Source: Methanotrichaceae archaeon (GTDB lineage Archaea; Halobacteriota; Methanosarcinia; Methanotrichales; Methanotrichaceae). Taken from it: a stretch of 64,000 bases of DNA. Position numbers and translations under genes: made by a program. This document shows, in pieces, positions 1 to 64,000 of the stretch; within the stretch, counting starts at the first letter, position 1; each line of letters starts with the position of its first letter. Under the pieces are notes generated by a model. It saw only the letters and a program-made list of their open reading frames with translations. It was not told where the DNA came from and did no database searches. The DNA lies in NCBI GenBank assembly GCA_963754945.1, contig CAVWIG010000019.1, positions 21,661 to 85,660 of the forward strand, written 5' to 3'.

Positions 1-65
1 CTTCGGATCTTCTGGCAAGCGTCGTAAGAAGGGCCAGGCCTTCTGATATACTAGCCGTATTTTAG
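1..65 (+). CDS. 3' end of upstream gene, possibly amidohydrolase family
   Basis: Open frame ...SDLLASVVRRARPSDILAVF* ends with TAG at 63-65, 8 nt before the USP gene. Product is inferred from the C-terminal motif and context only. Confidence 0.35.
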   Translation, partial: SDLLASVVRRARPSDILAVF

Positions 66-73
66 GTGTCATT

Positions 74-511
74 ATGTTTGAAAAAGTATTGATAGCAACC
101 GATGGATCTGAGCACAGCGAGAGGGCAGCGAGGGCAGGAGTAGAGCTGGCAAAATTGGCAGGGGGATCTGTGACGGCTCTTTACATAGCCGACACCAGCA
201 AGATGAGCCACCTTCCGGATGATATGCTGCTATTCAGCATCAGGGATATACTTATGCGAGAGGGGAAGGAGGCAGTCTCGTACGTCGAGAAGCTGGCTAA
301 AGAAGCCGGAGTGGCCTTCGAAAAGACGGTCAAGGAAGGAAACCCCGGAGAAGAGATCATCGGCATTGCCAAAGATGCGGGAATGAGCGTCATCGTAATG
401 GGCAGCGTTGGACGGACAGGCCTCGATAAGTTCCTTCTCGGAAGCGTTGCGGAGAAGGTTGTTCGGAACTCCAAGGTTCCAGTCCTCACTGTCCCCAAGG
501 AGGCAGTTTGA
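74..511 (+). CDS. Universal stress protein (UspA family)
   Basis: VLIATDGS N-terminus and VMGSVGRTGLDKFLLGSVAEKVVRNSKVPVL C-terminal USP motif. Confidence 0.95.
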   Translation: MFEKVLIATDGSEHSERAARAGVELAKLAGGSVTALYIADTSKMSHLPDDMLLFSIRDILMREGKEAVSYVEKLAKEAGVAFEKTVKEGNPGEEIIGIAKDAGMSVIVMGSVGRTGLDKFLLGSVAEKVVRNSKVPVLTVPKEAV

Positions 512-1374
512 GCCCCATGCCCATGCTCGTCAAAGATGTAATGGTCAGGGATGTTGCCTATGTGACCCTTCCGGGAAACAGGGACCAGGTCTTAAAAACG
601 CTACAAGAACGCCAGGTGTCCGGAGTCCCTGTGGTCAAGAAAGAAGAGTTGGTGGGCATGATCACTAGGTCCGACATCTTGAGGAACCGGGAGGAGGATC
701 AGACCGCCCTGTTGATGGCCAGGAATCCGATAACTGTTACACCTGACAGCACCATAGAGGAGGCATCCAGGCTCCTGTTGAAGAACGAAATAAGACGGCT
801 TCCTGTAGTGGACGGCAAAAAGCTTGTGGGCATAATCACCGTGGCAGACATAGTCAAGGTGGCTGCGGACCTGAACATCCAGGCAGACGTAGAGGAGTAC
901 TTCGAAAAAGACATCATGGTCCTATGGAGCGAGATGCCTGTGCCCATAGCCGGTGCAGTCATGGAGTACGCCCAGGTCGCAGCCTGTCCAGTGATCGATT
1001 CCGGCCTTAAGCTGGTTGGAATCATCTCCGACCGGGACCTGATAAAGTCCAGCATAATCGAGGACTCTGTTGGAAAGACTGTCATGTCCGCTGCCCATGA
1101 AGAGGACGAGTGGATGTGGAACAGCGTAATGGAGACCACAAACAAGTACTATGCCGTTTCAAGGATCGAGCTGCGCAACATCTTGGTCAAAGAGGCCATG
1201 GTGCCGGCGATAACCGTCATAAAGAGCGCCGGAGTTAGCGAGTGCGCCAGTCTGATGCGGAAGTCCAGGATCGATCAGATCCCTGTGGTAAGCTCCAGCC
1301 AGAAGCTAATCGGGATGCTAAGAGACAAGGATATCGTAAAAGCTCTGGTGGACCATAGCCAAATAGCAGCTTAA
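508..1374 (+). CDS. CBS domain protein (4 CBS repeats); start may be ATG 517
   Basis: Repeated VPVV...LVGIIT/SxxD CBS motifs; overlaps the USP stop codon. Confidence 0.9.
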   Translation: MSPMPMLVKDVMVRDVAYVTLPGNRDQVLKTLQERQVSGVPVVKKEELVGMITRSDILRNREEDQTALLMARNPITVTPDSTIEEASRLLLKNEIRRLPVVDGKKLVGIITVADIVKVAADLNIQADVEEYFEKDIMVLWSEMPVPIAGAVMEYAQVAACPVIDSGLKLVGIISDRDLIKSSIIEDSVGKTVMSAAHEEDEWMWNSVMETTNKYYAVSRIELRNILVKEAMVPAITVIKSAGVSECASLMRKSRIDQIPVVSSSQKLIGMLRDKDIVKALVDHSQIAA

Positions 1375-1942
1375 CTGCTAAGGCTATTAATCCCCAGCAA
1401 TGCTAATTTAACATTTTATATAAAAAATAATGCTATATTACTTATTTAATTCTTGCTAGGATCGCTGACCCTGCCCATAAACAGGATGTTGCCCGTCTCT
1501 ATGTCCTGTATCAGGAACACAAACGGATGATCTGCATCGAAGATCGTTGGTCTTGGAGCATCGAGGGCCATCGTAGGCATGAGAACTGCCGTGGATGCTG
1601 CCGTTTCGGTTCCTTTTTCATTCACATCTACGAAGGCCTGATGAATAACTTCGCTTATGAAAAGGTCCTTTCTGCCATTGATACCAGAAAAATCAGCTTC
1701 TCGTGTGAATGCGGTCGACATGCCCATGTCTTCAAGGTTCTTAGCCATGAAATATTTAGATGCGGAGGTGAACTTCGGGATGCAGACGTCCACCCGGCAT
1801 TCTTGAAGGCCTTTCTTCCACTCGGCAAGGCTTCCTGCGGAAAGCGATTTTTCAAGGGAAGAAATGTTATCACTCTTGGGCAAGAGGATTATCATTGAGA
1901 TTCTCCTGCCCTGGTAGGGAAGCTCCAGAATCTGCATATCCC

Positions 1943-2931
1943 TGCTGTGTCGATTAAGCTTAAATAGTTTAAATATAAATATTATATCATGAACTATGTT
2001 GATAATAGAGACTGGCCAGAATATAATGCCCAACTTGTTCGAAGAGGCGAATTCTATCTCGATTTGAGTTGTGTGAAGAACTGGAGTTGGGAATTAAGAG
2101 AAATGAATAGAAAGAAAACAGGCGCTCCATACAAATACCCTAACACTTTTATAACTTTTGCATCAATAATATACTCTTTTTTTCGAATGCCATATCGTCA
2201 ACTTGAAGGATTCTTTGGACGACTTTCGACCTATGAACCAGGATTGGTGGCGGCAGATTATACCACCCTCCATAAGCGAATCTCTAAGCAAGATCTTGGA
2301 ATAGAGATACCAGAGAACGACGCTGTTGTTGCAGTTGATTCAACTGGGATAAAGGTAACAAATAGAGGGGATTGGATGCGCGAGAAACACGGAAAGCAGC
2401 GGCGAGGATGGCTTAAAGTTCATGTGGCAGTCGACGTTGAATCAAAGAGATTATTGTCTATGGAAATTACAGAAGAAGACACCTCGGATAGCGAGGTTTT
2501 GCGCCCTTTGTTGAAAGACGTCAATATTGAGGAGGGGTTGATGGATGGCGCATATGACACAAACGACGCATTTGAATTTATGAAATCGAAAGGTGTAGAT
2601 TGTCCAGGGATTAAGATCAGAGAGAACGCGATAGTAGGTAAAGATGCATCAGCCAGGTCAACAGCTGTTCTGGAATTCAAAAAAATGGGCTACAAGGGTT
2701 GGAAGCAAATGCATCAGTACGGTAGAAGGTGGGCAGTTGAAGGCTTCTTCTCATCGATCAAGCGTATCTTTGGTGAGACGGTTCGGGCATCTTCACCCGA
2801 AGGAATGGTCGCCGAGATTAAAAGAGCATTCATTTTGTATAATATACTTAGGAGCATATAAGTAATTAGTTAAAATAAATTATGAATTCTTGAATAACGA
2901 AATAATACTATAATAATCATGCGACACAGCA
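1943..2931 (+). mobile_element. IS5-family (IS903-like) insertion sequence
   Basis: TIR TGCTGTGTCG/CGACACAGCA; 8-bp TSD CATATCCC at 1935-1942 and 2932-2939. Confidence 0.9.
1989..2861 (+). CDS. IS5-family DDE transposase
   Basis: DYTTLHKR, VDSTGIK, WLKVHVAVD, DGAYD and YGRRWAVEGFFS motifs. Confidence 0.92.
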   Translation: MNYVDNRDWPEYNAQLVRRGEFYLDLSCVKNWSWELREMNRKKTGAPYKYPNTFITFASIIYSFFRMPYRQLEGFFGRLSTYEPGLVAADYTTLHKRISKQDLGIEIPENDAVVAVDSTGIKVTNRGDWMREKHGKQRRGWLKVHVAVDVESKRLLSMEITEEDTSDSEVLRPLLKDVNIEEGLMDGAYDTNDAFEFMKSKGVDCPGIKIRENAIVGKDASARSTAVLEFKKMGYKGWKQMHQYGRRWAVEGFFSSIKRIFGETVRASSPEGMVAEIKRAFILYNILRSI

Positions 2932-3832
2932 CATATCCCCGGTTTCTGTGTAATTAAACCGGGATTCGCTCCCTATGCGATTCATAAATGGAGTCTGAAT
3001 GGTATTGCCATCGCCGGTCTTGAAAACTCCACTACGTGTTGAGTTCTTATCGAAAGATCTGACCCATGTGCCATTGAAGTACACAGCGTTAGTTATGACA
3101 AGCTGCGTCTGGGGACTGATGCCACCAGGAAAGATGAGGTCCTTTATCTTGTCGTTAGTCCTCTCCTCAACCCAGGAGTTGATCATCGTCCTTGTCTCCT
3201 CGGTCGCTTCTTTGAAATCGACGTTCTTCGCAGTTCCGTGGTAGTATCTTTCAATGTCTGTCGTAAAGTTGTCGAGCAATGGGTAATCTTTCTCTACCCA
3301 GAGAGCATTTGCTGTTGAGAGCATATATACAGAATCATTTGCATTGAGCTTGTCATTGGCCAAGGCAAAGGACTGTCTTCTTTGAGTGTCGTCCTCAGGG
3401 AAGTGCATCACCTGTTGCATCTCATCAGCTGTCTTCCTCTTGCTCCCTCGCTGTCCATGGCGAGGGCTGAATAGACGCTCCACGGGGAGAAGAAGACGTT
3501 TTCCTGTTGGCTGCCGAGCTTCGAGAACATATCCAGAGCGAACTGGTTGTTTCCATTGACGATATCGGATACGCTGGCAGGATTTACCTGCACTTGTTTA
3601 GTGGATATGCAACCAGTCATCATTATTGGAGAGAACAATAGAGCCAAAAAAGAAGAAACGATAAACTCTTCCTAGCCAGACCTTTTGCCATAAATCAATG
3701 ATAAACGTTTCCGATTATTCAATATTTCGATTTATTCGATTTATCTATAGTCTGCCTAATCAGGGGGATTAATACATATAGAAAAATTGATTAATGATTG
3801 GAGCAATATCTTGTTTCAAGAGGTTATTTCTA

Positions 3833-4066
3833 ATGCCCTACAAGAATGTGAAGGATCTTCCCGAAAGCGTTCAGAAAAACTTACCGGAACACGCCCAGAA
3901 AATCTATTTGGAGGCTTTCAACAATGCCTGGGAAGAGTACGCAAAGCCGGAAGATCGCAAAGGAGGAGCTTCAAGGGAAGAAACGGCTTACAAAGTTGCC
4001 TGGTCCGCAGTAAAAAAAACCTATGAGAAGGATGAGAAATCTGGAGAGTGGAGGCCAAAAAAGTAA
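3833..4066 (+). CDS. chaB: ChaB family protein
   Basis: MPY...LPESVQKNLPEHAQKIYLEAFNNAW...AYKVAWSAVKKTY; GAGGT upstream of ATG 3833. Confidence 0.92.
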   Translation: MPYKNVKDLPESVQKNLPEHAQKIYLEAFNNAWEEYAKPEDRKGGASREETAYKVAWSAVKKTYEKDEKSGEWRPKK

Positions 4067-4186
4067 TTGAACGGCTAATTGATGAGGATTCCTGATGATA
4101 TCCGATCTGAAACCAAGGTCATTTCATTCACTTCTGGACGGCCTCCTAACCTCTCCAAAGATGCACAATCCGCCTTTTCGATCGTA

Positions 4187-4771
4187 TTAATCAAGGATCT
4201 GCTTGATCTCCTCAACATGAATTGTATTCAGCAATCTTTCTGTTTCTTTGTCAGGCCATTGAGATACAACATATACAAATTCTGTAGCATTTCCATTGAC
4301 TTCATCCAGCCAATACATTGCCATATATGTCATCAAAGGATCATAAGACTCGTTACCTGCTTCCAGGAGGAGTCCCTTATGGCCATCAATCATTCTATCA
4401 AAGACTCTTATGTACTTGTTTGAGTTATTTTTAGTCACGTTTTTTTCTACATTACTGGTATTTTCAGGGTTCTTCAAGACGAAGACGCCACACATACCCC
4501 ATCTCTTGTAGGCATCGGTGTCATTGCCTGCCAATACCGCAACTCCGTTAGCAAGTTCATTAGCTGGTGCTTTGAAAGAGCTGCCGAAAAATGCCGAGCC
4601 ATTGCTCCAAAATTTTGCGACCATGTTCGTGTCATTTACGGCATCGAAGCTTATTTGAAAATTTTTCACGGTCTCATTTACCTGTAAAGCCGATGCTTCG
4701 GCAATTACCAAAGACGGCAGAATGAACAACACAACGAGCACTAATCCTATCCAGATATATGATTTTGCCAA
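4187..4771 (-). CDS. Hypothetical secreted protein
   Basis: Hydrophobic signal-like N-terminus; many N-x-S/T sequons. Confidence 0.7.
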   Translation of the reverse strand: MAKSYIWIGLVLVVLFILPSLVIAEASALQVNETVKNFQISFDAVNDTNMVAKFWSNGSAFFGSSFKAPANELANGVAVLAGNDTDAYKRWGMCGVFVLKNPENTSNVEKNVTKNNSNKYIRVFDRMIDGHKGLLLEAGNESYDPLMTYMAMYWLDEVNGNATEFVYVVSQWPDKETERLLNTIHVEEIKQILD

Positions 4772-4988
4772 TTTATCCCTCTACTACCTGGTGAAACATA
4801 AGATGGATAAATCTTTCGTCAGTATCAGTATCCTTAAAAGCTGATGTGAAATCCCCAGCCACAAGAAGATAATCAATCAAATCAATCATTTCATAACAGT
4901 TTATCACGAAATGGCAAGGAATCTATGTTCGGGAAAAAACAACTCTTGTCCGGAGAGTCCAAGTAGCTGAAATGGGATCTTTAGGAAC

Positions 4989-5480
4989 ATGTCCCCTGAA
5001 ACGCAGCCCGAGAAAGTAGTCTACACGCCCATCGGCGTGGTCGCCAGCAGCTTCGACGAGCCCGGCGATCCGAAGACCATGAGGAACGCCGAGTCAACGC
5101 TCATCCTGGACGAAAAATACGTGGGCGCTCTGGACGGCCTGGACAGGTTCAATTTTATCCTGGTCATCTACCACATCGACCGCTCACCAGGCTACCGAGA
5201 GCGAGTGCACCCAATGGGAGACCAGTCAGCACCTGAGCGCGGCGTGCTGGCCACACGGAGCCCCTGCCGGCCCAACCCCATCGGGATCACCGTGGCGGAG
5301 ATCCTAACGATCGAAGGAAATAGGATCGGGGTGACTGGCCTCGATGCCCTGAACCGAACGCCGATACTGGACATCAAGCCTTATGAGGAGCACTTCGACT
5401 CGCCGGTGGGGATCGAAAGGGAGAGGAGCCAGGATATAAGCCTAAAGATGGAGATCATGAAGCATGAGGCGCTTCAATAA
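4989..5480 (+). CDS. tsaA: tRNA m6t6A37 methyltransferase TrmO/TsaA (YaeB) family
   Basis: PIGVV, GVLATRSPCRPNPIG and GLDALNRTPILDIKPY motifs. Confidence 0.9.
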   Translation: MSPETQPEKVVYTPIGVVASSFDEPGDPKTMRNAESTLILDEKYVGALDGLDRFNFILVIYHIDRSPGYRERVHPMGDQSAPERGVLATRSPCRPNPIGITVAEILTIEGNRIGVTGLDALNRTPILDIKPYEEHFDSPVGIERERSQDISLKMEIMKHEALQ

Positions 5481-6236
5481 ACAGATTTGCTTTGCTCAAA
5501 AGAATCTGTTCTATAATTGATCGTAGCTTATTTAATTCCTTATCACTTACTTCCACATCTTCTCTACCATGTATTAGATTGTTTCTTTTAGTCCTCGTCA
5601 TTCTAAGCAAGATATTCTCTTCTTCTGTCAGAGAGATCAGTTGATCAATTAATGTATGCTCAATTTTTTCCATCAACGGGGGATCATTTAGCATCTTGAG
5701 TTTTTTCGATAAAACTTCTTTTTGTTTTGGTTTTAGATCTTGTTGGGATTCGATTATATTATTAATCTTTTCTATTTCAGAGTGAGAAAATAAATTTTCA
5801 ATTTTCTTTTTAGCCATCAAAAATTCCATTGCCGTCCATAAGTCCAACAGCTTATCTTTATTATCTTTGCTTTGAATCGCCATTCTCAACCAATGTAAAG
5901 TATAGAGCAGATTCTTCTCTTCTTGTGTATTATCATTTTTGTTATCAAGTGATCAAACATTTTATTAATTATAGTAAAATAATCCTGTGGCTTAAATTCC
6001 AAAGCTAAGATGGTTTCCATTAGCATTTCTATGTTAAAAATTGTGTAAGAATCTGTATACTTTTCTCTGCAATAAATTGTTGAGGGTATATTAACTTTGG
6101 AAAGAGAGTTATAATAACTGAAATTCAGGTTTTTCTCTGAATCACCAATCCGAACTACAGGAAACGATAAATCTGTTCTCAATGTAATTAGATCTATCGC
6201 ACTAGAAATCTTTGCGTATCCTTTCTTAATAGCTGA
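5455..6236 (-). pseudogene. HEPN-domain (ApeA-like) protein remnant; probably continues at 7326-7465
   Basis: LHWLRMA...LLDLWTAMEFL...RNNLIHG (RxxxxH motif); frameshift near 5920; cut by IS701; AT-rich. Confidence 0.65.
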
Positions 6237-7325
6237 TAGGACTTACGCAGTTGAATCTTTCGACAATGAATAATAAGGATATTTTATATATTCGCGAATT
6301 GACTCGCGAATAATTCTTCGCTTAGATTCGAACCAACTTATTCCTATTCTAAGCCTTTCTACTTCTAATCTGAGAAACGCTCTCAGGGAGAACATTATGT
6401 GTGCTCTCTGGGACTGACTTTTTCTTGCTTGACAGCTTTCGACTCCACAGAATTGCTTTATGCCTCTGTGATATTCCTCAATCTTCCAGGAATATCCACC
6501 AAATTTTTCGCGTTTAGCTTCGTCTATCTCCAGCACGTCAGTTGCCCAGTATCCTATGTCACCGTCATTAGAGACTATCCGGAATACTTTTATAAAACCA
6601 TAAGCTTTTAAATGCACTTCCCTGCCTTGCAGCGGTATCTCTATCTCCTGAATTTGCATATTTTTGGTGTTATTCGGATTCACTAGCCTATTTTTCTTCA
6701 ATCGGGTCAGCCAGTGCCATCCAGACTTTCGTATGGTTTTGAGATTATCTACACTGGCATACCAGCTATCGAAGAGAACAATACAGGGCTGAAAACGCCG
6801 TTCTTTTGCTTTGGCAAGCATATCTCGAAAATGATCATTTTTTGTCTTGCCGTCGACATCTATATCGTAGATTCGGAAATCAACGGGAATTATAGCGTTT
6901 CCATCTGTCCACAGCAACGTACAAATATTGATTCCATTCACCAATCGATGCTGTTTTCCACTCCATTGATGATAGACTAGGCTCATATTTTTAGCATATG
7001 GCTTGTCCAACGTCGTATCGTCAATAACCAAGAAACCATTTTGAGGCTGAACAATATCCTTTACCTCATTCCACAACGTATCCGTATCTGGAGGCTGTCT
7101 TTGTAGAAGACGGGTAAATGCATCATGCGATGGACTATTTTCTCCTACTGGCTGGCACCTTGCAGCCTCAGTACAGGTAAAAACATCTACTGATGCTATC
7201 AGAAAGTGAATATAATCAAGATCATCGCACTTGGAAGGATTCAAGTTCAGCCCTATCCCATTTATTTGTTGGTATTAATATAGCATATGCAATATAAGAA
7301 GATTCTGCCAAGTGCGTAAGTCCTA
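6237..7325 (-). mobile_element. IS701-family element, copy 1
   Basis: TIR TAGGACTTACGCA/TGCGTAAGTCCTA; flanking duplication AGCTGA; 1089 bp, same length as copy 2. Confidence 0.9.
6243..7244 (-). CDS. IS701-family transposase
   Basis: SHDAFTRLL, IDDTTLDKPY, FDSWYAS and WKIEEYHRGIKQ motifs. Confidence 0.9.
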   Translation of the reverse strand: MNPSKCDDLDYIHFLIASVDVFTCTEAARCQPVGENSPSHDAFTRLLQRQPPDTDTLWNEVKDIVQPQNGFLVIDDTTLDKPYAKNMSLVYHQWSGKQHRLVNGINICTLLWTDGNAIIPVDFRIYDIDVDGKTKNDHFRDMLAKAKERRFQPCIVLFDSWYASVDNLKTIRKSGWHWLTRLKKNRLVNPNNTKNMQIQEIEIPLQGREVHLKAYGFIKVFRIVSNDGDIGYWATDVLEIDEAKREKFGGYSWKIEEYHRGIKQFCGVESCQARKSQSQRAHIMFSLRAFLRLEVERLRIGISWFESKRRIIRESIREYIKYPYYSLSKDSTA

Positions 7326-7465
7326 AGCTGAGAAAAATTGGTCTGCAATTATTATTATTATTATTCTCGCCCTAGGACAATTACCGTTCTACTCTTTATT
7401 ATCTATCCCATTATGACTTTTCCTAATTAGTTCATCGTCTTTTGAAAGGAAATCTTGATAAAACT

Positions 7466-8736
7466 GGCAGTGTAACGAATTTTCTGTACTTTGATAATAA
7501 GAATGATTATCGGCCCTGTATCCTATCCAATCTTGAGAAAAGGAGGACACAGGACCATGATACCCATAGCACTCTTGGAAGATTACCTTATCGATCAGGA
7601 AGATGGACTAAAGAAGCTTCTGACCTGGTTCTTGAACCTTGTAATGCAGCTAGAAGCGGCGCAACAGGCAGATGCAGAACCGTATCAGAGAGTCGAATCC
7701 CGAAAGGCACATAGGAATGGCTACAAGGAAAGATCTCTGAAGACGCGAGTTGGAGAGCTCCGACTCAAGAAACCTCAATTCCGTGAAATTTCCTTCGAAA
7801 CCAAGGTGTTCGACAGATTTTCGCGCGTAGAGAAGGCTTTGGTCAACGCTGTACTCGAATCGTATCTCCAGGGGGTTTCAACCAGGAGAATCCAAGATAT
7901 TGTCTCTCGATTTGGCATCGAGAATTTATCTGCCTCTAGCGTTTCCAGGATATCCAAAGAGCTTGACGAGAAGGTAGAAGAATTCCTGAAGAAACCTATC
8001 GAACGTCCTATTCCTTATCTTTATGTAGATGCAAGCTACTTCAAAGTAAGAACAGAATCAAGATATGTTACCAAAGCTTTCATGATCGTCACAGGTGTTA
8101 GAGATGACGGTTATCGCGAGATACTTGGCGCAAGAATAGCTGACAGTGAAGATGAACTCTTCTGGTCGGGATTATTTCAAGATCTGGCGGATCGTGGGTT
8201 GTCCGGAGTAAAGCTCGTGATATCAGATGGTCATAAGGGAATCCAGAAAGCGGTTGAGAAATCATTTCTTGGTGCTTCATGGCAAATGTGTCACGTTCAC
8301 TTTTCAAGAGCGGTCTTGAGAAACGTTGCCAAGAAGTATCATAAGGAGATCGCCGATAAGATCAAGATCGCTCTGGAAGACGAAATCAAGATACAGGACT
8401 TAGCGAAAGAATTGAGGGAAAGAGGTTATGCGAAATCTGCTGACACTATCGACCGCTTCAGATTCAGTCTGTGGAATTACAGGGCATTCCCCAGAGGTCA
8501 CTGGAGAAGGATTCGGACTACAAACGGGCTGGAGAGGATCAACAAGGAGCTGAAAAGAAGATCCAGGGTAGTCGGTGCCTTCCCAAGTGAGAGCTCGTTC
8601 ATGAGGTTAGGGGTTTCGATCCTCATCGATATCAACGAAGAATGGCTGACCGCTAAAAAGTATTTATCTATGGATGCTGATTGAGTATGTTGGGATACAG
8701 GGCAACTCCAAATTACAGAAATCTCGGCACACTACC
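7466..8736 (+). mobile_element. IS256-family element A (complete)
   Basis: Imperfect TIR GGCAGTGTAACGAATTTTCTGTA / TACAGAAATCTCGGCACACTACC; no TSD. Confidence 0.9.
7557..8684 (+). CDS. IS256-family transposase
   Basis: RNGY, YLQGVSTR, VDASY, ISDGHKG, QMCHVHF and RTTNGLERINKELKRR motifs; AGGAGG upstream. Confidence 0.95.
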   Translation: MIPIALLEDYLIDQEDGLKKLLTWFLNLVMQLEAAQQADAEPYQRVESRKAHRNGYKERSLKTRVGELRLKKPQFREISFETKVFDRFSRVEKALVNAVLESYLQGVSTRRIQDIVSRFGIENLSASSVSRISKELDEKVEEFLKKPIERPIPYLYVDASYFKVRTESRYVTKAFMIVTGVRDDGYREILGARIADSEDELFWSGLFQDLADRGLSGVKLVISDGHKGIQKAVEKSFLGASWQMCHVHFSRAVLRNVAKKYHKEIADKIKIALEDEIKIQDLAKELRERGYAKSADTIDRFRFSLWNYRAFPRGHWRRIRTTNGLERINKELKRRSRVVGAFPSESSFMRLGVSILIDINEEWLTAKKYLSMDAD

Positions 8737-9271
8737 GAAATATCCTTTGAGACTAAAGTCTTTGACAGGTATTCGCGAGTGGAGAAGGCTCTGATCAATG
8801 CCGTGATTGAATCATATTTGCAGGGAGTATCAACCAGAAGAGTCCAGGATATCGTTTCTCGATTAGGTGTTGAAGATCTGTCTGCCTCTAGCGTATCAAG
8901 GATATCCAGAGAGCTTGATGGAAGGGTGGAGGAATTCCTTAAGAGACCTATCGAACACTCAATTCCTTATCTTTTTGTTGATGCGAGTTACTTCAAGGTC
9001 AGAACTGATTCAAGATACATCACCAAGGCTTTTCTGGTTGTTACAGCCGTCCGTGATGACGGCTATCGAGAGATACTGGGTGCAAGAATAGCCGATGGAG
9101 AAGATGAACTCTTTTGGACTGGATTGTTTGATGATCTGAAGGACCGAGGGTTATCTGGAGTAAAGCTTGTTGTGTCAGATGGTCATAAGGGAATCCAGAA
9201 AGCAGTAGAGAAATCCTTTCTGGGTGCTTCATGGCAGATGTGTCACGTACATTTCATACGGGCTGTCTTAA

Positions 9272-10446
9272 GAGGACTCTTATAAACCTACCATTCAGAG
9301 GGTTCCAATGAACTTACCATTTATTCTATAACTATCGAAATGTTTATATACTAACAATACTATTAGATATTATGAATTCTTTTATCATCTGGGCGTTGCA
9401 ACAAGTCAAAAAGAAGAACAACAAGACTGGAAATAGGCTATTGGAGATATCGGATAAGATCGATTGGGTTCCGATTCGCGGTCATCTCGATGAAATGTAC
9501 AATAACAAGAGTGAGAAAGGGGGAAGGCCGAACAGCGACGTTATTCTCATGTTCAAGATTCTAATTCTTCAGCAGTGGTTTGGCTTGAGTGATCTTGAAG
9601 CAGAAAGACAGATAGCAGATCGCCTATCGTTCATGGAATTTCTTGGGTATCCTGAGCCATTCCCCGATTCCAGCACAATATGGTTATTCAGAGATCGCAT
9701 GGAAAAAACCGGGAAGAACAAGATTGTTTGGGCGGAACTTCAAAGACAGCTTGTTGCTATGGGATTAGTTGTCATCATGGGAACGATTCAAGATGCTACA
9801 TTCATTGAAGCTGATCCTGGTTCTTCCAAGAAGCCACGCGGCAACGAGGCCAGAACTCGTCGCAGTAAAGATGGCACATGGGCTAAGAAAGGAAATGAAA
9901 CACATTTCGGCTATAAGCTCCATCAGAAAAGCGATATCGATTATGGTCTGATACGCGAAATCGAGACTACCACGGCATCGCTGCATGATAGTCAGGTTGA
10001 TCTATCTGTCGAGAATGAAGTGGTGCTCAGAGATAGAGGATACTTTGGGGCGGAGGCTAAGGGCGTGGATTTCACAATGAAACGCAGGACCACCGATAAG
10101 CCTCTAGGTGAGCTCGATAAGGAGAGAAATCGATTGATCAGCAAGCTCAGAGCACCAGGCGAACGGCCTCACGCAGTTATTAAAAGAGTGTTCGATTCTG
10201 GTAGAGTGCTGGTTACAACTGTTCAGAGGGTTCACACTAAGATGATGGTGGCGGCATTTGCTTTCAACTTATATCAACTCTGCACACTGAAAAATGCCAA
10301 AGTCATCTAGGCCGAGCGGAAGCTGTCGAAAAATGATCGAAAAAGAGTGTAATTCAAGGAGAATCGATGTCTTCAAAGCAAAAAAGGTATGAATTTCGGC
10401 GAAAACTACTCATTTCGAAGAAATCTGTTAGTAAATAGAAATCCTC
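9272..10446 (+). mobile_element. IS5-family (IS5 subgroup) element nested in IS256 B
   Basis: Ends GAGGACTC.../...AATCCTC; TTAA duplicated at 9268-9271 and 10447-10450. Confidence 0.9.
9372..10310 (+). CDS. IS5-family transposase
   Basis: GGRP, LQQWFGLSD, PDSSTIWLFR, QDATFI, FGYKLH and DRGY motifs. Confidence 0.93.
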   Translation: MNSFIIWALQQVKKKNNKTGNRLLEISDKIDWVPIRGHLDEMYNNKSEKGGRPNSDVILMFKILILQQWFGLSDLEAERQIADRLSFMEFLGYPEPFPDSSTIWLFRDRMEKTGKNKIVWAELQRQLVAMGLVVIMGTIQDATFIEADPGSSKKPRGNEARTRRSKDGTWAKKGNETHFGYKLHQKSDIDYGLIREIETTTASLHDSQVDLSVENEVVLRDRGYFGAEAKGVDFTMKRRTTDKPLGELDKERNRLISKLRAPGERPHAVIKRVFDSGRVLVTTVQRVHTKMMVAAFAFNLYQLCTLKNAKVI

Positions 10447-10941
10447 TTAAGGAATGTAGGCAAGAAATATCATAAGGAGATTGCGGATAAGATCAAAATA
10501 GCTCTAGAAAGTGAAACTGAGATGCAGCAACTGTGCCTCGATCTGGAAAGCAGAGGCTATTCTAAATCTGCGGGTACCATTGAGCATTTCCGATTCAGCT
10601 TATGGAATTACAGGTCATTCCCCAGAAATCACTGGAGAAGAATAAGGACTACGAACGGACTTGAAAGGATCAACAAGGAGCTGAAGAGAGGAACAAGAGT
10701 TGTAGGAGCATTTCCCAGCGACCAGTCCTTTATGAGGCTAGGTGCATCAATTCTGATAGATATCAATGAAGAGTGGATGACAACTAAAAAGTATTTATCT
10801 ATGGATACGGATTGAATATGTGTGGGATAACAGGGCTGTCCAAATTACAGAAATTTCGGCACACTACCTTTTTAGGCATTGGGAATTCTTGCATAATTGC
10901 AACAATTAATTCGTCCTCGAAAGTATTATATATCTTATTAT

Positions 10942-11091
10942 TTTTATCGTAATACCCCGATGCTTGCATCGGGGATAAAGGGCATCCGTGTCCGACTTAG
11001 GAATTGATCAGATCGATTTAGTATCAACTTCATGCGGCAGCGCCTCGCATGCCCCGCCTGCTTGCAGCGGGGTGCGCCGCCGTCGTTTGAC
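10942..11091 (+). mobile_element. Non-autonomous IS200/IS605 derivative (PATE-like, 150 bp)
   Basis: LE hairpin CCCCGATGCTTGCATCGGGG and RE hairpin CCCCGCCTGCTTGCAGCGGGG; ends TTTGAC; follows TTAT; matches the ends of the IS200 at 47664-48255. Confidence 0.88.
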
Positions 11092-11325
11092 TCGCGCTCT
11101 CAAACAGAGTTGGGCCATATTTATTCACAATGTCATTAACTTTGCTACTTCCAAAGATACGTAACTTGGCTGTAGCCAAATTGAGATCGTGCACTACTAG
11201 ATAATCATAATTCTCATGAGGATCAATCTTTATAGCCTCTTTGATCTGTCTTGGAAGTATTTGACATCTTTTACTACATCGAGAAACTCATAATATGCTT
11301 GCTTCCTTGACTTTTACGTTCAAGT

Positions 11326-11442
11326 TGCTGTGTTGCATAAATTTGCTAAAATCGATATGCATCGGAGCATATCAGTAATGATAGGTAAATGAGCAAAATC
11401 GATAGCAATCGACATCGTGGTTCTGAGTTATGCAACACAGCA
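11326..11442. mobile_element. MITE (117 bp), IS903-like ends
   Basis: Perfect 15-bp TIR TGCTGTGTTGCATAA/TTATGCAACACAGCA; 8-bp TSD GTTCAAGT. Confidence 0.9.
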
Positions 11443-11595
11443 GTTCAAGTTCAATATTCACATAATAAAAAGTAATAAGACCGCCCAAAATGACAACAAA
11501 AACCGAACAATTGCCGGAAGCAAATTCGTGTCCAATGTTATCCCCTTCGACATATGGGATTCTATAAATTATAATATAAAATAGATAAATACCTA

Positions 11596-11772
11596 CTAAA
11601 TACCGCGCCTCTTGCAGTATTCATCTAGGCTGATGAAATCATCCTTCTCACGTTCGATAAGCGCATGGATTTCCTCGGCTGTTGATTCATCCTCTTCATC
11701 AAGAGCATCAAAGTCCTTGTCCTCTTCAAGGGAGTCTACTTTGGCTGCTCTGGATCTATTTCGTGCTGCCAT
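11596..11772 (-). CDS. Putative antitoxin (58 aa, acidic); not in ORF track
   Basis: MAARNRSRAAKVDSLEEDKDFDALDEEDESTAEEIHALIEREKDDFISLDEYCKRRGI*, directly downstream of the RelE-like gene. Confidence 0.7.
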   Translation of the reverse strand: MAARNRSRAAKVDSLEEDKDFDALDEEDESTAEEIHALIEREKDDFISLDEYCKRRGI

Positions 11773-11805
11773 TTGAATAGTCTTCTTCTTTGTTGGTATA
11801 TTGAT

Positions 11806-12080
11806 TTATCTGTAGTCCGTTTTTCTTTTCTTCTGAAATATTCTTGCTATTTTTATGAGGTTAGCATCATTGTATACTTCGTATTCAACTCTGAGTTTAC
11901 CAATTCTTAGCCTGTATAATTTTTCACTTCCAGCCACGGGCACGATATCGGTCTTAGGTCGTGGTCGATAAGGATCTATCTTAAGCCCTTCAAGATGGAC
12001 GTAGATCTTTTCGTGGCATTGGGTGATAGTTTATCTAAGGCTTTCTGAGCTGTGCGTGAGAGTTGTAACGCGAATGTCAT
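11806..12080 (-). pseudogene. RelE/ParE-family toxin with a 1-nt frameshift
   Basis: MTFALQLSRTAQKALDKLSP / HEKIYVHLEGLKIDPYRPRPKTDIVPVAGSEKLYRLRIGKLRVEYEV...; frame break at about 12016. Confidence 0.8.
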
Positions 12081-12104
12081 TGCGACTCTTTTTACTCTCC
12101 TTTC

Positions 12105-12150
12105 TTTTAAATTGAATACCCCGCAGCTTGCTGCAGAGTGCGCCTTTGAC
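12105..12150 (+). mobile_element. 46-bp fused IS200 end remnant (single hairpin)
   Basis: TTTTAAATTGAATACCCCGCAGCTTGCTGC (LE-like) joined to GTGCGCC-TTTGAC (RE-like). Confidence 0.7.
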
Positions 12151-12254
12151 TTCGAGTCGAAATTGTTAGCATCATTGTATCAATTGTTCTTACTTCGTAC
12201 TCTATTCCGATACCCTTTTATAATTAGATGTGACTTTAGCTGTTTGGTGAATTA

Positions 12255-12971
12255 ATGCATATTCCAGATGGTTATCTAGGGCCATATACCTACATTGCAT
12301 TTTGGATTATCATGATCCCTATCTGGTATTATGCCGGAAAGAAGCTCAGCACAGAGCTAAAGTCCAGGCAGGTCCCGTTGTTGGCATTGTCAGCCGCGTT
12401 CTCATTTGTAATAATGATGTTTAACGTGCCGATTCCAGGAGGCAGCACAGGCCACGCTGTGGGCAGCTCAATTGTCGGTATAGTTCTGGGCCCCTGGGCA
12501 GCAGTGATCGCCATCTCTGTAGCTCTAGTATTGCAAGCACTGATGTTCGGTGATGGAGGGATTACAACCATTGCTGCCAACTGCTTCAACATGGGAGTAG
12601 TAATGCCTTTTGTCGCTTTCTACGCATACAAATTCATCAGTGGACGCACAGAGATCACATCATCCAGGCGAATTGTCGCTGCGGCTATTGCGAGCTGGGT
12701 CTCTCTAATCTTAGCAGCCTTTTGTGCAGGCTTTGAGTTCGGAATACAGCCCATATTGCACCACACCGCCGCTGGTCTCCCGCTCTACATGCCCTATCCA
12801 CTGAGCGTAACTATTCCGGCCATGGTACTTCCTGCGCTGGGATTCGGCATCCTTGAGGCATTTATTACGGCACTGATTTTCGCCTACATCCAGAGAACCG
12901 ACACATCTCTATTTTACGGAGATACGTCTGTTTCCCAGAGGAACAAAATAAATAGTGCGGCTACTACTTGA
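12255..12971 (+). CDS. cbiM: ECF Ni/Co transporter S component CbiM/NikM
   Basis: MHIPDGYL N-terminus; PGGSTGHAVG; LMFGDGG. Confidence 0.95.
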   Translation: MHIPDGYLGPYTYIAFWIIMIPIWYYAGKKLSTELKSRQVPLLALSAAFSFVIMMFNVPIPGGSTGHAVGSSIVGIVLGPWAAVIAISVALVLQALMFGDGGITTIAANCFNMGVVMPFVAFYAYKFISGRTEITSSRRIVAAAIASWVSLILAAFCAGFEFGIQPILHHTAAGLPLYMPYPLSVTIPAMVLPALGFGILEAFITALIFAYIQRTDTSLFYGDTSVSQRNKINSAATT

Positions 12972-12996
12972 GATAGACTTCCGCCTGAGATAGACC

Positions 12997-13308
12997 ATGG
13001 AGAAAATATACAGAAACCTTGCAATCGGCCTCGTAACATTGATAATACTTGCTCCGTTAGGCCTTTTTGCCGCTGGGCAGACGTTCGGCGAGTGGAGCCC
13101 CGATCAGCTAAAGGAGAAGATCGGCTTTGTTCCACAAGGGCTCGAAAAGCTCTCGGGTATCTGGAACGCACCCCTTCCGGACTATGGCTCCCCTGGCGAA
13201 GAGTCACAGACCGGCAAAGTGGGAACGTACGTCTTGACTGCAGTGATCGGGGTGGTAGTATGCGGTGGCATCCTGTTCTTCGTTGGGAAGAAGGTCGCTA
13301 AAGATTGA
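12997..13308 (+). CDS. ECF Ni/Co transporter accessory membrane subunit (PDGLE/NikN-like)
   Basis: Two TM helices flanking a PQGLE...APLPDY loop. Confidence 0.85.
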   Translation: MEKIYRNLAIGLVTLIILAPLGLFAAGQTFGEWSPDQLKEKIGFVPQGLEKLSGIWNAPLPDYGSPGEESQTGKVGTYVLTAVIGVVVCGGILFFVGKKVAKD

Positions 13309-13421
13309 GGTCCTTTTATTTTTATTCTTTTCAGATTATTTTCCAGATTATAGTAGTATCGTAGTATCGACTGCAATGCTTAATAGTTGCTTGGAAATCA
13401 GCTCCCGAAAAAGGTGAACAA

Positions 13422-14360
13422 TTGATCCCTGACTGGATGAAAGAAGTCGATGTAGGCCCATGCAGGTGCTCTGCGACATACCACGGCAAAAAGGGTTTCA
13501 TAGGAAAGACAATTGATGGAATTTTCGGATTTTTGCAGGAGGCATTCATCTCTGAGAGCTTCTCCAGACGCGATGGCCTTCTGCAGAGCCTTGACCCCAG
13601 AGCCAAGCTGATCTCAATTCTAGCCATTGTATTCGCAACCAGTTTGATAGGAGACTTGAGGCTATTGATCTATGTTTACTCGTTAACCCTTCTTTTTTCG
13701 TATCTCAGCAAGATCGATGTTTGGTTCTTCATAAAAAGGGTCTGGCTCTTCATTCCCATATTTGCTGGCATCATCGCTATACCAATGATCTTCAACATCT
13801 TCTTTCCCGGTGACCCTCTCGTTCGGTTAGTGCATTTTGGAGCAGGTAGTCATTTGGGACCATTTTCGCTGCCTGAAAGCATCTTCATCACAAGACAGGG
13901 CGTAAACGCAGCGACAATTTTCACCATTCGGGTAGCAACGTGCGTGTCTGCAGTAGTCCTGCTATTCCTCACCACACCGCAGCAGATCCTCTTTAAGTCT
14001 CTGCGCACTGTGGGAGTTCCAAAGCTCTATGTCCTCACTCTAGAGATGACCTACAGGTATATCTTCCTGCTAATGGACCTGGTAAGAGAGATGTACGTCG
14101 CCAAGAAAGCCAGGACGATAAAGGCCATGAGCGTGTTCGAGGAGCAGAAGTGGGTCGGTGGGCGTATAGGATACACATTGATAAGATCTCTGAATATGAG
14201 CGAAAAGATCCATATGGCCATGATGTCCAGAGGCTACAACGGCGATGTCAGGATCATGCAGGAGTTCAAAATGCGTAATCGCGATTATATCGCAGCAACA
14301 GTGGCGATATCCATGAGCGTTGCGCTTGTGCTGATCTCCCAAAATATCATTCGGGTATAA
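13422..14360 (+). CDS. cbiQ: ECF T component CbiQ/NikQ
   Basis: LDPRAKL, TYRYIFLL and AMMSRGY motifs. Confidence 0.93.
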   Translation: MIPDWMKEVDVGPCRCSATYHGKKGFIGKTIDGIFGFLQEAFISESFSRRDGLLQSLDPRAKLISILAIVFATSLIGDLRLLIYVYSLTLLFSYLSKIDVWFFIKRVWLFIPIFAGIIAIPMIFNIFFPGDPLVRLVHFGAGSHLGPFSLPESIFITRQGVNAATIFTIRVATCVSAVVLLFLTTPQQILFKSLRTVGVPKLYVLTLEMTYRYIFLLMDLVREMYVAKKARTIKAMSVFEEQKWVGGRIGYTLIRSLNMSEKIHMAMMSRGYNGDVRIMQEFKMRNRDYIAATVAISMSVALVLISQNIIRV

Positions 14361-14364
14361 GAAC

Positions 14365-15195
14365 ATGGAAGCTATCTTTGACTTGAGGAATGTATCATAC
14401 TCATACGTGGGAAAGATTGAGGCCTTAAAGGATATCACCCTTAAGATTGACCGTGGCGAGCTCGTAACTATAATCGGCTCTAACGGCAGCGGCAAATCTA
14501 CATTGTTGGCCGTCCTAAATGGACTTATATATACCACATCTGGAGAGTTCTATGCCTTTAACAATCAAATAACTGAAGATGCCTTCGATGCCATCAAGGA
14601 TAATGAGTTTAGGACCTATTTCCGGACAAAAGTGGGCTTTGTCTTCCAGAATTCGGATATACAGCTCTTCTCGCCTACGGTCTATGAGGAAATAGCCTTT
14701 GGACCCCTTCAGCTCAATGTTACTCCCGAAGATGTCAAGACCAGAGTTGAGGACGTCCTTGAGATGATGAACATCACCAGGCTAAGAGATCGATCGCCTC
14801 ACACTCTTAGCGGAGGGGAGAAGAAGAAGGTGTGCATAGCCACCGTTCTTGTCAATAACCCCGATGTACTACTTTTGGACGAGCCATCGGCCGGATTGGA
14901 CCCGAGGACCCAGCTCTGGTTGGTGGAGCTCTTACAGGAGCTAGGACAAGCTGGAAAGACAGTAATTACCGCCACTCATGACCTGGAAATAATAGACCAG
15001 ATCAGCAAGAGGGCTATCGTCATGGGCGAAGACCATGAGGTTAAGGAGGATGGGGATGCGAACAAGGTCCTAAATGATTACGAACTTCTCCTTGGAGCGA
15101 ACTTGATTCATGAACATATGCACTTCCATGGCAAGCTTGTGCATGATCATCTCCATGATCATATGAAAGGGCACATACACAAGCATGAAACATGA
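14365..15195 (+). CDS. cbiO: ECF ATPase CbiO/NikO with His-rich tail
   Basis: GSNGSGKST, LSGGEKKK, LLLDEP; C-terminal HEHMHFH...HIHKH. Confidence 0.93.
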   Translation: MEAIFDLRNVSYSYVGKIEALKDITLKIDRGELVTIIGSNGSGKSTLLAVLNGLIYTTSGEFYAFNNQITEDAFDAIKDNEFRTYFRTKVGFVFQNSDIQLFSPTVYEEIAFGPLQLNVTPEDVKTRVEDVLEMMNITRLRDRSPHTLSGGEKKKVCIATVLVNNPDVLLLDEPSAGLDPRTQLWLVELLQELGQAGKTVITATHDLEIIDQISKRAIVMGEDHEVKEDGDANKVLNDYELLLGANLIHEHMHFHGKLVHDHLHDHMKGHIHKHET

Positions 15196-15376
15196 TTAGG
15201 CTAAATGCAAGCTCGATCCTTACGTTGGCAGTTGGCACTTTCGTTTTAGGCCTGAAATTGCTATTTTTGGAGGTTCTGCGTTTTGTCCTGGAGGATTATT
15301 GAAAGCGGCAAATCCATTAAAACTCCGGCATAAAAAGAAGAAAAGCCTTATTGCCATTAGAGGATAAATAGGGTTT

Positions 15377-15970
15377 ATGAAAAAGACATTCCTTCTTCTA
15401 GCTACTTGTTTTGTTCTGAGTCTTGTTCCGGCTATGGCTCAGGCTCAGCCTATAACCCAAATGGCTTTTGGTTCAATGATCGACGGCAGGACTCAGGTAT
15501 GGGCCCTCGACAACCAAGGCGGCTTGTGGACTACGTGGCAACAATCAACAGACCCTAATGCAGGCTGGACTCAATGGTCTTCCTATCCTACACCGGGCAC
15601 AGGCTTGAGCCAAATTTATACGTCCAAACTCTCAGACGGAAGGCCCGAGGTATGGGCGATTGACGGCCAGGGTAATTTATGGACAATGTGGAAGCAAACG
15701 ATAGACCCCAATGCGAATTGGACTCAATGGTCACAGTTCCAGGGACCTGGCGCAGCGGCCAATGACCAGTTGCAGCAACCTACACAAAACCCTAACATAT
15801 ACCCACCAAGCCCCATAAAAACTAGCTATGGCGGCCTCGGTGACATGGGCACAAACAACTTCCCGTCCACCACCTCCAGCAGCTATTCCGGGGACCCGAA
15901 CTTCCCACCAAACTCTATGACTTCAACATCGCAGACTTCAACATCGCAGTTAATTGGCGGCATGCATTAG
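15377..15970 (+). CDS. Secreted protein with two Trp-rich lectin-type beta-propeller blades and a S/T/P-rich tail
   Basis: Signal peptide; tandem repeats DGRxxVWAxDxQGxLWTxWxQxxDPNAxWTQWS. Confidence 0.75.
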   Translation: MKKTFLLLATCFVLSLVPAMAQAQPITQMAFGSMIDGRTQVWALDNQGGLWTTWQQSTDPNAGWTQWSSYPTPGTGLSQIYTSKLSDGRPEVWAIDGQGNLWTMWKQTIDPNANWTQWSQFQGPGAAANDQLQQPTQNPNIYPPSPIKTSYGGLGDMGTNNFPSTTSSSYSGDPNFPPNSMTSTSQTSTSQLIGGMH

Positions 15971-15979
15971 TCAAGTTAA

Positions 15980-16001
15980 GTGCGAGGATTGAACCTCGCA
16001 C
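15980..16001 (+). terminator. Stem-loop after the lectin-like gene
   Basis: GTGCGAGG-ATTGAA-CCTCGCAC followed by T runs. Confidence 0.45.
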
Positions 16002-16482
16002 ACCTTTTAGCTGAACTTTTTTCATCCAAGCTCGATGAATATTCAAATATTAATGCCAAAATGTTTGCAAATAGTCGTTCAAAATTGGTTCTCGAATGAC
16101 ATTATTAATCAACTTGGCAAAATGAAGTCTAGGTGTCAAAGGCTAGCAATTCTCTAAAAAGTCCGGACCTAGACAGCACTAACCCAATTAACAAACTCCG
16201 GCCCCTGGCTTAACTATTTAGCTGCTCGTTTAACAGCCCGATATAACTTTTGCTCAGTCCCTCCCATGAGCAAATCCTGTGGAGACAATTTGGCATTATA
16301 TAACCATACTATGCAAGGAGATCGTTAAGATGGAATCATCTCCAGCAGGTCATACTGTAGACTGATTTGTTACCTCATCAAGAATTGCTACCGGAGAGCG
16401 AATCAAAGATTTGGAGAAAAGCTGATAGAGACCGGAATAGAACCAAAAAGTCTTAAGTACAAACCGAGACTCATAAAGGTTA

Positions 16483-17325
16483 ATGGCTGTCTTGGATACG
16501 CTCCTGAACAACATCTGGGTAATTCTCTTCATCTTGCTCTTCTTTGTGCCAATGGCCCAGAAGAACCTTCTTCAGATGGAAAGAAAACGACTTTTAGCAA
16601 GGCTTGGCAAAAAGAGAGGTTCCCAGGTCATAACACTCATTCACCGCCAGGAGACCATAAGTTTCCTCGGGCTGCCCATTTCAAGATACATAGACATCGA
16701 CGACAGCGAACAAGTTCTTCGTGCAATAAGGACTGCCCCAAAAGAGGTTCCTCTTGACATAATTCTGCACACACCGGGCGGGTTGGCACTAGCGGCAACT
16801 CAGATTGCCATGGCCTTGAAGGCTCACCCTTCCAGGAAGGCGGTTATAGTTCCTCATTTTGCTATGAGCGGGGGAACTCTCATTGCTCTAGCGGCTGATG
16901 AGATAATCATGGATCCCCACGCAGCCCTAGGCCCCGTGGATCCTCAACTTGGCGACCAGACCACCGTTTATCCAGCTACATCCCTGTTGAAGGCTGTGAA
17001 GAAGAAGTGCATCGACGAGATTGACGACAAGACCCTGGTCTTCGCCGAGGAGGCCGAAAAAGCCGTGAAACAGATGAATGATCTGGTCAGAAAAATCATG
17101 GTTGACAGGTGTGGCGGAGACAAAATAGAAAAGATAATAGAGGACTTTGTATCCGGCAAGTTCACCCACGACCGTCCATTCATGGCAGAGGACGTCAAGG
17201 AGCTTCTCGGAGGCTGCGTCAGCACGGACGTCCCCGAGGAGGTCTACGAGCTGATGAAGCTCTACAGAATGGAGATCGGGGGAAGGAGGCCGGGGGTAGA
17301 AAACGTTCCTCTGTCCCGAAGATAA
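16483..17325 (+). CDS. ClpP-fold membrane serine protease (SDH/DUF114 family)
   Basis: LIHRQE, LHTPGGL, AMSGGTLIALAADEI, LGPVDPQ and FTHD motifs. Confidence 0.92.
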   Translation: MAVLDTLLNNIWVILFILLFFVPMAQKNLLQMERKRLLARLGKKRGSQVITLIHRQETISFLGLPISRYIDIDDSEQVLRAIRTAPKEVPLDIILHTPGGLALAATQIAMALKAHPSRKAVIVPHFAMSGGTLIALAADEIIMDPHAALGPVDPQLGDQTTVYPATSLLKAVKKKCIDEIDDKTLVFAEEAEKAVKQMNDLVRKIMVDRCGGDKIEKIIEDFVSGKFTHDRPFMAEDVKELLGGCVSTDVPEEVYELMKLYRMEIGGRRPGVENVPLSRR

Positions 17326-17411
17326 CCAACCTGTCATCTGTTTACAGGACTCGACATATTCGAGCAGGATCTGCAAACAGGAGATTGTGGGCGATAAGGT
17401 AAACCAAAGCG

Positions 17412-19271
17412 TCAAGACGATCGATGGTTCTTCTTTTGTAATTTTCCCCGGCCGGGTGATGCCATTTCTTGAAGGGCAGCGCTCCCTGGAACAAGGCACT
17501 TCGCGCAGTCTCCTATTAGATCTTCCCTGCCCGCAAGCTTCAGCCCTTCCTTGACCAGACCGTAGTTCTTAGGGTCCCTGTACTGAAGTATTGCGCGTTG
17601 TATTCGCTTTTCCCTGCCCTTTGGCACATGAACCGGGTTCAGGGTAAACGGGTCTAGTCCGGTGTAATACATGGCTGTGGAGATGGTCATGGGCGTGGGA
17701 GTAAAGTCCTGGACCTGCTCTGTGTACATCCTATGGTCCCGGATGTACTCTGCCAGGTCTACCATGTCCTCTACAGTGCATCCTGGATGGCCTGACATGA
17801 GGTAGGGCACGAGGTACTGCTCCTTTTGATGAGCCTTGTTGACTGCATTGAAACTCTCTCTGAAGGCTTCAAGTAACTCAACAGGCGGCTTATGCATGCA
17901 GTCCGTGACTTTTCGAACGATGTGCTCGGGTGCAATCTTCAGGTGGCCGGAGACATGATGCTGACAGAGCTCTTCAAGGTAGTCGGACCCATCGGCCAGA
18001 ACCAGATCGTGCCTTATCCCTGAGCCCACATAGACCTTTCTCACTCCTGGAATGGCTTTCAGCCGGCGCAAAAGCTCCACCTGATGGCTGTGGTCAGTGT
18101 CCAGGTTGGGACAGTCAGCAGTGCATAGCTTATCTCTGCAGGCACCCTTCTTCCAAGCAGCGCAATTCATACCGTACATATTGGCCGTCGGCCCACCGAC
18201 ATCCTGGATTATTCCTTTGAAGCTCGGCATTCGTATGAGCGACGTTACCTCCCTTATTATTGACTCTACGCTGCGGCTCTGTACAATCCTTCCCTGGTGG
18301 TGGGTCAGGGCGCAAAATGAGCATGAACCGAAACAGCCTCGGTGACTTGTGATGGAGAACCTGACAGGCTCCAGAGCAGGAACCGGTTCTTTGTATGACG
18401 GATGAGTAACTCTGGCGTACGGCAGCTCGTAAATGTGGTCCAGTTCCTGAGATGTCAATGGTCTAGACGGCCTGTTCTGTATGATCACCGTCTTAGGGTG
18501 GGGCTGGGCGATCGTGCGACCGTGAAACGGGTCCTGCTCTTGATAATGTAATCTGAATGCCTCTGCATAGCTTCGCTTGTCTGAGGAGACCTCGGCAAAT
18601 CCTGGGATGACAAGATAATCTTCACGCCTCATGGATCTCCACTGGCGTAAATCCATCTTAACAACGGTCCCGGGAAGGTCTTTGACCTCTTGGATTCCCT
18701 CGCCCTCATCCAGCCGTGCCGTCAGGTCAAGTAGGGGCCGCTCGCCCATGCCGAAGACTACCATGTCTGCAGGTGCATCGGCCAGAATGGATTGTCTCAC
18801 CGAGTCGGACCAATAATCGTAATGGGCGAACCTGCGAAGGCTGGCTTCCAGGCCGCCGAGGACGATTGGCACGTCGGGAAAAAGAGCATGGACCCTGTCC
18901 ACATAAACGATTGCGGCTCTGTCCGGCCTGCGAGGCACACCGCCAGGTGAATAGACGTCGTCGCTCCGGCGCTTCAGGTTGGGCGTGAAGGTATTGACCA
19001 TCGAGTCGACGTTGCCGGAGGAGATGCCAAAGAATAGTCGGGGTACGCCCAGCTTCTTGAAATCCTCATCCTTCTTCCAGTCGGGTTGCGCTATGATGCC
19101 TACCGAATATCCAGCATCCCACAGAACACGGCCAATAATGGTCGTGCCGAAGGAAGGATGATCCACATAGGCATCTCCGCTAACCAGGATGATATCGAAC
19201 TGACCGATGTCGAGATCTTCTGCCTCCTGTTTGGACATGGGCAGGAAGCGGGGTTGGTTTCTCACGGGCAC
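17412..19271 (-). CDS. YgiQ (UPF0313) family radical SAM protein
   Basis: GDAYVDHPSFG, CFGSCSFC, DVGGPTANMY and EQVQDFTPTP motifs. Confidence 0.95.
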   Translation of the reverse strand: MPVRNQPRFLPMSKQEAEDLDIGQFDIILVSGDAYVDHPSFGTTIIGRVLWDAGYSVGIIAQPDWKKDEDFKKLGVPRLFFGISSGNVDSMVNTFTPNLKRRSDDVYSPGGVPRRPDRAAIVYVDRVHALFPDVPIVLGGLEASLRRFAHYDYWSDSVRQSILADAPADMVVFGMGERPLLDLTARLDEGEGIQEVKDLPGTVVKMDLRQWRSMRREDYLVIPGFAEVSSDKRSYAEAFRLHYQEQDPFHGRTIAQPHPKTVIIQNRPSRPLTSQELDHIYELPYARVTHPSYKEPVPALEPVRFSITSHRGCFGSCSFCALTHHQGRIVQSRSVESIIREVTSLIRMPSFKGIIQDVGGPTANMYGMNCAAWKKGACRDKLCTADCPNLDTDHSHQVELLRRLKAIPGVRKVYVGSGIRHDLVLADGSDYLEELCQHHVSGHLKIAPEHIVRKVTDCMHKPPVELLEAFRESFNAVNKAHQKEQYLVPYLMSGHPGCTVEDMVDLAEYIRDHRMYTEQVQDFTPTPMTISTAMYYTGLDPFTLNPVHVPKGREKRIQRAILQYRDPKNYGLVKEGLKLAGREDLIGDCAKCLVPGSAALQEMASPGRGKLQKKNHRSS

Positions 19272-19312
19272 TAGATCCTCTCAGTCGCTATGAATGCAAA
19301 GATTACACATAT

Positions 19313-20597
19313 GAGAGTTTCGAAAAACTAATCAATCGAAATACTTATATACTATTAATACTATAATATAATGCATGAGGACTCTCATTGATTTTGCCAT
19401 TCGAGCAGAATATGCTCGAGTAAAAGCCCTCGGAGATGATCTATCCGAGATCGGATCGTTGATCAATTGGGAGCGTTTCAGATTTTTGGAACCATTGATA
19501 TACAAAAATAAAACTAGCCGCGGAGGTCGTCCGAACATTGACATCGTGATTATGGTGAAAGCTCTCGTAATTCAGCATTGGTTTGGTCTAACAGATCCAG
19601 AACTGGAGCGACAGGTTGCGGATAGGATCTCTTTTCGTATTTTCCTTGGCACCACTGAAGTAATTCCTGATTTCAGCACAGTTTGGCTATTCCGTGAACG
19701 TTTGATTAAGTGCGACGTATACGATGATCTTTGGAATGAGCTTCAAAGGCAGCTCGATGAGATGGGGTTTACTGTAAAGAATGGCACTATCCAGGATGCA
19801 ACCTTCATAACTTCGGACCCAGGTCGGAAGAGGAACAAGAAAGACGAGCAAGGCGGGGACAAAAAGGAAGGTCAAGATTCCGAAGCCACCAGTACGAGCC
19901 TGAATCAGGAGTTTGATAAAGAGCTAATTGGTATTTCAAATAATATTATTGATGACAAGGCCAAACCACAGAGACTCGAAGAAGAGCCAATAAATGAGGG
20001 AAGTTGGGCAAAAAAGGGTGTCAAATCCTTTTTCGGATATAAAGGTCATATCTCAATCGATACCAATTACCACCTTATCAGATATTTTGAGACTACAACT
20101 GCTTCTGTACACGATAGTCAGGTAGATCTTGGAATTGAAGGGCTACCACGTTACGCCGATAAGGGATATGATGGTGCAAAAACTCGAGGATATGATGCAG
20201 CCATGAAAAAAGCTACAAGAGGTCACAAGCTTGGAATCATAGATCTTCTGAGGAATAAGAGAATCAGTAAAACGCGATCGCACATCGAAAGATGCTTCGC
20301 TGTTATGAAGCGGGGGCATAAGGGAGCACATGTTTATGTAACAACTGTCGCAAGAGCTGGAGTAAAATTCATGATGAATTCGGTCGTTTACAACCTGGAA
20401 CAGTTGAAATATTTAGTGCATAAACAAACAGCCTAGCGGAAGCTCTCTAAAAAAGCGCAAAAATTAGAAACAACAAGGTAAATTGAAATCTAATAAGCCA
20501 ATTTAGGGGTGAAATATGCTAAAAAACCACTATAAAGATTGAAAATATTAACGCAAGAATTTAAGGCTTCATTAACCAACACTAAATCGAAACCCTC
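19313..20597 (+). mobile_element. IS5-family element upstream of ygiQ
   Basis: TIR GAGAGTTTCGA/TCGAAACCCTC; TSD ATAT. Confidence 0.88.
19375..20436 (+). CDS. IS5-family transposase
   Basis: GGRP, QHWFGLTD, PDFSTVWLFR, QDATFI, FGYKGH, ADKGY and IERCF motifs. Confidence 0.92.
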   Translation: MRTLIDFAIRAEYARVKALGDDLSEIGSLINWERFRFLEPLIYKNKTSRGGRPNIDIVIMVKALVIQHWFGLTDPELERQVADRISFRIFLGTTEVIPDFSTVWLFRERLIKCDVYDDLWNELQRQLDEMGFTVKNGTIQDATFITSDPGRKRNKKDEQGGDKKEGQDSEATSTSLNQEFDKELIGISNNIIDDKAKPQRLEEEPINEGSWAKKGVKSFFGYKGHISIDTNYHLIRYFETTTASVHDSQVDLGIEGLPRYADKGYDGAKTRGYDAAMKKATRGHKLGIIDLLRNKRISKTRSHIERCFAVMKRGHKGAHVYVTTVARAGVKFMMNSVVYNLEQLKYLVHKQTA

Positions 20598-20806
20598 ATA
20601 TATATGCAGTTAATGCAGGAGATTGGGCTCCATCAATTTTTGGGAGGTATCCAATGCTGACTAATCAGCGCAAACTAAATATCTCCGTCGCCTGGATGTC
20701 AGGGAAGCGAAGGTATGTCATTTCCTTTTTGTCCAACCTGGCGTCCCAAAACCAAGCTCTTCTGGGTGGCTTCAGAATAAGGCCAATTATAAAGAGTAAG
20801 GATCAA

Positions 20807-20895
20807 GAGGACTCCTAAAAACCCGCTAAATAACGCTTTGATTTATATACTGCTTATAAAGCCGTGCCAAAAATCAGAGGTTATTAGGAATCCTC
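20807..20895. mobile_element. MITE (89 bp), IS5-subgroup ends
   Basis: TIR GAGGACTCCTAAAAACC / GGTTATTAGGAATCCTC (15/17); 4-bp TSD TCAA. Confidence 0.85.
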
Positions 20896-21138
20896 TCAAG
20901 TTATATAAATTAATACAGACGGCAATGAGTCTTGAGCCGAACGGTATCGTAGACAGAGATTCGATTCGTTATAGTTAACAATATTAGCCATGAATCAATC
21001 AGCGCCATATTATTGTCTCACAAATAAAGTTCGGGGCAAAATTTATCCCTTGCCAATTAGCCGCCCAGATATTTTTTGCTATATCCATCGATCGGCCATA
21101 ATGCACTACACGCGTTGGGTTGTGAATAATCGTTCCAA

Positions 21139-21840
21139 TCAATCGTAGCCCGGGAAATACTCCCATTTGATCTGCTGCTCAGGAACTGACAAATTATTTA
21201 GCAAACTCACCATGGCTTCTACCATCTTCCGAGGGCCGCTGGTGAAAAAGACGCGCTCCATGTAGTCGGGGACAAATTTCACCACCATCTCCTCGCCGAT
21301 CCGACCGGTTGCGCCCTTCCAGATTTGATTAGGCCCGGTCAGGGTGTACATAACATCCAGGTTTGGGTTCTGCTTACGCATCGCCTCAAGATCATCTCGA
21401 AATGCGATGTCGTCCTCGTCGCGGTTTGAGTAGAGCAGCGCAATCTTGGTATCCAGTCTTTTGTCAGTGGAGTACCTTATCATGCTGCGCAGAGGCGTTA
21501 TGCCTATCCCTCCAGAGAGCAGCCCGATCTTATTGTGCTCACCCTTGAATGTGAAACTGCCGTGAGGTCCTTCGATCATGACTTCATCTCCTGGCTCTAG
21601 CGAGGCAAGGGCGTCGGAAAAGGGGTGACCGGTCAGTCTCTTCGTCATTTCTAAGTGATGCTCTTCAGTCGGACTGCTGGAGATGGTGAAGTGCTTGGTC
21701 ATTTGTGCTTCCTCTTTTCCAAGAGTTATGAACATGAACTGACCTGGAAGGTAATCGAACCCCTCTGGCCTTGCGAACCGTATGGACCTGACATCCTTGG
21801 TTCTTTGGACAATCTCATTTACTTCAGCATGGAATTTCAT
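21139..21840 (-). CDS. FNR-type FAD/NAD(P)-binding oxidoreductase
   Basis: PGQF, FTISSSP, GPHG, GGIGITP and SGP motifs. Confidence 0.9.
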   Translation of the reverse strand: MKFHAEVNEIVQRTKDVRSIRFARPEGFDYLPGQFMFITLGKEEAQMTKHFTISSSPTEEHHLEMTKRLTGHPFSDALASLEPGDEVMIEGPHGSFTFKGEHNKIGLLSGGIGITPLRSMIRYSTDKRLDTKIALLYSNRDEDDIAFRDDLEAMRKQNPNLDVMYTLTGPNQIWKGATGRIGEEMVVKFVPDYMERVFFTSGPRKMVEAMVSLLNNLSVPEQQIKWEYFPGYD

Positions 21841-21992
21841 CTAGCTCGCCCTTTCACGCGTAGAACCGTTTTCCCGACATAAGAACGTCCTGGCTTAGAG
21901 TATTAATTTTTTTCTCGACCTACATCGCAAATTCGACATCAGATTTATACTGTAGTGCGTCAATAAATCATTAGTGTTTAGGGGTTGAGGTA

Positions 21993-23933
21993 ATACCAAG
22001 AAAGACGGTTGTGGGAAACGGCCGTATAGCTGTTGCCTTTGACGGTAAGATGAGCATCAGAGACTTCTTCTACCCCAGGGTTGGGCTGGAGAACCACGTA
22101 TCCGGGCATGAGCTGAAGGCTGGGGTATGGGTAGACGGCGATTTTCGCTGGTTGGGAGAGGGCTGGAAGATAGAGACTAAGTACATGCCCGAAACTCTGG
22201 TGAGCAGGAGCCGGGCCAGTCATCCCGTCCTCGACATCCAGATTGAGACCAACGATGCAGTGAATTCTCAGGACGTTTTCCTGAGGAAGCTCATGGTCAG
22301 AAATATGGCCAAAACCCCCAGGAAATTCAGGATCTTCTTCACTCACGACTTTCACATCTACGGTGACCCCGTGGGGGACACTGTGATGTACGAGCCAGCC
22401 CTAAACGCTGTCATCCACTACAAGCGGCAGCGTTACTTTCTGATCAACGGGGTCACGAGCAAGGGAGCCGGGATTTACCAGTTTGCGACAGGTTACAAGG
22501 AGCTTCCGGGCAGGGAAGGAACCTGGAAGGACGCCGAAGACGGCGTTCTCAGCGGCAATCCCATTGCCCAGGGGTCGGTAGACTCGGCCGTCTCCTTCGA
22601 GCTGGACTTGCTTGCTCAATCCAGAGGGACTCTTTATTACTGGATAGCCTGCGGCAGAAATCTGAAGCAGGTAGTGAAATTGGACGCCATGGTAAAGAAG
22701 ACCGGAGTGGAGCAGCTCCTCCTTGAGTCGGAGAACTACTGGTCGGCCTGGGTGAACAAGAAGGAGATCAACCTCAGCATCTTGCCAAAGGAGATTATCA
22801 GGGCTTACAAGAACTCGCTCCTCATCATGCGCAGCCATGCTGACAGCCGAGGAGGGATAATAGCCTCATGCGATTCGGATATCATGCAATTTAACAGAGA
22901 CACGTACTCCTACATCTGGACCAGGGACGGAGCAATAGCTGCGATGGCCTTTGACATGGCAGGATTCAGAGATACAAGCATGCGCTTCTTCCGTTTCTGC
23001 AACCTCGCCATAGCCGATGAAGGCTTCTTCCATCACAAGTACTCGCCAGACGGTTCTGTCGGCAGCAGCTGGCTTCCTCTGGCAGGATCAAAGGGGATGC
23101 TTCCAATTGAGGAGGATGAAACCGCTCTCGTTCTCTATGCTCTTTGGAGACACTTCCAGAAGTACAGGGACATCGAGTTTATAGAGAGCGTCCCAAATTT
23201 GGTCCTGAAGACCACAGAGTTCCTCTTGGACTATCTCGATCCGGATACCGGGCTTCCCAAGCCTTGCTTTGATCTCTGGGAGGAAAGGTCGGGAGTGTTT
23301 ACCTGGACTGCTTCTACCGTGTATGCAGCACTCAACGCGGCAGCTAAATTTTGGAAGGTCATATACAACAGAGAACGTTACGAGGCCCTGAACAGAGCGG
23401 CGACTGGCCTAAGGGAGGCCATGCTCAAACGCCTTTACGATCCCGAGAGTCAGAGGTTCATTAAGGCAGTTTACCCGGACGGCTCGCGGGACTTGACAAT
23501 TGACAGCTCGGCATCAGCCGTCTTCCTGTATGGAGGCTTCGATGCCTCTGACAAGGTGGTAGAAGGAACCATGAACTCCATTCGAGACAAGCTGTGGATT
23601 AGGACAAGGGTGGGAGGTTTGGCCAGGTACGAGAACGACGATTACCAGAGGGCTTCCAGAGAGGTGACAGGCAACCCCTGGTTCATCTGCACTCTATGGT
23701 TGGCGAGGTGGCACATCGCACAGGCTAGATCGTCAGACCAACTTGTTGAGGGGTTGGAGCTCATCTCCTGGGCCGCGAAGCACGCCTTGCCCTCGGGGGT
23801 TATGGCCGAGCAGGTTCACCCATTCACGGGCGAGCCAGTTTCTGTTTCGCCTCTGGTCTGGAGCCATGCCGAGTTCGTAATCGCCGTCTGCGAGTACCTG
23901 GAAAAGTACCGGGAACTTTCATCAATGGCCTGA
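21993..23933 (+). CDS. Glycoside hydrolase family 15 (glucoamylase-like); start uncertain (ATA 21993 or GTG 22011)
   Basis: YSYIWTRDG, EEDET, DLWEE, EQV...SPLVWSHA motifs. Confidence 0.92.
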   Translation: MPRKTVVGNGRIAVAFDGKMSIRDFFYPRVGLENHVSGHELKAGVWVDGDFRWLGEGWKIETKYMPETLVSRSRASHPVLDIQIETNDAVNSQDVFLRKLMVRNMAKTPRKFRIFFTHDFHIYGDPVGDTVMYEPALNAVIHYKRQRYFLINGVTSKGAGIYQFATGYKELPGREGTWKDAEDGVLSGNPIAQGSVDSAVSFELDLLAQSRGTLYYWIACGRNLKQVVKLDAMVKKTGVEQLLLESENYWSAWVNKKEINLSILPKEIIRAYKNSLLIMRSHADSRGGIIASCDSDIMQFNRDTYSYIWTRDGAIAAMAFDMAGFRDTSMRFFRFCNLAIADEGFFHHKYSPDGSVGSSWLPLAGSKGMLPIEEDETALVLYALWRHFQKYRDIEFIESVPNLVLKTTEFLLDYLDPDTGLPKPCFDLWEERSGVFTWTASTVYAALNAAAKFWKVIYNRERYEALNRAATGLREAMLKRLYDPESQRFIKAVYPDGSRDLTIDSSASAVFLYGGFDASDKVVEGTMNSIRDKLWIRTRVGGLARYENDDYQRASREVTGNPWFICTLWLARWHIAQARSSDQLVEGLELISWAAKHALPSGVMAEQVHPFTGEPVSVSPLVWSHAEFVIAVCEYLEKYRELSSMA

Positions 23934-23958
23934 GACTGTGAGCTGAAAGGAGGTTGAT

Positions 23959-24267
23959 GTGACAATACAAAAGATCTGCAAAAAGGATGACGTTCCGGCC
24001 GGGTCCATGAAACAGTTCGATCTTAAGGAGATTGAGCTTTTAGTAGTCAATACTGGAGATCAGTTCTACTGCCTAGAGGCCCGATGCACCCACGCAGGAG
24101 CACCCCTAGCCGAGGGCAATCTTGACGGAGATATTCTGACCTGCCCCTGGCATTACTCCCGGTTTAAGGTCTCTGATGGTTCGGTTGTTAGAGGTCCTGC
24201 TAATAGCCCTCTGAACACCTATGACATTACCGTAAGAGATGGCCAGCTTTTCATAGAGCTTAAATGA
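23959..24267 (+). CDS. Rieske [2Fe-2S] ferredoxin
   Basis: CTH...CPWH ligand motifs. Confidence 0.93.
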   Translation: MTIQKICKKDDVPAGSMKQFDLKEIELLVVNTGDQFYCLEARCTHAGAPLAEGNLDGDILTCPWHYSRFKVSDGSVVRGPANSPLNTYDITVRDGQLFIELK

Positions 24268-24461
24268 AAACAAGATTGGAGCTTCTGATTGATTTACCTT
24301 GTGATACCTGTTCACATGTAACGCGCTCATGCTCTATCCGAGTTTCCTCATCCTATGCTTCATGCCGTTGTCAAACAGCTGTTGTCCGACTCAAAATTTA
24401 GTTTCAACAGCAAGGTTTTAATTTTTGAATGATTGTACCTATCAAGGAAGGGGATAAATTC

Positions 24462-25616
24462 ATGAAGAATAAGGGGCGCATGCTAGGCTTGCTAATCGTT
24501 CTCGTCATTCTGGCAGCGGCAATCGCCTGCCAGGCAACCACTGTTACTGTCGAGCCAGGGCAGAGGATTCAGGCTGCCATAGATTCTGCCAGCCCCGGCG
24601 ACGTCATCAGAGTAGAGAAGGGGCTATACAACGAAAACCTGAACATCTCGAAGAAGGTCACTTTGGTTGGAATAGGGGTGCCAATGTTGGATGCGAGAGC
24701 TTCCGGAAGCGCCATAACAATTCAGGTCGAAGGAGTCAATGTCACCGGATTCAAGCTAAGAAATTCCAGAAGATCGGGAATTGCGATATTCTCCAAGAAC
24801 AACTCGATCAAGGGCAACAACATCAGTGGCTGCATTGACGGCATAAGTGCAGAGAACTCAGCGAATAATTCGATCACAGGCAATGCGATAAACAACAATA
24901 CTAACGGGATAAGCCTTCTCCGCTCCAGCATGAACCTTATAAATGATAACAACATCAGCGGCAACAAAGTTGGGGAGAGAAGTGACTGTGGAATCTACGT
25001 CGCCTACTCCGACAATAACACGATCTCGAACAACCGGATCACAGACAACGGTGACTGTTCTATCTGTGTGCTGTCCAGCAGCAAAAATATGATTATAGGC
25101 AATAATATCAGCTTGAGTCGCTGGTACGGTCTTTCTTTAAGCGAGTTCAGCAACGACAATCTGATAGCAGAAAACTACCTTGTAAATAACAAATATGGCG
25201 GCATCTACCTGGAGGATTCCAGGAATAACACCCTCAAAAGCAACAAGGCAATGAAGAATGGAAACGGCATCTATCTCTCATGCAACAGCAACAACAACAT
25301 TGTCCAGGGCAATTTGGTCTCTAACAACGAAAATGGAATACACCTAACCTTCCACAGCAGCAACAACACCATTCAAGGGAACAGAGCTATCAACAACGGA
25401 TTTGGAATTTACGTGACCTTCTCATCGGGGTGGAACTGGATATTCAACAACAGTCTCATTGATAACGGTTACAATGCGTTCGACATGGGCATGAAAAACC
25501 AATGGGACAACGGATTTGTAGGTAACTATTACAGCGATATGGGATCGAAGTACTATATTCCAGGTGGCTCAGGAGAGGATAAGCATCCATTGCCACCACC
25601 TGCCCTGGATTCTTAG
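24462..25616 (+). CDS. Secreted parallel beta-helix (NosD/CASH-like) protein
   Basis: Signal peptide; IQAAIDSA; many GIxLxxSxNNxIxxN repeats; GNYYSD. Confidence 0.88.
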   Translation: MKNKGRMLGLLIVLVILAAAIACQATTVTVEPGQRIQAAIDSASPGDVIRVEKGLYNENLNISKKVTLVGIGVPMLDARASGSAITIQVEGVNVTGFKLRNSRRSGIAIFSKNNSIKGNNISGCIDGISAENSANNSITGNAINNNTNGISLLRSSMNLINDNNISGNKVGERSDCGIYVAYSDNNTISNNRITDNGDCSICVLSSSKNMIIGNNISLSRWYGLSLSEFSNDNLIAENYLVNNKYGGIYLEDSRNNTLKSNKAMKNGNGIYLSCNSNNNIVQGNLVSNNENGIHLTFHSSNNTIQGNRAINNGFGIYVTFSSGWNWIFNNSLIDNGYNAFDMGMKNQWDNGFVGNYYSDMGSKYYIPGGSGEDKHPLPPPALDS

Positions 25617-25659
25617 TTGGGTCAAGGTAATGTTGCCCTGAGTGGTCAGGTGTTGCGGA

Positions 25660-26022
25660 TCAAGGTGAAATGAAGGCCTCGAAGTTCTTGATGTAGGCTG
25701 AGCCTATGGTAGTTAATCTGTAAAACCCATCGATCTTTTCGATCATATCGGCCTTCTCTAACAGGGCCAGATGAAGCTCTGCCAGGTTTTCTTTTAGTCC
25801 AAAGGCCGTCTCTATCTCCTGTCTGGTCCTGGCTTCTGAACCGATGAACTTCATGATCTCTCGTCTGATTCTTAGCTGCAAGACCTCTCCGGCAAATCGG
25901 TGTCCTTCTGAGGTCTCCCACCACTTAACGCTGCTGTTTTCTGTAAGATCCGATAAAGAAGTATTCGATGCAGAAGCTCCAAACCTCTGGATGCCGTCGG
26001 TGTCTCTTTCCATATCCATCAA
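25660..26022 (-). CDS. Winged HTH (ArsR-like) protein
   Basis: IRREIMKFIG...LHLALLEKADMIEK...YRLTTIG. Confidence 0.75.
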   Translation of the reverse strand: MMDMERDTDGIQRFGASASNTSLSDLTENSSVKWWETSEGHRFAGEVLQLRIRREIMKFIGSEARTRQEIETAFGLKENLAELHLALLEKADMIEKIDGFYRLTTIGSAYIKNFEAFISP

Positions 26023-26110
26023 TTAATTGAAATCTCTTGTGCAATTGATCCTACACTCTTGAACAGGTTAGCTCTATGTATGCATGCTTGCAAATTTTTA
26101 ATTTAATTTT

Positions 26111-26572
26111 CTAATCATGCTTCGGTTTATCCACATGAATCTCGCAAGTTCCCATCTCGCACTCCCTGCAGAAGCCAGCTTCTTCGTCTAGGTTGCGAGT
26201 GGCAGTGGCAAGCACGCTGGCGTTCACCAGATTTCCAGCAAGGAAGATAGCAGCAGCAATCTCATCCTCGGTTACCCCCAGGTTCGATGCGACGTGGATG
26301 TGCAGCTTCAGGCAGTGGGTGCACCTGATAGCAGCGCTTACTGCGACGGAGATCAGCTCGATTGTCTTGGCGTCCAGGGTCGAGCTTCTGAGTATGGCGT
26401 TGTTGTGGAGGATCTTGGTTATCAGGAGATCAGGGTGATCCTTCATGAAGTGAAAGACGTACGGGACTTCTCCGTACGCGTTCTCTACAGCCGTGATCAT
26501 GTCCTCAGCCGATTTTTCTACGCCCTTCTCAAGAATTATGTCTAGCTCATCTTCAAAGCTCATGCGCATCAC
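26111..26572 (-). CDS. Carboxymuconolactone decarboxylase/AhpD family protein
   Basis: LDAKTIELISVAVSAAIRCTHCLKLH. Confidence 0.9.
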   Translation of the reverse strand: MMRMSFEDELDIILEKGVEKSAEDMITAVENAYGEVPYVFHFMKDHPDLLITKILHNNAILRSSTLDAKTIELISVAVSAAIRCTHCLKLHIHVASNLGVTEDEIAAAIFLAGNLVNASVLATATRNLDEEAGFCRECEMGTCEIHVDKPKHD

Positions 26573-26605
26573 CGGAATGGAATCGCAAATCTCCTCAAGG
26601 CCGGC

Positions 26606-27529
26606 CTAGAAGACGAAACCGGTCTCGGACATAGGCAATATCCTCACAAGTATATAGTCCTTCATCTTTGAAGGCCTTATGGTGGCTATCTCCCCAAGAG
26701 TCACACCTTCATCGAACTTGACAGCCCGGACTGCGTCCTTGTACTTCTCGTAGGGTAGCTTGACCCTGACTCCGTTCAGGTTGAGAGCAATCGGAAGAGG
26801 TGAGAACGAGTACTCCACCTCTGGAACCTGTTCCCTGACGGCGTCCATCACTCTAGGCGGCGAAGTCGTTAATGGGTCCTTGGAGATCTCAGTCCTTGTC
26901 CTGTCCAGAGCCCGGCCGACAGATTCGATGATCTTGTCAAGGGTGCCTAGCTCGGTGGCTTTCTTGGCCCGATGCGTGATTCTGCCTACGCTCGGAACGT
27001 ACTCGAAGGCATAGGGCAGCTCACTTTTCGGAATCTCCGGGCCGCCAGTTACAACCACTGGGATGTTTATGCTCCTGTACAGGTCCTCTTTCTTTCGAAT
27101 GCATTCGACGAAGTTCCCAAAGATGAAAACGACTGCGTCGTGCTCGTCTATGAGCTTGGATTCGTACTCGTTTATCTGGGCGGTCTCCCTTCCAACGCCT
27201 CTTGCCAGGCCGATCATATTCGATTTGGCTCCGTTCCTTCGCAGGTACTCGGCGATATCACAGGCAGTGTGGGGAAGATGGTGAATTGCAAGGGTTGGAG
27301 TAACAACCGCTACCTCCGTTCCTGCCAAGGGCGCACGCACCAGCTCTCCCCGGAGGTCGGAGATGAGGGCTTTCAAGGCCTCCATGTCCTCTTTAGGGAC
27401 CAGGAGAAGAAGTATCACCTCGCTCTGGGTGACGTTCTTCTGAAGTACGTAGCCTCCGAGGTCCTCCACTAGCTCCATCACCAGGTCGTGCTTGTATATG
27501 CCACCCGTAAACATAACAGGTTCAAGCAT
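26606..27529 (-). CDS. mmp7: Methanogenesis marker protein 7
   Basis: GGIYKH, HHLPHTACDIAEYLRR, GLARGVGR; cluster position. Confidence 0.92.
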   Translation of the reverse strand: MLEPVMFTGGIYKHDLVMELVEDLGGYVLQKNVTQSEVILLLLVPKEDMEALKALISDLRGELVRAPLAGTEVAVVTPTLAIHHLPHTACDIAEYLRRNGAKSNMIGLARGVGRETAQINEYESKLIDEHDAVVFIFGNFVECIRKKEDLYRSINIPVVVTGGPEIPKSELPYAFEYVPSVGRITHRAKKATELGTLDKIIESVGRALDRTRTEISKDPLTTSPPRVMDAVREQVPEVEYSFSPLPIALNLNGVRVKLPYEKYKDAVRAVKFDEGVTLGEIATIRPSKMKDYILVRILPMSETGFVF

Positions 27530-28091
27530 TCTCCATGCTCCTGATCTTCTCTTTTACCTCGGAGATCAGCTCAGGCTTAAGAGTGTCCTCGGCTGCTATG
27601 AAGAAGAAGCTCTTATCGGTCATCTCGTTTCTCCGGTTACGAAATCCTTCAGGGGCTATCCTCAGGAGAGCATCCGTCAGGTCCTGACGGAACTCGGCCT
27701 CCAGGTCGGCAACGGGTAGATCCGATGGTGGTGCGTCTGATGCTACCACAACGACGTCTCTAGAGGGCTGCTCCACGCGCTCCCGACCGTACTTGGCCCA
27801 GAGGACCTTGAGCAGGTCCGCCATATGTTCCTCGTCGTTGACCTTAATCTGGAACCCGCCCTGAGCCTGGGCCACATCAGCTACGTCCCTGACAAGCAGG
27901 GGCGGTATGCCCGTCCTCAGGAGGCCGTACACGGCGAAGACCGGCTTCTTGACGTCCACATAAACATAGAGCTGTCCGATTGACCTGATGAGTCCCAGAT
28001 CCTGAAGGATATCCATTATTATCTCGCGGTACTTCTTGGCCCCGAACTCCTCCCCTGCGATCTCGACCTTGAAGACCTCCATCGGGTCCAT
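27522..28091 (-). CDS. mmp17: Methanogenesis marker protein 17
   Basis: RIAPEGFR motif; cluster position. Confidence 0.9.
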   Translation of the reverse strand: MDPMEVFKVEIAGEEFGAKKYREIIMDILQDLGLIRSIGQLYVYVDVKKPVFAVYGLLRTGIPPLLVRDVADVAQAQGGFQIKVNDEEHMADLLKVLWAKYGRERVEQPSRDVVVVASDAPPSDLPVADLEAEFRQDLTDALLRIAPEGFRNRRNEMTDKSFFFIAAEDTLKPELISEVKEKIRSMENA

Positions 28092-28093
28092 CC

Positions 28094-29320
28094 CTAGGCC
28101 TCCAGCAGCCCCGAAACGAGCAGGGCAGCGCCTACTGCTCCTATGTACTGGGCGTACTTGGGCACGATCACCTTAACGTGCAACAACTCCTCCATTGCTT
28201 TAGGCAGCCCTTCGATGAGCGAGGTCCCTCCAACCATGATAACCGGCTCCTTAACCTCAACCTCCTGAAGCTGTTGCTCGTAGACTTGCTCAGCCACGGA
28301 ATGACATGCTGCCATGGCAACGTCCTCTGGCTTGCAGCCCTGGGAGAGGCTGTTGACGAGGGATTGGGTGCCGAAGACTATGCAGTAGCTGTTCATGGCC
28401 ACGTTCTGGTAGTTGCCCTTGAGGGCCAGCTTCCCCAGCTCGGTGATGTCCACGCCAAGCCTGCGGGCAGTCAGTTCAAGGAACCTGCCTGAGGCTCCTG
28501 CGCATATTCCGCCCATGGTGAAGCCGCCCGGTATCCCGTCCTGAACAGATATGGCCTTGTTGTCCATGCCTCCGATATCGATGACCGTAGCCGAGCCCTT
28601 CTGAGAATCGGCCAGAAAGACGGCTCCCTTTGAGTTGACGGTGATCTCTTCTTGAATCAACTTGGCACCAAAATGCTTTCCTACAAGGAATCGGCCGTAG
28701 CCAGTGACCCCAAGGGCTTGAACATCCTCCTTCTTTACACCGGCCTCTTTAAGGGCTGCATCGTACGCGCTTTCGGCGCTTTTGAGCACTTCTGTGGTGG
28801 GAACCCAGCCTGTGCCTATTATCTGGTTGTCCCTCATGATCACGGCCTTGGTGGTGGTCGAGCCTGAGTCCACGCCAGCGGTCAGTCCTTTCTGTCTCTC
28901 CCTGGCCAGAAGGCCCCTGTACTTGACTGTGGTTACTAGCGCCTCCATCCTTGTCAGCAGGGTTTCGGCGGTGGTCCTTTCTGTAAAAGAATAGCTCAGA
29001 ACTGGAAGCTTAGAATTCTCGTGTATGTACTTCCTGATCTCCGACCTGATGATGGCACCCTCAGCGCATCTGAAGCAGGTCAATACAATGACCGCATCGG
29101 CCAGGTCTGGATTCTCGACTATCCGAGTCGCCCTTGCCATGGCGAGGTTGAGGTCGCCCGAGGCAACTGATACGCCAAACCTCTTCTCCACGTTCAGAAT
29201 GTCCTCCAGGGAGACCTCTGGATAGATGATCTGGGCTCCGACAGTCTCTGCAGCCCTATCGATCTCCTTCTGGATACCGCTATACTCAGCCCCGCAGGCC
29301 AGCTCTGCTATCCTGATCAT
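28094..29320 (-). CDS. mmp15: Methanogenesis marker protein 15 (ASKHA activator ATPase)
   Basis: [30 protein letters not shown] and CAGASGRF motifs. Confidence 0.93.
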
Positions 29321-29754
29321 TTCAAACCCTCCAGAAAGGATTTGATCTGACGAACGAAGGCCCTGGCCTCGACCTCGTCCTTTGGATAGTTAACTTCCAG
29401 AACAGGTATGCCTTTTGTCTTTATCAGCAGCCTGACCAGCTCGTTTGTCCTGGCACATCCCGAGCAGCCTGTAAGACACCCGGGTTCGTTCAGAATTATT
29501 CCAGCATCTGCCTGCTCGATTAGTGGGCCTATGAGCGACATCCTGCCCCGGACACCGGAAGGGACATCAACGGCCGCGTAGCGTAAACCTTTTTTGGGCT
29601 CCTCGGGCGTCATATTGAGCGGCGGCGAATCGATTCCAGGTGTTGTTACCCGTTCCCTCACAACGCTCGGAACAACCAGCGCCTGGTGGCCCGTCCTCTC
29701 CACCAGGTCGGAAAGGATCAGGCTGGTTGGAGGATAAACAATCACTTTAGCCAT
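29317..29754 (-). CDS. mmp5: Methanogenesis marker protein 5
   Basis: [23 protein letters not shown] and [10 protein letters not shown] motifs. Confidence 0.92.
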
Positions 29755-29763
29755 TGAATTACC

Positions 29764-30198
29764 TCAGGAAAACTCATCTTCGATGATCTCTTCAAGCCTC
29801 TTTGTGTCCAGTAGTTTCTTCGCCGGCTTTGTTTCGGCCTCGGAAACCTCAGCCACTCCTTCTGTCTGGGGCTCAAGGGCCTTGGAAATCAGAGGCAGCA
29901 TCTTCGCTTCAGACTCGATCATATAGTATCCAGGCCTGGCTCCTCCGCCTCTGCGGCCCCTGCAGCGCCTGGGATCCCCAGGAGGAAAACCGCGTTCCTT
30001 GATGAAGATCCCCGAGGGGTCCAATGCCCTAATCTCCTCGACGAGCGGCTTGATCACGTCTTCTTCGCCGCTGATGATGACCCCAAAGCAGGTCTCTTTA
30101 ACGTTGACGTCGTACTTGGATCCGTAGATCTTCATGGCAATGTCCGAAGGAAGGATATCGGATTCTGGCGACGTTATGACATACTTGGTGATCAACAC
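29764..30198 (-). CDS. mmp6: Methanogenesis marker protein 6
   Basis: KETCFG and RGFPPGDPRRCR motifs. Confidence 0.92.
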   Translation of the reverse strand: MLITKYVITSPESDILPSDIAMKIYGSKYDVNVKETCFGVIISGEEDVIKPLVEEIRALDPSGIFIKERGFPPGDPRRCRGRRGGGARPGYYMIESEAKMLPLISKALEPQTEGVAEVSEAETKPAKKLLDTKRLEEIIEDEFS

Positions 30199-31721
30199 TC
30201 TCGCACCTCCAGCACGTACACTACATCGTCTTCCTTCACGTCTTTCAGTTTCTCCGGATCCAGGACTCGGCCAATTATGTTCGTTGCCTCGAACTTCTCC
30301 CCAGACGGCCCGTATCTCTTGTCTTCTAACAGCTTGACCCCGACAAAGCCAACTTTCTTTGCCACCTGATTGGATATTCCGATGGACCCCGCGGGCACCG
30401 GGCCAGTTGGCTTGTTCTCCGGCAGGATCTCCTTGTAGCTGGTGGCCTCCACTGCCGGCTTGAACAGTATCGTATTCTCATAGACGAAATAAACAGGTAA
30501 TGGCCCAACCGGCTTCTCTTTCAATCCGGTTACATGCCGGAAATAATCAAGCGTCTTGGGAGCCAATTTGTCGTAAAGTTCAATAGACACAAGGCGTTTG
30601 GCCGGTATGGATGTGAGCTTGACTTTTTTATCCTTCAACACGCTCATCGTAGTGTCTGGATCCTGTTTAACAACAACGGCATCCTCACCGCTGTAGCCTT
30701 CAACATCAGCCTCAATACCCCGATTCTTCATGTCCTGTAAAGCCTGGGGAAGCGTGGCTCCCATCAGCATTATTCTGTCCGGCCTGACCCTCACGGTTAA
30801 AAGATGGCCAGCCCCAGCCAGCTTGACCATGTCCATGCCAGAGGTTACCCTGCCTACGACGGAGTGACCAGGGTTGGAGGTGCGGTCTGCCTTGTAGATG
30901 AAGATCCGTCCCAGGCCGCGGCCGCTGGTACGAACAGTGACCACGCCCTCCAGCCTCGGTTCTCTGTGCTCGAACTTTATGGGCTCGGTTAAGAGCATGT
31001 CTGAGGAGATGTAGGAGCTAGATATTGAGTCCACCTTGAAGACTCCATCACGGGTCAGAGCCATGAAGAACTCCGCACCCAAGGGTGCATCCTCGACAAG
31101 CTCAACCTCGAACCTGGTGTATATCTCCATGCCCTCGGCCAGAGGCAGAGCCAGATCGGTGGTAGCCATCTTCTCGGTCAGGTCCTCCCACTCAACTATG
31201 GGCTCCACTCCGGTGATCCTGTCTTCTTTTTCTAGCTTATCCAGGGTGTTCTTGCCGCCGACAACCCTGGCAAAAACGCCTCCCTCTGCAGGCGCGCCAT
31301 AAACGGAGTTATGTCGCTTTCTTACGAAGATCAGGTGGGTTTTCTCGGCCTCGAAGCCCGCCGCCCCCAGAGCAATCTCCCAGCGGTTGTACTCATGGGC
31401 GTCTCTCCTCCAGGCTATGGCGGTTGCAAAAGGTCCAAAAGCAACAGCATCAGAGGACGCCCATCGTGCCTCTAAGCCTTCAATCTTGCCCACGTTTTCG
31501 TGCCAGATCTTCTGGAGATCGTCATCCAAAAGCTCGATCCTGATCTTGCCCTTTGTGGTGTTGAGCCAGTAGGAGTTTGTCTGCAGGGACTTCTCCCCCC
31601 GACCCTTGACAATTCCCACTATGGCCCCAACGGCCGGCTTTGTGCCAGCCAAGCTCAAGGCATCTCCAAGAGTAGCATCCGCTTTTAGGTCGAGGCTCGT
31701 TCCGTCAACAAAGACCTTCAA
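30192..31721 (-). CDS. mmp3: Methanogenesis marker protein 3
   Basis: YFRHVTGL, LPENKP and YGPSGEKF motifs; follows atwA. Confidence 0.92.
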   Translation of the reverse strand: MKVFVDGTSLDLKADATLGDALSLAGTKPAVGAIVGIVKGRGEKSLQTNSYWLNTTKGKIRIELLDDDLQKIWHENVGKIEGLEARWASSDAVAFGPFATAIAWRRDAHEYNRWEIALGAAGFEAEKTHLIFVRKRHNSVYGAPAEGGVFARVVGGKNTLDKLEKEDRITGVEPIVEWEDLTEKMATTDLALPLAEGMEIYTRFEVELVEDAPLGAEFFMALTRDGVFKVDSISSSYISSDMLLTEPIKFEHREPRLEGVVTVRTSGRGLGRIFIYKADRTSNPGHSVVGRVTSGMDMVKLAGAGHLLTVRVRPDRIMLMGATLPQALQDMKNRGIEADVEGYSGEDAVVVKQDPDTTMSVLKDKKVKLTSIPAKRLVSIELYDKLAPKTLDYFRHVTGLKEKPVGPLPVYFVYENTILFKPAVEATSYKEILPENKPTGPVPAGSIGISNQVAKKVGFVGVKLLEDKRYGPSGEKFEATNIIGRVLDPEKLKDVKEDDVVYVLEVREC

Positions 31722-31722
31722 T

Positions 31723-33339
31723 TCAACTCCCCAGCAGCTCCTTCTCTTCCTCTTCTGTTATCTTGGCCATGACCTCTTCAGGTAGCCCAGTAAAGATAGC
31801 CTTGCCGTTGCGCATGAGCAAGGCTCGGTCACATACGTTCTTAACGAAGTCCATGTCATGGCTGACGATGACGAAGGTCTCGCCCAGCTCGGATCTGGCG
31901 TTAAGGATGGATTTTGTGACTTCGATCTTGGTTATCGCGTCCATGGTGCCGGTGGGCTCGTCCAGGATCACAATGCTAGGCTCCTTGATTAGGACCTGAG
32001 CCATGGCTATTCTGTGGCGCTCTCCCTCGGAAAGCTCATCGGGCATCTTGTTTAACACCGCCTCAGCTTGGTCGTCGGTGAAGCCGACCGTTGTCAGAGT
32101 GTGAATGGCCTTTCTCTCTGCCAGCTCGAAAGGAAGTGCAAGGCCTATGGACTCGGTGAGGTTGTCGATTACGGTTCTTGACGGGTAGAGGGTGTACTCC
32201 TGGTGAAGGATCCCTATGTACTTGGTTGCCCTTCCTCGGCCGTTCGATCCCAGGATGTTCATGTCCACCCACTCATCACCGACTCTTACCTGGGCGTTTC
32301 CGGATGTGGAGGTGATGATGCCGCTTACTATCTTGGACAGAGTGGTCTTTCCGCCGCCGCTGACTCCCACCAGCCCGAAGATCTCTCCTTCTTTCACATC
32401 AAAGCTGACACCGTCAACGGCTTTGACAACGCCCCGGTCTATGCTGATGTATCGCTTGGAAAGGTCGTTTACTCTGATGATCGGTTCGCCTACCTCCACT
32501 GCTTCCCGTTTACCAAGTTCACCTGCCATTGAGAGGAACTGTGCGGCCACGTCCTTGGGATCTCCAAGGCACTTAATCTCGCCGTTGTCTAAGAGCACCG
32601 CCCTGTCGGTGAGGTCGACCATCACGTCTTCCCAGTGGCTCGTGATGATCAGGGTCATCTTGAAGTCCTTGACGGCCCTCCTTATGGACTCGTGAACGAC
32701 CTCTGCAGTAGAGGGGTCGAGGGTTCCAGTAGGTTCGTCCGCTAAAAGCAGCATGGGCGACTTCGCCAATTGCCGCGCCAGCACAACTCGCTGCTTCTCT
32801 CCGCCCGAGAGTTCACGGGCGACGTGCATCATCCGATGGGATAGATTTACTTCGTCCAGGAGGTCTGCCGCTCGATAAATGGTTATTGCCTCTCCTGAAT
32901 CTTCCACAGCTCTCATGACGTTTACTATAACCCTCTCATCGCCGTAGAGGGCAAAGGTCCTCTGAAGCATGATTGCGACTCTTCTAACAATGTCCCTCCT
33001 CAGAGGATCGTTGACGTCCAAAGCGACGAAGTCCGCGTCCTTGTGCTCTAAAATTCCGCCGCACCTGCATTTCTGCCCGACGTGGCTAGGCGGTTCCACG
33101 TGCCGACAGGATTTGCACCTGGCGACGTGGTATATAACGCTGCCAGTGATGTCCGGGAATGTCTCCACCCCACGGAGTACATGCATTAAAACGCTTTTTC
33201 CTGAGCCGCTTCTGCCCAAGAAACCGACCGATTCTCCCTCCTCTATTACAAGGTTGATTTTGCGCAGGGCTTCAACCTCACCAAAACGAACTGTCAGATC
33301 CCGGATCTCTATGAAAGGTGCCAAACTATCATGCCCCAT
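31723..33339 (-). CDS. atwA: Methyl-coenzyme M reductase system component A2
   Basis: Two ABC domains with a Cys-rich insert; AIMLQRTFALYG and HRMMHVARELSGGEKQR motifs. Confidence 0.95.
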   Translation of the reverse strand: MGHDSLAPFIEIRDLTVRFGEVEALRKINLVIEEGESVGFLGRSGSGKSVLMHVLRGVETFPDITGSVIYHVARCKSCRHVEPPSHVGQKCRCGGILEHKDADFVALDVNDPLRRDIVRRVAIMLQRTFALYGDERVIVNVMRAVEDSGEAITIYRAADLLDEVNLSHRMMHVARELSGGEKQRVVLARQLAKSPMLLLADEPTGTLDPSTAEVVHESIRRAVKDFKMTLIITSHWEDVMVDLTDRAVLLDNGEIKCLGDPKDVAAQFLSMAGELGKREAVEVGEPIIRVNDLSKRYISIDRGVVKAVDGVSFDVKEGEIFGLVGVSGGGKTTLSKIVSGIITSTSGNAQVRVGDEWVDMNILGSNGRGRATKYIGILHQEYTLYPSRTVIDNLTESIGLALPFELAERKAIHTLTTVGFTDDQAEAVLNKMPDELSEGERHRIAMAQVLIKEPSIVILDEPTGTMDAITKIEVTKSILNARSELGETFVIVSHDMDFVKNVCDRALLMRNGKAIFTGLPEEVMAKITEEEEKELLGS

Positions 33340-33692
33340 TAGATTGAGTGTAATGCAGTTTCTCTGCGTAATTCAGTTGGAATAATGATACTTAAGTTTA
33401 TCCAAGGTTGTAACCGAACGACCGATAACGATCGTTACAGCTTCCTGATCAAAGTATCTTTAAAGTCGACATCAATTTCGTATTTTATGGTTGAATTAGC
33501 TGAAACTATGGGCGTTAACTTCGATCATTTGCAATTATTAATGATGAAATTGAGCCTCTTAGATTGAGGCTCCTAGATGCTGTGCCTACTCTAGATCTAG
33601 TATACTCTAAGATTTCGAATCTGCTCTGAGATTTCGGCTGTCCAAGATTAGGTTCTCGGACAATTTTCACTGGGCGAGGCAGTTACAAACAA

Positions 33693-34994
33693 TCATCTAG
33701 CACCGCTAGCTTCTGGCTTGATGATCATCTTATCAATCCTGTTCTCGTCCATGTCCACCACCTCAAAGCTAAGGTCATCCCATTCAAACTTGTCCCCCGT
33801 AGATGGGATTCGCCCCAAATGCATCATCACAAACCCCCCTATGGTCTGGTAGTAGCCGCTATCCTCTCCGGGTAACCTCTTTACTTGGAAGATCTCTTTG
33901 AACTCGCCCGTAGAGAGCATGCCGTCTACCAGCCAGGAACCGTCATCACGCTTCACTACATGCGGTTCGGTTGGCTTTCCTACGTAGGGTATGTCTCCGA
34001 CAATGGCCTCCAGGATGTCTTTTAGAGTCACCAGGCCCTGAATTCCACCATACTCATCCACGACCAGAGCCACGTGCACCCCGGATTGCTTGAACAGCTC
34101 AAGGATCTTCAGGGCAGCCATGCTCTCTGGTATGAACTGAGGGGGCATCAGGGACGACTTCAGGTCTACCTGCTGATCCTTTAGGCTGCAGGATAGCATG
34201 TCTCTGGACCGAACGACGCCCAGTACATCGTCGAGGCTGCCTCTCCCAACGGGGAAAAGCGGGTAATCGCTCGCGTCTACCTTGCGCCTGATCTCTTCGG
34301 GAGAGTCGTCGATATCCAACCAGATAACATCAGCTCGGGGTATCATGACCGAAGCTGCTCTCTGGTCACTCAGACGGAAGACCCTCTCCACTATATCCTG
34401 TTCGACCTCCTCAAATACTCCCGCCCTGGTTCCTTCGTCGATGAGGATCTTGATCTCTTCTTCGGTAACCGGAGGCTCTTCCACAGGTTTTACGCCCGCG
34501 ACCTTCAAAATAAGATCCGTAGAAATGCTGAGAATACGAACCACAGGCGAGAGGAGCGAGGATATCGTGTTCATGGGTGATGCTATGATTGAAGCAACCT
34601 TCTCAGGCCTGCTCATGCCCAGCCTTTTGGGAACCAGCTCCCCAACTACTAAGGAGAAATAAGAAATAGCCATCACCACTAAGATGATGCTTGCGATGTG
34701 GCTGTAAGGAGCCAACTGTGGAATTTCCCTCAGCCTGGCTTCCACTTCACCGGCGACAGTGGCACCACCGAAAGCGCCTGTAAGGATGCTGACGAAGGTT
34801 ATGCCGATCTGAGAAGTTGATAAGAACCGGTTTGGAGAGCTCGCAAGCTCCAGAGCCTTGCGGGCTCCTTCATCTCCCTCGCTGGCCTGCTGCTGCAGGC
34901 GGGCTTTTCGTGAGGAGACCAGAGCAATCTCGGACATGACGAAGATTCCGTTAATGATTATCAGCAGGAGGATTATTGCTATCTCAGTGATCAT
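33693..34994 (-). CDS. CNNM/TlyC (DUF21-CBS-CorC) membrane protein
   Basis: FVMSEIALVSSR, GELVPK, VVDEYGG and C-terminal CorC domain. Confidence 0.93.
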   Translation of the reverse strand: MITEIAIILLLIIINGIFVMSEIALVSSRKARLQQQASEGDEGARKALELASSPNRFLSTSQIGITFVSILTGAFGGATVAGEVEARLREIPQLAPYSHIASIILVVMAISYFSLVVGELVPKRLGMSRPEKVASIIASPMNTISSLLSPVVRILSISTDLILKVAGVKPVEEPPVTEEEIKILIDEGTRAGVFEEVEQDIVERVFRLSDQRAASVMIPRADVIWLDIDDSPEEIRRKVDASDYPLFPVGRGSLDDVLGVVRSRDMLSCSLKDQQVDLKSSLMPPQFIPESMAALKILELFKQSGVHVALVVDEYGGIQGLVTLKDILEAIVGDIPYVGKPTEPHVVKRDDGSWLVDGMLSTGEFKEIFQVKRLPGEDSGYYQTIGGFVMMHLGRIPSTGDKFEWDDLSFEVVDMDENRIDKMIIKPEASGAR

Positions 34995-35376
34995 TAACTA
35001 TCATCCTGGAGACTGAAACTCGATATATGAATCCCGTACTTGCAAGCTAGGGCGTCTCTTCTCGTTGGAACCGGAACCGCTGACACTTGGGAACACGGTT
35101 GCGTTATTCTCCATCTATGCAGGGTCTCCTGATTATCTAAGGTTCAAGATATTATATATAAGTTGGTAATGTGACGGCTAAACGAGGATTATTAGATTGA
35201 AAACCAATTGAATGATTCTGCGTTCGATTCTAGAAAATTCTTGGTTATCAAAATCTGGTCACCTTAATGTTATCATCCAAAGATTCACCGGATGATTTTC
35301 TTCGAGCTAGATGTGGGGAAGCTCTGCGGCTTGGCAGAGAAGTGGTGAGCTGCCTGTTGGATTCTGATGCAACAGC

Positions 35377-36447
35377 TCAGGCGACCTCATTGTTCTCTTC
35401 TGTTGTTTGCTTTGTGCGCTCTTCCTGGTTGACCTGATAGATGGCCACAAGCATACCAACTAACGCCGGCGCAAGGAAGAACCCGGCTATTCCTGCCACC
35501 AGGCCGCCTCCCATGAAGGAGATCATGACCAGTAGCGGATGCAGCGAGGATTTTGTGTACACGAAGTAAGGCCTTATGACCAGCTCTGCTATGTGGACCA
35601 GGACCGAGCCAACCGCGAAGAAGACCAGGGCATCGAAGGGCCCAAGGGTGAAGTACCTGTAGATCGACGCAGGGATGAAGACCAGCCAGGTCATGAAGGG
35701 AATGAGTCCTGCAAGAAAAACCATGCTGGCCAGGGCGTATGGGCGCGGAACACCGAACATGACGAATATGATTATCGACACAAGCCCGCCGGTGATGGCT
35801 GTGTAGACGCTGCCGAGGATTATACCGCTGAGCATTCTATCAATCTTCGTCAGATACTTCTCGTTCATCTCTGCCTTCTCCGAGGGTAAGATAGACATTA
35901 GGAAACCCCCAAGCTTATGGCCATCTGCCAACAGGAAGTAGCAGACGGGTAGCGATAGTATGAAGTTGAGCACGCCCAGAGAGAACGCTTTGCCCAGTCC
36001 AAAGACCGGTATGCTACCGGCTATGGAGGCAGCTATTGAAACGACGTTCTTGATGCTCACGTTGAGCTCTTCCATCACGACCTGGGGAATGTGGAGATCT
36101 ACGATTAGAAATGATGCTGCCTTGAGGATCTCTACTTGGTGTTCAGCCATCCAGATGAACTGATTTACAACCTCGATGGCTCCGATTCCAACGATCATGG
36201 ATATGGGAATGGCTATGCAAAATGTTGCAACCGCAGATCCGAGCAGTCGCCTTTTCCCGAAAAGGTTTCTGACCGGCAGGCCCACATATGCAAAGACCAC
36301 TCCAAGGATCATGCCATCCAGCAGTGGGAACACCAGGTAGGATATAAGTATAAGGGCAGCTACCACGACCAGCAACAGTAGCCGGTTCTCGCTCAGGTAC
36401 GATCGATAATCGGAACTCATAAAGTTGATACTCCTCTCCATCCCCAA
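35377..36447 (-). CDS. AI-2E family transporter
   Basis: Multiple TM helices; IRPY...LHPLLVMISFMGG...GFFLAP. Confidence 0.88.
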   Translation of the reverse strand: MGMERSINFMSSDYRSYLSENRLLLLVVVAALILISYLVFPLLDGMILGVVFAYVGLPVRNLFGKRRLLGSAVATFCIAIPISMIVGIGAIEVVNQFIWMAEHQVEILKAASFLIVDLHIPQVVMEELNVSIKNVVSIAASIAGSIPVFGLGKAFSLGVLNFILSLPVCYFLLADGHKLGGFLMSILPSEKAEMNEKYLTKIDRMLSGIILGSVYTAITGGLVSIIIFVMFGVPRPYALASMVFLAGLIPFMTWLVFIPASIYRYFTLGPFDALVFFAVGSVLVHIAELVIRPYFVYTKSSLHPLLVMISFMGGGLVAGIAGFFLAPALVGMLVAIYQVNQEERTKQTTEENNEVA

Positions 36448-36645
36448 GATAAATAACCATTGTCTTCGTCAGGCTTCTGAGACGATTGTGCAGTCTACAA
36501 AAAAACTTTGAGCAAACAGTTGGCAAGAACTCTTGACTGGACCATGGCGATTTACTTCATCCACTGGATGCTGATCTCCTAGGATTTATCGAGGCTATCC
36601 TGGGGAGCAAACTTTTTGCTGATTAAGGAGCAATGTCCTCTTGTT

Positions 36646-36927
36646 ATGCGAACAAGCCACGCCATTCTGCTGAGGCTGTACCACGATCCTCAGTACGACT
36701 TCGGCAAGGTCAGCGTCGACTATATCAACCGAGGAGCGCCTGGAGACAGGTCCACTGTCAGTGGTGAGCGAATCCTCAGATTAGAGGCAGGAGGGATGGT
36801 GATCGAATCAGCCGCTGGAGAAACCTACATCCCTTACCACAGGATTCTGCTGATCCTCTATGAAGGGCATCCTTTATGGGAGAAGGGCATTAAAAAGGAC
36901 AAAGAGAGTCAGCCGTCTGTGAACTAA
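36646..36927 (+). CDS. DUF504/MJ1316-like RNA-repair-associated protein
   Basis: YINRGAPGD and IPYHRI motifs. Confidence 0.85.
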   Translation: MRTSHAILLRLYHDPQYDFGKVSVDYINRGAPGDRSTVSGERILRLEAGGMVIESAAGETYIPYHRILLILYEGHPLWEKGIKKDKESQPSVN

Positions 36928-36989
36928 AAATAGATTTAATCGATCCCTGGATTTCGATAGGGCCGTGGAGCCAGAGAATAAATACTAAG

Positions 36990-37196
36990 ATGGCAGTTGT
37001 GGAGGAGAAGAAGGCGAACTCGATGTTAAAGAAAAGCGATGCGATGTTACAGCATGAGAAATGGATAGAAGAGACTATGAAGCACAGGCCCAAGCACTCC
37101 AGAGAAGGGTTGCCCATCCAACCGATTCACGGCCTCTTCTTCCTGTGCGCTGTCTTGGTGATCCTGGTGATCATAGGTTCGCTGCTACACCATTAG
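36990..37196 (+). CDS. Small hypothetical membrane protein
   Basis: 68 aa with a C-terminal TM helix. Confidence 0.6.
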   Translation: MAVVEEKKANSMLKKSDAMLQHEKWIEETMKHRPKHSREGLPIQPIHGLFFLCAVLVILVIIGSLLHH

Positions 37197-37259
37197 CTGT
37201 CTTAGAGTGAGCTATGCAGATTTGGCTTGTTCGACTGCCAAACTGCCCAAATAAATAAT

Positions 37260-38351
37260 TCATAATCTTTTGTCATTGGCTTGGATTGCCAATGATACCA
37301 GCTCAACCAGATCTATGACCTTCCCATCTCCGCCAGCATCGTTCAGGTTTCTGATGCATAGCGGACAGGACGTGACGATGTAATCAACGCCCGTCGGAAC
37401 GTCCAAAAGCCTCTTTCTTGCCATTCCGAGGGACAGATCTCTGTATCCCGATCGGACGCCTCCTCCTCCGCCGCAGCACCTGGAATGGTTGCGGTTGGCC
37501 TTCATCTCCTTGAGGTCACAGATCGCCTCTATGACCTTGCGAGGCTCATCGTAGATCTTGTGCCTCCTTCCCAGGTGGCAGGGATCATGGTAGGTGACAG
37601 TCAGTTCCAGAGGTTTGAGGTTCAGCTCTGATATGTGCTCTGCCAGGAACTCAGGCACGCTCAATACCTCGAACTCATCGGGATAGCTGTTCTTCAGCGT
37701 GGTGTAACAGCCTGCACAGCCAGTGACGAGAGTTTTAGCCCCCATCTCCTTTATCTGCCACAGGTTGGAGTTAATGAGCTCTCCTGCATCAAAACCAGTT
37801 CGTAGGAGTGGAGATCCGCAGCATTTTTCATCAGGGAGCAAGGCTGCTCCAAAGCGCCTCAGGATGTCGAAGGTTTTGGCGGCGATCTCCGGATACCTGT
37901 AGGAAGCCAGACAGCCCACGAAGTACACCAGATCCGCCTTATGCGGCAATCCTCTTTGGTCCCTAAGCCAGCCAATCCTCGGTGTGGAATCTCCAAGGAC
38001 ATTGCCGCTGGAGTTCGTTTTCTTGCCGAGGCTTGACTGCTCCTCTGTCATTGTGCCTGATGATACCAGGACCCTTCGTGCGCCTTCGATAGACTTGGGA
38101 GGATCTACTCCTGAAGGACAGTTCTCTGTGCAGATTCCGCAGGTGGTGCAAGTATTAAGGCTGTTGAGGTCGTCGGTTTCAGCCTTGCTGCCCTCGGCTA
38201 ATCTCTTCATGACCAGCATGCGGCCTCGGGCGCTGCTCGATTCCCATCCAAGCTCCTCGAAGACAGGGCAGACTGACCTGCAGGCCCCACAGCGAACACA
38301 TCTGTGGATAGACTGCAGATCGAAGTTCGCATCCAAGTTTTTCAAGATCAA
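37260..38351 (-). CDS. Fe-S oxidoreductase (GlcF/HdrD-like, CCG domains)
   Basis: Two CxxCxxCxxxCP motifs, CCG, YHDPCHL and CCGGGGG. Confidence 0.92.
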   Translation of the reverse strand: MILKNLDANFDLQSIHRCVRCGACRSVCPVFEELGWESSSARGRMLVMKRLAEGSKAETDDLNSLNTCTTCGICTENCPSGVDPPKSIEGARRVLVSSGTMTEEQSSLGKKTNSSGNVLGDSTPRIGWLRDQRGLPHKADLVYFVGCLASYRYPEIAAKTFDILRRFGAALLPDEKCCGSPLLRTGFDAGELINSNLWQIKEMGAKTLVTGCAGCYTTLKNSYPDEFEVLSVPEFLAEHISELNLKPLELTVTYHDPCHLGRRHKIYDEPRKVIEAICDLKEMKANRNHSRCCGGGGGVRSGYRDLSLGMARKRLLDVPTGVDYIVTSCPLCIRNLNDAGGDGKVIDLVELVSLAIQANDKRL

Positions 38352-38355
38352 GATA

Positions 38356-39732
38356 TCACAGGCCCAATTTTCCCGGATTCAGGATACCCTTTGGGTCCAG
38401 GGCTGCCTTGATCGCCCTCATGACATCCACGGCGGGTCCGCACTGGTCGTCCATGTACTGGGCTTTAGCTCTCCCGATTCCGTGCTCACAGCTCACCGTT
38501 CCGCCTAAATCAATCGCAGCCCGGTGAATTTCGTCTGCAGCGTGCATCAGTCGTTCCCACTGAGACTTGTCCATCACATCGATGAAAAGAGCCACGTGCA
38601 GGTTGCCGTCCCCGATATGGCCGTACTTCATTGCAGGAACATCGAACTCTTCGGATATCTCCTGGACCCGTTGAATTAAATTCGGTATCATTTTCAGGGG
38701 TACACCGGCATCCTCCCCGACATAAACGCGACTTTTAGCTGGATCCAACCTCGATACTGCAGCTCCAACTAGCCTGCGCGCAGCCCAGATTTCATCCATC
38801 TCGCTTTTGTTCGAGGCAATCCTGATGCTGGATGCAACCGGAGCACAAACGTCCACAATCCGTTGTGCTGATTCCTCAACAGAACTCATTGTTCCATCGA
38901 TCTCGAAGAGAACGACATCTCCGTCCGGAATAAGCAGGTTTGGGCCACAGCGCTTCAACACCTGAATTGTGGTTCTGTCAAGGATCTCGCAGGCAGAGGG
39001 GATGATGCCGCTGGAGAACGTCTTTATCACTGCCTTTCCGGCTGTCTCTGCTGTTTCAAAAGAGGCTATTACCAGCCTTCTGGATTCCGGAAGGGGGATT
39101 ATCTTCAGCCCGATCTTGGTTATCACCCCAAGGGTCCCTTCTGCTCCTATCATGAGCCGGGTTAAGTCATATCCTGCCGACGATTTTAGCATCTTGGAGC
39201 CTGTATTGATAACGCGGCCGTCAGCCAGAACAACTTCCAGGTCGAGCACATAATTGCGGCATGTCCCGTATTTGACACAACGCATGCCACTTCCGTTATT
39301 CGAGATCAGACCGCCGATGGTACACATGGCAGAGCTGCCCGGATCAGGAGGAAAGAAGAATCCTTGAGGCTTCAGAGCCTCATTGAGCCTGTCCAGAACG
39401 ACTCCAGGCTCAACGACTACCTGGAGGTTGTCGACATCGATTTCAATTACCCGGTTCATGCCCGACATGTCCAGGACGATGCCTCCCTTGACCGGCACGG
39501 CCCCTCCGACTAGTCCAGTTCCAGCACCTCTGGCAGTCACAGGGACTTCGAATTCGCTTGCCAGGCAGAGTATTTGAGAGATCTCTGTTGTGCTATTCGG
39601 TCGAACTACATAATCAGGCATTCCTCCTACCATTGATGCATCGGAGGAATAACAGTACAGCTCAGTCGGAGAGGCAGTAACCCTATCGCCAACGATTTTT
39701 TGAAGATCTTCGAGTACGACCATTGGGGACAT
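38356..39732 (-). CDS. FAD-linked oxidase/dehydrogenase (GlcD/D-lactate dehydrogenase family)
   Basis: RGAGTGL, FPPDPGS, GAEGTLG, GHIGDGNLH and EHGIG motifs. Confidence 0.93.
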   Translation of the reverse strand: MSPMVVLEDLQKIVGDRVTASPTELYCYSSDASMVGGMPDYVVRPNSTTEISQILCLASEFEVPVTARGAGTGLVGGAVPVKGGIVLDMSGMNRVIEIDVDNLQVVVEPGVVLDRLNEALKPQGFFFPPDPGSSAMCTIGGLISNNGSGMRCVKYGTCRNYVLDLEVVLADGRVINTGSKMLKSSAGYDLTRLMIGAEGTLGVITKIGLKIIPLPESRRLVIASFETAETAGKAVIKTFSSGIIPSACEILDRTTIQVLKRCGPNLLIPDGDVVLFEIDGTMSSVEESAQRIVDVCAPVASSIRIASNKSEMDEIWAARRLVGAAVSRLDPAKSRVYVGEDAGVPLKMIPNLIQRVQEISEEFDVPAMKYGHIGDGNLHVALFIDVMDKSQWERLMHAADEIHRAAIDLGGTVSCEHGIGRAKAQYMDDQCGPAVDVMRAIKAALDPKGILNPGKLGL

Positions 39733-39974
39733 CTATCTACATTAATAATTATTTTATTCAGTTCATAGATATGGCAATTCTTTTCAAGACGGGATAATCA
39801 TAACGACGGTTTAACCTTTGTGGTGGATTTGTGGTAAATGTGACGGTAATGCGAACGCGCATATTGGGATTTGAGTTCGCTCGGACAACTCAGAGAGGTT
39901 ACGCTTTCAGAATGTCATAAAGGCTAAATAGGGCGTTGGCAAATGAAGCAAATCGTTTTTCGGAGGAACTGTAA

Positions 39975-42900
39975 GTGATCACAGAGGTGGCAGGACAGTA
40001 TAATGCTCAAGACATCGAGGGCCAGGTCAGAGATCTGTGGGAAAAGTCGAAGATCTACTCCAAGACTAGGTCTAAGAGATCCGGGGGCAAGAAGTTCTTC
40101 TTCGTTGACGGTCCACCCTATACCACCGGCCGGATTCACCTGGGGACCGCCTGGAACAAGGTGATCAAAGACTCAGTTCTCCGCTACAGGTCCATGAACG
40201 GATACAGCGTAAAGGACCGGGCTGGCTGGGACATGCACGGCCTTCCCATCGAGGTCAAAGTTGAGGAGTCCTTCGGCTTCAAAAGTAAGAAGGACATAGA
40301 GGCCTACGGTGTAGACAAGTTCATACAGCGGTGCAAGGAGTTCGCCCTGCGGCAGAAGGATGATATGACGGTCCAGTTCAAGTCCCTTGGGGCTTGGCTG
40401 GATTGGGACGACCCCTATATGACCCTCAAGAACGAGTACTTAGAGGCAGCATGGTGGACGTTAAAGAAGGCGAACGAACACGGCCTTCTGGAGAGAGGGC
40501 TTCGAGTGGTCAACTGGTGCCCAAGGTGCGAGACTGCCATTGCCGATTCCGAAGTTGAGTACTGGGACGAGACCGACTACTCCATCTATGTCAAGTTCCC
40601 GGTGGAGGGCGAGGCCAACACCTACATCGTCATATGGACAACAACTCCCTGGACCATACCCGCAAATGTGGCAGTGGCTGTTCACCCTACATTTGAGTAC
40701 TCCAAGGTCCGAGCCACCAAGGACGGCCAGGCTGATGTTTTGATCATGGCCTCTGATCTTGTCAAGTCAGTACTGAAAGAAGGACGCTACCAGGACTTTG
40801 AGGTCGTCGAAAAACTGACTGCCGAGGACATCACAAAACTGAAGTACCGCCATCCTCTGATCGACCTCGTTCCCAGACAGGCTCACATCGTTCATGGGGT
40901 CCACACAGCGGACTTTGTCACCGCCGAGAACACAGGATGCGTTCATATCGCTCCAGGGCACGGCATGGAGGACTTCGAGCTGGGAATGGACAACCATCTC
41001 GACATCTTCTGCCCAGTTGGGGAAAACGGGCGCTACACCGAGGAGGCGGGGCTGAAATACGACGGGAAGTACGTTAAGGAGGCCGACGGCGAGGTTATCC
41101 TTGACCTGGCAGAAAGAGGCCTCCTGCTGGCCCAGGGCAGGCTTGCTCACAGGTACGGCCACTGCTGGCGCTGCAAAACGCCTATCATATTCATCGCTAC
41201 CAGACAGTGGTTCCTGAGAATATCCGACCTCCGGGATAAAATGCTGGACGAGGTAAGCAAGATTACCTGGTACCCGGAGTGGGCAGGATCTGCAAGGTTC
41301 AGCGACTGGATTTCTAATGCGCGGGATTGGTGCATATCCAGGCAAAGGTACTGGGGAATTCCTCTGCCCATCTGGACCTGCCCTTCATGCGGCAAGATGG
41401 AGGTCATCGGAACTGCGGCAGAGCTGGAGGAGAGGAGCGGCCAGAAGGTTCCAGAACTGCACCGGCCGGATGTGGACAAAGTGTTCATCGACTGCCCGTG
41501 TGGAGGCAAGATGAAGCGATCTCCGGACGTCTTCGACGTCTGGTTCGACAGCGCAGTGGCTTCCTGGGCAACTCTGCACTTTCCGCGACAGCAGAAGGAG
41601 TTCGATTTGTGGTGGCCTGCCGACTTCATTACAGAGGGCCACGATCAAACAAGAGGCTGGTTCTACTCTCAGCTTGGGGCCGCAATGGTCTCCTTCGGAA
41701 AAGCGCCTTACAAGAGCGTCCTGATGCACGGGTTCACCCTGGACGAGCAGGGTAGAAAGATGTCCAAGAGCATCGGCAACATAGTCCAACCCGAAGAGGT
41801 TGTGAATAAGTACGGTGCCGACACTCTAAGGATGTACGTCCTGGGGGCCAATGCCCCCTGGGAGGACCTGCACTTCTCCTGGGACGCTGTGGAGAACACC
41901 AGCAGGATGCTCAACATCTTCTGGAACGCCTACAGGTTCTGCCTGCCTTACATGATCCTCGACAAGTTCGACGCTTCCAAGGCGGACCTGTCCCGAGCCC
42001 GCCTCCGTCCGGAGGACCGCTGGATTCTTTCCAGAGTAAACAGCCTGGCCGAGGAGATAGCCCAGGACATGGAGCAGTACCTGCTTCACAGGATCGCCCG
42101 GGCTATATCGGATTTCATCCTTGAGGATCTATCCCGGTGGTACATTCAGCTTGTCCGGCCTCGAACCTGGATTGAGCAAGACGACCCAGACAAGCTGGCG
42201 GCCTACGCTACCATCTATGAGGTTCTGGTTACTCTATGCAAGCTGCTAGCACCCTTCACTCCTTTCCTGGCAGAGTCGGTCTATCAGAACATTGTAAGAG
42301 GGCTGGACCCTGATGCTCCCGAATCTGTGCACATGTGCGATTGGCCACTCGCAAAGAAGGAGCTGATCGATAAAAGACTGGAGGAGAGAATGACTCTGGT
42401 CAGAGAGGTCTCTGAGGCGACCTTGAACGCTCGTCAGAAAGCTGGACGGAAGCTGCGTTGGCCGGTCTCGGAGATAGTGATAGCCCCCACGAAGGATGCG
42501 ATCGATCTCGACATCCTTGAGAGCGTGCTGAAGGGCCAGACAAACTCCAAGAAAATAACTGTCCTATCCCCGGGAGAGAAGCCAAAGATGAACCTTGAGA
42601 TGTCGCCCGTTCACAAGAAGATTGGGCCTGTGTTCAAGGGTGATGCTAAAGCGGTGGTAGAGGCACTCAAGGCTGCAGATCCTTTCCAGGTTAAGAGCGG
42701 GTTAGAAGCAGGAGAGGCAGTGCTCTCTTATGAGGGCAAGTCGTACCCCATAACCAGAGAGATGGTAGAGTTCAAAGAAATTCCCCCAGAGAACCTCTCA
42801 GCTGCCGATTTCTCAAAAGGGTTCGTCTATGTGGATGTCACCCTCACGGATGAACTGCAAGCAGAGGGTTACGCTCGAGAGATCATCAGAAGGATTCAGG

Positions 42901-43127
42901 ACATGAGAAAGGAGATGGACCTCCGTGTGGAGGACCAGATCAGAGCTGTTGTCAACGTGGACAGCTTGAAAATCTTGGACCTTGTCCTTGGGCAGAAAGG
43001 CTATATAGCCAACGAGGTAAGGGCAACGGAACTAGAGATGGGCCAGAACCTGGACATGTTGGGGGAGCTTGTCAAGGACTGGGAAGTTGAGACGCTGAAG
43101 TTGAGGGTAGGTATAGGCAGGATTTAA
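39975..43127 (+). CDS. ileS: Isoleucine--tRNA ligase
   Basis: [30 protein letters not shown] and KMSKS motifs. Confidence 0.98.
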
Positions 43128-43146
43128 ATCTTCGGAGTTTTATAAG

Positions 43147-43629
43147 ATGAGTGAGCAACCTGAGGTCATTGAGACAGCCGTTCCCGTTAAAGTCAAGGTC
43201 AAGGGTGTCTACATAGCCGATTCCCAGGGGACCTCGCCAGCACCGGTGGTGCTCCTAGAGGATGAGAAGTCAAGGATTGTTCCCATCTTTGTGGGACTGT
43301 CCGAGGCCATCTCCATTTACCACGCCCTGTCGGGAGAGCTTTCGCCTCGGCCCATGACTCACGATCTGTTCATTTCTGTCCTGGAGAGCCTGAAAGCCAG
43401 CATAGACAAGGTACTCATTGACGATCTGGACGGCGGTATTTATTATGCCAGGCTCTCGATAAAGAAGGATTCGGAGGAGAGCGATATCGACGCCCGGCCC
43501 AGCGATTGCCTGGCCCTGGCCCTCAGGGCCAAAGCGCCCATAGAGGTTCAGGAGAAGGTTGTCTGTCAGTCGAACATTAGTAAGGCAGATATCGAGAAGC
43601 TGATCGGTTTGGAGAATTTTTTGCAGTAA
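43147..43629 (+). CDS. Bifunctional nuclease (DUF151) protein
   Basis: RPMTHDL and DARPSD motifs. Confidence 0.92.
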   Translation: MSEQPEVIETAVPVKVKVKGVYIADSQGTSPAPVVLLEDEKSRIVPIFVGLSEAISIYHALSGELSPRPMTHDLFISVLESLKASIDKVLIDDLDGGIYYARLSIKKDSEESDIDARPSDCLALALRAKAPIEVQEKVVCQSNISKADIEKLIGLENFLQ

Positions 43630-43744
43630 GATTTCGTTCCATTGTGATTGCGTTTTCAGAGAAAGCGAAATTTTCTAGGCTAACCTCTTCCTGATTCACA
43701 ACTCATTAGTTTTTGGAGTCCCGGCCCTACGCATGGGTAGGTTG

Positions 43745-46387
43745 CTAGAAATCAAAGAGCGACTTCTGTTTCTGCGGCTTAGCCATCTCCCCGAAGCTGA
43801 ATAAGTTGCTCTGCCCACGTCCAACGCAAAGCCGGTCCTTGGTGACTCCGAAGGTCTCGAATATCCTCAACACCGGCGGAAGGATCTGCTTCTCTACGTA
43901 ATACTCGGTGTCCAGTGGAATATTCTTCTCCAGCACGTAGCTTGGATCCTCGGCCCTGTCCACGAATAGCTCTTTGTTCTTGCGGCTGCTCCTTCCCCGG
44001 ACAATCACAAAGGGCACGCGATCACCGACTCCAGGCACCTGGCCGCCTCGCTTCTTGATCTTCTCCACCAATTGGATGTGAGGCTGCTTGTTCTTGTAAG
44101 AGGTCGTGCTCTTGGTGTACCTTCTGGTCAGAGTGAGTTCCTCCAAGATCTCGGGGTCATCCGTTAGATTCAGGTTCTGGATTCTGTTTACTATAAAGCG
44201 AACATGTTCCACTGCCTCGTCAACCTTTCCCTCCTTCAGAACTAGCTCCAGGCATTTCTTCAGCGTTTTGGATGTGAGGTCGCACCAATCGCGGCGGACG
44301 GTCTCCATTCCCCGGACCTTTATGCGGTCCTTCCAGGCTTCTCCTGAGGGTTCGAAGACCCAGAGGGCGTACCTTTTCTTGGCCAGGAAGATTGCTCGGC
44401 GGGCAAAGGCCTCGAAGACAAGCTCCATTGGCTGAGGGAGGCTGGAAGTCACTGTCTCAGCGATCTTCTTGCCGATAAGCTCAGCCTCCTCCAGCGTTAC
44501 CTCGCCCTCCAAGGGCTTTAGCCTCACGAAGACGCTGTCGGTGTCGCCGTAGACCACAGACAGATCGAACTGTTTCGCCACAGACTTGCCGAAGGTTAGA
44601 TCTCTCTTTAACACGACATTATCGTCGACTAAGTAGACCGAGCCGATTTCGTCTATTATATTTTTGGTCTTGACGATGTTCTCTCGGCCAAAACTCGTAA
44701 CTGCATTGGCCAGGGCTAGGCTGTAGAGCCGCGCCCTGGCGTACCCCGAATAGCCGTAAAAGCTGTTGAGCAGGATCTTCATGGCATACTGCTTGGCGTC
44801 TAGGAATCTTCTTTCTTCCTCTGTAGCCATCTTCATCTGCCTCTTTGTCTGCGTCCTCTCGTCGAGCAGCTCCTTCAAGACCTGGGGCACGATTCCCGGG
44901 GATACCTCCGGGGAGACGAACTCGCCGCCTGACGGGGCGGTGATGGTCTTATCGCTTGCTGGACCCTGACCCCGAACGACTACTGTAGAGTAGCAGAGGT
45001 TGTGGGCCATCATTATCGTAGGATAAAGGGATTTGTAGTCCAGGATGACGATGTCCTCCTGGAGGCCTTTCTCCGGAACCAGAACTGCCCCGCCTTTGAG
45101 TTCGTCGCTGTCTATGTACCTCTCCTCAGACAAATCGGCATCCGGTTTGGGAGGAACAACACGGCCCCCTTCCCTGAACCTGCGCAGCAGCAGGTTCTCA
45201 ACCATTCCTGATTGGCCGCCGTTGACGATGTCCTGGAGCAGGGCTCCGCTGGCCCTGGAGAGGGCAATGTACTTGTCCATGAGCTTAAGGTCAAGCAGAA
45301 GCCGTATGGCGAGGATCGCGTCTCTTCTTGAGTAGCTGACAAACCGGCGAAGACCTTCTCCATCATCAGCCCACAGAGACTCGATCTCCTTAGGGTCCAC
45401 ATCGTATTTCTCCATCTTGAGCAGCTCGGCCGCAGAATTGCGGAGAGTGTACTGCTTCAAGCTGTAGGACGAGCGGATGATCGGCAGAAGATCCACTACC
45501 ACCCGGCCGGTTATTGAGACGTTGGTGGAATTGACGATCTTGCGTAGGTAGCATGAGCTGCCGTCCCTTCCGGTCCGCAGATCCACCCTCAGCTGCCTAG
45601 CCCTCTCCAATATATAGGGAAAATCGAACTCGTTGGAGTTGTAACCGGTCACAACATCCGGATCGTAATCCCGCAGGATTGTGGCAAAAGTAGAAAGAAG
45701 GTCATGCTCGTCCTGGCAGACCTGAACGTCCGGCCTCGGACAGTCTGTATTTTTTCCAACAAGTACCAAGTCTTTCTGGCCCTTGTACTCGGGCTCGAAG
45801 GCCATACTGATCAGAATAACAGGGGAGACCTCGGCCTTGGGCATCTCGCCGTGGTCGGGAAGGCACTCGATATCAAAGGACATGTACCGCAGCGGAGCGT
45901 TGGCATCGTGCTGCATCGGCATCAAGGAGTCCAAGTTTATGATAGGCTGCTCTTGACCGCTAATCCATTCGGGCAGCTTTGCTTCTGCCCAGCCCATCCC
46001 GCCCAGGCCCCTGTCTATCAGGAAACGGTTCCTGAAAAGGATATCAGTCTCGTAGACTGCCTTGACACCAGGATGTTCCCGCACTCGATCTCTCAGGCTG
46101 CGCACTTCCTTGGGGTCCTTGGTGGTGAGCTTAAGCATCTTTTTTGGGCTCACTTGGTATCCGATTGGTTCATAGCGGTCTACCGGCTCGACCTCAAGGC
46201 CCATTTCTATAAGATCTTGAGTGACTTCATCCAGCGCGCCTTCCTTGACGCCGGCGTAAAAATAAGGCCGGAACCCGGCCACCTTGCAGGTGACTGATTT
46301 GCCGTCCTCAGTCTCCCCGAAGAGCTGAACCAGAGGCCTCTTCTGGGAGTCGTAGGTGTAGTTGGCGTCCAGGATCTGGAAGATCAT
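43745..46387 (-). CDS. polB: Family B DNA polymerase
   Basis: FDIE, YNxxxFD, DYKSLYP, KILLNSFYGY and YGDTDS motifs; no intein-sized insertion. Confidence 0.97.
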   Translation of the reverse strand: MIFQILDANYTYDSQKRPLVQLFGETEDGKSVTCKVAGFRPYFYAGVKEGALDEVTQDLIEMGLEVEPVDRYEPIGYQVSPKKMLKLTTKDPKEVRSLRDRVREHPGVKAVYETDILFRNRFLIDRGLGGMGWAEAKLPEWISGQEQPIINLDSLMPMQHDANAPLRYMSFDIECLPDHGEMPKAEVSPVILISMAFEPEYKGQKDLVLVGKNTDCPRPDVQVCQDEHDLLSTFATILRDYDPDVVTGYNSNEFDFPYILERARQLRVDLRTGRDGSSCYLRKIVNSTNVSITGRVVVDLLPIIRSSYSLKQYTLRNSAAELLKMEKYDVDPKEIESLWADDGEGLRRFVSYSRRDAILAIRLLLDLKLMDKYIALSRASGALLQDIVNGGQSGMVENLLLRRFREGGRVVPPKPDADLSEERYIDSDELKGGAVLVPEKGLQEDIVILDYKSLYPTIMMAHNLCYSTVVVRGQGPASDKTITAPSGGEFVSPEVSPGIVPQVLKELLDERTQTKRQMKMATEEERRFLDAKQYAMKILLNSFYGYSGYARARLYSLALANAVTSFGRENIVKTKNIIDEIGSVYLVDDNVVLKRDLTFGKSVAKQFDLSVVYGDTDSVFVRLKPLEGEVTLEEAELIGKKIAETVTSSLPQPMELVFEAFARRAIFLAKKRYALWVFEPSGEAWKDRIKVRGMETVRRDWCDLTSKTLKKCLELVLKEGKVDEAVEHVRFIVNRIQNLNLTDDPEILEELTLTRRYTKSTTSYKNKQPHIQLVEKIKKRGGQVPGVGDRVPFVIVRGRSSRKNKELFVDRAEDPSYVLEKNIPLDTEYYVEKQILPPVLRIFETFGVTKDRLCVGRGQSNLFSFGEMAKPQKQKSLFDF

Positions 46388-46652
46388 CGCTTATAAATAG
46401 AAATTTTTCCTTAAATAACTACCTAATCGCAATAGCTGCATTACTTGCGGCTACCAATCACCAATCTACGGAGCGATCTATATCGTCAGCATGGTCGGGT
46501 AGGGCTAGTTCTCTGAATTTTCAAGAATCTGCATTCAGCCTTTTATCTTAGTTCTTCTCGCATCTTTAGAATATTGGCTTCAAATCAGGTATGTCCTTTG
46601 GGTAGTGTGCCGAATTTTCTGTAATTTGGACAGCCCTGTTATCCCACACATA

Positions 46653-47603
46653 TCAATCCGTATCCTTAGATAAATACTTTTTAGTTGTCATCCACTCTTC
46701 ATTGATATCTATCAGAATTGATTCACCTAGCCTCATAAAGGACTGGTCGCTGGGAAATGCTCCTACAACTCTTGTTCTTCTCTTCAGCTCCTTGTTGATC
46801 CTTTCAAGTCCGTTCGTAGTCCTTATTCTTCTCCAGTGATTTCTGGGGAATGACCTGAAATTCCATAAGCTGAATCGGAAATGCTCAATGGTACCCGCAG
46901 ATTTAGAATAGCCTCTGCTTTCCAGATCGAGGCACAGTTGCTGCATCTCAGTTTCACTTTCTAGAGCTATTTTGATCTTATCCGCAATCTCCTTATGATA
47001 TTTCTTGGCTACATTCCTTAAGACAGCCCGTATGAAATGTACGTGACACATCTGCCATGAAGCACCCAGAAAGGATTTCTCTACTGCTTTCTGGATTCCC
47101 TTATGACCATCTGACACAACAAGCTTTACTCCAGATAACCCTCGGTCCTTCAGATCATCAAAAAGTCCAGTCCAAAAGAGTTCATCTTCTCCATCGGCTA
47201 TTCTTGCACCCAGTATCTCGCTAGAGGCTGATAGATCATCAACACCTAATCGAGAAACGATATCCTGGACTCTTCTGGTTGATACTCCCTGCAGATATGA
47301 TTCAATCACGGCATTGATCAGAGCCTTCTCCACTCGCGAATACCTGTCAAAGACTTTAGTCGCAAAGGATATTTCACGAAATTGCGGTTTCTTGAGTTTG
47401 AGTTCGCCAACTCGCGTCTTCAGAGATCTCTCTTTGTAGCCGTTTCTATGAGCCTTTCTGGAATCAACTCGTTGATATGGTTCTGCATCGATTTGCTCCA
47501 TCGCTTCAAGTCGCATTACGAGATTCAAGAACCAGGTCAAGAGCTTCTTTAGTCCATCCTCTTGATCGATAAGGTAATCTTCCAAGAATTCTATTGGTAT
47601 CAT
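46653..47603 (-). pseudogene. IS256 transposase lacking the first catalytic Asp region
   Basis: VDASY segment present in A and B is missing. Confidence 0.85.
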
Positions 47604-47663
47604 GGTCCTGTGTCCTCCTTTTCCCAAGATTGGATTGGATACAGGGCCGATAATCATTTTTAT

Positions 47664-48255
47664 TTTTAAGTGAATACCCCGCAGCTTGCTGCGGGGATGA
47701 GCATGAAAACCGACTTAAGGGTAGTTGCATATTCGGCTTATGGTTAAATTAGGAAGGGCGAATCATTGCGTGTACAAAATTAGGTATCACATGGTTCTAT
47801 GTATAAAGTATAGAAAGAAATTACTTTCTGGAAATAATAAGATTGAATATTTCAAGTATATTTGCTCAGAATTGGGAGAACGATATCAATTTGTATTTGA
47901 TGCCATTGGGACTGATGGAGATCACATACATATTTTCGTTGGAGCAGCTCCAAAGCATTCGCCATCAAGGATTATGCAAATAATAAAAAGCATAACCGCA
48001 AGAGAAATTTTCAAAAGATTTCCTGAAATCAAAAAAGCACTTTGGGGCAGCGAATTTTGGAGCGATGGGGGATATATTGGGACGGTAGGTGATGGGATAT
48101 TATCGGACATAATTCGCAATTATGTCGAAATGCAAGGAACAACGGAAGAAAAAGAAGGATTTATGCAAATGAGTTTGCTTGAATTCGATTAACTTGGCGG
48201 CGGCGGGAACATGCCCCGCCTGCTTGCAGCGGGGTCCGCCGCCGCAACGTTTGAC
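47664..48255 (+). mobile_element. IS200 element (tnpA only)
   Basis: Comparison with the intact left end of IS256 A places the insertion 3' of TTAT with no TSD; subterminal hairpins; ends TTTGAC. Confidence 0.92.
47740..48192 (+). CDS. tnpA: IS200/IS605 Y1 (HUH) transposase
   Basis: YHMVLCIKYR, DHIH, FWSDGGY and NYVEMQ motifs. Confidence 0.95.
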   Translation: MVKLGRANHCVYKIRYHMVLCIKYRKKLLSGNNKIEYFKYICSELGERYQFVFDAIGTDGDHIHIFVGAAPKHSPSRIMQIIKSITAREIFKRFPEIKKALWGSEFWSDGGYIGTVGDGILSDIIRNYVEMQGTTEEKEGFMQMSLLEFD

Positions 48256-48313
48256 TATCAAAGTACAGAAAATTCGTTACACTGCCATATATTTTCATCT
48301 AGACTTAATAAGA

Positions 48314-49402
48314 TAGGACTTACGCACTTGGCAGAATCTTCTTATATTGCATGGACTATATTAAGACCTACAAATAAATGGAATAGGGCTGAACTTGAAT
48401 CCTTCCAAGTGCGATGATCTTGATTATATTCACTTTCTGATAGCATCAGTAGATGTTTTTACCTGTACCGAAGCCGCAAGGTGTCAGCCAGTCGGAGAAA
48501 ATAGTTCATCGCATGATGCATTTACCCGTCTTCTACAAAGACAGCCTCCAGATACGGATACGTTGTGGAATGAAGTAAAGAATATTGTTCAGCCTCAAAA
48601 TGGTTTCTTGGTAATTGACGATACGACGTTGGACAAGCCGTATGCCAAAAATATGAGCCTAGTTTATCATCAATGGAGTGGAAAACAGCATCGACTGGTG
48701 AATGGAATCAATATTTGTACGTTGCTGTGGACAGATGGAAACGCCATAATTCCCGTTGATTTCCGAATCTACGATATAGATGTTGACGGCAAGACAAAAA
48801 ATGATCATTTTCGGGATATGCTTGCCAAAGCAAAAGAACGAAGTTTTCAGCCCCGTATTGTTCTCTTCGATAGCTGGTACGCCAGTGTAGATAATCTCAA
48901 AACCATACGGAAGTCTGGATGGCACTGGCTGACCCGATTGAAGAAAAATAGGCTGGTGAATCCAGATAACACAAAAAACATGCAAATCCAGGAGATAGAG
49001 ATACCGCTGCAAGGCAGGGATGTGCATTTAAAAGCTTATGGTTTTATAAAAGTATTCAAGATAGTCTCTAATGACGGCGACATAGGATACTGGGCAACTG
49101 ACGTGCTGGAGATGGACGAAGCTAAACGCGAAAAAATTGGTGGATATTCCTGGAAGATTGAGGAATATCACAGGGGAATAAAGCAATTCTGTGGAGTCGA
49201 AAGCTGTCAAGCAAGAAAAAGTCAGTCCCAGAGAGCACACATAATGTTCTCCCTGAGAGCGTTTCTCAGATTAGAAGTAGAAAGGCTTAGAATGGGAATG
49301 AGTTGGTTCGAATCTAAGCGAAGAATTATTCGTGAGGCAATTCGCGAGTATATAAAATATCCTATTTATTCATTGTCGAATGCTTCAACTGCGTAAGTCC
49401 TA
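48314..49402 (+). mobile_element. IS701-family element, copy 2
   Basis: Same TIRs as copy 1; flanking duplication TAAGA. Confidence 0.9.
48395..49396 (+). CDS. IS701-family transposase
   Basis: About 15 aa differences from copy 1 over 333 aa. Confidence 0.9.
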   Translation: MNPSKCDDLDYIHFLIASVDVFTCTEAARCQPVGENSSSHDAFTRLLQRQPPDTDTLWNEVKNIVQPQNGFLVIDDTTLDKPYAKNMSLVYHQWSGKQHRLVNGINICTLLWTDGNAIIPVDFRIYDIDVDGKTKNDHFRDMLAKAKERSFQPRIVLFDSWYASVDNLKTIRKSGWHWLTRLKKNRLVNPDNTKNMQIQEIEIPLQGRDVHLKAYGFIKVFKIVSNDGDIGYWATDVLEMDEAKREKIGGYSWKIEEYHRGIKQFCGVESCQARKSQSQRAHIMFSLRAFLRLEVERLRMGMSWFESKRRIIREAIREYIKYPIYSLSNASTA

Positions 49403-49611
49403 TAAGATTATCCGGATCAAGGTTACCGGTTAATGCAACTCTATCCAGGCCCAGCATGCACAATCTAGTCAGGTGTTTGCATAGACGGCCTCCTCCGCAT
49501 CTGTCAGAATAGTTCCTTTGAGAGCGTCGAGCTGGGATATGACTGTCCGCCAGGCTCTGCAAAAGATTGATCTGCCAGAAGCATGCCTATCTAGGAGGAA
49601 AGGTGGGATCT

Positions 49612-50814
49612 ATGAACCAGGCAGAGGCCATTGAGAAAGCGAAGGAGCACTTCGGCAAACTGCTCATAGAGCAGCTCAAGCGCGTTGACCAGATGAAGGC
49701 AGGAGAGGACTGGGCGGATTACAGCAAAATTAAGCCAATAGTGGTCGGCGTAGTAGGAGGCGACGGCATAGGCCCCTACATCACTAAAGAAGCAGTGCGA
49801 GTCCTTGAATATGTTCTGCAAAAGGAGATCGCAGAGGGCAGGGTGCAGTTCAAGGATATCAAAGGCCTGACCATAGAGGAGAGGGCTAAAGCCATGAAAG
49901 CCCTGCCCGAAGACGTTCTTGCCGCCCTTAAGGAATGCCACGTGATCCTCAAAGGCCCCCTGACTACGCCCAAGAAGGGCGACCCCTGGCCCAACCTGGA
50001 GAGCGCTAACGTCTCCATGCGTAGGGAGCTGGATCTCTTCGCCAACGTCCGGCCTGTTAAAGTCCCGGAGCAGGGCATTGACTGGATCTTTTTCAGGGAG
50101 AACACCGAGGGCGAGTATGTCCTGGGCAGCAAGGGCTTCAACGTGACAGAAGACCTGGCAGTGGACTTCAAGGTCGCAACCACCCAGGGCTCTGAGAGGA
50201 TCGTTCGTCTGGCCTTTGAGTACGCGAAAAATAATGGCATCAAAAGGGTCTCTGCGGTCACCAAGGCTAACGTCATCAAGACCACCGACGGCAAGTTCCT
50301 GGAAACGGCCCGGCGCGTTGCGAAGGACTACCCGGAGATACAATTCGATGACTGGTTCGTGGACATCATGGCCGCCAAGCTGGTTGACGAGAAGCGCAGG
50401 AAGGACTTCAAGGTGATCGTGTTGCCGAACTTATACGGCGACATCCTCACAGACGAGGCTGCAGAGTTCCAGGGTGGCGTCGGGACGGCAGGAAGCGCAA
50501 ACATAGGCAAGAGGTACGCCATGTTCGAGGCCATCCACGGCTCAGCCCCTAGAATGGTCCAGGAAGGAAGGGCACCCTATGCCGACCCGTCCAGCATCAT
50601 GAGAGCAGCGGTCATGCTCTTGAGACACATCTGTTTTGTGGATCAAGCCCAGAAATACGAGATGGCCCTGGATGTCTGCGGCCAGTTCGAGAAGTTGGTG
50701 GCCCTGACTGGTCGCTCGGACGGCGCAACCGGTGCCAAGTTCGCCGACTACGTCATGGAGACCATCCGATCCCCAGACCTGGAAAAGAAGTGGAGAAGCT
50801 ACCAGCGAGGATAA
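49612..50814 (+). CDS. Isocitrate/isopropylmalate dehydrogenase family (probably isocitrate dehydrogenase)
   Basis: GDGIGP, SANVSMRRELDLFANVRP, RENTEG, NLYGDILTD and EAIHGSAP motifs. Confidence 0.9.
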   Translation: MNQAEAIEKAKEHFGKLLIEQLKRVDQMKAGEDWADYSKIKPIVVGVVGGDGIGPYITKEAVRVLEYVLQKEIAEGRVQFKDIKGLTIEERAKAMKALPEDVLAALKECHVILKGPLTTPKKGDPWPNLESANVSMRRELDLFANVRPVKVPEQGIDWIFFRENTEGEYVLGSKGFNVTEDLAVDFKVATTQGSERIVRLAFEYAKNNGIKRVSAVTKANVIKTTDGKFLETARRVAKDYPEIQFDDWFVDIMAAKLVDEKRRKDFKVIVLPNLYGDILTDEAAEFQGGVGTAGSANIGKRYAMFEAIHGSAPRMVQEGRAPYADPSSIMRAAVMLLRHICFVDQAQKYEMALDVCGQFEKLVALTGRSDGATGAKFADYVMETIRSPDLEKKWRSYQRG

Positions 50815-50844
50815 GCATTTAATTAGATAAACCAACTTAAATAC

Positions 50845-51753
50845 GTGGTAAATCTAGCACAATCCTTTTTAAAGCTGAATCGAGACGACTTCACTATCCT
50901 GGCGAGCATCGAGACGGGGATGCGAACTCACGAGTGGGTTCCCCTAGCGGAAGTAGCCAGCATCTCCGGCATGGCTCCCGACAAGGCAGAGTACAGACTT
51001 CGCTTTCTATCGGACCTGAGGCTCGTTTCGATGGAGACTCGGCACTATCTTGGCTACCGGATGGACTTCGAAGCCTATGACATCCTGGCCCTCTCCGATC
51101 TTGCGGACCGCAAAGTCGTGACAAGCATCGGTGACCGGATCGGTGTTGGGAAGGAGTCTGTGGTCCACGAGGCCCTGGGGGTCAGCCCGCTAGCAATAAA
51201 ATTTCACCGTGAAGGCAGAACCAGCTTCAAGCACGTCCGCAGGGTCAGGGAACACCTAAAGGACGGCTCCAGGTGCGCTTGGATTCACGCTGCCAGGCGA
51301 GCCGCTCGCTACGAGTTCAGCGTCATGACTAGCCTATATCCTCAAGTTTCCATCCCGAGACCCGTAGCATTGAGCAGGCACGCTATTGCCATGGAGCTGA
51401 TCTACGGGAGCCAGCTCAACCAGATAACTGTGTCTAACCCCCAGGAATGCCTGGAGATAATACTGGATGAGGTAAAGGCCGCTTTGAGCCTGGGAATAAT
51501 TCACGCCGACTTGAGCGAATACAACATAATAGTGCGAGGTGAAGAGATCAAGATCATTGACTGGCCCCAAGCTGTCAAGACCGACCATCCCAACGCCTTA
51601 GAGCTTATGGAAAGAGATCTGAACAACATCATCAGGTTCTTCGCCCGCAAGTACAAGATCGATCTCTCCCTGAAGGACGCCATGGACCAGGTCGGAATGA
51701 AGCATCCGGATGAAGGATCGAACGACGGAACAGCGACACCGGAGGTGAACTGA
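50845..51753 (+). CDS. rio2: RIO2-type serine/threonine kinase
   Basis: wHTH N-domain; IGVGKES, KFHREGRTSF, HADLSEYN and IIDWPQ motifs. Confidence 0.93.
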   Translation: MVNLAQSFLKLNRDDFTILASIETGMRTHEWVPLAEVASISGMAPDKAEYRLRFLSDLRLVSMETRHYLGYRMDFEAYDILALSDLADRKVVTSIGDRIGVGKESVVHEALGVSPLAIKFHREGRTSFKHVRRVREHLKDGSRCAWIHAARRAARYEFSVMTSLYPQVSIPRPVALSRHAIAMELIYGSQLNQITVSNPQECLEIILDEVKAALSLGIIHADLSEYNIIVRGEEIKIIDWPQAVKTDHPNALELMERDLNNIIRFFARKYKIDLSLKDAMDQVGMKHPDEGSNDGTATPEVN

Positions 51754-51754
51754 G

Positions 51755-53722
51755 CTGGTAGTCTTCGGAGTTGACATCGCCAGCGGTTCGCCCAACAGCC
51801 GCCGTCCGCCAAGCTATGCACTCTTCATCCTGGACGATGACAGCACGGCGACGTATCCCATGATCAGCAGGCACAAGCTGATCCGCATGATCAGGGAACG
51901 GCAGCCTGATATGGTTGCCATGGACAACGTCCACGAGCTGGCGTCGGAGAAGGCCGAGCTAGTCCAGATGCTCCGCCGCCTCCCAGCCTCCACCAAACTG
52001 GTCCAGGTCACTGGGGGAGACAAGCCGGAGGCCCTGACCAGGCTGGCCAGATGGAACGGGATCTCCTTTAACAGGCTCAACCCTCTGGAAGAGGCAGAGG
52101 CCTGTGCCCGCCTGGCGGCCCGAGGCGTAGGCGCTGTTCTATCAGCCTTTGAAGACAGGACATGGATTAAGGTAAGCAGGCGCCGTTCTCCCGGCAGAGG
52201 AGGCTGGAGCCAGAACCGTTACTCTCGAAAGATTCACGGAGCCGTCAAGGGCCTTGCCAGAGAGGTGGAAAAGCAGCTCAGAGAGTCGGGACTGGACTTC
52301 ACAAGCAGGGCAGTCGAAGGGTTGGGCGGATTCACCAGGGCCGAGTTCGTCGTGGATGCTCCCCGAGAGAACATCCACATCAATTCCGGTTACTTCTGCG
52401 ATGCTCAGGTGAGAATTGCGGGAATCGAGCGGCCCAAGCTCCAGTTCAAGCCCCTGCTGCAAAGGCGAGGATACATAATCGTTGGCCTGGACCCGGGGAC
52501 AACCACGGGTATAGCCGCCCTGAACCTGCATGGAGAGCTGGTAGATCTGGTTAGCTCCAAGGAGATGTCTTCCTCAGATGTCATCGAATGGATTGCGTCC
52601 AGGGGCAGGCCGCTGATAGTGGCCACGGATGTATTCCCAACGCCCGGGGCAGTGGAGAAGGTAAAGAGATCTTTCAGCGCCACCCTCTACTCTCCGGGGA
52701 TGGATGTCCCAGCCGAGGAGAAGATAGCCCTTGCGAGGGAGTTCGGCTACAAGAACGACCACGAGCGGGATGCTCTGGCCGCCGCCTCTAGCGCCTTCAA
52801 GAAGTACAAGAACAAATTCGTTCAGGTTGATAAGAAGGTCCCTTCCGAGATCGATCCGGATGAGGTGAAGGCCCTTGTAGTGAAGGGCTACTCCATAGAG
52901 AACGCTATATCTGAGCTCGCGGAACAGCCCGCCTCGAAAAAGAGAGAGGAGCAGCGGCCGGAAGTGCCGGAAGCAGAAGCACCGGGCATTGAGGCCCTGA
53001 GGGTCCAGAGCCAGCTGCTATCAGAGCAGATCAGGACCCTGCGATCCTACGTTGACGATCTAAAGGCTGAGCTGATCGAGAAGGACGAAGCCCTAGCCGG
53101 AACCAGAGCCAAAATGGAGCGTCTGAGGGACAAATCCTCTCAGGAAGTCAAGCGCGACCACGAGATAAAGATCCGGGACAAGGAAATCGAGCGCCTGCGT
53201 GGCATCTTGCGTTCGGAGAGGAAGTACATCAAGAAGCTGAAGCACGACCTGGGTCACAAGAAGAAGGCGGAAAAGATCGAGGAGATCAAAGGCTTCCGGA
53301 GGCTGAAGACGGTCGAGGCCTTCTCCAAAGAGGCGGTGATAGCCGCCTCGGAGCGATGGGGCATTGAGAAGGGGGACATGGTTTTTATCGAGGATGCCAG
53401 CGGAGGCGGGCCTAACACAGCAGACCTGCTCATCGATCGGGGAATTGAGGCAATAATTGTCGGGAGCGAGATGTCTCCAGCCATCCTGGAACATTTTGAT
53501 GACAGGGGATTGCCGGTATTCTCTGCCCGTGAGGTCCAAATTCAGAGGATAGACGGCATCGCCTTTGTGAATCCCGACAAGGTCATGGCAGCTAAAGCTA
53601 GATGGGCCGAACGGATGAAAACCCGCCAGGACGAGCGTAAGGCGGAATGGTTGGAGTCCATGGTCCAGGAGTACCGGGTGGAGAGAAAGAAGGAGGAGCG
53701 CAAGAAGCTAAAGCAAGCCTAG
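51755..53722 (+). CDS. DUF460 predicted RNase H-fold nuclease with coiled coil; likely CTG start
   Basis: GGWSQNRY, GLDPGTTTG and NDHERDALAAA motifs; frame extends upstream to CTG 51755 behind GGAGGTGA. Confidence 0.88.
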   Translation: MVVFGVDIASGSPNSRRPPSYALFILDDDSTATYPMISRHKLIRMIRERQPDMVAMDNVHELASEKAELVQMLRRLPASTKLVQVTGGDKPEALTRLARWNGISFNRLNPLEEAEACARLAARGVGAVLSAFEDRTWIKVSRRRSPGRGGWSQNRYSRKIHGAVKGLAREVEKQLRESGLDFTSRAVEGLGGFTRAEFVVDAPRENIHINSGYFCDAQVRIAGIERPKLQFKPLLQRRGYIIVGLDPGTTTGIAALNLHGELVDLVSSKEMSSSDVIEWIASRGRPLIVATDVFPTPGAVEKVKRSFSATLYSPGMDVPAEEKIALAREFGYKNDHERDALAAASSAFKKYKNKFVQVDKKVPSEIDPDEVKALVVKGYSIENAISELAEQPASKKREEQRPEVPEAEAPGIEALRVQSQLLSEQIRTLRSYVDDLKAELIEKDEALAGTRAKMERLRDKSSQEVKRDHEIKIRDKEIERLRGILRSERKYIKKLKHDLGHKKKAEKIEEIKGFRRLKTVEAFSKEAVIAASERWGIEKGDMVFIEDASGGGPNTADLLIDRGIEAIIVGSEMSPAILEHFDDRGLPVFSAREVQIQRIDGIAFVNPDKVMAAKARWAERMKTRQDERKAEWLESMVQEYRVERKKEERKKLKQA

Positions 53723-53847
53723 CTGTTTAGCTCTGCCAGGCACTACGGTTCCTGCAAAAAGTCAATCCACCAGCCGCGGGTCTGGACATCCATCCAACTG
53801 CATTGGATTTCCTAGAAGCTACCGTTGGCCTGTAGATAATCAAGCTA

Positions 53848-54516
53848 CTAACGGTTAATTTCCCCCAGCCTCTCCGGTCTCTCCATCAGCATTGTCCCTA
53901 CCAGCAGTGCATCAGCTCCCGCATCCATCATTCTTTTGGCATCATCTCTGCTTTGCACACCGCTCTCCGCCACCAGAAACGCGCCTGCATCCTTGGCCAT
54001 CGGCGCCAGTCGCTCAAAGGTACCCAGGTCGACTTGAAGCGTTTTCAGGTTTCTATTGTTTATGCCTATGATTTTGGCATCAGTTTTGAGGACTCTTTCG
54101 AGCTCCTCTCGGGTATGCACCTCCACAAGCGGCTCCATTCCCAGAGACCTGGCATCATCGATGTAACGTTTTAGATCGATCTCCAAAGAAGCGATTAGCA
54201 GCACCAGGTCGGCCTGCACCTCCTGGAGCTGCCGTTCATCGAAGATGAAATCCTTTCTGAGGACTGGCAGTCCAGTCTCCCTGGCGATTCTAACATTATC
54301 CAAGGAGCCCATGAAATGGGTGGGCTCTGTCAGCACTGAAATAGCGCAGGCTTCATTCTCGGCGTAGAGCCTAGTGTATCCGGCTACTTCTCCTGGAGAC
54401 AGGGGTCGGCCCAGGACTTTGGGCTTAATCTCCGCTATGATGGGGATCTTGCCTTTGCTTCGGATAGCATTCGCTGAAGCGATCAGAGTCCCGGCCTTTG
54501 CCCTGCTTCCAGGCAT
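53848..54516 (-). CDS. trpC: Indole-3-glycerol phosphate synthase
   Basis: IIAEIK, ISVLTEP, VLRKDF, GINNRNL and AESG motifs. Confidence 0.95.
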   Translation of the reverse strand: MPGSRAKAGTLIASANAIRSKGKIPIIAEIKPKVLGRPLSPGEVAGYTRLYAENEACAISVLTEPTHFMGSLDNVRIARETGLPVLRKDFIFDERQLQEVQADLVLLIASLEIDLKRYIDDARSLGMEPLVEVHTREELERVLKTDAKIIGINNRNLKTLQVDLGTFERLAPMAKDAGAFLVAESGVQSRDDAKRMMDAGADALLVGTMLMERPERLGEINR

Positions 54517-54561
54517 TTTCCTGGAAACCTCGCCTCCTGGAGGATTCCAGGATCCCCTCGA

Positions 54562-55146
54562 TCAGGGAGTGTATCCGACCACGTCCTCAATCCAGTTTGA
54601 GATTATCTTCTTGCCCTGGGGCGTAAGCACCGATTCAGGATGGAACTGCAGACCGTTGGCGGGCAGGGTCTTATGCCTTAAGCCCATAACCACGCCTTCC
54701 GTTGTCTCGGCCGAGATCTCCAGGGGCGGAGCCAGCTTCTCCACAGCCAGGGAGTGGTAACGACCGCCAACGAGAGGATTCTCCAGGCCCCGGAATATCC
54801 CTCGACCATCGTGCTTTATCTGCGACGTCTTGCCGTGCAGCGGCTTTGTGTGAGCTATTGTTCCGCCGTAAGCCAGGTTCATGGCCTGGTGCCCAAGGCA
54901 TACACCCAGGATGGGTGTAGTGCTGAACTGCTTTATGATCTCAAGACAGCTTCCTATGTCTCGTGGGTTGGCCGGATGGCCGGGCCCTGGAGAGATCACT
55001 ATACCGAGGGGTTCCATGATCTTGATCTCCTGGAGGGTTATGCTGTTGGAGTGAACTACAGTCTCGGGATAGAATTGGGAAACGTAGTCCACCAGGTTCC
55101 AGACGAACGAGTCCTGGTTGTCCACAAACAGGATGGGCCGTTTCAT
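54562..55146 (-). CDS. trpG: Anthranilate synthase component II
   Basis: DNQDSF, SPGPG, GVCLGHQ and QFHPES motifs. Confidence 0.95.
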   Translation of the reverse strand: MKRPILFVDNQDSFVWNLVDYVSQFYPETVVHSNSITLQEIKIMEPLGIVISPGPGHPANPRDIGSCLEIIKQFSTTPILGVCLGHQAMNLAYGGTIAHTKPLHGKTSQIKHDGRGIFRGLENPLVGGRYHSLAVEKLAPPLEISAETTEGVVMGLRHKTLPANGLQFHPESVLTPQGKKIISNWIEDVVGYTP

Positions 55147-56609
55147 GCTCCCACCCCCAGGGCTCTCTTCATTGCAGCCATCTTCCTCTCAGTCTCCAGG
55201 TACTCCTTGTATGGATCTGAGTCGGCCACAATGCCTGCTCCGGCCTGGACTGTGGCAACGCCGTCCTGGACCAGGACGGACCGGATTGCTATGGCAAAGT
55301 CGGAGCTGCCGTCTACTGAGAAGTAGCCTATCCCGCCACCATAGATGCCACGGGGCTCAGTCTCCAGGTCGTCTATGATCTCCATGGCCCGCAGCTTTGG
55401 AGCACCTGAGAGGGTTCCAGCAGGGAATACTGCCCTGGCTGCATCGAACATGTCGCACCCTTCCCGAAGGTCTCCGACTACAGTTGTCTCGATGTGCTGG
55501 AGGTGAGAGTATTTCAGGACGGACATGAAGTCCTCGACCTGGACAGTGCCAGACTTGCAGACAGCCCGGACGTCATTCCTTCCCAGGTCAACCAGCATGA
55601 CGTGCTCTGCCCGTTCCTTCTCGTCGCTCAGCATTATTTTGGCATAGGAGTCATCCTCTGCCTTGGTCCTTCCCCGGGGGCAGGTCCCAGCGATGGGGTT
55701 TACTTTGAGCTTACGATCGTAGGTGTTGAAAAGCGTCTCCGGAGAAGCTCCCACGATTGTCAGGTCGCCGAACTCGAAGAGGTAGGTGTAGGGGCTGGGA
55801 TTGATGGACCGCAGCCGCCGGTAAAGGGCCACAGGATCGGAACACTTGATCTTTGTTGACCTGGCAAGGACTACCTGGAAAATGTCCCCGTCTGTGATGT
55901 GCACTTTTGCTCTCTGGACCGCTTTCTGGTAAGTCTCAGGGTCGCCGGCGCTGATGACCTCGCCTTCTAGCTCTCCTGCCTCGGAATCGGCCGGGTCGAT
56001 GCCTCCGATGTTCTCGATGAGGTTGACCTTAGCTCCAGGCAGGATGGGAGCGACGGTGAAGTACACCTTTCTCATTAAATGGTCGAAGATGAAGGTGCTC
56101 TCGGCTATGATGAACTGGGCATCAGGCTGGCTGGAAACTGATTTTCTTCCTAGCCGCTCCTTCACAAGATCGTAGGCCAGATATCCGATGCCTCCGCCGG
56201 TGAAGACCTGTCTGCCGAAGCTGTTAGGCATTCCTGTGCTGCTGGGAATGGCAGCCCTCAGGGCATCGAAGATGTCTTTGCCCTCTTTGATATCGCCGCA
56301 GAGGCTGGACCCCTTCTCCTTCACGTCCACACAACCCGACAACCGCTCCAGCATAGAGCTTCGGCCTCCGTTAAAGAATTCCATGTCGAGGAATCTGTTC
56401 TTGACAGTGACCATGGCTGAGGGCTCTGCTCCGACGAAAGAGAAGCGGGCCTTCTGGCCTGATTTCTCAACTGACTCAAGAAGGTAGGGGTACCTTCTGT
56501 CCCTCAGCGCCAGGTAAAGAGAAAATGGAGCATCCACGCTTACCTTGTCCGAAACATCTACGAATATGGGCGAAGCCGGGCTAACTTCTTGGCTTACGAC
56601 TGCTGACAT
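55143..56609 (-). CDS. trpE: Anthranilate synthase component I
   Basis: LLES, NPSPY, EHVMLVDLGRND and GTLSGAPK motifs. Confidence 0.96.
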   Translation of the reverse strand: MSAVVSQEVSPASPIFVDVSDKVSVDAPFSLYLALRDRRYPYLLESVEKSGQKARFSFVGAEPSAMVTVKNRFLDMEFFNGGRSSMLERLSGCVDVKEKGSSLCGDIKEGKDIFDALRAAIPSSTGMPNSFGRQVFTGGGIGYLAYDLVKERLGRKSVSSQPDAQFIIAESTFIFDHLMRKVYFTVAPILPGAKVNLIENIGGIDPADSEAGELEGEVISAGDPETYQKAVQRAKVHITDGDIFQVVLARSTKIKCSDPVALYRRLRSINPSPYTYLFEFGDLTIVGASPETLFNTYDRKLKVNPIAGTCPRGRTKAEDDSYAKIMLSDEKERAEHVMLVDLGRNDVRAVCKSGTVQVEDFMSVLKYSHLQHIETTVVGDLREGCDMFDAARAVFPAGTLSGAPKLRAMEIIDDLETEPRGIYGGGIGYFSVDGSSDFAIAIRSVLVQDGVATVQAGAGIVADSDPYKEYLETERKMAAMKRALGVGA

Positions 56610-57223
56610 GACCTGACCTCCCTGACGAAGGACCCAACCTTATTCTGGTCCTTTCTTCCTGCAGTCTCAACGCCGCTGGAGACATCCACTGCGTAGGGCT
56701 TTACCGTTCTTATCGCCTCTCCGACGTTTGATGGGTTCAGCCCACCTGCCAGGATGACGGGGATCTGAAGGTCCCTGGCCAGGCCTGCGCTGACCGACCA
56801 ATCGTGGACAGCGCCCGTTCCGCCTAGCATCCCATCCTTGAAGGTGTCAAGGAGGACGGCATCGGCCGCTCCAGCCATGCGGTGAGCCTCAATTCCTGGA
56901 GGCACAGCCGCTATGACCTTTTGAGGCACTAGCTTCTTCAGTTCCTTGATCTCCTCAGGCTCTAGTGTCCCGTGGACCTGGAGGAGATCGGCTCCAGTCT
57001 TCCGGGCCATGAGCACTGCTTCTTCTGGGCTGTCAGGAGCTATTACAGCAACGCTTTTTGTGAAAACTGGAACCTGTCTTATCAGCTCCCTGGCATCCTC
57101 GGCCGATATTCTATGGCGCGATCCTTCAACCTCGACGATGAAACCCACGGCGTCAGCACCTCCTGAGATGGCACAATTGAGATCCATTTCGTTCATTATT
57201 CCACAGACCTTTACCCTGGTCAC
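56594..57223 (-). CDS. trpF: Phosphoribosylanthranilate isomerase
   Basis: GTG start overlapping the trpD stop; RVKVCG, GGTG, LAGGL and VDVSSGVE motifs. Confidence 0.95.
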   Translation of the reverse strand: MTRVKVCGIMNEMDLNCAISGGADAVGFIVEVEGSRHRISAEDARELIRQVPVFTKSVAVIAPDSPEEAVLMARKTGADLLQVHGTLEPEEIKELKKLVPQKVIAAVPPGIEAHRMAGAADAVLLDTFKDGMLGGTGAVHDWSVSAGLARDLQIPVILAGGLNPSNVGEAIRTVKPYAVDVSSGVETAGRKDQNKVGSFVREVRSCQQS

Positions 57224-58245
57224 AGGAACCGCTCCAGCTTCTCGGGCTCTCCGCTCAACTTGACCATTCGTTCCAGAAGGTTCAACGCCTTTCCGGAGTC
57301 CAGTGCTTCCTCGGCCAAACGGGCCCCTTCCTTCAGCGATGCTGCTTTCCCAGAGACGTACAGGGCTGCTCCTGAATTTATGGCTACGATGTCCCTGGCC
57401 GGGGATCTCTGACCCTTCAACACACACACCAGCTTTTCGGCATTCTCGAAGGGCATCCCGCCGGCTATCTCCTCTGGCTTGACCGTTGGACAGCCCAGGT
57501 CCTGTGGATTCAGGCTGTAGCTCTTAACCGAGCCGTCCTTCAGCTCTGATACAGTTGTCTCTCCGGTGTTGGTTATCTCGTCTAGGCCGCTTCCGTGGAC
57601 CACCAGGGCACGCTCGGAGCCAAGGATGTTGAGGACGTTGGCCAGCTTCTCGCAGAGCCTGGGGTCGTAGACTCCCATGACCTGGGCCTTGGCCCCTGCG
57701 GGGTTGGTAAGAGGCCCGAGGATATTGAAGACGGTGCGCATGCCAAGCTCGCGTCTGAGCTGGCCGACACGCTTCATGGCCGGATGAAACAAGGGGGCCA
57801 GCATGAAGCCTATTCCCAGGGTCTCTATGGCTTCCTGGACCTGTTCAGGCTTGGGGGAGATGTTGATGCCCAGCTCGGCGAGCACGTTTGCGCTTCCGCA
57901 CTTGGAGCTGACTGCATAGTTTCCGTGCTTGGCAACTGGCACACCGCAGGAGGCTGTGACGATGGCCGCTGCCGTGCTGACGTTGATGGTGTTGGAGGCA
58001 TCTCCGCCCGTTCCGCAGGTGTCAACCAAGGTACCCTGGACTCTGGGATTGATTCTAACCGCTGAGCTTCTCATCTTCTTTGCCAGGCCAGCTATTTCTG
58101 ATGCCGACTCGCCTTTCATCCGAAGGGCGATGAGCAGCGCCCCGATCTGGGCGTCTGTGAACCCGTTGAAGATCTCGCCCATGAGGGCTTCTGCCTCATC
58201 GACGCTCAGGTCGCGGCCGTCAACGATCTGCTGTAAGTAATTCAT
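57220..58245 (-). CDS. trpD: Anthranilate phosphoribosyltransferase
   Basis: DTCGTGGD, NVST, KHGN and GPLTNP motifs. Confidence 0.96.
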   Translation of the reverse strand: MNYLQQIVDGRDLSVDEAEALMGEIFNGFTDAQIGALLIALRMKGESASEIAGLAKKMRSSAVRINPRVQGTLVDTCGTGGDASNTINVSTAAAIVTASCGVPVAKHGNYAVSSKCGSANVLAELGINISPKPEQVQEAIETLGIGFMLAPLFHPAMKRVGQLRRELGMRTVFNILGPLTNPAGAKAQVMGVYDPRLCEKLANVLNILGSERALVVHGSGLDEITNTGETTVSELKDGSVKSYSLNPQDLGCPTVKPEEIAGGMPFENAEKLVCVLKGQRSPARDIVAINSGAALYVSGKAASLKEGARLAEEALDSGKALNLLERMVKLSGEPEKLERFL

Positions 58246-58261
58246 GTGATCACCAGTCTAA

Positions 58262-58307
58262 TGTATAACTTTGTACTTTATTGGACTAAAGAATACATTA
58301 TATATAA
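58262..58307 (-). promoter_or_regulatory. trp promoter: TATA box plus four TRP-box-like hexamers
   Basis: TGTATA, TGTACT, TGGACT and AATACA at 58262/72/82/92 (10-bp period), next to TTATATATAA. Confidence 0.65.
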
Positions 58308-58440
58308 GATTTACGCATTAAGGAACAGTAAACTGCAATTGTCAAGCTTGTGAAAAAGGAAATTGAAACGGAGTAGCTAGGCAGAGAGTGCCCAGTCTGT
58401 TTCATGCAGAGCAGTCCGCTTGGCGGACGCTCAATTTTCG

Positions 58441-58600
58441 GCTGTTGAATTCATCAGATAATCAACTACCACCAGGCACCTTGAGGAAAAGCCCTCAAGA
58501 GGAGCCCAGTGGCTTGCAGTCCACCCCTTTATGGACCGCATGGGGCTGGCTGACGGCAGCCCAACCTCCACGAGCCTGCTCGCGGAGGTTAAGAGCGGCT
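58441..58600 (-). ncRNA. Putative TnpB omega-RNA (overlaps tnpB 3' end; guide about 58441-58460); 5' boundary uncertain
   Basis: Minus strand has the hairpin GCGGTCCAT/GTGGACTGC, then GCAAGCC-long hairpin-GGTAGTTGAT, resembling IS605-type right ends. Confidence 0.6.
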
Positions 58601-59628
58601 ACATAGTCTGCGTTGTGCTGGAAGCCGCAGTTCACACACCGGAAGAGCGCCTGAGTCCGGCGGTTGTTCTTGTGGATAGTGCCGCACCTGGGGCAGCGCT
58701 GGGATGTGAAGTCCGGGCTCGCGTACACGACGGGAACGCCGGCATCGGCGCACTTGTAGCTGAGCATGGAGAGCAGCCGGGAGATGGCCCAGCCTCTGAA
58801 GGCTGCAGGATGGTCCTTGCACTTGCAGGGCTTTCCAATGTCGCTTGTTTTGGCCTTTGGCAATCCCTCCAGGGCGATGTACTCTCCGTCCTTCAACGAC
58901 TGCACAAACTGCCTGCTGATCTGGTGTAGCGTAGTCCTGGCCCACCGCAACTCTTTCCCGGCCAGCCGTTTGAGCCTCCTCTTGGCTGAGGAGGTGCCTT
59001 TTGTACCGAGAGATTGCAGATGCGATTCGTACTGCTCCATGCGGCCTATGAACGGACCGCCGCCCGCGGAGAAACCATTGGAGCCCACCAGGAGCTTCCT
59101 GATCCCAACGTCCACGCCCACGGGCTCCGCGGCCTCCTTGAGCGGCACGTCGTAGGCCACAAAGATCTTCAAGAATAGCCCAGCCTTGCGAAGGACCAGG
59201 CTAGCGGATTTGACAGGTTTTTGCAGGATCTTGCGCTGGTACTCGCCAAGGACCAGCCTGGACTTGACCCGGCCTTTGATGGTGGCAATGGAAACTGCGA
59301 AGTCCCTGCTTCTGAGCAGTGAGAAAAGCCGATCGTCCAGGGCCATAGAGTTCCTGCTGAAGGTGTGCAGCTTTTCCCTGTGTTGCCGGTAGGACTCAGC
59401 CACCCTATTCCTGGCCTGGATGGCGAGGTTTGCAGGCAGCTTGAAGATGGCCCTGACTTTCTGGTAGACTAACGCATGCAGGGCTATCGGGTCGAAGCAG
59501 CGCTTATTGAAGGCCATCTGGCTGATGTAGTTGCAGGCGCTCTGGAAGGCGTCCACTGTGCCTTTTAGCTTCTCGAAATCCTTCCTGTCCACCAGGACCT
59601 TGCAGACTACGGGGCGAACGACTTGCAG
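58495..59628 (-). CDS. tnpB: RNA-guided endonuclease TnpB (solo, no tnpA); start CTG 59628 or GTG 59592
   Basis: RuvC-I GVDVG, RuvC-II ALEGL, TSQRCPRCG...CVNCG zinc ribbon, RuvC-III NADYVAALN. Confidence 0.92.
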   Translation of the reverse strand: MQVVRPVVCKVLVDRKDFEKLKGTVDAFQSACNYISQMAFNKRCFDPIALHALVYQKVRAIFKLPANLAIQARNRVAESYRQHREKLHTFSRNSMALDDRLFSLLRSRDFAVSIATIKGRVKSRLVLGEYQRKILQKPVKSASLVLRKAGLFLKIFVAYDVPLKEAAEPVGVDVGIRKLLVGSNGFSAGGGPFIGRMEQYESHLQSLGTKGTSSAKRRLKRLAGKELRWARTTLHQISRQFVQSLKDGEYIALEGLPKAKTSDIGKPCKCKDHPAAFRGWAISRLLSMLSYKCADAGVPVVYASPDFTSQRCPRCGTIHKNNRRTQALFRCVNCGFQHNADYVAALNLREQARGGWAAVSQPHAVHKGVDCKPLGSS

Positions 59629-59775
59629 GGAGATCAGACCTTGCCAATTCTGATTATCTTGTGAGGCATGCTCCGTTATAAATCAATCCGATCATTTGGT
59701 AACTTAACAATATCGAAGGGAAGACAGACATAATGTTTTTTAGTCGCATGGATTAAAGGACATAACTTTCTCACT

Positions 59776-60648
59776 TCATTCGTTTGGATTCACTTTTTTA
59801 TCGGTAAAATTATATTTTCCTAATTTTAATAAAGCTATTATCAACAGATCTTCATGATAGTAAAACTATATTGATTATAAATTAATAAAGCATGAGCGAT
59901 ATCATGCCTTAAATTATAACCCGTTTTCTCCACTAACAAGAATTTATAGAATAACAGGTCATTATCGTCAAAGATTTCTTTTATCCTTGGATCGTGTAAA
60001 GGGCTGTTATATCTTTCTCTCATAAATGTTAATCCTTCCTCGGATCTGGTGAAAATGTTGAAATGCCATTAATATTAAACAAATCTCGTATTAAACCTTC
60101 AAGTTTTAACGTTAGTGAATCAATTGATAAAACCAAATTAAGAGCGGTACCATTGACTGGTGGTGAATCAATTATGGGTTGGAATTTAGATCTTCCAAAG
60201 GTCGTATGACTTCATTCATGTCAATTGTCTCTAGGTAATCCCAAAAATGGAATTCATCATAATAGCAAGCAAGAGGCAACTACCAAAACGCCAACCAATT
60301 ATTGCATCACGACCCATTGACTAAATAGAAATTAATTTGGTTAAAGTATTCATTCAAAGCCGGTGCTAACAGGCTCAACCATGTGCAATTTATTTTATCA
60401 CCACTTGGATATTCCCTTAGTTTTGTTTGACCAAACCAAAAATGTTCTTCGAAAAGAAAGTTATTAGGGAATCTAAAGAAGATTTTTTTTTCCTCGATAG
60501 CTCTTATCAAAATAGTATTAATTAAAGGGATTTTTTGAGTTTCTAAAATCAAGCTAAAACTTTTTAGTATACTATGATATATTTTTTTCATCATCTGTCG
60601 CAAAACGCTCTGCAATATGAACATTATGATCAAGTTGAGCCATTGGAA
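59776..60648 (-). pseudogene. DUF4209-like (HEPN-type) protein remnant
   Basis: After removing the MITE: IDSLTLKLEGLIRD...LLVEKTGYNLRHDIAHALL...IALLKLGKY; multiple frameshifts; 5' part cut by IS66. Confidence 0.7.
60159..60314. mobile_element. MITE (156 bp), IS1-family ends
   Basis: Ends GGTGGTGAATCAAT / ATTGCATCACGACC; 8-bp TSD CATTGACT; matches the IS1 end at 62954. Confidence 0.85.
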
Positions 60649-62157
60649 GAACATGCTCAATGCGTTGAATGAGCAGGAGTCAGTACCTCAGCCAGCCTTT
60701 TCATGGAAAACGAATTTGAATAAATATCTAGCATATATTGAAAGAAGTTAACATCAAGTTTTCTGCAAGTATCCTTGATCGATAAGGCGTTTTCCCAGGC
60801 AGACTTTCCTAACTCAGATCTTGTTCCGTAGCTAATCTTTCGTTTGATGACTGGTTCGCGAGCTGCAATTTCGGACTCATTGTTGTGAAGAGGGATATAG
60901 GGATGATCCAGAAATTGCAGCAATCGATCTCGATTTTTCCAGGTAACTGCCAATCGTTGCTCAAGTTCGCTATAGCCATAAGACCTGAAAATTAGTCCCT
61001 CAAATTTAGATCTAACTTCCGCCTTGATATCATCATTGGGATTATTTTTATAAAGTTGCATGAACCTGTAAAACTCATAAAGTTCCGCCAGGAATGCTTC
61101 AAGTATCCGCTTGTGGTATCCAAGGTATGGATTCAGCTTGATATAATGGCGGATTTCATGAATCCAACAAAGGCAATTTATTTCCGACAAATCATAATAT
61201 TGTTTCGCATCATCAGTTATCAGAGGTATCTCAAGACGGTCCTCTTTCCCAAGGCCGAAAATCTCTTTCAAGGTATCTCTTTTCTTATCAGGTTTGATAA
61301 AATAGCACGTGAAACTGGGATCGCATATCACATGCATGTATTGATTCCTTCCTTGGTGTCTTGCACCAGTTTCATCGGTCTGGACAAATGATGCGTGATT
61401 CATTCCCGCTTCAAATATCGCTTGTTTCTCTGATGTAAGTTCTTTATGCTTAACCTTGGTAATGATATTAGATATTTGACCTTCAGATATCGATATACCT
61501 ATATCTTTGCATAGCTGCCATATCTTGTTCTCAGTCACCCGACATGAGAAATATAAGACAGCAATGAATGCTTTGAGGTTGGCACCAAACTGTGAGCCTC
61601 TGACGATATTTGGAAGCTTTGCATCGTAATATTTATTTAAAGACGGGGAATAATATCTCTCCAACAGATACTCAACGTTATCCGTTTTCAGCATGACGTC
61701 TTGGATTACTACCTTCCTGTAGCATGCAAAATGTGCGTCTGGTGGCAGGGGGCGGTCCACTGAAACCGTAACTTGCCGGTCTACCTTTATCTTATCTTTC
61801 TTGGAACCCTTTGACCATCTTTGGGATTTTAGCTTTGATGAGAGTGATTCTCTAGCCGGGACGCTTGGCCGAATCTTGGGCTTTCCTTTTTCACCCTTTA
61901 AATTCGCTATCTTGTCCCTGAGTTGCTGATTCTCTTCTCTAAGCTTGGCATTTTCCTGAACAAGATGTTCGATGGTGTTTAGCAGCGCGATGATTAGCTC
62001 TTTGACCGATTCCTTGTCGTCGAAATTAATTTTATCTGGATCGATGTTGATTATGCTTTCTTTAATAATGCTAGCCATCATCTAATATACTGAAAGATTA
62101 ACTAAATATATTTTATGGTCTATTTCCGATATGAGATTCAATGGATTGAGCATGTTC
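60649..62157 (-). mobile_element. IS66-family single-ORF element
   Basis: TIR GAACATGCTCAAT(G/C)C(G/A)TTGAAT at both ends; no TSD. Confidence 0.82.
60657..62081 (-). CDS. IS66-family transposase
   Basis: Leucine-zipper N-terminus; ISEGQI, DETG, LCWIHEIR and HNNESEIAAR motifs. Confidence 0.88.
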   Translation of the reverse strand: MMASIIKESIINIDPDKINFDDKESVKELIIALLNTIEHLVQENAKLREENQQLRDKIANLKGEKGKPKIRPSVPARESLSSKLKSQRWSKGSKKDKIKVDRQVTVSVDRPLPPDAHFACYRKVVIQDVMLKTDNVEYLLERYYSPSLNKYYDAKLPNIVRGSQFGANLKAFIAVLYFSCRVTENKIWQLCKDIGISISEGQISNIITKVKHKELTSEKQAIFEAGMNHASFVQTDETGARHQGRNQYMHVICDPSFTCYFIKPDKKRDTLKEIFGLGKEDRLEIPLITDDAKQYYDLSEINCLCWIHEIRHYIKLNPYLGYHKRILEAFLAELYEFYRFMQLYKNNPNDDIKAEVRSKFEGLIFRSYGYSELEQRLAVTWKNRDRLLQFLDHPYIPLHNNESEIAAREPVIKRKISYGTRSELGKSAWENALSIKDTCRKLDVNFFQYMLDIYSNSFSMKRLAEVLTPAHSTH

Positions 62158-62954
62158 GTTCGTCTACTATTAATTTAGGACTTCGAGGTCGTCCTCGTTT
62201 GCCAGTTGGTGCAAACAGTTGTAACTTTCCATATTGCTTTCGGAGAGCTATTGTATATAATTTTAATCCATCAGTTACAAATAATGGTATTGATCTCAGC
62301 ATTTTCGCGGTATTTGTATCTTAGCCCTGTTGGTATTTGCAACGAGCTTATCTGCGATTTTCTGAGACCGCTCACCAACTACATGGGAAAGCACCAGACG
62401 ACATTCAGTAGCCATGCTTATCCAGATCCAATTCCCAGAGTCTTCGAATTCATCTTTTCTGGGCAACGTTTTTTTTCCACAAAAGTCCAGAGTTCGTCCA
62501 TCTCTACTTTTGGTGTCTCGATGTCTTTCAAAATAACCTCATTTACCCGTTCACAATGCTCTCCAGCTCTTGAGATCCAGGTGCTTACAGTAGACGGCTG
62601 TACCTCAAGAGTTTCTGCGATACCTAAAATGCTCATTCCGCGCATAGACATTTTTAAAGCCAGCTTGACTTTATCTTCATCTGTCCGTAGGTCATATAAT
62701 GGCGTGTTAGTTCTATCGCAGAACTTAGTTGTGCATGAATGGCAGACGAATTTTCTACCCTTGCCGGAACTTCTCTCATAGGTTCCGTAAACAGTAACGT
62801 TTCCTTTTCCAGCAATTCCAAATAGTGCACACTTTTCATTTGGACATGCTACATCCAAAAATCGAGGTTTTGGACCTCTTAATCCCATTTGCTACACCCC
62901 ATATAGCATAGTAGACAGGAGCTATTTATAACAGCCTATAATTGATTCACGACC
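62158..62954 (-). mobile_element. IS1-family element, 3'-truncated
   Basis: End GGTCGTGAATCAATTAT; ORF 62888-62418 has Zn finger, HTH and EMDELWTFV; -1 frame continues WIWISM...LFVTDG. Confidence 0.82.
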
Positions 62955-63547
62955 CAAAATAGGAACAAAATAATTTTTGCATTACCTACTCAGATCACTT
63001 CTAATGCCATGTATGAACGCATGAGCGATATATTTGGAGAAAAAAACGTTGGATTATACCACGGTATGAGTAGATACTATCACTACGAAAAAAATGATAT
63101 CAAAGAAGAAGATATCAGAGACACCGTTTTTGAAGAAAAAGTATTCGAAAAAACCATAACAATAACTACAATTGATCATTTTAATTTATACTTTGGTGCA
63201 CGGATATAAACAGGCTGACTTTGCCCTAGGCAACATCTTAAATTCAGTAGTAATATTAGATGAAATCCATTACTATGAAACGCATAGATCGGATACATAT
63301 TAGATGCCCTAAAGATATTTAAGGATCTAAATATTCCATATATTGCAACGAGTGGCACGCTGCCGAATTTTATAGTTGAAGAGCTAAATAAAATACAAGA
63401 GCATGCATTGATTGAAGACAATGAAGGACTGGCGTTCGAACCCTTCATCATTAAACGAGAGCCTATACCTCTATACGAGGCTGTAGATGATATTGAAAAG
63501 AATTACCTGGAGGGTAAAAATCAAATTCTTATATTGAATACCATAAC
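62955..63547 (+). pseudogene. cas3: CRISPR-associated helicase Cas3 fragment
   Basis: IIFALPTQITSNAMYER...VGLYHG...ITTIDH / ILDEIHYYE / TSGTLP / ILNT across frameshifts; bounded by IS1 and IS630. Confidence 0.82.
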
Positions 63548-64000
63548 TAGTGCACCATAACATTAATTTTGCAAATTAATATAATGCCTGTTTAGCTTTA
63601 ATCTTGCATCATTCTTCGTGAATTTCCATCTTACAGTAGTTTTTTTTGCGTTACGTTCTTGTGCCCACACCGAAGCCTCTTTGGTTAAAGTATCGATGTC
63701 TCCAATCCGACGATCGAGGCATTGCTTCGATAGGGCTGAGAGTTCTATCTCAGCCATGTTGAGCCAGCTACCTTTCTTTGGCGTATAATAATATTCGAAC
63801 TCCTTAGCCAGCTCAAACGCCTCTTCAGGCGCAAAAGCATTATAAAATGAGCCTGGAGTATGCGTATTGAGATTATCCTGGACCAATCGAATGGATTCTA
63901 CACCTGGATATTGCTGGGTAAGTTCTTTCATGAAATGGGCGTAGTCCACCCTTGTCCTGTGCTCCATGACACGAATCATTCTTTTTCCTGCATGAAGATC
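63548..64000 (-). mobile_element. IS630-family element, partial (transposase C-terminus 63563..window end)
   Basis: LVQDNLNTH and YTPKKGSWLNMAEIE motifs. Confidence 0.88.

Follow-up and report, generated by a model that had tools for sequence, protein, structure and literature searches.

How did a solitary tnpB gene come to lie directly upstream of the trp operon of a Methanotrichaceae archaeon, and does it stay there as a stranded fragment, as a mobile element or as a component retained by its host? These questions are raised by the 64,000-nt stretch of contig CAVWIG010000019.1 analysed here (hereafter, the window). A reading of the sequence alone had taken the gene for an immobile, host-retained TnpB with a fixed guide, possibly a catalytically intact regulator or defence factor. 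Our analysis leads us to a related reading, which we consider likely: that the locus encodes a host-fixed and predicted nuclease-competent TnpB together with its omega-RNA, and that it is the right-hand remnant of an IS1341-type element that is not decaying and whose guide is drifting. The features of the locus are listed in Table 1.

Table 1. Features of the tnpB locus (positions in the window; all on the reverse strand).
Feature	Position	Strand	Description	Basis
tnpB open frame	58495..59637	-	380 codons + TGA (58497-58495)	Profiles, alignment, dN/dS
TATA-like box TTTATAA	59676..59682	-	Presumed archaeal promoter of tnpB	Read from sequence
omega-RNA scaffold	58461..58605	-	Covers the last 35 tnpB codons + 37 nt past the stop	Stems, frozen third positions
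Loop hexamer GUCAGC	58549..58554	-	5' strand of proposed pseudoknot with the scaffold 3' end	
Terminal hairpin, lengthened, GCCACUGGGC...GCCUGGUGG	58469..58513	-	5' arm encodes the last residues, KPLGSS	
Right-end terminal motif TAGTTGAT	58461..58468	-	TAGTTGAC in mobile relatives	
Guide slot TATCTGATGAATTCAACAGC	58441..58460	-	16-20 nt	Position from right-end boundary
T5 run	58353..58357	-	Possible archaeal terminator on the tnpB strand, ~105 nt past the right end	
trpD	57220..58245	-	First gene of trpD-trpF-trpE-trpG; syntenic anchor	PF00591, 4.7e-96

The product of the open frame was matched by PF07282 of Pfam (77 bits, cut-off 26.3) and by the NCBIfam profile NF040570, guided_TnpB (144.9 bits, cut-off 100); PF01385 (OrfB_IS605) scored 17.7, under its cut-off of 30.5. 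The RuvC D/E/D residues (D177, E258 and D345) and the zinc-ribbon cysteines (C316, C319, C335 and C338) were invariant across 16 aligned proteins and in 10/10 orthologues of the order, in agreement with the sequence-only reading. That reading had also pointed to drift in several usual features, and the protein alignment revealed FIGRMEQYESHLQS in the window TnpB where relatives have, for example, IEHRRRHFRNLRSS, as well as the loss of several basic residues after RuvC-I. Codon 1 is not ATG, GTG or TTG; it is a CTG (59637-59635), which is codon 1 in seven of the eight clade loci. The earliest canonical start is the GTG at codon 16 (59592-59590), giving 365 aa; since the first strand (VVCKV), which is conserved, would be lost with a start there, a shortened protein is possible. 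As had been suspected, the G+C content of tnpB (0.56-0.60) is like that of the trp genes (0.52-0.62), and it is 0.33-0.44 from 59600 onwards. We also recovered the TATA-like element attributed to the gene; TTTATAA occurs at the equivalent place in five of the eight clade loci having upstream sequence (the window, L036, L037, L039 and L040) and presumably acts as the tnpB promoter.

Nine mobile relatives have in common the left end ...CACCTCCAAGGAGA-CCACCGTTTTCAAACGGTGG-..., and their left flanks suggest TCAT as the TAM. A 20-mer of this left end had no match in the window with up to 3 mismatches, and we found no G+C-rich inverted repeat or hairpin upstream of tnpB, as the sequence-only reading had said of the left-end hairpin. 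Among the clade loci, homology between orthologues begins at the TATA box, and farther upstream all of them differ. At the right-hand side, mobile relatives (10 loci) share the ending CAAGCC-hairpin-GGTAGTTGAC with flanks that diverge immediately after GTTGAC, and three more tnpB elements of the own genome have the same ending. Because the common ending of the mobile relatives is followed by unrelated flanks, we placed the right end of the window element at 58461. It reads CAAGCC-(45-nt hairpin)-TAGTTGAT and closes in GAT, whereas the relatives have a hairpin of ~20 nt followed by GTTGAC and a consensus closing in GAC; the hairpin measures 17 nt at L042 and L057. The remodelled right end and extended hairpin described earlier were thus confirmed. 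Farther along the same strand, the T5 run may be a terminator.

Furthermore, the sole in-window match among the 17 Y1-transposase matches of the genome (47767-48135) lies ~10 kb from tnpB and is part of a separate IS200 present in six copies, 6/6 of which end in TTTGAC. The absence of a tnpA beside tnpB and the TGAC ending of the IS200, both noted previously, therefore hold. The own genome contains a single tnpB copy and a single omega-RNA scaffold; there is no near-identical copy elsewhere, the nearest paralogue having 33% identity. Of 105 genomes of the order, 10 gave a match, and each of these has the gene once. This single-copy status is weaker than it looks, as the genomes of the genus are all draft MAGs (the own genome is 87.7% complete, in 54 contigs) and such assemblies can drop repeated copies. 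Together, the missing left end, the lack of a linked TnpA and the occurrence of one copy per genome indicate that tnpB is immobile.

Pfam upheld the assignments of trpD, trpF, trpE and trpG. tnpB is co-oriented with trpD and lies upstream of it, with 249 nt from its stop to the trpD ATG, as against the 250 bp previously given. The gene was found in 3/3 genomes of the genus, own included. Orthologues at the trpD-adjacent position, which the sequence-only reading had proposed to look for, were found in both other species (G001 and G002) and in one more distant metagenome lineage; besides G001 and G002, the syntenic loci are L041, L043, L052 and L055. In both sister species, an MNT/HepT cassette converging on tnpB intervenes between tnpB and trpD, and the tnpB neighbours in G001 are of defence type (AbiTii and MNT/HepT). 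Orthologues with ~50% identity in two other genera adjoin a PhoU-type gene, not trpD, and tnpB is patchy across genera (5/16). Because of the interruption by the cassette and of the PhoU-type neighbour, the link between tnpB and the trp operon looks incidental. Deletion end-points near the right end were considered as marks of self-cleavage and dropped, since the HepT stop lies only ~60 nt from the right end and any deletion of the cassette must end in that interval.

Pairwise comparisons showed purifying selection, with dN/dS of 0.10-0.20 in 20 of 21 tnpB pairs (L036 and L039, being identical, give no ratio) and with dS reaching 0.83 as estimated by the pairwise NG86 method, not by a tree-based model. 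Between the window and G001 or G002, dN was 0.031 for tnpB and 0.028-0.032 for trpD, and dS was 0.28-0.30 and 0.40-0.44, respectively. Seven tnpB loci were stop-free over 374-380 codons, and dN remained far under dS along the whole length of the gene in nearly every bin and pair. On the window branch, selection was not relaxed, though the guide slot is the most diverged there. These observations indicate that tnpB descends vertically, diverging in step with trpD, and that purifying selection keeps it from decaying. Combined with the lost left end, the single copy and the trpD synteny, they bear out the earlier view of an immobile, host-retained gene.

The 3' end of the gene appears to carry a second layer of constraint. 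Third codon positions over the scaffold (codons 345-380) varied at 4/29 sites, as against 52-70% in the other bins, and 92.8% of scaffold cells were paired, a value that dropped to 24-46% after sliding the partners. Compensatory changes were observed in six scaffold pairs, and the fold gave z-scores of -4.7 and -5.5. The proposed pseudoknot helix (64-69/156-161), whose 3' strand consists of the last six bases of the right-end motif, was paired in 18/18 sequences; at pair 68/157 we counted nine GC, eight AU and one GU, the latter in the window. These results indicate selection on the omega-RNA scaffold that is separate from that on the protein. Covariance model R1 had one match in the genome, the tnpB scaffold itself (C19:80121-80265), and Rfam returned 0 matches at gathering score over the whole window. 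No orphan omega-RNA gene was found in the own genome; a marginal nhmmer match in that search lies at C8:49547-49655 (E 0.018). Contigs of 90-99% likeness from 4/4 peat RNA libraries examined, of 14 listed, cover 58461-59639 piecewise, which is a weak hint of tnpB expression, as DNA may contaminate such libraries; these contigs come from relatives with different flanks, making the gaps above 59650 and below 58450 uninformative. The omega-RNA is presumably expressed and processed.

The guide slot behaves differently in the genus. It is near-palindromic around GAATTC in the window, and seven lineages show five versions of the 16 nt past the right end, with indels in two cases. The fixed guide that had been proposed is thus not supported: the proposal counted on conservation of the guide, and the window and G001 are identical at 8/16 positions where ~12 are expected at neutral sites from dS. 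These data indicate that the guide drifts in the window genus. The slots of G001 and L040 are identical at 17/17 positions at dS 0.35, and some constraint on the slot is possible in part of the genus.

Searches for a target yielded nothing above chance. The own genome contains 13 further 12-mers that match the window guide with at most one mismatch, approximately as expected by chance and none of them after TCAT; the best other 20-mer had four mismatches. The guides of G001 and G002 had only 2-mismatch matches in the genomes of the genus (G000, G001 and G002, own included); the only match that the two genomes share falls within the conserved gene of a PLP enzyme and has no TAM. One AT-rich phage contig has an exact match of the window 20-mer in a tail-fibre gene; this match has neither TAM nor right end and was taken as chance. 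Three other guides had 0 matches in viral contigs. The suggestion of a regulator or defence factor accordingly found no support in the own genome, in G000-G002 or in the viral contigs.

The guide slots of related single-copy TnpBs in four other genera hold one invariant 16-mer, a core that reads C-D-W-A-W-ACAGGAUGC-W-Y and is identical at 16/16 positions at dS 0.52 and again at dS 1.35; the window genus retains remnants of it at 8-12/16 positions. Searching their own genomes and 105 genomes of the order gave 15 matches off tnpB, with ~6 expected. Two sites inspected outside the G019/G041 pair proved to be a PAS-domain motif, (E/K)YRML, and the best sites of G019 and G041 are not orthologous. 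No above-chance target was found in the sister-clade genomes, and 33 matches to viral contigs had no common 5' flank. In the fold, a GCAUCC/GGAUGC pairing involves the 16-mer, suggesting that it is part of the scaffold. A further reading is that the Methanotrichaceae as a family have an old line of TnpBs, single-copy and intact as nucleases, whose domestication came with a fixed 16-nt guide; four genera would have kept this guide against an extrachromosomal target. The window genus would then be a re-tooled descendant, as its long stem branch (0.46), lengthened hairpin and released guide might suggest. We regard this scenario as improbable; if it is true, methanogens would possess an innate RNA-guided system with a single spacer.

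For the window genus itself, a domesticated TnpB with its guide fixed on one target, acting either in single-spacer defence or, like TldR, in regulation, possibly that of the trp operon, would account for an immobile gene that is under selection and has an intact scaffold. The 16/16 slot nucleotides kept in the four other genera, the 16-mer remnants in the window genus and the AbiTii and MNT/HepT neighbours in G001 are also compatible with it. We nevertheless judge it unlikely, considering the five guide versions in seven lineages, the two cases of indels, and the unrelaxed selection on the very branch with the most diverged slot. Neither the own genome, G000-G002 nor the sister-clade genomes offered an above-chance target, and the viral contigs gave only one TAM-less 20-mer match, none for three guides and, for the sister 16-mer, matches that share no common flank. 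Furthermore, the nuclease is intact, unlike that of TldR, and a toxin-antitoxin cassette breaks the trpD adjacency in the sister species.

We find it hard to believe that the gene is a dead relic, a recently stranded and functionless IS fragment drifting to a pseudogene. The non-canonical codon 1, the lost left end, the target that was not found and the basic residues lost after RuvC-I would fit such a fate, but dN/dS of 0.10-0.20 at dS up to 0.83, seven stop-free loci, invariant catalytic residues, frozen synonymous sites over the scaffold and a dN equal to that of trpD would not. Selection could instead act on the RNA or on transcription itself, for instance read-through to trpD, with the protein as a passenger; the strongest nucleotide constraint does lie over the scaffold, and tnpB is co-oriented with trpD. 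This is very unlikely too, as purifying selection acts on the protein along its whole length, and both the converging cassette of G001 and G002 and the T5 run past the right end would oppose read-through. Least probable of all is a still mobile element, inserted site-specifically by trpD and moved in trans by the TnpA of the genome's IS200. At least six IS200 copies with TnpA, a right-end hairpin that was kept and a patchy presence (5/16 genera) speak for it; the missing left-end hairpin, the single copy per genome and the GAT at the right end speak against it, as do an upstream flank that differs in each lineage and a trp side that diverges in step with tnpB.

We therefore favor a host-fixed remnant with a drifting guide, and its history can be sketched as follows. 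A tnpB-only IS200/IS605 element of IS1341 type would have become fixed beside the trp operon in an ancestor of this Methanothrix-like genus; its left end and TAM junction are gone, leaving a right-hand remnant no longer capable of transposition. The TATA box of the gene itself would direct the start of transcription, and trimming of the transcript's 3' portion would yield an omega-RNA comprising the scaffold (58605-58461), its pseudoknot and a guide running from 58460 downwards. TnpB and omega-RNA would form a nuclease-competent, RNA-guided DNA-binding particle whose guide is plain neighbouring DNA and drifts. Since the guide drifts, repressing a single fixed host promoter cannot be what is selected for in this genus. 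Selection might favor what the family ordinarily does, directed at TAM-flanked copies of the element's own flank (on rival alleles or on incoming DNA that lacks the module), or else a role independent of guide sequence. Both DNA cleavage and a host benefit that would repay the keeping of tnpB are presumed. A role in recutting the empty donor site has no obvious substrate, the left end being gone.

The canonical mobile reference, which we take to be ISDra2 TnpB (PDB 8EXA/8BF8) along with tnpB-only IS1341-type elements, resembles the window TnpB in its RuvC D/E/D residues, its zinc ribbon and a scaffold that shares sequence with the gene's 3' end and stops at the right-end boundary; the window element and its mobile relatives have in common the architecture CAAGCC-hairpin-GGTAGTTGA(C/T). 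Unlike canonical IS200/IS605 elements, the window locus has no left end or TnpA, exists as one copy, descends vertically, and has a longer hairpin and GAT in place of GAC. ISDra2 TnpB was a distant profile match (E 4e-11). The closest solved structure was Cas12f (9nzq, E 2.1e-28), a type V-F protein of similar size and domain order; unlike Cas12f, the window TnpB would take its guide from a single omega-RNA with no adjacent CRISPR array, and no CRISPR array, tandem or direct repeats were found in 50000-64000 or 54000-64000. Like TldR, as portrayed in the part of the source available to us (Wiegand et al., PMC10705468), it is a TnpB derivative off the transposon life cycle, with a conserved host context and an adjacent guide RNA. 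According to the same part of the source, TldR has lost its RuvC residues and its conserved guide matches a promoter beside a TAM; the window nuclease is intact, its guide drifts and no genomic target was found.

Non-mobile TnpB clades predicted to be active have already been published (Altae-Tran et al., PNAS 2023, PMC10691335); in the portion of that report accessible to us, they are single-copy, fixed in a lineage, apparently active at RuvC and mostly without a particular gene link. The window TnpB resembles them in having no near-identical paralogues, in its presence across species and in its apparently active RuvC. Relative to that portion, the present work adds, for one lineage, a lost left end, divergence in step with a housekeeping neighbour, separate selection on the scaffold, and guide drift. 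We found no paper on this TnpB clade in the literature searched.

Fixed, nuclease-competent TnpBs are numerous in archaea, and their use to the host is the wider question here. The hosts studied here are uncultured peat methanogens with draft genomes only, which is a practical limit. The sister lineage and the window genus offer a natural pair for comparing the slot as guide and as scaffold. The locus itself is a clean study case, in which immobility, descent and selection on both protein and scaffold can be read from sequence while the guide drifts, and this combination argues, for this clade, against a one-guide, one-promoter model of the TldR type.

Profile searches identify as a TnpB the minus-strand open frame that spans 59682 down to its TGA stop (58497-58495), with 144.9 bits against NCBIfam guided_TnpB (cut-off 100), 77 bits against Pfam PF07282 (cut-off 26.3) and a PF01385 score under the cut-off. 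The nearest solved structures by profile were Cas12f (9nzq, E 2.1e-28) and TnpBs, with ISDra2 TnpB at E 4e-11. The RuvC triad (D177, E258, D345) and all four cysteines of the zinc ribbon were invariant in an alignment with 15 relatives, as the sequence-only reading had held, and the scarcity of basic residues that it took for drift was confirmed across the clade, which has lost several of them after RuvC-I and sits on a long stem branch (0.46 substitutions per site; FastTree, 65 rows). Codon 1, which is Met in several database proteins and GTG at locus L042, is CTG in seven of eight clade loci; the next canonical start is GTG at codon 16, preceded by an AAGGT motif, where the NCBI annotation starts the 365-aa cluster P0002.

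The distance from the gene to the co-oriented trpD downstream is 249 nt, close to the 250 bp first estimated, and Pfam upheld the identities of trpD, trpF, trpE and trpG. Its GC content (0.56-0.60) equals that of the trp genes, confirming a host-like composition. GC drops to 0.33-0.44 from 59600 up to the contig end, a stretch bearing IS66-type and DDE_3 transposase genes. Because the side upstream of tnpB is unlike in every lineage, the region 59700-64000 looks like the border of a variable island.

Comparison with mobile relatives defined the element ends. Ten loci encoding relatives at 47-50% identity (metagenome loci L044-L047, L049-L051, L053 and L058, and genome locus L038) have in common a right end of the form CAAGCC-hairpin-GGTAGTTGAC, immediately beyond which their flanks are all unlike, and the same form terminates three more remotely related tnpB elements on C31, a contig of the window's own genome. 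In the window, CAAGCC is followed by a 45-nt hairpin and TAGTTGAT. Since the relatives' shared end stops there, with differing flanks beyond, we place the right end at 58461, in agreement with the initial description of this end and its lengthened hairpin. All six copies of the window's IS200 end in TTTGAC, which bears out the contrast drawn with TGAC ends. One of these copies, encoding a 155-aa TnpA, lies at 47767-48135; the IS200 right end reads ...CAACGTTTGAC, and its left flanks end in TTTAT in five copies and in TTGAT in one.

At the left end, mobile relatives show flank-TCAT / AATTTCACCTCCAAGGAGA-CCACCGTTTTCAAACGGTGG-..., followed by a TATA box and the ATG. We found neither a counterpart of this end in the window nor a G+C-rich hairpin upstream of tnpB, consistent with the reported lack of a left-end hairpin. 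Homology among orthologues starts only at the TATA box GATTRATTTATAA, which recurs in five of eight loci and was noted earlier as a TATA-like element; sequences upstream of it are unlike from lineage to lineage. No tnpA accompanies the gene, the nearest Y1 transposase gene being ~10 kb off inside the unrelated IS200. Elsewhere in the genome, C31 carries five or six co-oriented tnpB-like frames in a row (1181-17443; L002-L006, L011) with a Y1 tnpA among them (4382-4744). Two 399-aa tnpB copies in C31 have the same right end with unlike flanks, hence this element appears to be mobile.

Coordinates and sequences of features at the tnpB locus and its relatives
Feature	Location	Strand	Sequence or remark
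Proposed pseudoknot	58554-58549 with 58466-58461	-	GUCAGC with GUUGAU; pairing across 18 sequences
Guide slot	58460-58441	-	TATCTGATGAATTCAACAGC; placed from the right-end boundary
IS66-family transposase	60657-62081		in AT-rich 59700-64000 stretch
HTH protein	62418-62888		in AT-rich 59700-64000 stretch
DDE_3 fragment	63563-64000		up to contig end
16-mer past right end	window		TATCTGATGAATTCAA
16-mer past right end	G001 and L040		CATTTGCAAAATGCTC
16-mer past right end	G002 type		CATTGCGATACGCTCT
16-mer past right end	L041		CATTGCTATGCTCTTT
16-mer past right end	L042, L054, L057		CATCTGCTTAATGCAT
Sister 16-mer	L034 7596-7611 (G019)		
Sister 16-mer	L035 5303-5318 (G016)		
Sister 16-mer	L033 3003-3018 (G012)		
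Sister 16-mer, further loci	L064, L068, L071, L075		

The window's own genome is a MAG (87.7% complete, 54 contigs) with a single copy of this tnpB, whose next paralogue is 33% identical, so near-identical copies at many loci were not seen in this draft. A scaffold covariance model and an nhmmer profile likewise recovered the window locus alone; a marginal nhmmer match to the scaffold profile lies at C8:49547-49655 (E 0.018). The other two species of the genus, G001 and G002, have one orthologue each at 93% identity, and metagenome loci extend the lineages down to 81%. Synteny on the trpD side holds in G001, G002, L043, L052 and L055 and extends to L041, a more distant lineage (86% protein identity), answering the call for orthologues at this position. 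In comparisons of the window with G001 and G002, dN was 0.031 for tnpB and 0.028-0.032 for trpD, with dS of 0.28-0.30 and 0.40-0.44, respectively. Loss of the left end, single copy, synteny and similar dN together indicate that this tnpB is immobile, as had been suggested, and vertically inherited.

In G001, the G002 type, L042 and L054, the tnpB flank is separated from trpD by a convergent MNT/HepT toxin-antitoxin cassette (~1.16 kb), which the window, L040, L041 and L057 lack. As its divergence keeps step with that of tnpB (74-78% protein identity in L042), the cassette is probably ancestral and was lost several times. In G001, defence-type genes stand on both sides of tnpB (L032 5455-6204 and 7541-8467): an AbiTii gene on the upstream side and the convergent MNT (Polbeta) and HepT pair on the downstream side. 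G001 DNA beyond tnpB and AbiTii (L032 8592-10220) matches window 3770-5438, inverted and ~54 kb away, which suggests that the two species differ by a rearrangement.

Selection acts on both the protein and the scaffold RNA. Among seven loci, all free of stops, tnpB dN/dS was 0.10-0.20 at dS up to 0.83 (21 pairs, 20 with a ratio, the identical L036 and L039 yielding none); the trpD control gave 0.06-0.09. The last 35 codons and the 37 nt past the stop make up the predicted omega-RNA scaffold. Third positions vary at only 4 of 29 sites in these codons (58602-58498) vs 50-70% in the other six codon bins. Scaffold stems AACCUCC.../...GGAGGUU and GGGCUG/CAGCCC, together with a proposed pseudoknot between a loop and the 3' end, were paired in 92.8% of cells across 18 sequences, falling to 24-46% when partners were slid, and compensatory changes occur in six scaffold pairs. 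The 200-nt stretch folds at z = -4.7. In the mobile clade the pseudoknot strands are GUCAAC/GUUGAC, in the Methanotrichaceae clade they are GUCAGC/GCUGAU, and the window alone has a G-U pair; covariation is weak here because the strand change was probably a single evolutionary event.

The guide slot is not fixed in the genus, contrary to the sequence-only reading. Five versions of the 16-mer occur, the window and G001 match at 8 of 16 positions where ~12 would be expected under neutrality (Jukes-Cantor from dS), and G001 and G002, compared over 17 columns, differ by three substitutions and by an indel at position 3. Some constraint is possible in part of the genus, since G001 and L040 have the same 17 nt at dS 0.35. 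Within the slot, 58442-58457 is a near-perfect 16-nt palindrome around GAATTC. The drift of the slot speaks against a regulator acting in trans on a single fixed target, the role envisaged earlier. The window guide had no second site above chance in its own genome, nor had the G001 and G002 guides in G000, G001 and G002, and scans of viral contigs gave nothing convincing. In an AT-rich phage contig, an exact 20-nt match to the window's guide slot falls in a tail-fibre gene (L062 8073-8092); with no adjoining TAM or right end, it was judged to be chance. The ordinary logic of the family, in which the guide is the element's own flank, would be unimpaired by such drift, because the guide would be transcribed from the flank itself.

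Across the order, 10 of 105 genomes, from 5 of 16 genera, hold a member of the 25-row clade, exactly one copy each; D/E/D and the four cysteines are conserved in all ten. The neighbour of the gene in G019 and G016 is a PhoU/AbrB-domain gene, not trp. Single-copy orthologues in four other genera, ~50% identical to the window tnpB, make up a sister lineage. In seven genomes of these four genera, the 16 nt after GCUGAU follow C-D-W-A-W-ACAGGAUGC-W-Y (in DNA, after the right-end motif GCTGAT, C-D-W-A-W-ACAGGATGC-W-Y), and conservation ends and flanks diverge immediately past them. The 16-mer is identical at 16/16 positions within G019/G041 (dS 0.52) and G016/G042 (dS 1.35). This conserved stretch may be a fixed guide of ancient origin, or else the scaffold may extend here by one guide length. 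A search of the sister genomes, the 105 genomes of the order and viral contigs found no target. Minimum-energy folds of all three sister RNAs close the scaffold by pairing GGAUGC with GCAUCC, which encodes the Ala-Ser of VASINL at the scaffold 5' edge; the window clade has GCCGCU (VAALNL) at this position and the pairing is lost.

Contigs from all four peat RNA libraries examined (of 14) cover 58461-59639 in pieces at 90-99% likeness, and two continue beyond the right end, where their flank is of the G002 type. These contigs come from relatives and the libraries possibly contain DNA, so they give a hint of expression, no more. One contig (run X3) ends at 59639, 2 nt upstream of CTG codon 1, followed by adapter; it was rejected as a transcript start as other adapter junctions fall at apparently random places.

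Altae-Tran et al. (PMC10691335) describe non-mobile TnpB clades that are single-copy, keep an apparently active RuvC and mostly lack linkage to particular genes; archaea are also described there as having many tnpB genes with little recent mobility. TldRs, by the account in PMC10705468, are nuclease-dead with conserved guides; in contrast, the window TnpB has intact nuclease residues and a guide that is not conserved. The window clade may already be present in the supplements of these papers. The evidence of selection on this tnpB is better than usual, and the sister lineage adds a conserved 16-mer.
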